Assembly: GCA_002269645.1 (NCBI GenBank)
Contig: NIVC01000019.1
Span: 806,001-870,000, forward strand
Length of the DNA stretch: 64,000 nt
DNA from: Macrostomum lignano
Lineage: Eukaryota
Direction of reading: 5' to 3'
Part shown: positions 1 through 64,000 of the stretch, in pieces
How positions within the stretch are numbered: position 1 is the first letter of the stretch
Layout of the letters: every line of letters begins with the position of its first letter
The notes under the pieces: model-generated
Seen by the model: only the letters and a program-made list of their open reading frames with translations
Told to the model about the DNA's origin: nothing
Databases searched by the model: none
Position numbers and translations under genes: made by a program

Positions 1-140
1 AAATTTCCATGTAAATTCCTGCGACTGGCTGCTCACGCAATCAGATATCTGTGTTAGATATTTGCTATTTTGAATTTTCATCTATAGTTTAACCTGACTG
101 ATGAAACTGGCTTTTCTATCAACTGTAATTACTCTTCTGA

Positions 141-1158
141 CCAGCCCCCACCATCCAGTCCCAATGTACACTGGCTCTCAACCAGCCCCCCACCATCCAG
201 TCCCAATGTACACTGGCTCTCAACCAGCCCCCCACCATCCAGTCCCAATGTACACTGGCTCTCAACCAGCCCCCCACCATCCAGTCCCAATGTACACTGG
301 CTCTCAACCAGCCCCCCACCATCCAGTCCCAATGTACACTGGCTCTCAACCAGCCCCCACCATCCAGTCCCAATGTACACTGGCTCTCAACCAGCCCCCA
401 CCATCCAGTCCCAATGTACACTGGCTCTCAACCAGCCCCCACCATCCAGTCCCAATGTACACTGGCTCTCAACCAGCCCCCCACCATCCAGTCCCAATGT
501 ACACTGGCTCTCAACCAGCCCCCACCATCCAGTCCCAATGTACACTGGCTCTCAACCAGCCCCCACCATCCAGTCCCAATGTACACCGGCTCTCAACCAG
601 CCCCCCACCATCCAGTCCCAATGTACACTGGCTCTCAACCAGCCCCCACCATCCAGTCCCAATGTACACTGGCTCTCAACCAGCCCCCCACCATCCAGTC
701 CCAATGTACACCGGCTCTCAACCAGCCCCCCCACCATCCAGTCCCAATGTACACTGGCTCTCAACCAGCCCCCCCCCACCATCCAGTCCCAATGTACACC
801 GGCTCTCAACCAGCCCCCCACCATCCAGTCCCAATGTACACTGGCTCTCAACCAGCCCCCCACCATCCAGTCCCAATGTACACCGGCTCTCAACCAGCCC
901 CCCCACCATCCAGTCCCAATGTACACTGGCTCTCAACCAGCCCCCCCCCACCATCCAGTCCCAATGTACACCGGCTCTCAACCAGCCCCCCACCATCCAG
1001 TCCCAATGTACACTGGCTCTCAACCAGCCCCAACCATCCAGTCCCAATGTACACCGGCTCTCAACCAGCCCCCCACCATCCAGTCCCAATGTACACTGGC
1101 TCTCAACCAGCCCCTACCATCCAGTCCCAATGTACACCGGCTCTCAACCAGCCCCCAC
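141..1158. repeat. Minisatellite, ~42-bp unit (variable poly-C), ~24 copies
   Basis: Unit CCACCATCCAGTCCCAATGTACACTGGCTCTCAACCAGCCCC; accounts for all ORFs called at 101-1177. Confidence 0.97.
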
Positions 1159-1751
1159 TCTGATGTACGCTAATTGAAAGCGCTTTTCAATCAGCCTTCA
1201 ATATATCAGGTTAAAACAAGTTTAACAGCTGAATTCTGTATAAAAAGGTATGAATTTCAAAGTTTTTAAACTTGTCCTCACTGCAGGGTTATAGTTGCTC
1301 AATCGGTCGTTAAAGAACTCATTTAACCTTAAATTACTTTTTTTTAATTAAAACGAACTCTAATTAGTGTATTACTTCCGACAGTTGTATGTGCATTCGT
1401 TTGTAACAATTGAAACAGCTGTTTACGGTGTTGAACAACCTGAAGCTGTTTTATTTATAAACAAATCACTTCTCTGATTTTATTGAAGCATTGCACTACT
1501 AGCAGTAGCAGGCGCTTGATAATTCGATGAAGCTACGGCCTTCTTTTGTTACTGTGATTTTTTTGAGCGATAAAAATGTTTAAAAACTGTTTACTGTCTA
1601 AATATACACAATTTTATGACTAAATTCCGTGGTTTTACGTTCCTCACCCAGTTGCGCGAGGGTAAATTACTTGTTTTTCTACTAATTATGGCTACTGTGT
1701 CTTTATCTGTGCTTCATTTTCACTCAGTTTTCTCAATTCTGACTGGATACT

Positions 1752-2440
1752 GCCATTGATGAGGTAGCGCCATTCCTGATGAGGTAGCGCCATTCCTGAT
1801 GGGGTAGCGCCATTCCTGATGAGGTAGCGCCATTCCTGATGGGGTAGCGCCATTCCTCATGAGGTAGCGCCATTTCAGATTATTTAGAGCCATTCCTAAT
1901 GAACGTAGCGCCATTCCTGATGTGGTAGCGCCATTTTTTATGAGGTAGTGCCATTCCTATAGGGTAGCGCCATTTCTGATGGGGTAGCGCCATTCCTGAT
2001 GAGGTAGCGCCATTTCAGATTATTTAAAGCCATTCCTAATGAACGTAGCGCCATTCCTGATGTGGTAGCGCCATTTTTTATGAGGTAGTGCCATTCCTAT
2101 AGGGTAGCGCCATTCCTCAAGTAGGTAGCGCCATTCCTGATGGGGTAGCGCCATTCCTGATGAGGTAGCGCCATTCCTGATCGGGTAGCGCCATTCCTCA
2201 TGAGGTAGCGCCATTTCAGATTATTTAGAGCCATTCCTAATGAACGTAGCGCCATTCCTGATGTGGTAGCGCCATTTTTTTATGAGGTAGCGCCATTCCT
2301 CAAGTAGGTAGCGCCATTCCTGATGGGGTAGCGCCATTCCTCATGAGGTAGCGCCATTCCTGATCGGGTAGCGCCATTCCTCATGAGGTAGCGCCATTCC
2401 TGATCGGGTAGCGCCATTCCTCATGAGGTAGCGCCATTCC
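1752..2440. repeat. Minisatellite, 20-bp unit, with higher-order blocks
   Basis: Unit GATGAGGTAGCGCCATTCCT; a variant block (TTTCAGATTATTTAGAGCC...GAACGTAGCG) recurs near 1872, 2012 and 2214. Confidence 0.96.
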
Positions 2441-3119
2441 AATTCAGTATTTCTCGTAGCCGGTTATATTTTTAGTTTCAAGCTACAAAACAGTTCAGCA
2501 CTATCGACATCTACCCACGCATTTCTATGCTCCAATACATGCAGTTCCTGGTCTTACATAGGTCTCTAGAAAGCATCTTTGCTCTTTAGAAGACTCCCTG
2601 ATCCTCTCACGCACAGTCCCTGCCCTGAGGGCTCGCTGCCTCAAAATGCGCAAGCAGGGGGCGGATCAAGTTTTGGATTTTCCCGCTCTCGCCTCAGCTT
2701 TCGAAGCTTTCTGCATGTCTTTGCCTTCCGTGTCTCGGAGTTGCCATCGCTTCTCTTCATCTGCGCGTCTGTCTTTTCTTTCTATATGCCTTTTCAGGGT
2801 CAATTTCAATTAGGTCCCGGACTGCAACTGTAGATGCTGTTTATAGGGAGCTTGTTTGACTCTTTTTAACCCGGATTGACCCAGCTTGCTTCAGCAGCGG
2901 TGTGGTCGACCAACCATTCGCCATTGACATTGGATAGCCTTTGACAGGTGACAGGTGACAGCACTACAGCTGGTACTACTGTAAATTTTTACGAATTCGA
3001 AACAGCAACTGGGATTAAATAGGAGGCTTGCATCTACTTAAATTAATATTCGAAAGGATTTCTGAAATCGATCGCATACATGCCTAGATAGATACTGACG
3101 AACTCTTTAGTAGGATTAG

Positions 3120-4370
3120 AGCAACTGGGATTAAATAACAGAAGGATTACAGCAACTGGGATTAAATAACAGAATGATTACAGCAACTGGGATTAAATAA
3201 CAGAAGGATTACAGCAACTGGGATTAAATAACAGAAGGATTACAGCAACTGGGATTAAATAACAGAAGGATTAGAGCAACTGGGATTAAATAACAGAAGG
3301 ATTACAGCAACTGGGATTAAATAACAGAATGATTACAGCAACTGGGATTAAATAACAGAAGGATTAGAGCAACTGGGATTAAATAAAAGAAGGATTAGAG
3401 CAACTGGGATTAAATAACAGAAGGATTACAGCAACTGGGATTAAATAACAGAAGCATTACAGCAACTGGGATTAAATAACAGAAGGATTACAGCAACTGG
3501 GATTGAATAACAGAAGGATTACAGCAACTGGGATTAAATAACAGAAGGATTACAGCAACTGGGATTAAATAACAGAAGGATTACAGTTACTGGGATTAAA
3601 TAACAGAAGGATTACAGCAACTGGGATTAAATAACAGAAGGATTACAGCAACTGGGATTAAATAACAGAAGGATTACAGCAACTGGGATTAAATAACAGA
3701 AGGATTACAGCAACTGGGATTAAATAACAGAAGGATTACAGCAACTGGGATTAAATAACAGAAGGATTACAGCAACTGGGATTAAATAACTGGGATTACA
3801 GCAACTGGGATTAAATAACAGAAGGATTACAGCAACTGGGATTAAATAACAGAAGGATTACAGCAACTGGGATTAAATAACAGAAGGATTACAGCAACTG
3901 GAATTAAATAACAGAAGGATTACAGCAACTGGGATTAAATAACTGGGATTACAGCAACTGGGATTAAATAACAGAAGGATTACAGCAACTGGGATTAAAT
4001 AACAGAAGGATTACAGCAACTGGGATTAAATAACAGAAGGATTACAGCAACTGGAATTAAATAACAGAAGGATTACAGCAACTGGGATTAAATAACTGGG
4101 ATTACAGCAACTGGGATTAAATAACAGAAGGATTACAGTTACTGGGATTAAATAACAGAAGGATTACAGTTACTGGGATTAAATAACAGAAGGATTACAG
4201 CAACATCGATTGAAGAAACTGTGGTTGAAGCAACTGGGATTAAAGCAACAGGAATTAAAGCAACCGAGATTAAACCAACTGGGATTAAAACAACAAGGAT
4301 TAAAGCAACTGAGGTTAAAGCAACTGAGATTAAAGAAACAGGGATTAAAGCAACCGGGATTAAAGCTGCA
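3120..4370. repeat. Minisatellite, 31-bp unit, grading into a degenerate 15-bp array
   Basis: Unit CAGCAACTGGGATTAAATAACAGAAGGATTA at 3120-4200; GCAACTGGGATTAAA-like 15-mers at 4228-4370. Confidence 0.96.
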
Positions 4371-4557
4371 GGGATCACCATCACTTGGATTCATGCAACT
4401 ACGATCAGAGTATCGCTGTTACTTCTAAACGTGCATGTACCAGTGGGTTGTACATTTACTACCCAAAGCTTCCTCTTTAGCTTTCGCTTTTACAAGCTTC
4501 ATGAAATCTCTGCTAGTTGAAATTCAGACCTCACAGAATTTCTATTGGCAGGCAAGT

Positions 4558-5556
4558 TCAGCGCATCAGATCGAAGAACTGGATGATCTGGGCCTCGGTC
4601 ATTGTGCCATTCGTGATGGCCACCATCTGCACTGTGCCCTCGAGCACTCCAGGGTCGCCAGGCCGAAATCCCATGGACAAGCAGAGGCAAACCGGTACGC
4701 TTGGTGCAGTACGGGAACTGGCCTCAGTCACCTTCTCTGTCGGCAGGATGCCTCTGTTGAAGAATAAGGCTCGGCTACCAGGAAAGGCGGACGTCAGGCC
4801 GACTTCCACAAACGAGTTCGGGTCAAACCAGTTCGTTTCCGGTGCACTTTTGAATTCGTAATAACTCAATGCAGCCCTGAAGCACTGCAGGCCTCTTGTA
4901 GATGGCGTGCCGTCCCAGAAGGAGGTCCCAAATGTGTTGGTGCCGCAGTCGTAGCTTTCTAGCAAAAGTGCTTCCTTCAGCTCCCGCTTGAGCCTGATCA
5001 GCCACGTGAGTCTCTGCGGCAGGTTCTCGAGTTCCACGTTCTCCAGCCACATCTTGGAGGACACTCCGTTGAACTTGGCTCCCTCGCTGCTCCACTCGAT
5101 ATTCTCCGACATCTACTGCTGCGTCTGGCCGCACACCAAGTTGCTCCTGCTGGCGTTTGTACCGCCGCTCAACACCCAGGCGGCCCGCAGATTGGCGTCC
5201 AGCTGCCTGCTCAAAGTGATGAGGCCGGCGGCTTTGGCATTGGCGAACGCGACGCAGCAGGGCTGCGAGCTGTCTGCAGCGCCGAGCCCATCGATGAGGT
5301 GGAACACGGCGGTGTATTGGAAGAGCGAGCACTGGCCAGTGTCCGAGTCGAACTCGGCCACCTGCAGGCCGCTGGCAATCCTGGAGCTTTCCACGTTGCA
5401 TTCGATGTCGCTTCGAGCAGTGGCTGAGTGCACAGCCAGACTCTCGGGCAGGCACTGCCGGCTGATCAGACGGTGCCAGGAGCTGTGGACCAGCTGGGCC
5501 AGGCAGGCCGCTACGAGCAGAAGGGAGACTGGAGTAGCGATGAAGCTGGTTGCCAT
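4558..5556 (-). pseudogene. Secreted PAN/apple-like + LamG/ConA-like domain gene with one internal in-frame TAG (pseudogene, null allele or readthrough)
   Basis: ATG at 5556 gives a signal peptide (MATSFIATPVSLLLVAACLAQLVHS), a PAN-like segment (ARSDIEC...FDSDTGQCSLF), then ...GQTQQ-TAG(5115-5113)-ATG SENIEWSSEGAKFNGVSSKMWL...VQMVAITNGTMTEAQIIQFF, a LamG-like pattern. The two ORFs share one frame and abut exactly. Domain calls are by eye. Confidence 0.6.
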
Positions 5557-5996
5557 GCTGGCTGCTGTGCGATTCTGGATGAGAGAGCTTAGCAAGGAAG
5601 CAGGTGGCAGAAATCCTGAATGCAATAGAGTTTATGCTGCTCCCAGGGCAGGGCGAAATCGCCCCCTAGCAACCAGCTGTCTCAGCCATCAGCTCAGAAT
5701 TCAGCCACCTCAGCGCCACCCATGCTCTGCGTATTCATTGGCATCACAACATTCTGCAACAATTTTACCTGCTCATCTCTCCGCATGCAAACAGTTTGGC
5801 TGATAACTCCGGGTCCGGGGAGGGGGGGGGGGCGCACCAGTGCCAGGAAAAGCAAGAGCAGAAACTTTTTGCGGAAATCTGCGTCCCTGACGTAGGTGGT
5901 AATCTCAATGGCCCTGGGGGTAGTGAGAAAATATTTTATATTGCTTTTATGATGCAGCAAATTTTCGAAACCCGATGAAGGCGACCATGCATTGAC

Positions 5997-6361
<365 letters not shown>

Positions 6362-7333
6362 TCCCCAGCTCCCCTCTGCTTTAGCTGGGCATGTCAGCTA
6401 GCGGCCATAACTGCCGGTGGACTAACTGGTATATTTTTCATACTGAACATGGAGTTCAGCGACTTTCAGAATGCTTTTATTTTAATCCGGTGTTGGTAGA
6501 GTTCAGCCAAATGGTTCACAGTGTATTTTATACCCGTGTGCACTGCTCTGATTTATTGCCTAATATTAAAGAGCCTAATGGTAAAGATGTCCCCCCAGTT
6601 TCCACCCCAGTCATGCCTCTGCCTGTGCACTTTACCGTTTGATTTTTTACGCAGTTCGAAGCCCCCCATCCGTACTTGAGCACGAGTTGGGAGCAGATCT
6701 CAGTATAGCAGCTTGTTTTTGCGTTGTTAATTGCTTTTAGTCTGAGAGCTTCCTTCCCGCTGTGAGGGTTTCTGCTGATAATTTATTCAGTGACCAACGC
6801 AGCCGCTAATTTCTTAGAATTTTGTTATACTTTTTCGGTTGTTAATTAAAATGTACTTTTAACAGTTTAGGCAGGAATGAACTGGAGATTGGGTCAGCTG
6901 CAGCATGCAGCGATTCTGTACTTTAATATCGTGTTGTACTCTTTTACATTGAACAAAACATTTGAATATGCATAATAGCAGGTACTATGGGGAATTCGCT
7001 ATAGCTGGGTGATAATCATGTGTGGAATACTCAGAATTAGGTGAAAAAATATTTATACAGATGAGGTATAGAAGTAAACAGCAAATATCAGCTGAGCTTC
7101 AATACACGGCATGATCTGTGATTTGCTAAGTGAATTCTCGTGTGATTTGCATCCTGGCTATTTTACGTATTCGAGATTTTTACTCATTTTTTGGCTTCAG
7201 TGTTGCCTAATTAAAGGTGTTTATTCTATGGGTTTACTTTCAAATTAGAAATAACACTGTTGTAAAACGCGTTTGTACATGAGATATATGTGATATTAAC
7301 AACATTTTATAAGTTCAATTACACGAAATTCTA

Positions 7334-7849
7334 CAGTCACTCGCTCAGACAATGCAGTCACTCGCTCAGACAATACAGCCACTCGCTCAGACCACAGTCA
7401 CTCGCTCAGACCACAGTCACTCGCTCAGACCACAGTCACTCGCTCAGACCACAGTCACTCGCTCAGACCACAGTCACTCGCTCAAACCACAGTCACTCGC
7501 TCAGACCACAGTCACTCGCTCAGAACACAGTCACTCGCTCAGACCACAGTCACTCGCTCAGACCACAGTCACTCGCTCAGACCACAGTCACTCGCTCAGA
7601 CCACAGGCACTCGCTCAGAACACAGTCACTCGCTCAGACAACACAGTCACTCGCTCAGACCACAGTCACTCGCTCAGAACACAGTCACTCGCTCAGACAA
7701 CACAGTCACTCGCTCAGACCACAGTCACTCGCTCAGAACACAGTCACTCGCTCAGACAACACAGTCACTCGCTCAGACCACAGTCACTCGCTCAGACCAC
7801 AGTCACTCGCTCAGACCACAGTCACTCGCTCAGACCACAGTCACTCGCT
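7334..7849. repeat. Minisatellite, 19-bp unit
   Basis: Unit CAGACCACAGTCACTCGCT; abuts and overlaps the GPCR stop codon. Confidence 0.97.
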
Positions 7850-10800
7850 CCGTCCGCTCCATTGGCTGGCGAAGTCGCTGCCGCTCCGGTACCTCCAGCA
7901 GCTCCGCCGCCACCGCCGCTGCCTGTCGCTTCCGTCTGGCCGCGGACCCGGTCGCCATCGCCGGCTGCTGCAGCAGCTGCTCCGCTTGGTGCCGCCTCTG
8001 CCCGCCGCCGCCACCTCGGCCGCAGCTGAGCAGCTGGCGCAGACCGGCCCGGAATCGCTCCCCGATCACGCAGTAGAGCAGGAAGTTCAGGCAGGAGTTG
8101 ATCAGCACCAAGAAGTTCGTAGCCGCGATGGTCAGCTGCATTGCGTTCCTCTCGCCGTAGCGCGACTTTCCTAGAACGTCCAGAGCGGTCAGAGTGACAT
8201 TGGGCAGCATGAGCAGGTAGTAGCACAGCACAATGGCCAGTGACACGTAGGTCAGCTGCGCCTCCTTCTCGTAACGGCGCCCGACGCTGCGTCGCCAGGC
8301 TTTGACGCTGCGTCTGAGCGATGCCGCGATGCGAAGGTTCATCACCGTGATGGCCGAGACCGGAACTACGAAGTAGAACACCGTGTACATCACGCCGTTG
8401 TAGGCGATCTCGTACAGGCTGGCGCTGGCGGCGGCGTCCGACGTTTCGTTGCTGGTCTGGTGATCGGCGCCGGTCGAGCCCTCAGCCCCGGTGACCAGCC
8501 AGGGCGCCGGCTCGTAGGTGTACTTTAGCGGGGCGCAGTCTGGGCTGGCCTGCGGGGGCGGCGGCGGGACTGACTTGTCGTGACCCCCCGAATGACTTGG
8601 TGTGACCCCCCGGCTGACTTGGTGTGACCCCCTCGACTGACTTGGTGTGACCCCCCGATTGACTTGGTGTGACCCCCTCGACTGACTTGTTGTGACCCCC
8701 GACTGACTTGGTGTGACCCCCCGGCTGACTTGGTGTGACCCCCTGGCTGACTTGGTTTGACCCCCTCGACTGACTTGGTGTGACCCCCTCGACTGACTTG
8801 TTGTGACCCCCGATTGACTTGGTGTGACGCCCCCGGCTGACTTGGTGTGACCCCCTCGACTGACTTGGTGTGACCCCCGTGTGACTTGGTTTGACCCCCA
8901 CTGATCTAGTCACCTAGTGAGACACCCCACCTCCGACTAACCTGGTGTGACTCCTTGATATGGTTTGACCCCCCGACTGACTTGGTGTGACCCTCCGACT
9001 CACTTGGTGTGACCCCCCTACTGACTTGGTGTGACCCCCGTGTGACTTGGTTTGACCCCCACTGATCTAGTCACCTAGTGAGACACCCCACCTCCGACTA
9101 ACCTGGTGTGACTCCTTGATATGGTTTGACCCCCCGACTGACTTGGTGTGACCTTCCGACTCACTTGGTGTGACCCCCCTACTGACTTGGTGTGATCCCC
9201 CGACTGACTTGGTGTGACCCCCCGACTGACTTGGGGTGAACCCCTGACTCACTTGGCGTGACCCCCCTCGACTGACTTGGTGTGACCCCTGATGAACCTG
9301 GTGTGACCCACTGACCGATCTGGTGTGACCCAGCTCTTGTATGAGCGCCCCTGATAAACCAGTGAACGACCCTGACTAACTGGCGATGACCCTCATCGAT
9401 AGGCCAGAACGCCGCCCACCTGAAAGCAGCCGAACAGCTCAATGGACCGATTGATGAGCAGCTCCTGCCGCTCCGGACTGGGCTGCTCGCTGCCCACCGG
9501 CCGGGCCACCACCACCTGTTCGAAGTATTTTGGCGCGTTGTAGACTGCGCTGAACACAACTACCAGCAGCAGGTTTCGAACCACGGTCCGTCCGGACGGC
9601 GGCTCGTCCAGGGCGGCTGTCAGCGGCCGGCAGACGGCGCAGTAGCGCTCGAACGACACCAGCAGAGTGATGTAGATTGACGCCAGCTGCATCGTGTAGC
9701 AGATTGGCATCACATACTTCACAGTGTAGCCCCTGGTCAGGTACAGGTGGTACAGCGGCTGGCTGGCCACCTGCAGTGCGGTTCATTGAGGTCGGACTTT
9801 CGGCTTGATTCAGGGTTGATTCAGGATTGATTCAGGATTGATTCAGGATTGATTCAGGATTGATTTAGGATTGATTCAGGATTGATTCAGGATTGATTCA
9901 GGATTGATTCAGGATTGATTCAGGATTGATTCAGGGATTGATGCAGGATTGATTCAGGATTGATTCAGGGATTGATGCAGGATTGATTCAGGATTGATTC
10001 AGGGTTGATTCAGGATAGATTCAGGATTGATTCAGGATTGATTCAGGATTGATTCAGGATTGATTCAGGATTGATTTAGGATTGATTCAGGGATTGATGC
10101 AGGATTGATTCAGGATTGATTCAGGATTGATTCAATATTGATTCAGGATTGATTCAGGGATTGATTCAAGATAGATTCAAGATTGATTCAGGATTGATTC
10201 AGGATTGATTCAGGATTGATTCAGGATTGATTCAGGATTGATTCAGGATTGATTCAATATTGATTCAGAGTTGATTCAGGATTGATTAAATATTGATTCA
10301 GGATTAATTCAGGATTGATTCAGGATTGATTCAATATTGATTCAGGATTGATTCAGGATTGATTCAGGATTGATTCAATATTGATTCAGTGTTGATTCAG
10401 GATTGATTCAATATTGATTCAGGATTAATTCAGGATTGATTCAGGATTGATTCAATATTGATTCAGGATTGATTCAGGATTGATTCAGGATTGATTCAGG
10501 GTTGATTCAGGATTGATTCAGGGTTGGTTCAGGGTTGCTTCAGGGTTGGTTCAGGGTTGATTTAGGCTTGATTTAGGGTTCATTCAGGGTTCATGTTAGG
10601 GTCGCTGCAGCTATATATGGAGTCTACTCAAAAGTGGGTATGCAAAGGAAGTCGGTTGGTTTACTACATAAAGCGCCATGTGATAAAGTTCACAGCGCAC
10701 CTGATGGTACTCATAGAACACGCCAAGTACGTTGACCAGAAAGTTCCCTAGAATGAAGACGGCGTCGACGATGCACAGGGCGGATAGGATGGTGAACAGG

Positions 10801-11000
10801 GGGCACCGGCGCCTCTTGTTGGCCCGCTGCAGCACCACTAGGGACAGCAGGTTGCCGATGATGCCGAAGATTGACAGGCAGCCGGTGAGGTAGAAGGCCA
10901 TCACGCTGGTTGCCAGGTGCATCCGGTGGTGCTGCATTGAATCCACCGTCACTGGTGGTAGCAAAGTTCCGGCAGAAATTGTGGCGGGGGAATTCGACAT
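7830..11000 (-). CDS. Rhodopsin-family neuropeptide GPCR (FMRFamide/myosuppressin/sex-peptide-receptor-like), 3 coding exons, ~456 aa
   Basis: Exons 11000-10701, 9770-9420 and 8549-7830, both introns phase-0 GT-AG (CAG|GTGCGC..CTGCAG|GTG; CAG|GTGGGC..CCGCAG|GCC). Motifs: TM1 GIIGNLLSLVVL, TM2 LCIVD, TM3 SFERYCAVCRP, TM4 YNAPKYFE, TM5 FVVPVSAITVMN, TM6 YLLMLPN, TM7 NSCLNFLLY plus helix-8 ERFR. The ATG is preceded by CTCAG, so an upstream exon is possible. Confidence 0.92.
8568..9330. repeat. Minisatellite, 22-23-bp unit, in GPCR intron 2
   Basis: Unit GACTGACTTGGTGTGACCCCCC; contains a 161-bp higher-order duplication (8881/9042). Confidence 0.94.
9803..10585. repeat. Minisatellite, 11-bp unit, in GPCR intron 1
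   Basis: Unit GATTCAGGATT, with GATTCAATATT variants. Confidence 0.97.
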
Positions 11001-11074
11001 CTGAGTGTTGATGAGTTCATCGACTTTGAAGGGAATTTTGATCTGATGTATTGTTTTTATAGTGAAACGATTCA

Positions 11075-12805
11075 AGAGGCGGATTCAAGGACACTGTTGG
11101 AGCGGAGAGGCGGATTCAAGGACACTGTTGGAGCGGAAAGGCGGATTCAAGGACACTGAGGAAGCTTGGAGAGGCGGATTCAAGGACACTGTTGGAGCGG
11201 AGAGGCGGATTCAAGGACACTGAGGGAGCGGAGAGGCGGGTTCAAGGACACTGAGGGAGCGGAGAGGCGGGTTCAAGGACACTGAGGGAGCGGAGAGGCG
11301 GATTCAAGGACACTGAGGGCGCTTGGAGAGGCGGATTCAAGGACACTGTTGGAGCGGAGAGGCGGATTCAAGGACACTGAGGGCGCTTGGAGAGGCGGAT
11401 TCAAGGACACTGAGGGCGCTTGGAGAGGCGGGTTCAAGGACACTGTTGGAGCGGAGAGGCGGATTCAAGGACACTGAGGGCGCTTGGAGAGGCGGGTTCA
11501 AGGACACTGTTGGAGCGGAGAGGCGGATTCAAGGACACTGAGGGCGCTTGGAGAGGCGGATTCAAGGACACTGAGGGCGCTTGGAGAGGCGGATTCAAGG
11601 ACACTGAGGGAGCGGAGAGGCGGATTCAAGGATACTGAGGGAGCGGAGAGGCGGATTCAAGGACACTGAGGGAGCGGAGACGCGGGTTCAAGGACACTGA
11701 GGGAGCGGAGAGGCGGGTTCAAGGACACTGTTGGAGCGGAGAGGCGGGTTCAAGGACACTGTTGGAGCGGAGAGGCGGATTCAAGGACACTGAGGGCGCT
11801 TGGAGAGGCGGATTCAAGGACACTGAGGGCGCTTGGAGAGACGGATTCAAGGACACTGAGGGCGCTTGGAGAGGCGGATTCAAGGACACTGTTGGAGCGG
11901 AGAGGCGGATTCAAGGACACTGTTGGAGCGGAGAGGCGGATTCAAGGACACTGAGGGAGCGGAGAGGCGGGTTCAAGGACACTGAGGGCGCTTGGAGAGG
12001 CGGATTCAAGGACACTGAGGGCGCTTGGAGAGGCGGATTCAAGGACACTGAGGGAGCGGAGAGGCGGATTCAAGGACACTGAGGGAGCGGAGAGGCGGAT
12101 TCAAGGACACTGAGGGAGCGGAGAACCGGATTCAAGGACACTGAATGAGCGGAGAGCCGGATTCAAGGACACTGAGGGAGCTTGGAGAGGCGGATTCAAG
12201 GACACTGAGGGAGCGGAAAGGCGGATTCAAGGACACTGAGGGAGCGGAGAGGCGGATTCAAGGACACTGAGGGAGCGGAGAGGCGGATTCAAGGACACTG
12301 AGGGAGCGGAGAGGCGGATTCAAGGACACTGAGGGAGCGGAGAGGCAGATTCAAGGACACTGAGGGAGCGGAGAGCCCGATTCCAGGACACTGAGGGAGC
12401 GGAGAGGCGGATTCAAGGACACTGAGGGAGCGGAGAGGCGGATTCAAGGACACTGAGGGAGCGGAGAGGCGGATTCAAGGACACTGTTGGAGCGGAGAGG
12501 CGGATTCAAGGACATTGAGGGAGCTTGGAGAGGCGGATTAAAGGACACTGAGGGAGCGGAGAGGCGGATTCAAGGACACTGTTGGAGCGGAGAGGCGGAT
12601 TCAAGGACACTGAGGGAGCGGAGAGGCGGATTCCAGGACACTGAGGGAGCGGAGAGCCCGATTCCAGGACACTGAGGGAGCGGAGAACCCGATTCCAGGA
12701 CACTGAGGGAGCGGAGAGCCCGATTCCAGGACACTGAGGGAGCGGAGAGGCGGATTCAAGGACACTGAGGGAGCGGAGAGGCGGATTCAAGGACACTGAG
12801 GGAGC
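11075..12805 (+). repeat. Minisatellite, 31-bp unit (left arm of an inverted pair)
   Basis: Unit GGAGAGGCGGATTCAAGGACACTGAGGGAGC. Confidence 0.97.
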
Positions 12806-13236
12806 GAGACTCACTTTTTGAATCGCAGAGGTTGCTAATAAATTTTGAAGTGTTCAATCTTGCAAAACTCGAATCCGAGAGCTTTGAGAGCTCAGCAGAG
12901 ACCTCACTCGATCTGTTTGAGAACTGTGATTGACGCCTAGAAGCTGCTGCATGCGGCTTTTGTTAGCAGGGCATGGGGGCTGCTGAGAAGCGGACTTATT
13001 AGCTGCCCAATGGGAGGGCTCTGAGAGACGCAGGAGACGGAGTGAGAAGCACATTCATTCTCCGAAGGTTCAGCCGTCACTCAACGCCCTTGCTATTTGT
13101 TTTCATTTTAACATAAACTCATAACCATTTGTCAGCAACTGTCAGTCTTGTACTTGCCTGTGAAAAGGTTTTACAACCTCTGTCATTCGAATCCCAAGGA
13201 GAGCTTCCGATGGCTGAGCTATCAATCTGCCTCTTC

Positions 13237-14481
13237 GCCGCTCCCTCGGTGTCCTTGAATCCGCCTCTTCGCTCCCTCAGTGTCCTTAAATCCGCCTCTT
13301 CGCTCCCTCAGTGTCCTTGAATCCGCCTCTTCGCTCCCTCAGTGTCCTTAAATCCGCCTCTCCGCTCCCTCAGTGTCCTTGAATCCGCCTCTCCGCTCCC
13401 TCAGTGTCCTGGAATCGGGCTCTCCGCTCCCTCAGTGTCCTTTAATCCGCCTCTCCGCTCCCTCAGTGTCCTTGAATCCGCCTCTCCGCTCCCTCAGTGT
13501 CCTTGAATCCGCCTCTCCGCTCCCTCAGTGTCCTTGAATCCGCCTCTCCGCTCCCTCAGTGTCCTTGAATCCGCCTCTTCGCTCCCTCAGTGTCCTTAAA
13601 TCCGCCTCTCCGCTCCCTCAGTGTCCTTGAATCCGCCTCTCCGCTCCCTCAGTGTCCTGGAATCGGGCTCTCCGCTCCCTCAGTGTCCTTTAATCCGCCT
13701 CTCCGCTCCCTCAGTGTCCTTGAATCCGCCTCTCCGCTCCCTCAGTGTCCTTGAATCCGCCTCTCCGCTCCCTCAGTGTCCTTGAATCCGCCTCTCCGCT
13801 CCCTCAGTGTCCTTGAATCCGCCTCTCCGCTCCCTCAGTGTCCTTGAATCCGCCTCTCCGCTCCCTCAGTGTCCTTGAATCCGCCTCTCCGCTCCCTCAG
13901 TGTCCTTGAATCCGCCTCTCCGCTCCCTCAGTATCCTTGAATCCGCCTCTCCGCTCCCTCAGTGTCCTTGAATCCGCCTCTCCGCTCCCTCAGTGTCCTT
14001 GAATCCGCCTCTCCGCTCCCTCAGTGTCCTTGAATCCGCCTCTCCGCTCCCTCAGTGTCCTTGAATCCGCCTCTCCGCTCCCTCAGTGTCCTTGAATCCG
14101 CCTGTCCAAGCTCCCTCAGTATCCTTGAATCCGCCTCTCCGCTCCCTCAGTGTCCTTGAATCCGCCTCTCCGCTCCCTCAGTATCCTTGAATCCGCCTCT
14201 CCGCTCCAACAGTGTCCTTGAATCCGCCTCTCCAAGCTCCCTCAGTGTCCTTGAATCCGCCTCTCCAAGCTCCCTCAGTGTCCTTGAATCCGCCTCTCCA
14301 AGCTCCCTCAGTATCCTTGAATCCGCCTCTCCGCTCCCTCAGTGTCCTTGAATCCGCCTCTCCGCTCCCTCAGTATCCTTGAATCCGCCTCTCCGCTCCA
14401 ACAGTGTCCTTGAATCCGCCTCTCCGCTCCCTCAGTGTCCTTGAATCCGCCTCTCCAAGCTCCCTCAGTGTCCTTGAATCC
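13237..14481 (-). repeat. Minisatellite, same 31-bp unit in reverse orientation (right arm)
   Basis: Unit GCTCCCTCAGTGTCCTTGAATCCGCCTCTCC, the reverse complement of the 11075-12805 unit. Confidence 0.97.
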
Positions 14482-15076
14482 TAAACTTGAATGTTAATGA
14501 CGGTTTCAATATTTTCACGACTTTAATTTTCGTAGGAAGCACTAGATTTCAAACTTTCTCGATCTAAACAAATCCTGTTTACTGTTTTTTTTCGGTCAGG
14601 AAACCCAGCTACTCAACAGAGTCCGCCTTCAGTTAAAGTCCTTTGAATAAAATCCCCCTGACGCCCTCCACTTGACGGAATTCCGGGCAGGAAAATTTAA
14701 ACAAAAACCGACAACCGTGGACGGAATGCTAATGAAGCAAACCAGCTCAGTCAAGTGCGCTGTTCTGAGCCACGTCAAATCTGAAAGATAATCTTCTTCT
14801 AGGTGATAGCTGCATGCAGCACAGTCTTCTTTTATCAGCGAAATGCCAGTCTGACCGTTTTAAAAAGTTTCCCCACACAGGGCGCGAAATCCCCATGCAC
14901 TCGGCTCCTTCATCGATTAGAAAATCGCAGCCTGTCATTCAGAATTAGCTCAGTTTTTCTTCGAAAAAAACAATAATTTACGGAAAGAAAAATTGGCTGC
15001 ATCATACTACTTATCAAGTAGAAGGTGTGAAAATTTTCTAACATTACTTTTCCTAATGAAGTATCCATAAAAACCA

Positions 15077-15558
15077 TGATGTCAGCAGTCTAGCTAGATG
15101 TCAGCCAATGATGTCAGCAGTCCAGCTGGATGTCAGTGAATGATGTCAGCAGTCTAGCTGGATGTCAGTGAATGATGTCAGCAGTCTAGCTGGATGTCAG
15201 TGAATGATGTCAGCAGTCTAGCTGGATGTCAGTGAATGATGTCAGTAGTCCAGCTGGATGTCAGTGAATGATGTCAGCAGTCTAGCTGGATGTCAGTGAA
15301 TGATGTCAGCAGTCCAGCTGGATGTCAGTGAATGATGTCAGCAGTCTAGCTGGATGTCAGTGAATGATGTCAGCAGTCTAGCTGGATGTCAGTGAATGAT
15401 GTCAGCAGTCTAGCTGGATGTCAGTGAATGATGTCAGTAGTCCAGCTGGATGTCAGTGAATGATGTCAGCAGTCCAGCTGGGTTTCAGTGAATGATGTCA
15501 GCAGTCCAGCTGGATGTCAGTGATTGCTGTCAGCAGTCTATCTGGATGTCAGTGAATG
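15077..15558. repeat. Minisatellite, 32-bp unit (left part)
   Basis: Unit GATGTCAGCAGTCTAGCTGGATGTCAGTGAAT. Confidence 0.96.
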
Positions 15559-16514
15559 ATGTACTCCACGGTACCAGGGTGGTGCCTCCGACCATCCTCC
15601 GGCGGCGCATTTTGGAGGCTGCGCATGATGAGGTGCACCCGAGAGCGGAAAATACCAAGGCACATGTGTCTAATGAGTTCTGGTGGCCTGGACTGGATTG
15701 GGATGTCCGTCAGTTCGTTGAGCAGGGTCAGCTGTGCGCTTAAAAACGGCCGGTGATTCAGCGGAAAATTGACATCTGGCCATCCGAGAGCGAGCCGTGG
15801 TCCCGGGTCCAAATGGACCACAGTGAGGTGCCAGGGGTGGGCCTGCTGGTCCAGGTCCCAGACAGGTCTGCGGGCAGTGTGCTGAGAGTGCTGAGGGCGG
15901 TGTTCGCCAGAAATGGAGTGCCACGGACGCTCGCGTCGGATAATGCGCCTGCGAGTTCAGGTTGGAAAGAGTGTCGCAGTGGCTGAACAGCGTCGGCTAC
16001 AAGGAGGTGCACACTCCACCGTACCATCCGGCATCGAACGGGCAGGCTGAGCGGTTGGTGAGGAGCCTGAAAGGCGGGCTGAAGACGTGGACGAAAGTGG
16101 TCCCATTTGACCAGTTCCTGCAAAAACTGCTCCTAACCATTCGCACCAGCAGGCCTAGCGGGAATTCTCATGTGGGGACGCCAGCTGCGCCATCCGCTGA
16201 CGATGACCGAGCAGGTGGGCGACTCCATCTGGCTGAAGGCTCGACCTGGTGCGGCTCCGGTTCCGGCCAAGTTCATCTTGCAGCACGGCCGGAACACAGC
16301 TCTGGTGACCTCAGCTGACCCACCAGACGGAGGACTGCGGATGGCGCATGCAAACCACGGAGGCGGAGGGTGCCAAGGCTGAGTTCTGGAGATGAGACTC
16401 TCAAGCCCCACAGTTCGTATGAGTTGCGGCCTCGCAAACCTGTTTGTTACAATGTTTAAGGACTGGCTTTGGTTTCTTTTGTTTCTCGTGTTTTCTGTTT
16501 GGTTTTCACGTTTC
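15556..16514 (+). mobile_element. Ty3/Gypsy LTR-retrotransposon integrase remnant (frameshifted, partly deleted)
   Basis: Zn-binding region GTRVVPPTILRRRILEAAHDEVHP...FWWPGLDWDVRQFV; core PWSRVQMD...FARNGVPRTLASDN and HTPPYHPASNGQAERLVRSLK, split across frames; pol-like end YELRPRKPVCY. No LTR visible. Confidence 0.88.
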
Positions 16515-17275
16515 ACGTCTAGCTGGATGTCAGTGAATGCTGTCAGCAGTCCAGCTGGATGTCAGTGAATGCTGTCAGCAGTCCAGCTGGATGTCAGTGA
16601 ATTATGTCAGCAGTCTAGCTGGATGTCAGTGAATGCTGTCAGCAGTCTAGCTGGATGTCATTGAATGATGTCAGCAGTCCAACTGGATGTCAGTGAATGC
16701 TGTCAGCAGTCTAGCTGGATGTCATTGAATGATGTCAGCAGTCCAACTGGATGTCAGTGAATGCTGTCAGCAGTCTAGCTGGATGTCATTTAATGATGTC
16801 AGCAGTCTAGCTGGATGTCAGTGAATGATGTCAGCAGTCCAGCTGGATGTCATTGAATGATGTCAGCAGTCTAGCTGGATGTCAGTGAATGATGTCAGCA
16901 GTCCAGCTGGACCTCCAGTCAGTGAATGATGTCAGCAGTCCAGCTGGACCTCCAGTCAGTGAATGATGTCAGCTGTCTAGCTGGATGTCAGTGAATGATG
17001 TCAGCAGTCTAGCTGGATGTCAGTGAATGATGTCAGCAGTCCAGCTGGACCTCCAGTCAGTGAATGATGTCAGCAGTCCAGCTGGACCTCCAGTCAGTGA
17101 ATGATGTCAGCTGTCTAGCTGGATGTCAGTGAATGATGTCAGCAGTCTAGCTGGATGTCAGTGAATGATGTCAGCAGTCTAGCTGGATGTCAGTGAATGA
17201 TGTCAGCAGGCTAGCTGGATGTCAGTGAATGATGTCAGCAGGCTAGTTGGATGTCAGTGAATGATGTCAGCAGTC
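16515..17275. repeat. Minisatellite, 32-bp unit (right part, same orientation as 15077-15558)
   Basis: The same unit resumes directly after the Gypsy fragment. Confidence 0.96.
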
Positions 17276-17939
17276 AAGCAGGATTCCAATCCATAAATTT
17301 TTCACCAAAAATTGTTTTTGTATTTTCGATGTTCCTGTCAGGTGAAAAATGTATTTTAGTGCATCAAAGCAGTTCAATCTCCTTTGAGTAGCGGATCCAC
17401 ATTGTCAATTAATTACTGCAAGGCTTTTCCTGCACAAATCCTTCGCAGATTTACACGTAAGTCACAAAAAGACTGTCACCTCAGCATTTGGATTAAAATT
17501 CTGTCCTTAAGAAGAAGGCTTTGACAGGTTGCTGCATGGCAACTTGCTCGGATTAACGAACTGAGTTTTTTTTCCCGAGCAAAGGGATTTGTTCTGCCCC
17601 GCTCCTCTGGGAAATTATCAGGCACTGGATTGAGAGGCTGTCAGCCTAGTTGCAAGCCTAACAGCCTAACACCTCCGCAAAAGGATTTTTTCAGAATTTT
17701 CAGAATTAGTTAATTACCGAATTCGCACTTGTCAGCAGAGACTGGCCGGATCCCAAATTAATCTCTTCCTCTTTGCCAGGTTTGAGTCGGCAGAGCCTGC
17801 GAAATTATTCAACTGTAGTTTTTCTGACGTCAATTGGTGGTGCATGTTGGCTGTCAGCTGCGGCCGGTTCTGCATCTGGTTTTTTGGCGTCTTGCAGCAC
17901 CACCTCTATCAGACCCAAATAGATCTCTTCACAGACCCC

Positions 17940-18425
17940 TACAGCATCTCCTACAGCACCCCAGCAGCACCCCTAGAGAATCCCCTATGGCACCCCAACA
18001 GCAGAAACTCTTATAGCACCTCAACAGCACCCCAGCAGCACCCCAGCAGCACCCCAGCAGCACCCCAGCAGCACCCCAGCAGCACCCCAACAGCACCCCA
18101 ACAGCACCCCAACAGCACCCCAACAGCACCCCAGCAGCACCCCAACAGCACCCCAACAGCACCCCAACAGCACCCCAGCAGCACCCCAACAGCACCCCAA
18201 CAGCACCCCAACAGTATCTCAACAGCACCCCCACATCACCCCTACAGCATCCCAACAGCACCCCAACAGCACCCCAACAGCACCCCAACAGCACCCCAGC
18301 AGCACCCCAACAGCACCCCAACAGCACCCCAACAGTATCTCAACAGCACCCCCACATCACCCCTACAGCATCTCAACAGTACCCCCACAGCACCCCAACA
18401 GCATCTCCACAAGAACCTCCAACAG
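17940..18425. repeat. Minisatellite, 11-bp unit
   Basis: Unit CAGCACCCCAA / CAGCACCCCAG. Confidence 0.95.
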
Positions 18426-19142
18426 GGTCTTAAATCAATCGCTAGATGCTTCTCATCTCTCTCTGTTGTTCTCCTTCTGTTGTCCCCTGGCTAAAAAATC
18501 TGCTTTTGCCGCATATTTAGAAACCAAATCCACCCTAGTAACGAAAGCAACAACAGAGAACCAGCAGAGCGCAGTTGTTTTTCAACTTCGATCTCCCCTC
18601 TTGATGATTAAGGTTGACTAGTCAGTTTGATTGGATCACCGGTTCACATCGGAGCTTGTCAATGCTTGCCAAAGCAGTTGGAATGAGATGATAAAGTCAA
18701 AGGAGCGGCAGGTCATCCGTGCTCCGGGCAATTCCTCATTCACAAAGGAGAAACTCAACACACACGGGGGCTCGAATCAGTATATGATAAAGTCAGTCGC
18801 GCGAGACCACAATCTGAGCAATGGGCATCTTGCCACTCCAAGGTCGCCTATACTACGAATATGAGCCCTATTGTGCTGGCTTAGCCTCTAGACAGCTGCG
18901 CCCATCCGCGTGTTAGAAGCACATGCCAATTATCTTCACTGTCTAATGTCTAATTAGAGTAATGCAAAAATGAGGGAGGGTACCGTTGCGTAATATCTAC
19001 GTGATTATACATCTCAATATTTTATTATCTTGATGTAGCCAGTTGTAATTTCTATTGAGTAAGCTTTCTGTTAGTTCCTCGTGTGTAGTTTGTCTCATTT
19101 TATTTGAAAAAATCCGAGCTAAAATGTGCTGTCTCTTGTTGA

Positions 19143-20128
19143 CTTGTTGCCATGGGAAACTACTAGTACTGGAATGGTTGCTATAGAAAGGTATGGTTGC
19201 TATGGAAAGGTTTTCGTACCGGGATGGTTGCTTGGAAAGCTACTGGTACCGGGATGGTTGCTATGGAAAGGTTTTCGTACCGGGATGGTTGCTTGGAAAG
19301 CTACTGGTACCGGGATGGATGCTATGGAAAGGTTTTCGTACCGGGATGGTTGCTTGGAAAGCTACTGGTACCGGGATGGTTGCTATGGAAAGGTATGGTA
19401 CCGGGATGGTTGCTATGGCAAGCTACTGGTACCGAGATGGTTGCTATGGAAACGCATTGGTACCAGGATGGTTGCAATGGAAAGCTACTGGTACCGGAAT
19501 GGTTGCTATGGAAAGCTACTGGTACCGGGATGGTTGCCATGGAAAGCTACTGGTACCGGGATGGTTGCCATGGAAAGCTACTAGTACCAGGATGGTTGCC
19601 ATGGAAAGCTACTGGTACCGGAATGGTTGCTATGGAAAGCTACTGGTACCGAGATGGTTGCTATGGAAAGCTAATGGTACCGGAATGGTTGCTATGGAAA
19701 GCTACTGGTACCGGAATGGTTGCTATGGAAAGCTACTGGTACTGGAATGGTTGCTATGGGAAGCTACTGGTACCGGGATGGTTGCTATGGAAAGCTACTG
19801 GTACCGGAATGGTTGCTATGGAAAGCTACTGGTACTGGAATGGTTGCTATGGGAAGCTACTGGTACCGGGATGGTTGCTATGGAAAGCTACTGGTACCGG
19901 AAAGGTTGCTATGGGAAGCTACTGGTACCGGGATGGTTGCCATGGAAAGCTACTGGTACCGGGATGGTTGCTATGGAAACGCATTGGTACCAGGATGGTT
20001 GCAATGGAAAGCTACTGGTACCGGGATGGTTGCCATGGAAAGCTACTGGTACCGGGATGGTTGCTATGGAAACGCATTGGTACCAGGATGGTTGCAATGG
20101 AAAGCTACTGGTACCGGAATGGTTGCCA
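19143..20128. repeat. Minisatellite, ~31-bp unit containing an X-box-like motif
   Basis: Unit GGTTGCTATGGAAAGCTACTGGTACCGGGAT. Confidence 0.96.
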
Positions 20129-21169
20129 GTTGACAGTGATCCGTAGCCAGCTGACCCCAAGCTCGCACACGAATGCGTTTACAGAGACAGCTGTGTACAG
20201 CGGCCTTGGCTTTCCCATCGCTATGGTTACCAGCTGGGTGCCCTTTTAAAACCATTAAGCGCCTCGTTAATTAAAACAGCTCATCTCAGCTGCACTTCTG
20301 TTGTTAAGTAAGGGATTTTTTCCTTGTTGATCCCCTGTCATCATCAACTGTGCTTCATCAACTACTTGCCTGCATGAGTACTGCACAGATAATTCTAAAT
20401 TTGGTGCTCAGCCCTCAATTCAAGGCATACAATCGGCCTTCTGGGCCTTCTGGGCCTGTCATCGCGGGTGAGTGTTGCCGACAGGGAGGCCGCTGGCATT
20501 AGAAGCAGAAATTCTTTCCAAGGCTGACACAGTCGGACAGAAGGGGGATATAAAACTGCGGTGAGAGATGATGGGAGGCTGGACTCGCGGCAACTCGAAG
20601 GCAAAGTAATCGAATTCCCGATCCCCCAGTACTGCCCGTTAGCGAAGAAACTCAGCTGCCCCATCATTTCACACAGCATCCGCTTGCCGTACAGAGCTGG
20701 GCGTCCTTTGTACCTTTGCCTACCTATGCAGTGCTTACCTGCTACACACAGCCTCTCTCTCTGTCTCTTTGAAAACGAATTTCCGAAATCTGAACCAATC
20801 AGGGTTTGAGTTGTCTGCCGATGACTGCACAGCGACTCGGAGTTCGATGCCTTGATAAAGCAACCCTTGAGCAGCTCATGCTAGTTGAGACTCTCGCCAG
20901 AGCAAGCTGAATAATCATTGACCACCAGATCAGCAGTCGATAAAGAAGACGATTGGGACCTTAATAATCAATCGAATAGCTACAAATGCGTCGATATGTA
21001 AGTGTATAAGTTCTGTAAATGTGTACAATTTGTGCTATTTGCGCTACTGATTGCGCACAGTACAGAGCTTTAGTTCTAAATTTCTAATCTAGCTCGTAAT
21101 TGTAAGGTTCTGTCGGAGCGTTGCGACCAACGTTAGGCCAGTGTCGATTTCCAATCAAAAAGATCCAGT

Positions 21170-21856
21170 ATCCCTCAGATCAGCACCTGTAGATCCCTCA
21201 GATCAGCACCTGTAAGATTCCTCAGATCAGCACCAGTAGATCCCTCAGATCAGCACCAGTAGATCCCTCAGATCAGCACCTGTAGATCCCTCAGATCAGC
21301 ACCTGTAGATTCCTCAGATCAGCACCAGTAGATCCCTCAGATCAGCACCTGTAGATCCCTCAGATCATCACCTGTAAGATTCCTCAGATCAGCACCTGTA
21401 AGATTCCTCAGATCAGCACCGGTAAGATTCCTCAGATGAGCATCTGTAAGATCCCTCAGATCAGCACCGGTAAGATCCCTCAGATCAGCACCTGTAAGAT
21501 CCCTCAGATCAGCACCGGTAAGATCCCTCAGATCAGCACCTGTAAGATCCCTCAGATCAGCACCTGTAAGATTCCTCAGATCAGCACCAGTAGATCCCTC
21601 AGATCAGCACCTGTAGATCCCTCAGATCATCACCTGTAAGATTCCTCAGATCAGCACCTGTAAGATTCCTCAGATCAGCACCAGTAGATCCCTCAGATCA
21701 GCACCTGTAGATCCCTCAGATCATCACCTGTAAGATTCCTCAGATCAGCACCTGTAAGATTCCTCAGATCAGCACCAGTAGATCCCTCAGATCAGCACCT
21801 GTAAGATCCCTCAGATCAGCACCGGTAAGATCCCTCAGATCATCACCTGTAAGATC
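21170..21856. repeat. Minisatellite, 22-23-bp unit
   Basis: Unit CCTCAGATCAGCACCTGTA(A)GAT(C/T). Confidence 0.96.
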
Positions 21857-21894
21857 CGTAAGGGGCACTGTAAGGTGCTAAAACCTGTAAGGGG

Positions 21895-22545
21895 CGCCAA
21901 CACCAGGGGCTTTAGGACCAGGGGCTTTGGCACCAGGGCTTTAGCACCAGGGCTTTAGCACAAGGGGCTTTAGTACCAGAAGCTTCAGCACAAGGGGCGC
22001 CAGCACCAGGGGCGCCAGCACCAGGGGCGCCAGCACCAGGGGCGCCAGCACCAGGGGCGCCAGCACCAGGGGCGCCAGCACCAGGGGCGCCAGCACCAGG
22101 GGCGCCAGCACCAGGGGCGCCAGCACCAGGGGCGCCAGCACCAGGGGCGCCAGCACCAGGGGCGCCAGCACCAGGGGCGCCAGCACCAGGGGCGCCAGCA
22201 CCAGGGGCGCCAGCACCAGGGGCGCCAGCACCAGGGGCGCCAGCACCAGGGGCGCCAGCACCAGGGGCGCCAGCACCAGGGGCGCCAGCACCAGGGGCGC
22301 CAGCACCAGGGGCGCCAGCACCAGGGGCGCCAGCACCAGGGGCGCCAGCACCAGGGGCGCCAGCACCAGGGGCGCCAGCACCAGGGGCGCCAGCACCAGG
22401 GGCGCCAGCACCAGGGGCGCCAGCACCAGGGGCGCCAGCACCAGGGGCGCCAGCACCAGGGGCGCCAGCACCAGGGGCGCCAGCACCAGGGGCGCCAGCA
22501 CCAGGGGCGCCAGCACCAGGGGCGCCAGCACCAGGGGCGACAGCA
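21895..22545. repeat. Minisatellite, 15-bp unit, near-perfect
   Basis: GGGGCGCCAGCACCA repeated ~36 times without variation, with degenerate edges. Confidence 0.98.
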
Positions 22546-25500
22546 CCATTAAAAAAGACGCAATGTACTGTCGGGCAGCCGATTGCGGAGGCTGCAGCCC
22601 CAATGGCTGCGCCCCTCCCTGCACTTATAGCTACGCTCGTATTAGTTTCTTTAACCCACACCCAATTCCTTGCCTAAAAGGGTGATTTTTTTTAGTTTGG
22701 CTCTTTATCTCTCCCCGATGCTTAACATCGTTAACTCTGCCCAACAGCAGCTACAGCGAAGGGCTTAGGGAAGATTCTGGAAGGCCCAGCTACGCGCGCA
22801 CGTAGGGAAGTTCTGCAGATAGCATGTATAGATACCTCCTCCGGCTGCAACAACTCCTAATACCTTTTTTATTATCGCTCCCTGTAACCTCTGCCGGGGA
22901 AGGGGTAACTGGACTAATAGTGTGGTGACCCAGAGGTTTTGGGTGATTAGAGCTGAGAACTCTTATTCTGTTCGATCGTTTAAACTTGAGCTGATGACCG
23001 GGCATGCAGTGAATTAAGCAGTGAAGCCACACAAAAATCGACCGCACCAGAACTAATGCGATATCTCACTTTCAGAGAAAAAAAAGTAAAACTCTAATTT
23101 CTGTCACTGATTTCGATTCGATACTTAGAACTTTAAAAAATAAAACTATAGATCAAGTCGCGACTTACGACTATACATGTATATCAGTAATCGGAATTGA
23201 GTTGCTCCTTTAAAGCAAGATAGTACTAGATTGTATATTAAAGAACAATTTTTTATTAATTTTTTATAAATGTAATGAAATGAAAAAAACTTAAGCTAGC
23301 TGAATACCTAGTATAAATCTGCCCACAGTAAGGCAACCGTCTACGTCAAAAAATCAGTCGTATGCGCTACTGTAAGTAGCATGCTCTGCTCTTGCATGTA
23401 TCGATGGACTGACTGATCGATGAGTCATTTTTTAGATTTTGTTATTTTAAACTCACAGTCTTTATTTTTCGAATTATTTTTTTAAACCGTCTTACAGAGC
23501 TGCCACGATAGTATTTATACACTTTTTTCTGATGGCTATTACAAACGCTTGTTTAACTTTTTTGTTTCTTGTTAAGCGAAAACAATTGAATCACAGGGAA
23601 TAAAAGTAAAAATCTACCATGTTAAATTAAATCACCATGTTACACGAGAGTGAACTTAGAACTTTTAGATAGGCCTAGTCTAATTATACTGGGCCTAGTA
23701 GTAGGCCTAAGGTTGATTTTGACTTTTCAATTCGTTTTTTTCTCAAAGTAGCATTTTGTTGCATACCACACCCACAGTTTGTCAGCTTAGAAGTTAGAAT
23801 GTAAAAAATAGGCCCATATTTGAATTTGTGTCCTACGTAGGCCTAATATTTAATAATTAGATCATAAAAACTTGAAACAGACCTAACTTATATGCAAATG
23901 TGTATGTGCTGGTCTCAATGATATAAAGTATCTTAAACTATAAAAAAGGCTTATTAGGCCTGGGTAAATTATCCTTTTGAGTATGATTTGCTGACAATGT
24001 TAATGCTGTGAATTTAATAAACAGCATAGCATTATATTGACAACTGATAGATATCCATGCATTAACAGCATGGGATTTTTAAATCAGTTATTATATTTTC
24101 AAGTAAGTAAAATAATCTATTTTAAGTTCACTCCTATATATTTGCATTTCAAAGTTTTAGTTAGAAGTTGAATTGAAAAAAATGTATTATATAGTTTCTA
24201 ATATTGCATTTAGGTTTAATTAGGTTTAAATTTTATTTAGACCTAAAAGAATAGGCCTATTTATTACTATTATTGTTAGAATCTCCATAGAGCTTTTTAA
24301 AGTTTAGGATTTTTAGTTTTTTAGATCTGCATCTAAATTCTAATAGAGGACAATAACAACATTATAGAATGGCTTTAGGCCCCCAATTAGGCCTATTATT
24401 TTAAGGTTGGGTAATAAAAGGTTAAAACATTTTTTTTCCTAAAAATTCACTTTTTAATAGGAAAAAGTAGGCCCTATATTATATTTATAGTTATAAGTTG
24501 ATACTATTTAAAAAATATATATAACTATATAGCCATAGGCTTATTTGTAATTTTAAACTAGACCCTACACCCTATTGGCCCTATATTAGAAAGTAGAGTC
24601 GGCCACCACCGTCTACTTCAACAGCTCCCGCGGCAGCCTCTGCAATCTGGTCACCCACTACGTAGACAATTTGTTTAAAAAACAAAAATTAAAATAAAAG
24701 TAACAGAAAATAAAAATGAAACAAAAAAGAAAAACTCATAAAAGATATAAATATTTTAAATTTAGTAAAAGTCTCATTTTTTATGAGATCTTATATCTTA
24801 TATCTCATACTCTTTGTTTATTGTTAGTTGTTAGTCGTCACCTTTTGTCCAAAAATACCGTAAAAATTCTGGCGCGCTTTCAAATACTTTATCTTTTACA
24901 ATAACTCGGCAAATCGTCGTCAAATTGTCTTTATAAACTTCTATTTCGAAATTTTTTCCAAATACATAGCTCTATAATATATTGGCCAAACAGGCTAATT
25001 GCCTGAGCCAAATTCTCTTACTACTACTGTTCTTACTACTTTTAAATATCACAAAAAAGATATATAAACAGTATTAGTAAAGGCCTTAAAACCCTATACT
25101 ACAAAAAAACTAAGGCCTAGAATTTTTATTCTGGCATAGGCTTATGCCTACTATGATCTAAACTATATGATTTAAATAGGTCAAAGTTTATGTTTTGATT
25201 GCAAAAAGATTATAATAGCTTATAATATAATGCAAGTTTTATAAGATGTTGACAATTTTTCTAGATATATCTTGACACATCTTCTATTGATTGAATATCA
25301 TAAGTCATAAGATATTATATTTAGTTCAATTTCTTTTATAAAATACTTGATCTTGTAGTAAATTCAAAAGTAAGTAATTTTACTTAGCAACAAAGTCTTA
25401 TTAATCTGTTATTTAGGATATATTTACTGAATATAACTTGACCTTGTTCAATAAAGTATTCTTTGATAATCCTTAATTACAAGTTTGTATTTAATTCTTT

Positions 25501-25624
25501 TCAAGAAAAAATCCTTAGAATGACCCTAGCTTTCATATTTAAGAACAAGCTGACACTATTTTTGTCTTCATTTTTTTTCTTGCCTCCAAGGAGCAAACTT
25601 CCATTGGCACAGCAGTGTGCATAA

Positions 25625-26112
25625 TGCCTGACAATTAGATAGTCAGGGCCTGACAATATGCCTGACAATTAAATAGTCAGGACCTGACAATATGCCTGAC
25701 AATGAGATAGTCAGGGCCTGACAATATGTCTGACAATGAGATAGTCAGGGCCTGACAATATGTCTGACAATGAGATAGTCAAGGCCTGACAATATGCCTG
25801 ACAATGAAATAGTCAGGGCCTGACAATATGTCTGATAATGAGATAGTTAGGGCCTGACAATATACCTGACAATGAGATAGTCAGGGCCTGACAATATGCC
25901 TGACAATGAGATAGTCAGGGCCTGACAATGAGATAATCAAGGCCTGACAATATGCCTGACAATGAGATAGTCAGGGCCTGACAATATGCCTGACAATTAA
26001 ATAGTCAGGGCCTGACAATATGCCTGACAATTAAATAGTCAGGGCCTGGCAATATGCCTGACAATGAGATAGTCAGGGCCTGACAATATGCCTGATAATG
26101 AGATAGTCAGGG
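25625..26112. repeat. Minisatellite, 34-bp unit with internal inverted repeats
   Basis: Unit TGCCTGACAATGAGATAGTCAGGGCCTGACAATA. Confidence 0.96.
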
Positions 26113-26138
26113 CCACTATTTGAATCCTTTGTGTGTCT

Positions 26139-29100
26139 ATGCATAGTATCCATGTGCATGCTAAACTAACAGAAATCTCTCATCCCAATCCCGAGCAGTG
26201 CCTCCTGCTGGTCATAGGCCTTGTCGCCACAGTGAACGAGCTGCAGCTCCAAACCAATGCCACTTTGATGAAAAACGAAACCGCAGTTCAAAGAGTTCGG
26301 GCTGGCACCCTTGACTATGGTATAAACTGCTCCGTGTCTCGCTATATTATTTTCACCTCTGGCGAGGAACCCACTTTGGTTGCCTGGGAGGTGGCGCCAG
26401 ACGATGGCGGCACTGGCAGCGGCTCCTGCCACGTCTACCTGCCAGACAGAGCTGGCGCCAGCGATCGAAATTGCGCCAGGATGTCCGAACAGTTGGGAAT
26501 TCGGCTGGCCGATGCTGATCGACCGGAGACTGGATTAAAGATTGGATTAGTGAATGCTAGTCACGGCGGTTGGTACCAGTGTCGAGTGTACATCGATAAT
26601 CTGCTGTACATTGGTCACACCAGGCTGCTGGTTGAAGGTGAGTGACGTTAATAGAGCGCAATTTTAATTAGGGGTAGGACGGCATCACCATTTCTATCCC
26701 AATTCTTGAAATACTGAGATCTTTAGTTCAATCCCAAAATCCTGGGATTCCTATTCCAATCCCAATATCCCGAAATCCTGGGATTCCCATTCCAATAATC
26801 TCAAAATCCCAATCCTAAAATCCTGGGATTCCTATTCCAATCCCAATATCCCAAAATCCTTGGATTCCTATTCCAAAATCTCAATATCCCGAAATCCTGG
26901 GATTCCCATTCCAATAATCCAAATATCCCGAAATCCTGGGATTTTTATTCCAATAATCCCAATGTCCCGAAATCCTGGGATTTCCATTCCAATGATCCCA
27001 ATATCCCGAAATCCTGGGATTCCCATTCCAATAATCTCAAAATCCCAAAATCCTGAGATTCCTATTCCAATCCCAATATCCCGAAATCCTGGGATTCCCA
27101 TTCCAATAATCTCAAAATTCCAAAATCCTGGGATTCCTATTCCAATCCCAATACCACGAAATTTCGGGATTCCTATTCCAAGCCTAATATCCCAAATCCT
27201 TGGATTCCCATTCCAAAATCTCAATATCCCGAAATCCTGGGATTCCCATTCCAATAATCCAAATATCCCGAAATCCTGGGATTTTTATTCCAATAATCCC
27301 AATGTCCCGAAATCCTGGGATCCCCATTCCAATAATCCCAATATCCCGAAATCATGGAATCCCCATTCCAATAATCTCAATGTCCCGAAATCCTGGGCTC
27401 TTCATTCCAATAATCCCAATATCCCGAAATCCTGGGCTCTTCATTCCAATAATCCCAATGTCCCGAAATCCTGAGCTCTTCATTCCAATAATCCCAATAT
27501 TCCGAAATCCTGGAATCCCCATTCCAATAATCTCAATGTCCCGAAATCCTGGGATCCCCATTCCAATAATCTCAATGTCCCGAAATCCTGGGATCCCCAT
27601 TCCAATAATCCCAATATCCCGAAATCCTTGGATTCCCATTCCAATAATCCCAATATCCCGAAATCCTGGGATCCCCATTCCAATAATCCCAATGGCCCGA
27701 AATCCTGGGATCCTCATTCCAATAATCCCAATGACCCGAAATCCTGGGCTCTTCATTCCAATAATTCCAATGGCCCGAAATCCTGGGCTCTTCATTCCAA
27801 TAATTCCAATATCCCGAAATCCCGGGCTCTTCATTCCAATAATTTCAATGTCTCGAAATCCCGTTAGCTGATATGAACTTAGTCTCTTAAATGGAAATGC
27901 ACTCGCCACACTTTATTTTCTTAGAAATCCTAATTGGGTACATGTACTTTGACATTGCCCAAATTGAAATCCGTCAATTTCAGAGAAGCCGTCAGCTCCC
28001 ACTGACCTTCGATTGACCCCGCTCTCGCCGGACACCCTGGTTGCCAGCTGGAGTCCGCCAGGTAGCAACGGTAATTTGCCGGTGCTGCGCTACGAGCTGA
28101 CTGGCTCCGGGCTCCGGCTGAGTGGCAGCCCCAAGCCCAAGCTGCTTATCAACAACCTCGGGCCGCACAAGGTCTACTGTCTGTCCGTTCTGGCTGTCAA
28201 TGCAGCCGGCAGGGGACCCTCAACTGAGTCCGTCTGCAACAGAACTTTAGAAGGCTCGCCTGAACCGGGCGCACTCAGAGTTGAGTTGCACTCTGTTAAC
28301 GATACAATAGCGGTATTGCGCTTCCATATCGACTTGGACAAGATGGCCGGACAGTTTAGACAGGTCAGTCTGAAACCGCGCCTGCTCTGGCATCTGGAGT
28401 CGCCTGGCCGTCTGTCGGCCGGTTCACAGGCGCAAAAAAATATTGTCATAGCGGCTGAAGAATTTAATAACAGCATTGTTACTGTAAGTACTTATTTCTT
28501 TCATTTGATGTTCTGCCTAAATAGTTCTGTCCGATAATTGTCTCCGCCTACTGTCCGGAATTTCTACCGGTCTTTGTGTCCGCCTACTGTCCGAAATTTC
28601 TTCCAGTCTTTGTGTCTACCTTCTGTCCGGAATTACTTCCGGTATTTGTGTCCGGCCTTTATACGGAATTTCTACCGGTCTTTGTGTCCGTTTTCTGTCC
28701 GGAATTACTTCCGGTCTTTGTGTCCGCCTTCTGTCCGGAATTACTTCCGGTCTTTGTGTCCGCCTACTGTCCGGAATTACTTCCGGTCTTTGTGTCCGGC
28801 CTTTATACGGAATTTCTACCGGTCTTTGTGTCCGTTTTCTGTCCGGAATTACTTCCAGTCTTTGTGTCCACCTTCTGTCCGGAATTACTTCCGGTCTTTG
28901 TGTCCGCCTACTGTCCGAAATTTCTTCCGGTCTTTGTGTCCGCCTACTGTCCGGAATTTCTTTCGGTTTTCTGTTCTGCCTACTGTCCGGAATTACTTCC
29001 GGTCTTTGTGTCCGCCTACTGTCCGAAATTTCTTCCGGTCTTTGTGTCCGCCTTCTGTCCGAAATTTCTTCCAGTACTTTCCGGAATATCGTCCCGTTCA

Positions 29101-32100
29101 AATGTCTAACTTGTGTCCGGTTTTCGTACTATCGTCCACTAATTGAATACCACAGTTCCCGCTTTTAATTTTGTTCTTTCGCAAACTCGGTATATGGAAA
29201 TCACATCGATTGTTTTTTTCCACAGACCCGCGCCCTTACCGACCTGGAGCCGTACAGCCACTACCGACTGTTATATTCAGTGTCCAACGGAGCTGCATCT
29301 GGCTCAGCCGGCTCGATTGACTTCAATACTACCGAAGGACGTGAGTGCCATTTTTTGCTTTTGGATTGTTGCCAGCAAAACTCGAGACATTTCAACCACA
29401 CTATTTAGATCTGATCTAGTTATTCCACCCCGAACTTGGGAATCATCCTCACCTTCGGCAGAGAATCGCCCTCGCCTCCCAAAAAGAATCGCCCTCACAT
29501 CCCATAGAGAATCGCCCTCACATCCCAAAAAGAATCGCCCTCACATCCCAAAGAGAATCGCCCTCGCCTCCCAAAGAGAATCGCCCTCACCTTCCGAATA
29601 AAATCGCCCTCACTTCCAAAGAGAATCGCCCTCAACTCCTAAATAAAATCGCTCTCACTTCCAAAGAGAATCGCCCTCACCTTCCGAATAAAATCGCCCT
29701 CACTTCCAAAGAGAATCGCCCTCAACTCCCAAAGAGAATCGCCCTCACCTTCCGAATAAAATCGCCCTCACTTCCAAAGAGAATCGCCCTCAACTCCCAA
29801 ATAAAATCGCTCTCACTTCCAAAGAGAATCGCCCTCACCTTCCGAATAAAATCGCCCTCACTTCCAAAGAGAATAGCCCTCACATCCTAAAGAGAATCGC
29901 CCTCACCTTCCGAAAAAAACCGCCCTCACATCCTAAAGAGAATCGCCCTCACTTCCAAAGAGAATCGCCCTCAACTCCCAAATAAAATCGCCCTCACTTC
30001 CGAAGAGAATCGCCCTCAGCTCCCAAAAAGAATCGCCCTCACATCCCAAAGAGAATCGCCCTCGCCTCCCAAAGAGAATCGCCCTCACCTTCCGAATAAA
30101 ATCGCCCTCACTTCCAAAGAGAATCGCCCTCAACTCCCAAATAAAATCGCCCTCACCTTCCGAATAAAATCGCCCTCACTTCCAAAGAGAATCACCCTCA
30201 ACTCCCAAATAAAATCGCCCTCACCTTCCGAATAAAATCGCCCTCACTTCCAAAGAGAATCGCCCTCACATCCTAAAGAGAATCGCCCTCACTTACCAAA
30301 GAGAATCGCCCTCAACTCCCAAATAAAATCGCCCTCACTTCCAAAGAGAATAGCCCTCACATCCTAAAGAGAATCGCCCTCACCAAAGAGAATCGCCCTC
30401 ACCTCCCAAAGAGAATCGCCCTCACTTACCAAAGAGAATCGCCCTCACCTCCCAAAGAGAATCGCCCTCACCTCCCAAAGAGAATCGCCCTCACATCCCA
30501 AAGAGAATCACCTTCCCCCAAAGAGAATCGCCCTCGCCGCCCCACCCAGAGAGAGACTAAGTCAGAAATAGGCAGAGTCAGCAGCAAGTCCCTCATCTTC
30601 TTACTCCCACAGTCGCGCCTGCGCCCACTCTGCTCCTTTATCAATTGTCGATCTTCGACATGAACCTGACGGCCACTTGCGCGCCAAAAGGCCGCGTCAA
30701 CGGCCGCTTCAACGGCTACAGACTGTTCGTGTACCTGCAGAGCAACAAATCCATAGTGTTCGAGCGCAACTTCGGTCCAGACGCCGTGAACCTGACCGTC
30801 ACCGGGCTGAAGCCGTACACCAGCTACTTGTTGAGTGCGGCCATCGTTACTACAAGGGTCGGAAAGGAATCCTCGCCAACGCCGGTGCTGACAGATCCGG
30901 GCGCCCCGACTGCGCCAATTAATTTCACTGCATCACCGGCCAAGGCTCGCGCCGGCCTGCTACTGTCCTGGGATCATAAACCTGTGGGATTTCGCGACAA
31001 TGCGGATGATAAAAGCTTCCCAATTTACATGCTGACCTACCGGGTCTACTGGCTGTTTGTTATTGATTCCGGCTTAGAACTGCCACCGTCTTATTGGGAT
31101 GTGCCGCTCACATTAGATCAGCTGTCTACCTGTGATTGCAGACTTGCCACTCATGTTAGCTGCCGGCCAACGACTGAGAGAATCTGCGTGAGTCCTTTGA
31201 TAATCATAGATTCCATAATCATAGATTTCATAATCCTAGATTTCATAATCATAGATCTCATAATCCTAGATTTCATAATCCTAGATTTCATAATCCTAGA
31301 TTTCATAATCAAAGATTTCATAATCATAGATCTCATAATCATAGATCTCATAATCATAGATTTCATAATCCTAGATTTCATAATCCTAGATTTTATAATC
31401 ATAGATCTCATAATCATAGATCTCATAATCATAGATCTCATAATCCTGGATTTCATAATCCTAGATTTCATAATCCTAGATTTTATAATCATAGATTTCA
31501 TAATCATAGATCTCATAATCCTAGATTTCATTATCATAGATTTCATAATCATAGATTTCATAATCATAGATTTCATAATCATATATTTCATAATCCTAGA
31601 TTTCATAATCATAGATTTCATAATCATAGATTTAATTATCAAAGATTTCATAATCATAGATTTAATTATCAAAGATTTCATAATCATATATTTCATAATC
31701 CTAGATTTCATAATCCTAGATTTCATAATTGTGATTAAGCCGGCATTAAACTGCCCCCTCTCCCGCCTGCAGCTGCTGCTGCCCCAACGTGAGCTGATCA
31801 GAAGCCTGTCACTCATAACGGACAAAATCGGACAATCGACTGTCGGTCTGTCTGACCAGCTGCGGATCCGCCTGTGGATTCAAGCCGTCGGCAAGTCCAG
31901 CTACGACACTGAGCATCGGCGCTATTTTGGCGACCGATCCGAGCCAGCAGACGCTTCGGTGTCGATCAGCGATTACGAAGCTGGCGGCCTCGGCCGAGCC
32001 TCGAGCAAATTTCCTGGCGGGAGAAGAAAGAATGGCGAATCGGCGACTGACAATAAAGACTCGAATCTGTCGCCCGCCGTTGCTGTCGGCGTCGTTGTCG

Positions 32101-35100
32101 GCGGCATCGCGGCAGTGCTGGGCGTCGGCTTCATCTTGTTGCTTGGCTGGCGCTGGATCTGCGTCCGGCACAGGGGCTACCAGCGGCCGTTTAGCCAGGG
32201 CTTGGAGACTTTCGAGTGCCTCAGTGAGTGCATTGCTCAATTGTAAATGTGCGGGTAGATCAGGGCTCTGCTAATCACTTCCGGTCATTCCATTGATTAT
32301 CTTTGACCTCACACCTCCGGTCATTCCATTGATCATCTTTGACCTCACACTTCCGGTCATTCCATTGATCATCTTTGACCTCACTTCCGGTCATTCCATT
32401 GATCATCTTTGACCTCACTTCCGGTCATTCCATTGATCATCTTTGACCTCACTTCCGGTCATTCCATTGATCATCTTTGACCTCATTTCCGGTCATTCTA
32501 TTAATCATTTTGGACCTCACACTTCCGGCCATTCCATTGATCATCTTTGACCTCACTTCCGGTCATTCTATTGATCATCTTTGACCTCACTTCCGGTCAT
32601 TCCATTGATTATCTTTGACCTCACACTTCTCCATTGATCATCTTTGACCTCACACTTCCGGTCATTCCATTGATCATCTTTGACCTCACTTCCGGTCATT
32701 CCATTGATCATCTTTGACCTCACTTCCGGTCATTAGATTGATTATTACTTCCGGTCGTTGTAATCATAAATTAATAAGTAGGCCTAAATAGGGTTAATAA
32801 ATAGGCCATTTCATTCCCACTTCCTTTCATTGGATGGATCATTATATGACTTGACTTACTTAACTTAGCTGCAGGGGGCTCCAGGCAGTCGGTTACAGCG
32901 GGGAGACGTCGCCGCCCATTCCACTAAGCCCTGGCGACCACAGGCAACCTGGAAAAATCGGACAGATCCGGGTTTGGGTCGAGTAGGCGAGTCTGTCCCC
33001 AGTAAGGTTCTCAACACTGGAGAGGCAGAATGGGCGCATTCCTCTACGAGGTTTTTACCTGGACGGCTCTGCAGTTGAGTCCAAGCAGGGCCCTGTGGAG
33101 GGCAGCTCGGAGATTGTCGGCAATTTCTGATCATCATATTTTTCATTATCCGATTTCTCCAACGTTTTGGTTATAATTTTGCTCGTGATGTGTTCCTTAC
33201 TACCAACCCAGTAATCAAATGAAGGTATTTATTACCTTGAGAACTGATCAGTTTATCTCTTCCTTAGCGTTGTTCTCGCTAATAGACCTTCGAAGTCTTG
33301 TATATCGGGCGCCCCTCGTCGGTGTCTGGTCCGGTCCTCTTTGTCCTCAATGACTTCTTGCCGGCCGGTATCTGTAGGTCGGACCACTGGAAGCTTCCAA
33401 TTACAATGGGTACCCTGCGCCAACTGCGGTTCAATATAAGCCTCCTTCTAGCAGTGCCTCTATGCACTCTAGGTATGGCTCCGGTATTCTCTAGCAGATC
33501 TTCTAAGATCTACTAGGGTAGTCCTTCGGGCGACTACAGCCAATGGAGTCTCAAATGGACTCAAATGTCTCAACAGACTCTAACACTATATCACAAGTGA
33601 GTCGACTCAACAACAACGGGCGTAAATAAAGAAGGCTTACCGCAAGTCACTCGACCGAGTCTCGAGTTGATCTAGGAAGTCTTGGCTAAAGCTTCCTCTT
33701 CGGAGCTCCTTCTCCTTCCGGAGACCGGTTTCTTAGCTCCGGGTCCGCTTCGGACCACTTGTATTTATAGACGATTTCGTAGGCCAAAAATAGTAACATG
33801 ACTCATGTGCTAAAATAGCAACGTGATTCATCGGCTATAAATAGTAACGTGATTCATCTGCTAAAAATAGTAACATGAATCATCCTTAAAGTTTAGGTGC
33901 GCATGCGTGCACTTACTTACTTATAGTAGCATTCTACAATTGTCAATTTACTTTTGCGGGAGGTAAAACACTCTACACTCGTGTCTACTTTAAGTAGCAA
34001 GATTCGCTTTTCGAATCTTTTTAACAGCCGCAGACAACGATCAAGGCGGCCACAGCAGTCACAGCGCCGGCAGTTCTCGTGCGCAGTTGAAGCGCTACTC
34101 TCAGACAGAGCACAAGGCCATGTCCGTTGCTGAATTCCGCGATCACGTGATCGCCAGCCACGCCAACGATAATTCCGCTTTTCAACTCGAATTTGAAGAC
34201 ATTCAACGTGTGACGCACAAGGATTGGCCGGCGTATCATGCCAAGCATCCTGATAATCTGTCTAAGAACCGCTACACGGACATCTGTCCTTGTGAGTATT
34301 GGCTTTAGTTGTGTCTATGGAGTGAAGTGCTGTTACATTTGTGTCTATGGAGTGAAGTGCTGTTACATTTGTGTCTATGGAGTGAAGTGCTGTTACATTT
34401 GTGTCTATGGAGTGAAGTGCTGTTACATTTGTGTCTATGGAGTGAAGTGCTGTTGCATTGGTGTCTATGGAGTGAAGTGCTGTTACATTTGTGTCTATGG
34501 AGTGAAGTGCTGTTACATTTGTGTCTATGGAGTGAAGTGCTGTTACATTTGTGTCTATGGAGTGAAGTGCTGTTACATTTGTGTCTATGGAGTGAAGTGC
34601 TGTTACATTTGTGTCTATGGAGTGAAGTGCTGTTACATTTGTGTCTATGGAGTGAAGTGCTGTTGCATTGGTGTCTATGGAGTGAAGTGCTGTTACATTT
34701 GTGTCTATGGAGTGAAGTGCTGTTACATTTGTGTCTATGGAGTGAAGTGCTGTTGCATTGGTGTCTATGGAGTGAAGTGCTGTTACATTTGTGTCTATGG
34801 AGTGAAGTGCTGTTACATTTGTGTCTATGGAGTGAAGTACTGTTACATTTGTGTCTATGGAGTGAAGTACTGTTACATTTGTGTCTATCGAGTGAAGTGC
34901 TGTTGCATTGGTGTCTATGGAGTGAAGTGCTGTTACATTTGTGTCTCTGGAGTGAAGTGCTGTTACATTTGTGTCTCTGGAGTGAAGTGCTGTTGCACTG
35001 GTGTTTATGGAGTGAAGTGCTGTTACGTGTCTATGGAGTGAAGTGCTGTTACATTTGTGTCTATAGAGTGAAGTGCTGTTACATTTGTGTCTATGGAGTG

Positions 35101-36326
35101 AAGTGCTGTTACATTTGTGTCTCTGGAGTGAAGTGCTGTTACATTTGTGTCTCTGGAGTGAAGTGCTGTTACATTTGTGTCTATGGAGTGAAGTGCTGTT
35201 ACATTTGTGTCTATGGAGTGAAGTGCTGTTACATTTGTGTCTATGGAGTGAAGTACTGTTACATTTGTGTCTATCGAGTGAAGTGCTGTTGCATTGGTGT
35301 CTATGGAGTGAAGTGCTGTTACATTTGTGTCTCTGGAGTGAAGTGCTGTTACATTTGTGTCTCTGGAGTGAAGTGCTGTTGCACTGGTGTCTATGGAGTG
35401 AAGTGCTGTTACGTGTCTATGGAGTGAAGTGCTGTTACATTTGTGTCTATAGAGTGAAGTGCTGTTACATTTGTGTCTATGGAGTGAAGTGCTGTTACAT
35501 TTGTGTCTCTGGAGTGAAGTGCTGTTACATTTGTGTCTCTGGAGTGAAGTGCTGTTACATTTGTGTCTCTGGAGTGAAGTGCTGTTGCATTTGTGTCTCT
35601 GGAGTGAAGTGCTGTTACATTTGAGTCTATGGAGTGAAGTGCTGTTACATTTGTGTCTCTGGAGTGAAGTGCTGTTACATTTTGTGTCTCTGGAGTGAAA
35701 TGCTGTTGCATTTGTGTCTCTGGAGTGAAGTGCTGTTACATTTGTGTCTCTGGAGTGAAGTGCTGTTACATTTGTGTCTCTGGAGTGAAATGCTGTTGCA
35801 TTTGTGTCTCTGGAGTGAAGTGCTGTTACATTTGTGTCTCTGGAGTGAAGTGCTGTGTCTATGAGTGAAGTGCTGTTGCATTGGTGTCAAACATGTCAAT
35901 CGCCTCCCTAACACACGCCTATAAATCAATCAACTCAGACGATCACAGTCGAGTTGTTCTGCTGTCAAACCCAGGCAAGAAAATGGGCGACTACATCAAT
36001 GCTAACTATGTTGATGTGAGTAATCACTTGCTATTCTTATTTGTCACAATTCTTTCTTACTCAGTTTTCTAAGTGCAAGCCCTACCCGAATCCAGGGCTA
36101 CCGCCGGGACAAAGCTTACATCGCTTGCCAGGGTCCTGTGCCGTCCACCTTTGACGACTTCTGGCTAATGGTGTGGGAGAACCGCTGCACGGCTGTCGTT
36201 ATGATCTCCAACTTTGTGGAGCGGGGGAGGGTGAGTCACTGCTTTATGATTCGGGCACTGAGTAGATGGATAGATAGTTGGGTAGATGGATAGATAGTTG
36301 GGTAGATAGATAGATAGGTAGATAGG

Positions 36327-36377
<51 letters not shown>

Positions 36378-36402
36378 GTAGATAGATAGATAGGTAGGTA
36401 GG

Positions 36403-36473
<71 letters not shown>

Positions 36474-36527
36474 GTAGATAGATAGGTAGGTAGGTAGATA
36501 GATAGATAAATAGGTAGATAGATAGAT

Positions 36528-36574
<47 letters not shown>

Positions 36575-36609
36575 TAGATAGATAGGTAGATAGGTAGATT
36601 GATATATAT

Positions 36610-36685
<76 letters not shown>

Positions 36686-36694
36686 GTAGATAGG

Positions 36695-36739
<45 letters not shown>

Positions 36740-36766
36740 CGATAGATAGATAGATAGATAGATAGG

Positions 36767-36805
<39 letters not shown>

Positions 36806-39800
36806 GTAGATAGATACATAGGTAGACAGATTGATAGGTACTTATTTGGAAGATAGGTAGACACTGGGGAAGATATATTCTGAATAGATTGTAAGCAGTA
36901 GTCAGGAATTCAACGCCAGACTTCCCTCGGCACTCCGCAGCGCAAATGCGACCAGTATTGGCCCTCCAGCGGCAGCGAAGTGTACGGCGCCATCTCGGTG
37001 AAGCTGATCCGTCAGCTCAATAAGGCGGCCTACTGTATGCGCGAATTTTCTATCAGAAATTTGCGCGCAAAAAAGCTGGCGAAAGAGCGCCAATTGTTCC
37101 ATTTTCACTATTCTGAGTGGCCAGACTACGGCGTGCCGGCTTATCCGCTGCCCGTGCTCAACTTTGTACAGCGGACGGCCGCCTACTGCGGGGGCGACCA
37201 GTCCGGCCCGGTCGTGGTGCACTGCAGGTAAGCTCTTGTAATTATAGTTTAGAAGTTATTAACGGCGAAATAGCTTGAATTTTACCAGAAGCGTCTAAAT
37301 TATTACCGGAAAGAGCTAAATTATTATCTAAAACGGCTGGATTTTAACCGTAAGTGGCTGGATTCTAACCTGAAGTAGCTGGATTCTAACCGGAAGTAGC
37401 TGGATTCTTACCTGAAGTAGCTGGATTCTAACCTGAAGTAGCTGGATTCTAACCGGAAGTAGCTGGATTTTAGCTGAAAGGAGCTGGATTTTAGCTGAAA
37501 GGAGCTGGATTTTAGCTGAAAGGAGCTGGATTTTAGCTGAAAGGAGCTGGATTTTAGCTGAAAGGAGCTGGATTTTAGCTGAAAGGAGCTGGATTTTAGC
37601 TGAAAGGAGCTGGATTTTAACCGTAAGTGGCTGGATTCTAACCTGAAGTAGCTGGATTCTAACCTGAAGTAGCTGGATTCTAACCGGAAGTAGCTGGATT
37701 CTAACCTGAAGTAGCTGGATTCTAACCGGAAGTAGCTGGATTTTAGCTGAAAGGAGCTGGATTTTAACCGTAAGTGGCTGGATTTTAACCGTAAGTGGCT
37801 GGATTCTAACCTGAAGTAGCTGGATTCTAACCGGAAGTAGCTGGATTCTAACCTGAAGTAGCTGGATTCTAACCTGAAGTAGCTGGATTCTAACCGGAAG
37901 TAGCTGGATTTTAGCTGAAAGGAGCTGGATTTTAACTGGAAGTAGCTGAATTTAAACAAGGGGCTGAACTTTAACCGGAAAGGACTTAATTTTAGCCGGA
38001 AGTGGCTGGATTTTAGCCTCAAATGGTGGATTTTAACCGGAAGGAGCTGAATTTTATCCGAAAGTGGCTGGATTTCCTTACTAATTTAGTATCGATATAA
38101 ACATAAATCGAGTCTGAAGCCAATTCTCACACAATTATTTTCATTTTGTTACTTTGCCTACCCTCAGCGCCGGGGTTGGCCGCACTGGCACCTTCATCTG
38201 CATCGAGTCGCAGATTCGCCAAATCCTATGCGAGAAAACCATTAACGTGCGCGGCTTCCTTGAGCACATCCGGCAGCAGCGAATGCGCCTGGTGCAAACC
38301 GAGGAGCAGTACATCTTCATTCACGACGTACTGCTGGAGTTCCTGCTCTGTCCTGAACGGGAGATCCCCATGGAACGGTTGCCGGATTATTTTAGCAACC
38401 TGATGGAGGAGACTGAGCCGTGCGGCTGCACGGGATTGGAGACTCAATACCAGGTGCGAGACTGAAGCCTAGGAAATGTTTTTATTGATAGTAGTTTAAA
38501 CAGTAATCCCGTTAAAAACGGTACCGTGACAGAGTCGCTAAAAAGTCATTGCAAACAACTCACTAGTGACTCTAGCGACTCTTGTGAGTTTTTAAACGAC
38601 TCAAACGACTGCAATGTGACGGAGAGGCGACTGTTGAGTCACGATCAGTAAGTTGTAAAATTGTGAAAGAGTCATCCAAGACTCTATTTTGTTGGCGCTA
38701 AAATTTCGCTTGAGATGTGTCTCTGAGCACGTTTCAAATCCGACTCTACAGCCTTAGAGTCGCTATGCGTTCAAATTGTCTTTTAGGCAACTCTTTGACG
38801 GCTTTTTGGCGACTTGTACCGTGACATTTCGTTGTTTTAGAGTCGTCTGGGGTCACTTCTTGTCTATTTTACCTGTGTTTTACCTGCAATGACTCGGGGG
38901 CGACACAGGTGACTCCAGGTACACTTGTTGGCCTGGCACCGTACCGTTTTCATCGGGAATCTCAACAATAACTTGTATAAATACACTGAGGATCCTAAAT
39001 CAGCCTCGACAAAATTTTGCATCATCAAAATCGTGGCATTCTGTTAGTGAAAATTAATTTAAAACATCTTTGCAAAAACTTTGCAGCTTTGCGTTGCGCA
39101 TCAACCGGCTGATTACGAGTTGGCGTCGGCGCTGAAGGCGTGCAACTATGCCAAGAACCGGGCGGATGTGTATCCCAGTAAGTGGGGGGGGGGGCGTAGC
39201 CCAGTGGCGCTCTGGTGTGCCAGCGGCCCAGGCTCGATTCCAAGTGTAGTCGCATTAATTTTGTGGCTAAATTGGAATCTCGGCTTGGCTCTGCTCGTGC
39301 AATTAACGCCATTGAGGGCCAACCACCATGACACAGTGAAGTGTACATCTCAGGTTTTTTTGTGTCATAAGCATGCCATGACATGTCTAAATTAAAAATG
39401 GCATAACGATTTTTTGCCATTATGCCATTGCCAAATTTGCCAATGCTGATGATTCCCCAATTCCAAATTTCAGTTTTGCTTTTAATTTTTTTTTCAAATA
39501 TTACCTTGTTTGTCGTGACAGTTGCATGACTTGCAACTTGCACTTTACGATCAACGGCAAGTTGCATTTCATCATTCTACATTTTATGCAAATGGCATGT
39601 CGAAATTGAAAATGGCATAACGATTTTGACGAAAAAATCCTGGCACTGTACATGCCTTAAGATAAATAAAGTTAGGGCTGATGTACACTTCTGTGTGACT
39701 GCTCAGGGAAGTCGGCGGAATGGGCAGCAATGCCTCTTACAGTTTAGTCCTTGGCTTATAAGCTCACACTGCACCGGACCAGTCTAACCTGTCTATCCAT

Positions 39801-42800
39801 TTGTCCGCAGTTGAATCTCGTCGAGTCAAGCTGACCTGCGAGCCAGGAGTTGATGGATCGGATTACATCAACGCGTCTCACGTTCACGTACGTATCATTG
39901 ATGAAGCCTATATGTAGCGATATTGATTGTAACAAGGCGCCAAGGGGGTTTCAGCCTAGTGGTTAGAGCGTCGGACTCGCGACTGATAGGTCGGGGGTTC
40001 GATTCTCGACCCACTCGGACACTATTTGTGTCCTTGAGCAAGACACTTAACTCTGCATTGCTTCAGTTCACCCAGCGGTAAAATGGGTGCAGCATTAGCT
40101 GGGGTGATTGAGGGTGTGTGTGGCGACCCCCCAGTCCTTGGGCTGAACAGCCGTGCGCAGCCTTCAGATGCGCCGCGCAAATAGCTGCGGCTGAGCTGTC
40201 GGTTGCACATCTGCCCGCTAGTTATTATTAGGCGTTAACATGTAGAGTTTTACCCGATTCACCTATATTGCGCTGACATCTCACTGTTTCCAGGGCTACC
40301 AATCAGTGAACGAGTTCATAGTCACCCAACTGCCAATGAGGGACACTCTGTTCGACTTCTACAGAATGATTTGGGAGCAGAACTGTGTGTGCATTGTGTC
40401 CGTACATCCCAGCCTGTACTCAGATGGGGCCGGCGACACGGCTAACAATGAGCAGGAAGGAATCGACCTGCCAGAGATGTGGCCAACCAACGAGTCTGAG
40501 GCGCTGACTGCAGGCTATCTGCAGGTCTGGTTCAGGTTAGTCCGGGAGCTACGCTGGGGCCACAAATGATTCCTTCTGAGTTTCCATTGATATGCCAACT
40601 GCCAAGCCGTAGGTGCGCCCGTTGAAAACGTTACCATGATAAGAATCGCATTGCTAACAACTCACTAGTGACTCTAGCGACTCGCTGGGGGGGGGGGGAG
40701 TCTCAACACGACGGAGAGGCGACTTTGCTGTAACCACAGATACTAGAATAACTAGATGGCCACTCAGCACATTTGCGTGTAAGCTACTTTTAGTTCAGTA
40801 GAAAGTTAAACTGAAGCATTTTAATGTATTTTAAAGTCGAGGCTCATTTTATTGGCCCAGCTTAAACCCTCCAACCGCGCCTTTCCACACTAGCCCCCGC
40901 CCCGCCCCAATTTTTATTGCCTTTCTCAGAATTCCACCCTAAAGCTGGAATGTACATATCAATGGACTGGCCAATGTACATTATTGCTGAACCAATTAGC
41001 AAGCTGTTTACGCCTGCAAGCTTGCTGGGCTTCTAAACTTATTAAAGTCATTTCAGCCGCCTTTACTTTTATAAAATAGCTTATGTATTCTTTGCTACTG
41101 AACTGAAAGTAGAAAGCTGTTTTACTAAGTATATGCCTGAGTGGCCCATCCAGTTATTTTAGAATCTGTGGGTGTAACGAGCGCATCACGTGAAAGAGTG
41201 AAAGAGTAAAGGAATCGTAAAAAAATCGCGAAAAAGTCATATATGAGTCACTGTGTCTACTAACCCAAATAGACTAAACAGAGTTGTTATAAATTCGAAA
41301 TGCGATTCCAATTCATCAAGTGACGCAGATGCGCTTCAGACGCAACTCAGCGATTCTGCAGCGACTCCGGCACGTCTCAGATCTGACTGTACGGCCCCAG
41401 AGTCGTTTCAGAGTTGCAGACAATCAAAACGCCTCAAACTGACTCCAAGGCGAATCTTGACGACTTTTTAGCGACTCCGGGGTGACATGGGAGACTCTGG
41501 GACGCTTCTTGGCCTGGGTACCGTTTTCAAAGGGGGTGTCAATAATTATTTCAAATCCAATTACCTTAAACCCGCATGCAACACCTGTCCAGATCTCGCC
41601 AGGACTACCCGTTCGGCGAGTGCCGCGAGTTCCTGCTGGCTAGCAACAAGGACGATTACAGCGTGCTCACCTCTGTCTGGACACTGAAACGATGGCCTGA
41701 TACGTTTGGCGAATCGATTAGCCTAATTGAGCTGGTCAAGGCCGTATCTAATACGCGAGGTCTTATCACTTTGTCACCAATTATAGTTATGGATATGTAA
41801 GTTACGGTCTCTTCATTTTATTGACTCTTGTAAATTTCCCGGTTAAGTAATTTTGTCTCCTACCTGAACTTCTCTTCTCAGGTATGGTGGCAGCTATGCC
41901 GGTATCATTTGCTCGCTGTACGTGCTCTACAGGCAGCTTATTATGGAGGGCACAGCGGATGTGTACTCTCTGTTTAAACTGTATCACCTGCAGCGGCCGG
42001 GAATGTTTAATAGCAAGGTAAGAATTTCGTTCGTGTTGGAGAGTTATGCTAATGCTAATGGATTTATACTCGTACTGCATGCGGCCCTGCCAAGCTTCTC
42101 TATCCGCCCCTCGGGTCCTTTGCTACTTCACAATAGCAATCCGGCCCGCTCAGTGTTTGTGTCTCTTCTCAGCTCTCTTCTCTCCTTTCTTATATCCCTT
42201 CTTTCTCCTCTCCTCTCCCTTCTCTCCTCTCCTCTCTCCTCTCCTCTCCATTCTCTCCTCTCTCCTCTCCTCTCCCTTCTCTCCTCTCTGCTCTCTTTTC
42301 TCTCCTCTCTCATCTCTCCTCTCCCTTCTATCCTCTCTCCTCTCTGCTCTCTTTTCTCTCCTCTCTCCTTTCTTCTCTCCTTTCTCTCCTCTCTGCTCTC
42401 TTTTCTCTCCTCTCTCCTTTCTTCTCTCCTTTCTCTCCTCTCTGCTCTCTTTTCTCTCCTCTCTCCTTTCTTCTCTCCTTTCTCTCCTCTCTGCTCTCTT
42501 TTCTCTCCTCTCTCCTCTCTCCTCTCCCTTCTATCCTCTCTCCTCTCTGCTCTCTTTTCTCTCCTCTCTCCTTTCTTCTCTCCTTTCTGTCCTCCCTTCT
42601 CTCCTCTCCCTTCTACGAGTATCCTCTCCCTTCTACGAGTATCCTCTCCCTTCTACGAGTATCCTCTCCCTTCTCTCCTCTTCTCCCTTCTTCAAATCTG
42701 TTCAGCAATTTTTTTCGAATATCGATCACGCACACACCTATAGACAAACCATTTCTAGTATAGTATATTTTGACTTGACTTTACAGGCCGACATGGAGTT

Positions 42801-43194
42801 CATCTATGCTGTGATTTCTTTTCACGCCAAGTACTTCTCGCCTAGCAACAGTCTGTCATTGCGTCGCGGTAACGGCGGCGCTGGGGGCGGGCATCACAAT
42901 CACCATGGCAACGGGTCCCTAACAACGCAACAGTCGCACGACTCGCACGAGCCGACGCCTCGCGCCGCCTCTCCGCCCGAGTCTTTTCCGCTGCGCCAAA
43001 TTCCGGCGCCGTCGGCCCCGCCGGCGCATTCCGCCGTCGCTTTAACCGCAGAGACAGACGACGACAAAGCGCCGGTGGTTCGATTCGCCAACGGTCGGAG
43101 GCGCCTGTCTGCAAGTCGCAGTGTGCACGGCAGTTTCTGCGTTGGTGCTGTCAGCTACGGGCCTGCGGAAACTTACTCCACTCATACCGGCTAA
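26139..43194 (+). CDS. Ptp99A: Receptor-type protein tyrosine phosphatase, PTP99A/PTPRG (R5)-like; Ig + 4 FN3 + TM + active D1 + inactive D2
   Basis: Phase-consistent GT-AG exons: ~26139-26637 (Ig, GGWYQC; true 5' end uncertain), 27984-28483, 29226-29340 (LEPYSHY, absent from the ORF track), 30613-31187, 31773-32223 (TM), 34028-34291 (KNRYTDICP), 35939-36015 (YDHSRV, DYINANYVD), 36096-36230 (YIACQGP, DFWLMVWE), 36941-37227 (KCDQYWP, WPDYGVP, VVHC), 38168-38453 (SAGVGRTG, QTEEQY), 39087-39177, 39811-39887, 40294-40535, 41593-41796, 41882-42017 (VMDMYGG, KLYHLQRPG), 42787-43194 (TAA). PLPVLNFV, NVRGFLEHIR and KLYH..RPG are typical of the R5 subtype. The symbol is a family-level assignment. Confidence 0.93.
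26725..27865. repeat. Minisatellite, 39-bp unit, in RPTP intron
   Basis: Unit ATCCCAATATCCCGAAATCCTGGGATTCCCATTCCAATA. Confidence 0.95.
28525..29085. repeat. Minisatellite, 36-bp unit, in RPTP intron
   Basis: Unit GTCCGGAATTACTTCCGGTCTTTGTGTCCGCCTACT. Confidence 0.95.
29460..30535. repeat. Minisatellite, 22-23-bp unit, in RPTP intron
   Basis: Unit AAAGAGAATCGCCCTCACTTCC and variants. Confidence 0.95.
31199..31727. repeat. Minisatellite, 15-bp unit, in RPTP intron 31188-31772
   Basis: Unit TTTCATAATCATAGA; reads as (IIIDF)n in the 30645-32246 ORF. Confidence 0.96.
32276..32735. repeat. Minisatellite, 34-36-bp unit
   Basis: Unit CACTTCCGGTCATTCCATTGATCATCTTTGACCT. Confidence 0.95.
32759..33938 (-). 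mobile_element. Possible solo LTR in RPTP intron
   Basis: The segment starts TGTA and ends TACA; minus-strand TATAAATA at 33769-33762; three short AAATAG(T/C)AAC(A/G)TGA(C/T/A)TCAT repeats upstream of it; 5-bp flanks GTCGT/ATTGT match only 3 of 5. Confidence 0.35.
34308..35885. repeat. Minisatellite, 30-bp unit
   Basis: Unit GTGTCTATGGAGTGAAGTGCTGTTACATTT, ~52 copies. Confidence 0.98.
36262..36862. repeat. (GATA)n microsatellite with internal (TA)n
   Basis: Direct inspection. Confidence 0.98.
37345..38075. repeat. Minisatellite, 21-bp unit, two subtypes
   Basis: GAAGTAGCTGGATTCTAACCT and GAAAGGAGCTGGATTTTAGCT blocks. Confidence 0.95.
38508..38957. mobile_element. MITE family A, copy 1
   Basis: TIRs CCCGTTAAAAACGGTAC / GTACCGTTTTCATCGGG; AAT on both flanks; many internal GAGTCG/CGACTC motifs; homologous to 40618-41534. 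Confidence 0.75.
39191..39245 (+). mobile_element. tRNA-derived SINE-like head (degenerate)
   Basis: A-box-like TAGCCCAGTGG and B-box-like GGCTCGATTCC at short spacing; no cloverleaf. Confidence 0.4.
39332..39695. mobile_element. MITE-like element
   Basis: Inverted ends CACAGTGAAGTGTACATC / GATGTACACTTCTGTG; internal repeat AAAATGGCATAACGATTTT occurs twice. Confidence 0.55.
39944..40230 (+). mobile_element. tRNA-derived SINE with MIR-type CORE domain
   Basis: Head with A box CAGCCTAGTGG and B box GGTTCGATTC; 40025-40087 TTGTGTCCTTGAGCAAGACACTTAACTCTGCATTGCTTCAGTTCACCCAGCGGTAAAATGGG aligns colinearly with the MIR core as I recall it (TGTGTGACCTTGGGCAAGTCACTTAACCTCTCTGAGCCTCAGTTTCCTCATCTGTAAAATGGG); TTATTATTA tail. 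Confidence 0.8.
40618..41534. mobile_element. MITE family A, copy 2 (interrupted by a nested hAT-like MITE)
   Basis: TIRs CCCGTTGAAAACGTTACC / GGTACCGTTTTCAAAGGG; shares ACAACTCACTAGTGACTCTAGCGACTC and ACGGAGAGGCGACT with copy 1. Confidence 0.72.
40735..41170. mobile_element. hAT-like MITE family B, nested
   Basis: TIRs CACAGATACTAGAATAACTAGATGGCCACTCAG / CTGAGTGGCCCATCCAGTTATTTTAGAATCTGTG; 8-bp TSD GCTGTAAC/GGTGTAAC; second copy at 43224-43645. Confidence 0.8.
42160..42690. repeat. CT-rich low-complexity/minisatellite in last RPTP intron
   Basis: TCTCCTCTCTGCTCTCTTT-type units; produces the L/S/F/P ORFs at 41922 and 42046. Confidence 0.93.
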
Positions 43195-43223
43195 GGAGCT
43201 ACTGAGAGTCGTTGGCACAGACT

Positions 43224-43645
43224 CACAGATTACTCAGCACATTTGCGTGTAAGCTACTCTCAGTTCAGTAGTAGGTTAAACAGAAGCATTTTAGTGTATT
43301 TTACAAGCCAAGGTTCACTTATTGGCTCTTACTCCCCCCCCCGCCTTAAACCCTCCAACCGCGCCTTTCCACACTACCCCCCGCCCCGCCCCAATTTTTA
43401 TTGCCTTTCTCGGAATTCCAGCCTAAAGCTGCCATGTACATTTCAGTGGACTGGCTAATGTACATTACTGCTGAACCAATTAGCAAGTTGTTTACGCCTG
43501 CAAGCATTGGGCTTCTAAACTTATCAAAGTAATTTCAGCTGCCTTTACTTTTATAAAATTGCTTATGTATTCTTTGCTACTGAACTGAAAGTAGAAAGCT
43601 GTTTTACTAAGTATATGCCTGAGTGGCCCATCCAGTTGTTTTAGA
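43224..43645. mobile_element. hAT-like MITE family B, copy 2 (degenerate ends), just 3' of the RPTP stop
   Basis: Colinear with 40735-41170 (ACTCAGCACATTTGCGTGTAAGCTACT...GTATATGCCTGAGTGGCCCATCCAGTT). Confidence 0.8.
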
Positions 43646-44972
43646 TAGTTTCTGTTTTTAATTGATCTCATCAGAAATTCTGGCTTTTTTATCAACCATC
43701 GACCAGCTCTGTTTTTGTGACGTTTATCTCTGCGAAATTTAGCACAAATCTGTGATTGGATGCTGACAAAACAATGAAAATGATTGCTTGGTAATTTATA
43801 AGTCAGCTAAATTGAATGCCATCCCACCGCTATCACCAATGTATATTTTGACCAACGAGTTACTTTACAATGCATATAGTTTTACTGTATGTCCACGCAG
43901 TCTGATCTACTGAGCGTATTACTTTTTTAATGTGACTGAAGTGCAATTATCATAATTGCTGTGTACAGCTTTATTTCATATTGAATAGCTGACAAATTTC
44001 CATTTAAAGTTTTCAGTGTACTTTTGTATATATGTACCCTGATAGAGTGCATATTTACTGAAAGTTTACGCGATTTATTTTTTGTGCTGGACCAGCAATA
44101 ACTGCTTATTGTTCAATTGGTTTTTCTTTGTATTTCACTTCAATACTGACACCTGCTCGCTTAGTCCTCACCATTTTTATTAGTTAGCAATCTATGCTCA
44201 GCTTCAAGCTGAGTTTCTTTTTTTGTGGCTTTCATTGCTTCTGTAATTATCGCATGTTGGCAGTCTTTTAAAGCTGGAAAATATTTGAAATCTCTCAACT
44301 GCTCCCTCTTCTCAATGGTATTGTGTTTGCTTTTCTGTTTTGCATTTTTTGTTTTACTATCGCTGGCTAAAAGTTTATTCAATACGGTAACTTGAACAAA
44401 AATTGATCTTTTTTTGATTTTCTGCTTGACTACATGTGGCTAATTGTCTGTTTGTCTGCCAATTAAATTGCTGACCAAACATTTGTTAGTAGTAGCTGAC
44501 GGCTATGAACTACTTTTTTATTAAAGTTTGAAATTTTGAGCGTCTTGCGTACGCGATTTGCATACCCTGGGATAACCTTGGTAGTTTGGTATCCAATGCA
44601 GCAGTTTTTAAAGCGCCAGGATTTCCCGTTTTTTGTATTCAAGTGGCAGACTTTAGCCATTGAGTGACTGAAAACTCATTTGTTCTGTTTGTTCTGTATA
44701 TTGTACCAAATTGTAGTACATTACATTTTTAGTTTCTGTTTTGGTAGTGCTCTAAAACAAATTGTGTTTTAAATTCAAATCGTTTTTGTTTAACTGTTTC
44801 TACGAGCGTGTGCGTCGTACCTTTTACTGTGTGCTTGTTTTATTGTAAACCCAGTGCTATATTGCGTAATAGATGTATGATGACTACTTCTTGTGTATAC
44901 TTTACACATTTCAATTACATATGCGTTTTTGGTAATAAACATGCTTTTATTATGTGTTTCAATTGTACAAGC

Positions 44973-45301
44973 TACCGGATATCACACAGAATGCTCATTC
45001 GCTGCTCTCCGCGTGAAAATCGCAGTGCAAAGAAGATACGCATTGAGCCTACTCTTAAATTTTAGTCAAAATTCTAGGACCTGTGCCATAGACTTTTTTC
45101 TTAAGTACTCACACTTTTACTCACAGCAGTGTCAATCTAAAAGTAGCTATTTGCTCAATGCTCGTTCGTTCATCGGTTATAGTTTGTCTTTATGGTTTGT
45201 ACTGCTTGCTTTCTTCACCCCAAGAGTAGTGTCCTGGCGTTTTAATTCGTCCAGATACTCGTAGTTTTTACGCGAATGAGCATTCTGTGTGATATTCTGT
45301 G
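44973..45301. mobile_element. hAT-like MITE family C
   Basis: TIRs (TACCGG)ATATCACACAGAATGCTCATTCGC / GCGAATGAGCATTCTGTGTGATATTCTGTG; perfect 8-bp TSD GTACAAGC at 44965-44972 and 45302-45309. Confidence 0.85.
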
Positions 45302-47933
45302 GTACAAGCCCTGTGCTAATCTTAACCAAAAATCATTAGCGTATTAGCATATTTGCGTTCATTTTTCTTTATTGATGCAAATAACCATCAAGTAAGTCGT
45401 CTTTGATAGCAATTATAGCCTTAATTTCGAAAAACATTTTTAACTGATGACACACTGGGCAATTCTGTTCAGTCACTCCATCATCTAGTGTGCAATCACT
45501 TGAACTGGATTTCAAACTTTGATCATGTCCCCGTTGGCATTAATACTACATGTAATACACTTCACCGTATTCCTAGGCGTGTTCCTTAGCTGTTGAAGGT
45601 CCAGCGCAGTCAGGAGTCACGTGATTCTCGCTAGCGGCCTTGCCAGATCCATTCTGCAGAGCGTCCGATGCCATGATCCTGGCCACCTTCGCAGATTGGC
45701 CTGGCCAATCCCCACGTCACGCAGTATTTTAGCACAAAGCACACCTCTTCCTGATAGCTCGTAGACTGATTGGTCTACTTTCCACTTGTTGGTTTGGGCA
45801 GACCCAATCGATAGTGCACACTAATAATCTCAGCAACGATGATGTCCTAATGTATGCATCTTTCCAAGAGAGTTCTCGCGCTGTTTATGTGCTTTTTAGC
45901 TTTGCCCCTTCAACAAAAGGATGTCTACGGCGAACAGCAGAAATCATTGTTTATGTAAGATCACGGCAGCTCAATGCATATTGCACATTGTAACACGATT
46001 TAAATGTTTAATGCGTGCATTAAGAGCTAAAAGCGTGCTTAAACAGCTCGTGATCACGTATGTATTGGCTAGAGTTATTTATAATATAATACAAGAAATA
46101 TATATCGTGATTACAGTGCTATTTAATATTTAGTTTTTCTGGCTTTAATTTCCATGGTCAGACGTGCGCTTAAATAAAACATACTATTGAAACTCGATCA
46201 TTCTCAACAATGGAAATTTCGCTTCGCTCGCCTTGAGACCATCCAATTCAGCTTTGGACTTTTAACCACAGAATGCACATTTAAACGGCTGTGATCATTT
46301 AATTAAACAGCAGTCCTACAACATTTGTTTTTTGCGCATGAAAATTAGATGCTTTGTGAGCGCAAGTACAGCGATTTAATTAGAATCGTCTTTAAATGAT
46401 ACTTTAAATATTTAGACGTTACAAATGGAACGGCTGTATTAAATTATGTGATATGTAAAATATATCACCTATTATGTAAGCTTAAGCAAGCATATTATAT
46501 AAACGTTATTGCCGATGCTTTTAGTAATTAAAAGTTTTGTATAATTTGTTTTATTTTGCTAAAAGCAGGCGCGCGACAGAAATAGTATGTAAGCAAAAAT
46601 TTCAACTTCGTTTTATTTTCACTCATTTTAAAAATGAGAACTGACATTACTTTACAATTTTTATAGTTTCATTTTTACACTTCGTTTCTTTGTGTCTATA
46701 ATGTTTGTAATTATTGTCTGGGTTAAAACTAGGTACCATGGTATGTGATGTTGACAAAGCAATTCTGTATTCAATCAGTCGATAGTCGAATAGAATTCCT
46801 AAATGTTTTTTTGCTTTGTGCGTTGTACCAGGGTAAAAAAAATCGTACTCAATTATTGCAACCCATTTTGGCCTTGTCCTTTGCCTTTAACTTTAGCGTA
46901 AGAATTATTAATTTTTAGCATTGCCCTACCTGCCATAAAAAACAACGAAATATGGTCAATATTCCGGTGACATGATGACAGAACAATTTAAAGATGTGAA
47001 CAATAAACCCTGACCTGAGTCTAAATCTTATGGCTAATGCCAATGGCTTTTATAATATTATTCTTCCAAATAAAATATATTGGTAATTTTTATTCTGCAA
47101 AAATGATATGACGATTGAAGAATTAGTTTCAATTTTTAGGTTCAAGCTATTTGACAGTGCTAGCTTTGATTGTACTAAATTTCTCAGTAGGAAATTAACA
47201 TAGCTATAAAATATAAATGAAATTTATTGAGCTAAGATAATAAATATATTTGCAAATTTATTTATGCAATTTATGAAAATCATTATGACAGTTATATATT
47301 TTATTATCAGATTATTATATTTCTTTTTTATTCTTACTATGAATAAATATTAATTTTGACTTTAGTAGGTTTCAAAATTTTGCCTGTATTGAATGAAATT
47401 TAAAGTTTCAAGCTGCATTTAGTGCTTATAATAATTTCGAATAAAGGCATCATTAATTTCATACTTCAATGTATGCCGATTTTTGTTTAAATATAGCTTA
47501 CAGTTGTTGGCTTCAATGGCTAACATTGTTTAAACTATATTTTAATTAAAAATTAACATTGACTAATACTTAGCCCTTTAAAAAGTATAAATAGACAGCA
47601 TATAACTATGTTAGAAATAAATACCATTTCAATGTTACTTTCCTGTGTTGGCTTTTAAGAGTAAAAACTTTATGCAGACTTCTTTGAAAGTAAGTTTTTT
47701 TAGTAATTAAGTAGAGGACTAGGCTATAACCTAGGCTATATCATTGCTCTTATATACCTAATGTATTTCAAATTATGAAATACTTCAAATACTTTAAATC
47801 CAATATTTATTTAAATTTAACTTATAAGCCACCATTGTTCAACTCTAACTTCGTTTTTAATGCTTGCTTTCTCTGCATTTAATTGCAGACAAACAAAATT
47901 TAACTATAATTAATAAAAGCAATCACAGAAGCA

Positions 47934-49996
<2,063 letters not shown>

Positions 49997-50597
49997 TACG
50001 CTACTAAAAGTAGTGCAGGCAATACATAGTTTTACAAAAGTTTAATGTTTTCTCTAACATCAATTACATGGCTTGCATAACTATGTTAACAGAATGTCTG
50101 GTTGTCTGATTTATAACATTCTTTAACCGGAAATTCAAACTTAAATCCAAATTTCATTCGAGTGCAAAAAAATATTCTCATTCCGATTAAAAATAATCAA
50201 TAAATCCCCGTTGCTTCTTTCAGATGCACCTGCAACTGCGTTCAGCCAATGATGTCAGCACGTCATTCGTCAGTAACCAACAGAGATTTTTCATTTAAGC
50301 GCTTTTGTGTGCGAGTTCACAAATGAATATATGAATTCATTATATATCTCAGTGTGTTTTCTGCTGTCTTCCGTACTATACTACTTATTGCGTAAGTAGT
50401 TAAGTTTGCTGTTCTCATGATTTTTTTTAGTTTATTAGCCCAATTTTTATCCGGCTGCTAATCTGTGATTGGTCTTTTATTGTATTTTTGTGTTTTGTTT
50501 TTGTTTTTGTATTCAGGCACCTCTGTCTGTTCAGCTTGGCGCCATAGGCCATATATCTCCTGTTCTGTTCCTGTTCTGGCCCCTGTTCTGTTCAGCT

Positions 50598-51047
50598 CAA
50601 GGACCGCTGTAGTATAACAGGACGTACAACTCAAAGATCGTGTAACTTTTTAGGAGGCCAAGAGTAGGAGGCCAAAAGGCCAAGAGATCATTTTTCATCA
50701 CAAAATATGCTACTCTGTTGTATTTTATATCGCTGTGTGTGTAGTAAAAGTTTCATTTTCATATTGTTTTCTTTTTATCTCATACACCAAAACCGCAAGA
50801 GTTACAAATTCTCACAAGTGAAGTTTTGTTTTATTTCAAAACAGTGGTAATCTTCAATGCTCCAGAGATCGAATGCGATAATTGATTTTGTGATGAAAAA
50901 TGATTTTTCCTATCTCCGCAAGGCACTTTTTTCCAGGGAATCAGCCTCCAAAAATTACACGATCTTTGAGTTTTACGTCTATATTTCAATAATATTTAAT
51001 TTTAATAGATTTTTACGTCCGTAGTGGTTATACTACAGCGGTCCTTG
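50598..51047. mobile_element. MITE with long imperfect inverted arms
   Basis: Perfect 21-bp TIR CAAGGACCGCTGTAGTATAAC / GTTATACTACAGCGGTCCTTG; inner inverted blocks AACTCAAAGATCGTGTAA / TTACACGATCTTTGAGTT and ATCATTTTTCATCACAAAAT / ATTTTGTGATGAAAAATGAT; TSD unclear. Confidence 0.8.
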
Positions 51048-51374
51048 GTTCCATCTGTTTTTAGCAGCATTCCATGCGTTTAAAAATGTTTGCTTGTCCA
51101 CTAGTTTTGTGTTATTTGATGTCACATTTTAACGACAGTATTTTATTTATATTTACACAAGTTTCTATTTTGAAATAACATTTCCTTCCTTCTTGTATCT
51201 GTACTTATTGAGTTGCACTAACTTTATTGTGCTAGTTACATTTATTCACCTAAAAATACAATCTAACATCAAACAATAATTTTTATGCCAGTCTTTTTGC
51301 AAGTTTGCTGTTTAATTTTCCGCTTTCTTTAAGGTTGTTGTCGATTTTTTTGTGCTGAGAGAAAAGTTATTCAT

Positions 51375-51505
51375 CACCATAGCCTACTCAGAACACCATA
51401 GCCTACTCAGAACACCATAGCCTACTCAGAACATCGCTGCCTACTCAGAGCACCACTGCCTACTCAGAGCACCACTGCCTACTCAGAGCACCACTGCCTA
51501 CTCAA
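51375..51505. repeat. Short 19-bp tandem repeat
   Basis: CACCATAGCCTACTCAGAA / CACCACTGCCTACTCAGAG, ~6 copies. Confidence 0.9.
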
Positions 51506-52983
51506 GCAGCACTTAAGTAGCAGTTTACATTGTACTTGAATCTGACATGTGACTAAGCGGAATATAGTTCATTTCGATGCTTCAAATTTTTAGTTTGAAT
51601 CTTCACTACAGCCGCTGTTGCAGCTGAGGCCTCTCACAATTAAAGCTGGCTGCATTTTGGCTACAGAAATTTGCTACTACAACAAGCAACTTTTAAAGTT
51701 CCTATTTGAAATGAAACATTTTAGCGAAAAAATTAAGTTGTAAATTCCGTCTGACGCTTGGTGCTGCAATTTTTTTAAGTTGCTTTTTTGCTTTCACAGG
51801 GAGGGATCGGATGTTTGCTTCCCTCTAAGAATCCGTTGTGTAATAAAAAACTTCTCTTCTCTAGTTCGATATACAGCGATAAAGTGCCCAAGTTCTAATC
51901 TAATACACACTACACTCAATATAAGTTTAGTGTATTGTATTGTATTAATAAAATTCACGCCACTTGTGGTCGGACCGGGCCGATTTAAGTGGCATTCCAA
52001 TGCGACGCGTGGCGATTGGCGAAGGCTCGGAGAATTTTACTAAGTACATTCATTGGTCGGGCGCTGCTAATGTACATAGGGGGCCGCGCCACCAACCCCC
52101 CATTTCATCCAGCGCACGACCCCCGCGAAGGAATGAGAAGAATTTTCTCTGCCCCGCCACCCCACCCGACCGCTCGCTCAACGCAGCTAACAACGCGCGC
52201 TCGCATTCTTTGCCCGAAAGAGTGAACTGCCAAAAAAGCTTTAATTGCGAAAACAACATTCCTGCGTGTATGAATGTATAATGTATGCAATTCCTATCTG
52301 GCTGCTTCAAGGGGGTCTTTAACCTTTCTAAACTATTTTCCTTTATATACTATGTAGTTTTATACAAACTCGCACTTTTGATTCTTCTAATTAACTTGCA
52401 TAGTGCGAATTCATAGCAGCGAAACCGCATGGGATACATGTTCATTTGACGCGCGTGTACAGGTGTACTACTACGTGTACTTTAAATATGCTCAAATTCA
52501 AGAGTGCCTACTAATAAAGAGTAAAGACCTACTTAATCTACAACGTGGGGAAAACGATAAAAACTGACAATACTTAGTCACGTTAGACGTGATTATTTTG
52601 GTCAAGAAAAGTTAGGACGTATAGCAGATTCTAGCACACATTCGCCATTGTGTATAATACCTATATATTTGTAGAAATTTATATATTAACACAGAAACAA
52701 GCACTTGTAGGCTTATTTTGCATTTTTGCGCAATAATAAAAAAGGCAACGAGATGGAAGCGGAGAACTTTGGAGAAGAGAGGGTTAACAAAACAAGCCAA
52801 TGCGACTGGTTTCAAGACAATTTTAACTGCCAAAAATACTGACTTGTTAAAATTGTCCTCCGTCATCGCCTAGAATAGGAAGAGAATGGATTTTCAAATA
52901 TGCCCGATACTAAAACTAGCACTGATTTGGTTCAACTGTCTCTGTGTACTTTAACTGGATTGTTTGACTCGTACTTACATGTA

Positions 52984-53594
52984 CACCCAGCAACGGTCAA
53001 AACCGCCACCCCACCGAGAGAGGCGACCTCTCTCTCACCTCAACTGCAAGCGACGCAACTTGCGCCACGGCGTGGCTAAAGCTGGGTGAGAGTGAATGCA
53101 GGAGAGGGCAATCAGGGGATGCACTTTACTTTAGCAGATTAGCAGTCAGCTCACCCCACATTAGACGGAGCAGGGTGGCTGGCGCGGTCGGAGTTCGCCT
53201 GACAATCCGCAGCAGATGTCGATTTGCCCTGGCTGTTGAGCCGCGGAGATCATGGCGCTGGCTGCCTGTGGCTGCGTGCTGAACACTACCAGTCTCTTGG
53301 GACTTCGTTAACAGCGCTCGAATTGTTGAACGTGATCGGCCAAATTGGCGAGCAACTGCGCTGATGGATGCACCAGCTTCTAGCATGCCAACAGCTCGCC
53401 ATCGTTCAGCGTCTGTCATATGCCTGACCATTGTCACGTGTACAGTGAATTGAATGTTGCACCCCCAACCCCAACCCCAGTCCCTCTCACCCAGCTCTTT
53501 AGCCACGCCGTGGCGCAAGTTACGTCACTTGCAGTTGAGGTGAGAGAGAAGTCGCCTCTCTTGGTAGGGTGGCGGTTTTGACTGTTGCTGAGTG
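52984..53594 (-). mobile_element. Tc1/mariner internal-deletion derivative retaining the transposase N-terminal HTH
   Basis: ~110-bp TIRs (52984-53092, 53484-53594) starting CACCCAGCAAC / CACTCAGCAAC, flanked by TA on both sides; ORF from ATG 53431: MVRHMTDAERWRAVGMLEAGASISAVARQFGRSRSTIRALLTKSQETGSV, a paired-like Tc1 HTH; no DDE domain. Confidence 0.9.
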
Positions 53595-53694
53595 TAGTCA
53601 GATTCCTCAAGCCTGCAGACACTAAATACGAAGCTATGTACATTGCACGACTAAATTTCATTCTATAACTTTTTAACTCTAAACCAGGTAACGT

Positions 53695-54145
53695 AATAAC
53701 CAATGTACATTGTGTGACTCCTAGCGGGAAGGAAACAAATGTACATTGTGTGACTCCTAGCGGGAACGAAACAAATGTACATTGTGTGACTCCTAGCGGG
53801 AAGGAAACAAATGTACATTGTGTGACTCCTAGCTAGGAAGAAAACCAATGTACATTGCGCGACTCCTAGCTGGGAAGGAAACCAATGTACATTGTGGGAC
53901 TCCTAGCTGGGAAGAAAACCAATGTACATTGCGCGACTCCTAGCTGGGAAGGAAACCAATGTACATTGTGGGACTCCTAGCTGGGAAGAAAACCAATGTA
54001 CATTGCGCGACTCCTAGCTGGGAAGGAAACCAATGTACATTGTGTGACACATAGCTGGGAAGAAAACTAATGTACTTTGTGCAACTCATAGGCGTCATAG
54101 CTGGGAACTAATGTAAATAAATAAGGAAACTAATGTACATTGTGT
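53695..54145. repeat. Minisatellite, 36-37-bp unit
   Basis: Unit AAACCAATGTACATTGTGTGACTCCTAGC(T)GGGAAGG. Confidence 0.94.
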
Positions 54146-54424
54146 ACAAGGCCGCAATCTTGTGTATAAGATGGAAGAGCATCGCTTTTGAAAGCAAATG
54201 TACGCAGCAACGAAACGCATAAAAACTTAAAGTTAAAAATAATTCCGATTATACAAGGCCATCTGCTGCAGGTATTCAACTGCAAATACTATAGAATTAT
54301 AATACTAGTGAGAATAGCGTTTTGTGCACCTAAAAAAATCATCCCTGGGCGCTGGGGCGGTGTGCTGAGAATATTTCGGTCAGGACGTGTGTACTTTTAA
54401 AAAACTGTTCGCAAAATTTGTGCA

Positions 54425-60113
<5,689 letters not shown>

Positions 60114-62652
60114 GCCGAATAGCTGGGGGTCACCAGCTGGGCTGTTGCGTCAGGGTGGCGGGGACTGCTGGGGGAGGGCACTATTGCTGGCTAGATGAGT
60201 TCAAGCCACTCTGAAGAGTGAGCAGAAATTCAAGGCAAAGTTCAATTTATGATGTAAATCTCCATACCCCACCTATCATATTAGACATTTTTCTAAAAAT
60301 AAAAAAGTATCCATAAGTAGCTTATTCACTGCTAGATCCAATATAATTTTGCAGCATAACATAGTCAAAATATCTAATAAATAATTGAATATTTTAGCAC
60401 AAGGAAACTGTGGCTTAAAAATAAAATTTAAATAAGTTTTATAATTAGAAAAGCCAATAAAATTATTACAATGTACACTTACATAAAAACTTGTCAAATA
60501 AACTTATCATTAAAGCTGGAGTGAGTTTAGCGTATGAAATAGCCATAGCTTTGTAGGCATAATTTACTATGACTGAATATTAATAAATAATAATACAGAA
60601 AATTAAATAAATCTTTTTAAAGATAAATTAGATAAATTATATTCTTAGTATTTTAAGTTTCTAAGACTATCTAAAAAAGCTATAAAACAGTTGGCAACAT
60701 TTTTATCTTACCAATTCCAAACAAAGAAGAATAGTATAACATTGAATAGCTCAGCAATTGATGTGTTCTTATTCTATTTATCTGGAATATTTATCTGAAC
60801 AATAATCTGTTTCTGTTACAGTCAATAGGCCACACCCTCTGCATAGGAATAACAACTTAAAACTTATATCTTATGTGTTGGCATCCATCTAGGAGGAGAT
60901 ATTCGTTAAACCCGGCCGGTCCACTCAGCTTTAGATATATGATTATATTTCCGAACTAAGAGAGATGAATAAATAGCTATGTTATTTACCATAAAGTCCA
61001 TAATAAGTGCGGAGATGCATATTATTCGCAAAGAGACTTTTAATCCTAAAAATTGGGTAAAAATATTTAAACTTTCAACAAGACACGTGTAGCCCCGTTG
61101 TAATAGTTCAGGTTGTTAAAAGATCGGCTAAGCTTGAGCATTAATAGCTAAGTAGTTCGATCGATCATATTTTAAACAATCATAACCTTTACGTTTGAAC
61201 TTGTGGTACCACTCTTTGAGTTTAGTTAAACACAGTTTGCAACCTGAATCCTTATTAGCTTGAAAATATAAACGTAGTTACTAAGACTTGAATCTGCAAC
61301 TATTTTTTGCAGTTGTGCTTTATATTGTATTTTATTTGTATAGGCTTGGTTGGTTCTTATCAACGTGTACATGGTGCAATACATGTATGATACTTTCTGT
61401 GGGCAAGCGACAAAAATAATTTTCGTCTAAAGTAGACAATCAATTATATTGATAATTTCATGGTAGTTCGTATCATGCAGTTAAAACGAATGGGATTGGG
61501 ATGAAATATTACATGTACCATACAAATACAAATGATTTACATTTACATGTACGAAATCAGACCACGCGGCACACGCGTTTTAGCATACAAGGTAGCATAC
61601 AGTACATGATGTGCACAAGTACAACAGTAGGTACAAACTCAAAGACTCAAAGGAACTGTTAAGTAGGCCACTTTCGTGGAAAAAATACACTGTGGAGATG
61701 GGAAAAAATCTTTTTTTTTCATCATAAATCAATGTGATTGCATTCGATCTGGAGCAGTGCAAAGATTACCATTTCTTAATTTAGCATCCACAACATGTTA
61801 CTCTATTGTATTTTATATAGCTTTGAAAATGAACTTTTCATTTTCATATCGTTTTCTTTTTATTTCATATACACGTAAGCCCTAATGTTCAAATGTTGAA
61901 AAGTTGCAAATGTTCACAAGTGAAGTTTTGTCTTGTCTTTCTTGAATCCACTATATTTGTAGTAAAATTGTTGCACCCAGGTACTCTTAAGCCACTATTG
62001 TAGGTATAGTTTCATCGAAATGCAAATTTGTAGCTACATGTACTCCTATACCGGCTGTCATATTGATAATAGTGCAGACAAAAATGTTTAGCAATATCAT
62101 TTGACTTTTTTCATGTTGTTGATCTTAGTCTTTAGAAAGCTATATCAATTTTTAAGCCAACAAGCTTTAGCTTAAGACTATATAAGATCGAGTACCTACA
62201 TACATTCCAAAATTTTATTACAATTAATATAATATACATGTACTTGATTAAAAAAAGAACAAGAAAATGCCACATTCGTGCAGTACATGTAAAACTAGTT
62301 ATACAAGCGTACATCTCCTTAAATTAAGGCGGAAGAAAATTCAGTACGCGTAAGAAGAGCGTCAACATTTAAAATACAATTTGTTGCGTTATCTAAACGG
62401 AGTTTACAAACGTTCTTATAATAGGGGTTTTACCATAGACAAATGCGATCGAAAAAAGTGGTCCACAAGAAAACACTCAAGAGATGGGGACAGCTGAAAG
62501 TTGCTGTGTGCCACCAGTGCTGCGGTAAAGTCTGACTCACGGTGGGCAGCTATACTGCAATGTACAGATTGTGTACACAGCACACTATACTCTACATGCA
62601 TATGTGTAAAGCGCGCGAGAACCCAACAGGTGCAGCGCTGCAGTGTTCAGCC

Positions 62653-62659
62653 TATAAAA
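62653..62659 (+). promoter_or_regulatory. Candidate TATA box of the PhnZ-like gene
   Basis: TATAAAA ~75 bp upstream of ATG 62732; a second TATAAA lies near 62697. Confidence 0.3.
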
Positions 62660-62731
62660 TATGGGACGGAATTGCTAGCGTTATATATTCCTAGCTTATA
62701 AATTGACAAAACACAATCAAACTGCCTCATC

Positions 62732-63391
62732 ATGCAAGCAACCTCGACAATAGACAAGCTGGGCTACCAGCTGCCGCCTCGACCGATTCCAGCTGCTCAG
62801 ATGAGTCTTCAAGCCCGCGTTGACGAGGTGTTCGACCTGCTGGAGAGGCACGGCAGCGAGAACTACCTCGGCGAGGACATCTCCAAGTGCCAGCACGCAG
62901 TGCAGTGCGCCCTCATTGCCGAAGGTCTCAACCAGCCGAGCCACATCGTCCTTGGCGCCCTGCTGCACGACATCGGGCATCACCTGAGCGGCTTGGATCC
63001 CCAGGTGCCACGCATGGTTACCGACGGCGTTGACTATGGCACGGTGGATCACGACATTGTGGGAGCTCGCTACCTGGAGTTGCTGCAGTTCCCGCCGGAA
63101 ATTACCGCCTTCGTGCTGAATCATGTTCAGGCGAAGCGTTACCTGGTTGCTAAGCGGCCCGGATATCGGGAGCAGCTGTCGGAGGCGAGCAAGGCCACAC
63201 TGGAGCACCAAGGAGGCGCCATGAGCAGCGCGGAGGCCGACCAGTTCGAGAGCCTTCCAGATCACGGCGCCTATCTGGAGATGCGCACCTGGGATGAGGC
63301 TGGCAAGGACCCGAGCGTGGACTACACAGTCGAGCTAGGACGGCTCAAACAGCTCTGCATGGATTACCTGGCTTCCAAGTCTCCAGCTTGA
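62732..63391 (+). CDS. phnZ: PhnZ/TmpB-like HD-domain diiron oxygenase (phosphonate C-P cleavage family), intronless, 219 aa
   Basis: NYLGEDISKCQHAVQCA, ALLHDIGH, DHDIVGARYL, NHVQAKRYL, YREQLSEASKATLEHQGG, MRTWDEAGKDP give the full motif series of the phosphonate-degradation HD family. Alternative start at 62801. AATAAA at 63452-63457. The symbol is a family-level assignment. Confidence 0.9.
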   Translation: MQATSTIDKLGYQLPPRPIPAAQMSLQARVDEVFDLLERHGSENYLGEDISKCQHAVQCALIAEGLNQPSHIVLGALLHDIGHHLSGLDPQVPRMVTDGVDYGTVDHDIVGARYLELLQFPPEITAFVLNHVQAKRYLVAKRPGYREQLSEASKATLEHQGGAMSSAEADQFESLPDHGAYLEMRTWDEAGKDPSVDYTVELGRLKQLCMDYLASKSPA

Positions 63392-64000
63392 TAGGGAAAT
63401 ATGGAGGCACCGCGTTGGTTTAACTTGTTTTTTGTGCAACGTGTTCGAGTCAATAAATATATAATATAGCTTACTCTAACAGCTAGAGTTTCGGTATTCA
63501 AACTGTATGAAGAGTTTATTGGGTGGTGATCAGTCACTCCCACTTCTAGACACTGGGGAACAAGTGCCTAGGTATATTGTATATTGAGGAATGGCAATAG
63601 AATGTTTCAATAGATGGAATGGCAGCGAAGATTCTGCACTGCGTTGCGCGTGTATTTATATGATTATAACAAACAGTGCGAGATTGAGGGGCCAAGGGAG
63701 GTGCGAAAAGGTGGCGTGGCGTGATTGGCTACGCCAACCCCCCGGCTTAGCAAGCCGGCTAGCTTGGCGCGCACCCACCCCACCTCAGCTAGACAGAGGC
63801 GGGGGGGGGGGGTTTCCAGTACGGCTGCACTGGTGCTGCCGGTCGCGTAGTCTGGCCGCCACAATATACAAGTCGAATAACTTACTGCGGCGGATCCTCT
63901 AGTGGTTTGTAGACGTCTGGTTCTTGTAGTGTGCAGCGCTGTCTGGCTTGGCTGAGCTGGGTTTCTTGGAGTCCTTAACTTTATCTGTGGGTCGACCAAA

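What the first reader, a model, noticed from the sequence alone, without database searches (positions are those of the whole stretch)
62732..63391. Intronless PhnZ/TmpB-like C-P bond-cleaving oxygenase in an animal genome
Seen: a complete single-exon ORF with all expected diiron ligands (QH, HD, DH, NH, WD), the N-terminal YxGE motif and the phosphonate-pocket series HDIGH, AKRYL, SxxSxxTL, RxWD. It has host-like GC, a TATA candidate and a downstream AATAAA, and is contiguous with spliced animal genes, whose orthologous families are all intron-containing here. Known: PhnZ (with PhnY*) and TmpB (with TmpA) oxidatively cleave 1-hydroxy-phosphonates to release phosphate, are characterised mainly in marine bacteria and some fungi, and aminoethylphosphonate lipids and glycans are abundant in marine invertebrates. 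Inference: the animal may catabolise phosphonates itself using a horizontally acquired or anciently retained enzyme. The required 2OG/Fe hydroxylase partner is not in this window. PhnZ-like annotations may already exist in other invertebrates, so novelty must be checked.
Basis: partly seen in the sequence, partly recalled or inferred. Interest (0 to 1): 0.75.

Follow-up and report, generated by a model that had tools for sequence, protein, structure and literature searches.

The report
Flatworm copy of animal PhnZ-like oxygenase
The ORF is a real, conserved gene of the marine flatworm Macrostomum lignano for a PhnZ/TmpB-type iron enzyme that probably cleaves carbon-phosphorus bonds. It belongs to an old, already annotated family found across marine invertebrates and was not recently acquired from bacteria.

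Summary
Observation confirmed. It matches PhnZ (E 7e-32) and TmpB (E 5e-28). Its AlphaFold model (pLDDT 94.6) superposes on substrate-bound PhnZ (TM 0.92).

The window is Macrostomum lignano contig NIVC01000019.1. A second copy lies on another contig beside the same LIM-domain gene, so contamination is excluded.

Horizontal transfer into this animal is not supported:
- The best hits are all animal proteins, from sponge, cnidarians, echinoderms, hemichordates, amphioxus, a brachiopod, molluscs and crustaceans. RefSeq already names many of them "2-amino-1-hydroxyethylphosphonate dioxygenase-like".
- The flatworm protein carries a three-residue insertion found in 33 of 36 named animal sequences and 2 of 180 others.
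- Two intron positions and phases are shared by a shrimp, a scallop and an octocoral. The gene is therefore old in animals, and the flatworm lost its introns.

dN/dS against a related species is 0.07, so the gene is under purifying selection.

No partner hydroxylase lies nearby. The closest bacterial relatives, in Bacteroidota nutrient-uptake loci, also lack one. I found no paper on an animal PhnZ, so activity and substrate remain untested. It is a new member of a known kind, of modest interest.

The parts
62732..63391 (+). Single-exon CDS (219 aa plus stop) of the M. lignano PhnZ/TmpB-like HD-domain diiron oxygenase (transcript cluster Mlig025485)
62732..62803 (+). N-terminal extension (aa 1-24) that other animal and bacterial homologues lack but the 85%-identical relative keeps. 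Its function is unknown. M24 is the position where other animal proteins start.
   Evidence: alignment; model pLDDT 55 for aa 1-10 and 91 for aa 11-20
62864..62875 (+). Codons Y45-L-G-E48: the YxxE substrate-gating loop shared by PhnZ (Y24/E27) and TmpB (Y30/E33)
   Evidence: PMC8177086
62894..62896 (+). H55, first iron ligand (PhnZ H34)
62966..62980 (+). H79-D80-I-G-H83: the HD iron ligands (PhnZ H58/D59) and the conserved second-sphere His (PhnZ H62). An extra His84 follows that only the two Macrostomum sequences have.
63017..63025 (+). V96-T97-D98: three-residue insertion after 'RM' that marks the animal clade
   Evidence: present in 33/36 named animal sequences, 12/12 unnamed clan members and 2/180 others
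63050..63052 (+). H107, iron ligand (PhnZ H80)
63122..63124 (+). H131, iron ligand (PhnZ H104). It is followed by A134-K-R-Y-L138.
63293..63295 (+). D188, last iron ligand (PhnZ D161), within R185-T-W-D188
62653..62659 (+). TATAAAA, 79 nt upstream of the ATG: candidate core promoter. A second TATAAAT lies at 62697-62703.
   Evidence: identical in the second genomic copy. Function is inferred.
63452..63457 (+). AATAAA, 61 nt after the stop codon: candidate polyadenylation signal
   Evidence: conserved in the second copy, and homology between the copies ends about 50 nt further on
54425..60113 (-). Upstream neighbour: spliced LIM-domain gene (444 aa). It is not part of the enzyme, but it anchors the locus in the animal genome and is also present beside the second copy.

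Best explanation
This is a functional nuclear gene of the marine flatworm Macrostomum lignano. [quoted passage not shown] It is the flatworm orthologue of an old, vertically inherited animal clade that is widespread in marine invertebrates, and it lost the ancestral introns in the Macrostomum lineage. The inferred mechanism is as follows. Six residues (H55, H79, D80, H107, H131, D188) hold an Fe(II)/Fe(III) pair. In the resting enzyme Y45 caps the second iron. A 1-hydroxy-2-aminoalkylphosphonate binds the first iron, most likely (R)-2-amino-1-hydroxyethylphosphonate derived from phosphonolipid or phosphonoglycan head groups of diet or self. Binding swings E48 onto the amine and releases Y45. 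O2 then binds, and the C-P bond is cleaved oxidatively to phosphate plus glycine, or to a betaine if the amine is methylated. Shown here: gene integrity, genomic integration, family and fold membership, conservation of all catalytic residues, purifying selection and membership of the animal clade. Inferred: expression, catalytic activity, substrate identity and the source of the 1-hydroxyl group.
For: Family and fold:
- Pfam HD, TIGR03276 at 1.9e-48, PDB PhnZ at 7e-32 and TmpB at 5e-28.
- All ligands and the YxxE loop are conserved. The motif definitions are taken from PMC8177086.
- The AlphaFold2 model has pLDDT 94.6. The only strong Foldseek matches are PhnZ (TM 0.92, rmsd 2.1 A) and TmpB.

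A real animal gene:
- The contig is NIVC01000019.1 of the Macrostomum lignano assembly.
- A second copy (PAA75916.1, BOX15_Mlig025485g3) lies on NIVC01000856.1 beside the same LIM neighbour. The two loci are 91-94% identical over about 15 kb and the proteins differ at 7 residues.
- GC3 and codon usage resemble those of neighbouring exons.
- The GenBank annotation of this assembly was built from RNA-seq transcripts (PMC5730564). The annotated paralogues therefore imply transcription.

Selection: dN/dS is 0.073 (dS about 1.5) against an 85%-identical orthologue in SRR28338165.

Animal clade:
- The top hits are all Metazoa, at 177-188 bits against 156 or less for others.
- A profile search finds Porifera, Cnidaria, Echinodermata, Hemichordata, Cephalochordata, Brachiopoda, Mollusca and Arthropoda.
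- The signature insertion is shared.
- A metazoan HMM scores 245.5 bits against 220.2 for a bacterial HMM.
- In the NJ point estimate, Macrostomum sits in an all-metazoan clan of 44 sequences.

Vertical descent: a phase-0 intron before 'IVLG' and a phase-1 intron in 'YY[ED]|xLS' are shared by Palaemon, Pecten and Paramuricea.
Against: - NJ bootstrap support for the placement is weak: 9% for the exact clan and 21% for the relaxed criterion. No ML tree could be run.
- The protein scores below the curated NCBIfam cut-offs for every characterised subfamily: 164 against 214.6, 135 against 300 and 102 against 300. Substrate specificity therefore cannot be assigned by homology.
- No PhnY*-type hydroxylase is detectable in the window, the next 10 kb, the paralogous locus or four other animal loci.
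- No animal member has been assayed in any paper I could find.
- I did not inspect expression data directly.
- Three cnidarian or cephalochordate sequences lack the signature insertion, and the sponge and jellyfish sequences fall outside the main clan in the NJ tree. Monophyly of all animal copies is therefore not proven.
Confidence: 0.72

Rival explanations
1. The gene was acquired recently by horizontal transfer from a marine bacterium into the Macrostomum lineage. That would explain why it has no introns.
For: The gene is intronless, whereas M. lignano genes average 4.9 introns. The family is overwhelmingly bacterial: 4454 hits at E <= 1e-20, mostly from metagenomes. Tree support is weak.
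Against: The best hits are animal proteins (E 6.6e-50 for the best animal hit against 1.1e-38 for the best non-animal hit). The animal-specific insertion is shared. The metazoan HMM scores 25 bits above the bacterial HMM. Codon usage is host-like. Homologues in other phyla have shared intron positions.
Confidence: 0.05
2. The gene is a processed retrogene. An mRNA of the ancestral intron-containing animal gene was reverse-transcribed and re-inserted in a macrostomid ancestor, and the parental copy was then lost. The alternative is stepwise intron loss in place.
For: All ancestral introns are absent at once. The 85%-identical relative also has an uninterrupted CDS. Retrotransposons make up 21% of this genome.
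Against: There is no poly(A) tract after the AATAAA and there are no flanking target-site duplications. The event would be old (dS about 1.5 to the relative), so such marks would have decayed. No parental copy is known. The contig of the relative may be a transcript, in which case it says nothing about introns there.
Confidence: 0.35
3. The sequence is bacterial contamination or an assembly chimera and is not part of the animal genome.
For: A prokaryote-type enzyme on a single exon would fit a contaminant.
Against: It lies inside a 1.57-Mb contig between animal genes. A collinear duplicate lies on a second, 395-kb contig with the same neighbours. The flanks are AT-rich, repeat-rich flatworm DNA. 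The protein carries the animal-clade insertion.
Confidence: 0.01
4. The protein keeps the PhnZ fold but acts in animals on something other than a phosphonate, or as a phosphohydrolase like most HD proteins. Alternatively it acts on ready-made 1-hydroxy-phosphonates and needs no dedicated 2-oxoglutarate hydroxylase partner.
For: It scores below all equivalog cut-offs. No partner lies in cis. The nearest bacterial relatives examined sit in three Bacteroidota loci. Two of these are SusC/SusD loci with a phosphodiesterase or phosphoesterase, DUF5690 and an FAD oxidase. None has a PhyH- or TauD-type gene within 6 kb. Canonical PhnZ-like and TmpB-like genes do have such a neighbour.
Against: The six-ligand diiron motif, the YxxE loop and the residues aligned to the PhnZ phosphonate pocket (K135, S153, T156, Q160, R185) are invariant or nearly so across the animal and bacterial sequences. 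Assignment of those pocket residues rests on my recollection of the PhnZ structure papers, which the library does not hold. Animal genes are rarely clustered, so the lack of a partner in cis is weak evidence.
Confidence: 0.2

Closest known systems
PhnZ, (R)-2-amino-1-hydroxyethylphosphonate dioxygenase (glycine-forming), from uncultured bacterium HF130_AEPn_1 (PDB 4MLM, 4MLN, 4N6W, 4N71)
   Same: Same HD-domain fold (TM 0.92, rmsd 2.1 A to the substrate-bound form). Same H...HD...H...H...D diiron ligands, the YxxE loop and the conserved AKRYL, SxxSxxTL and RxWD motifs. About 34% identity over 171 residues.
   Different: It is eukaryotic and monocistronic, with no adjacent PhyH-type PhnY*. It has a 24-residue N-terminal extension, an extra His after HDIGH and the animal-clade VTD insertion in the loop between the HD motif and the next His ligand. 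It scores below the TIGR03276 cut-off. Its activity is untested.
TmpB, (R)-1-hydroxy-2-trimethylaminoethylphosphonate oxygenase, from Leisingera caerulea (PDB 6NPA)
   Same: Same fold and ligands, and about 36% identity. It is the top Foldseek hit by E-value.
   Different: The TM-score is lower than for PhnZ (0.80-0.85). The NF049941 score is 135 against a cut-off of 300. No GBBH/TauD-type TmpA was seen nearby, but that type was not searched for by sequence.
Animal proteins that RefSeq names '2-amino-1-hydroxyethylphosphonate dioxygenase (glycine-forming)-like' (for example Palaemon, Pecten, Saccoglossus, Asterias, Branchiostoma, Lingula, Sycon)
   Same: 45-52% identity to the bilaterian and cnidarian members (38% to the sponge Sycon). 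It shares the clade-specific insertion, has the same length class once the extension is removed, and keeps all catalytic residues. This is the clade it belongs to.
   Different: Those genes have 2-4 introns, two of them at conserved positions, whereas the flatworm gene has none. The flatworm branch is long. Only Macrostomum has the N-terminal extension and the extra His.
PhoF, the fused PhnY*-PhnZ enzyme of the fungus Fonsecaea multimorphosa
   Same: It is the one eukaryotic member with demonstrated phosphonate-degrading activity (review PMC10574752).
   Different: PhoF fuses the hydroxylase and HD domains. The flatworm protein is a stand-alone HD domain.
myo-Inositol oxygenase (MIOX), the classical animal HD-domain diiron oxygenase
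   Same: Same cofactor type and the same four-electron oxidative bond-cleavage logic (PMC8177086).
   Different: The structural match is only distant (TM 0.42-0.48, E about 0.7). According to the review, MIOX has no YxxE loop and cleaves a C-C bond rather than a C-P bond.

Membership tests
[quoted passage not shown] | HD-domain all-helical fold close to PhnZ and TmpB | tested here: met
   Pfam HD 1.5e-6. AF2 model pLDDT 94.6. Foldseek finds PhnZ at TM 0.92 and TmpB at 0.80-0.85, with every other HD protein at E >= 0.01.
[quoted passage not shown] | Six-residue diiron motif H...HD...H...H...D | tested here: met
   H55, H79-D80, H107, H131 and D188 align to PhnZ H34, H58-D59, H80, H104 and D161. 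They are invariant in 70 sequences. The motif definition is from PMC8177086.
[quoted passage not shown] | YxxE substrate-gating loop | tested here: met
   Y45-L-G-E48 aligns to PhnZ Y24/E27 and is nearly invariant. The loop is described in PMC8177086.
[quoted passage not shown] | Score above the curated cut-off of a characterised subfamily model (TIGR03276, TmpB NF049941, PhnZ1 NF052439) | tested here: not met
   164.3 against 214.6, 135 against 300 and 102.1 against 300 bits. This means the substrate-specific subfamily is unassigned. It does not exclude the protein from the superfamily.
[quoted passage not shown] | Cognate Fe/2-oxoglutarate hydroxylase (PhnY* of the PhyH type, or TmpA of the GBBH/TauD type) encoded alongside | tested here: not met
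   tblastn with a PhnY* from locus L011 gives only chance hits in the window, L001 (10 kb further), the paralogous locus L007 and four animal loci. No such domain appears among the called neighbours. The TmpA type was not searched for by sequence, and the rest of the genome could not be searched.
[quoted passage not shown] | O2-dependent C-P cleavage of a 1-hydroxyalkylphosphonate with an Fe(II)/Fe(III) cofactor | not testable with these tools
   This needs the recombinant enzyme, EPR or Moessbauer spectroscopy and 31P-NMR assays.
Metazoan PhnZ-like clade (RefSeq '...dioxygenase (glycine-forming)-like') | Closest relatives are animal proteins | tested here: met
   Hits 3-13 are animal proteins at 158-188 bits, and the first non-animal hit scores 151. 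The metazoan HMM scores 245.5 against 220.2 bits for the bacterial HMM. The NJ point estimate places it in an all-animal clan, but bootstrap support is only 9-21%.
Metazoan PhnZ-like clade (RefSeq '...dioxygenase (glycine-forming)-like') | Three-residue insertion after 'RM' in the loop between HDxGH and the next His ligand | tested here: met
   V96-T97-D98 is present. The insertion occurs in 33/36 named animal sequences, 12/12 unnamed clan members and 2/180 others.
Metazoan PhnZ-like clade (RefSeq '...dioxygenase (glycine-forming)-like') | Conserved introns (phase 0 before IVLG; phase 1 in YY[ED]|xLS) | tested here: not met
   Both are present in Palaemon, Pecten and Paramuricea and absent from both M. 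lignano copies. I read this as secondary loss.
Horizontally transferred (alien) gene in an animal | Better match to non-metazoan than to metazoan proteins, and nested within a donor clade | tested here: not met
   Best metazoan E is 6.6e-50 against 1.1e-38 for the best non-metazoan. See also the signature insertion and HMM test.
Processed retrogene | Intronless copy of an intron-containing parent, with a poly(A) remnant and target-site duplications | tested here: inconclusive
   The gene is intronless (met). No poly(A) tract or flanking direct repeats were found. The age of the event (dS about 1.5) would have erased them. A parental copy could not be searched for.

The most novel reading that the evidence does not exclude
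Marine invertebrates, including this transgenesis-capable flatworm, carry an ancient animal-encoded oxidative C-P bond-cleaving enzyme. It would let the animals themselves, rather than only their microbes, recycle phosphonate head groups from diet or from their own lipids and glycans. Like its closest Bacteroidota relatives, it may work without a dedicated PhnY*/TmpA-type hydroxylase. The substrate could instead be a naturally 1-hydroxylated phosphonate or the product of a different kind of hydroxylating or oxidising enzyme. No animal PhnZ has been assayed in any paper I could find.
Probability: 0.4. Interest if true: 0.55.

Novelty: new member of a known kind. Interest (0 to 1): 0.33.

Why it matters
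Phosphonates such as 2-aminoethylphosphonate are abundant in marine invertebrates. [quoted passage not shown] This gene is a well-conserved, selectively maintained animal candidate for that breakdown. M. lignano also has an established transgenesis method (PMC5730564). If the enzyme is active, the animal side of phosphonate turnover becomes directly testable. As a genome observation, however, it is an ordinary orthologue of an already annotated invertebrate gene family. It is not a case of gene transfer.

Tried and rejected
- **Tree:** I built an NJ tree with 100 bootstraps on 229 sequences and 184 columns. The topology favours the animal clan, but support is too low to stand alone. I therefore relied on the insertion signature, the intron positions and the HMM comparison.
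- **Spacing regex:** a regular-expression measure of spacing between the His motifs was badly designed and I discarded it. The alignment-column count replaced it.
- **Saccoglossus exons:** exact splice mapping failed because the assembly does not reproduce the protein. Only approximate exon limits from tblastn are available.
- **Papers not held:** the primary structure papers for PhnZ and TmpB and the PhoF paper are not in the library. Assignments of substrate-pocket residues beyond the ligands and the YxxE loop rest on my own recollection. I did not use them to choose between AEP-type and TMAEP-type substrates.
- **TmpA query:** a TmpA-type query could not be obtained, because the one locus with a GBBH/TauD neighbour has no DNA on hand.
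- **Whole-window domain scan:** I prepared an exhaustive Pfam scan of all window ORFs but did not run it, as it was too bulky for its value.
- **UTR comparison:** the UTRs of the related-species contig show no similarity to the window flanks. Whether that contig is a transcript or genomic DNA cannot be told.
- **Retroposition marks:** I searched for a poly(A) tract and target-site duplications and found none.
- **Searches not used:** I left the third large protein search unused. A bacterial PhnY* query would return only bacterial top hits and would not answer whether animals have a partner.
Full report

Yes. Window 62732-63391 (+) is an uninterrupted ATG-to-TGA ORF of 219 codons. Its product matches:
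- Pfam HD (1.5e-6);
- the NCBIfam "phosphonate degradation HD-domain oxygenase" model TIGR03276 (1.9e-48), the TmpB model (2.4e-39) and the PhnZ1 model (2.7e-29);
- the solved structures of PhnZ (E 7e-32) and TmpB (E 5e-28).

In the HMMER alignments, the flatworm residues match PhnZ as follows:

| M. lignano | PhnZ |
|---|---|
| Y45 | Y24 |
| E48 | E27 |
| H55 | H34 |
| H79/D80 | H58/D59 |
| H83 | H62 |
| H107 | H80 |
| H131 | H104 |
| D188 | D161 |

A published review defines the family by the motif H...HD...H...H...D plus a YxxE gating loop (PMC8177086). Both are complete here. These positions are invariant or nearly invariant in a 70-sequence alignment of animal and bacterial homologues.

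An AlphaFold2 model built on that alignment has mean pLDDT 94.6 and pTM 0.91. Its only strong PDB matches are PhnZ (TM 0.92, rmsd 2.1 A to the substrate-bound form 4MLN) and TmpB (TM 0.80-0.85). All other HD proteins, MIOX included, are far behind.

**2. Where does the window come from, and is the gene really in that genome?**

The exact protein is encoded on contig NIVC01000019.1 (1.57 Mb) of assembly GCA_002269645.1. NIVC00000000 is the Mlig_3_7 assembly of the marine free-living flatworm Macrostomum lignano (PMC5730564). Two further GenBank proteins in the same 90% cluster are labelled Macrostomum lignano: PAA75916.1 (BOX15_Mlig025485g3) and the partial PAA58187.1.

The window holds animal genes: a LIM-domain gene, a rhodopsin-type GPCR, a fibronectin-III protein and an EF-hand protein. 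It also holds the dense minisatellites typical of this genome.

The second full copy lies on NIVC01000856.1. It has the same spliced LIM gene upstream at the same distance and an ankyrin-repeat gene downstream. The two loci are collinear and 91-94% identical over about 15 kb. The coding sequences differ at 16 nucleotides and 7 residues. This fits the known chromosome duplication of the sequenced DV1 line.

The CDS has GC3 0.74, within the 0.65-0.87 range of neighbouring exons. Its codon preferences correlate with theirs (r = 0.79). Contamination and chimerism can be dismissed.

**3. Is it functional?**

- A Logan contig from run SRR28338165 encodes an 85%-identical protein with the same N-terminal extension and the same extra histidine. 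It presumably comes from a related macrostomid.
- Nei-Gojobori analysis of the 219 aligned codons gives dN 0.110 and dS about 1.5, so dN/dS is 0.07. This is strong purifying selection over a long divergence.
- Both M. lignano copies keep the TATAAAA at -79 and the AATAAA 61 nt after the stop.
- The GenBank annotation of this assembly was derived solely from RNA-seq-based transcript assemblies. The existence of annotated Mlig025485 gene models therefore implies transcription. I did not see expression data directly.

**4. Transferred or inherited?**

After the two Macrostomum sequences, the best single-sequence hits are all animal proteins at 44-52% identity (alignment A1) and 158-188 bits. They come from Palaemon, Pinctada, Pecten, Lottia, Saccoglossus, Paramuricea, Glandiceps, Pollicipes and Patella. 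The first non-animal hit scores 151 bits.

A profile of the animal sequences recovers many more animals:
- penaeid and caridean shrimps, krill, a porcelain crab, a horseshoe crab;
- many bivalves and gastropods, and Lingula;
- six echinoderms and Branchiostoma;
- the cnidarians Rhopilema and Exaiptasia;
- the sponge Sycon.

Unnamed members of the same clan turned out to be the copepod Neocalanus, Penaeus vannamei and a jellyfish. RefSeq already names most of them [quoted passage not shown]. No vertebrate, insect or nematode appears among the listed top hits. That is an observation on a truncated list and does not prove absence.

Three independent lines place the flatworm gene with the animals:
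- **Signature insertion.** A three-residue insertion (V96-T97-D98, consensus RM-[VI]-T-[DN]-G) lies in the loop between the HD motif and the next His ligand. It is present in 33 of 36 named animal sequences, all 12 unnamed clan members and only 2 of 180 other sequences. One of those two pairs with the sponge.
- **HMM comparison.** An HMM built from 32 animal sequences, without Macrostomum, scores the flatworm protein at 245.5 bits. An HMM built from 168 other sequences scores it at 220.2.
- **NJ tree.** The point estimate joins Macrostomum to a 44-member clan that is entirely animal.

Bootstrap support for that placement is weak (9-21%), as expected for about 180 columns and a long branch. I therefore do not rest the case on the tree.

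**5. Introns**

The animal genes are spliced. Gene spans are 22 kb in Palaemon, 2.7 kb in Pecten, 4 kb in Saccoglossus and 5.6 kb in Paramuricea, each for proteins of about 195 aa.

Exact splice mapping shows two introns shared by a crustacean, a mollusc and an octocoral:

| Intron | Phase | Palaemon | Pecten | Paramuricea |
|---|---|---|---|---|
| Immediately before 'IVLG' | 0 | after aa 51 | after aa 48 | after aa 52 |
| Inside 'YY[ED]\|xLS' | 1 | after aa 126 | after aa 123 | after aa 127 |

The gene was therefore already split in the cnidarian-bilaterian ancestor. It has been inherited vertically since then. M. lignano lacks both introns, whereas its genes average 4.9.

I found no poly(A) remnant or target-site duplication. 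Old retroposition and stepwise intron loss cannot be told apart with the data at hand. Whether the whole animal clade stems from a very early transfer from bacteria or from an older eukaryotic gene also remains open.

**6. How it most likely works**

By homology, the protein binds a mixed-valent Fe(II)/Fe(III) pair through the six ligands. Y45 caps the second iron until substrate binds the first. E48 then engages the substrate amine, O2 binds the freed site, and the C-P bond of a 1-hydroxy-2-aminoalkylphosphonate is cleaved to phosphate plus glycine or a betaine. This mechanism is the one described for PhnZ and TmpB (PMC8177086 and PMC10574752).

The YxxE loop is common to both enzymes, so it does not tell which amine is preferred. 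The protein falls below the curated cut-offs of all three characterised subfamilies. The substrate is therefore inferred, not assigned.

**7. The missing partner**

A PhyH-type PhnY*, taken from a canonical bacterial phnY*-phnZ pair (L011), finds nothing in any of these:
- the window;
- the 10 kb beyond it;
- the paralogous locus;
- the four other animal loci.

Animal genes need not be clustered, so this is weak evidence.

The closest bacterial relatives I examined also lack such a partner. They lie in three Bacteroidota loci. One sits next to PhoD. The other two are SusC/SusD loci with the gene order phosphodiesterase or phosphoesterase, HD, DUF5690, FAD-dependent DAO. None has a PhyH or TauD gene within 6 kb. 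The PhnZ-like and TmpB-like examples do have one adjacent.

The subfamily nearest the animal clade may therefore receive its 1-hydroxy substrate by another route. This lead rests on three loci only.

**8. What is known, and verdict**

I found no paper in the library that describes or assays an animal PhnZ. The only eukaryotic enzyme mentioned is the fungal fusion PhoF. [quoted passage not shown]

The gene is thus a new, somewhat derived member of a known and already annotated family. Its derived features are the lack of introns, the N-terminal extension and one extra histidine. It is not a horizontal acquisition.

Its interest is modest. It lies mainly in giving a tractable model animal in which to test whether animals cleave C-P bonds themselves.

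Noticed in passing
window 11075-12806 and 13238-14481: Two long arrays of the same 31-nt minisatellite lie in opposite orientation: 55 copies, then 40 copies whose consensus is the exact reverse complement of the first. They are about 430 bp apart and form a large inverted repeat of tandem arrays, which also explains the strong, opposite GC skews there.
   Followed up: no
window 15076-15562 and 16517-17284, flanking ORFs at 15758-16516: Two arrays of one 32-nt unit, in the same orientation, bracket about 1 kb containing ORFs that look by eye like a retroelement integrase fragment ('HTPPYHPASNGQAERL...'). Pfam gave no hit for the 118-aa ORF tested.
   Followed up: partly
whole window (42 Tandem Repeats Finder rows scoring 400 or more): The window is extremely dense in mini- and microsatellites, for example (GTCT)n at 5999-6362, (TCTG)n at 48963-49726 and (TAGA)n at 36263-36837. 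Several run straight on from coding exons, so mechanical ORFs read through them. The EF-hand exon at 48664 reads into (TCTG)n, and the FN3-gene ORF at 30645-32246 spans a 15-nt array.
   Followed up: no
L009 3307-8977; L012 4898-9040 (also L010, L013, L014): A recurrent Bacteroidota nutrient-uptake locus has the order SusC, SusD, phosphodiesterase or phosphoesterase, PhnZ-like HD, DUF5690, FAD-dependent DAO, with no 2-oxoglutarate hydroxylase. It looks like an uncharacterised phosphonate or phosphonolipid head-group utilisation system. It contains the bacterial PhnZ relatives closest to the animal clade.
   Followed up: partly
L004 10001-12711 and 15890-17658; L003 20691-22339 versus 30481-32048: Pecten maximus has two tandem, intact PhnZ-like genes. 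The Palaemon gene span contains a second, degraded copy of exons 3-5 (77-94% identity with frame changes) inside a long intron.
   Followed up: no
L001 versus L007 (window 54425-64000 and beyond): The whole locus (LIM gene, PhnZ-like gene, downstream repeats) exists twice in the assembly at 91-94% identity, with different minisatellite copy numbers. A third, truncated copy (PAA58187.1, 125 aa) sits on a 27-kb contig.
   Followed up: partly
window 53126-53518 (-): A 130-aa ORF has helix-turn-helix domains of the Tc3/paired-box type (HTH_23 1.7e-8; HTH_Tnp_Tc3_1 5e-4). It is probably a Tc1/mariner-like transposase remnant.
   Followed up: partly
window 62732-62803 and 62981-62983: The two Macrostomum sequences share features seen in no other homologue examined: a conserved 24-residue N-terminal extension (MQ..GYQLPxRxIPxAQM) and an extra His (H84) directly after the conserved HDIGH.
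   Followed up: partly
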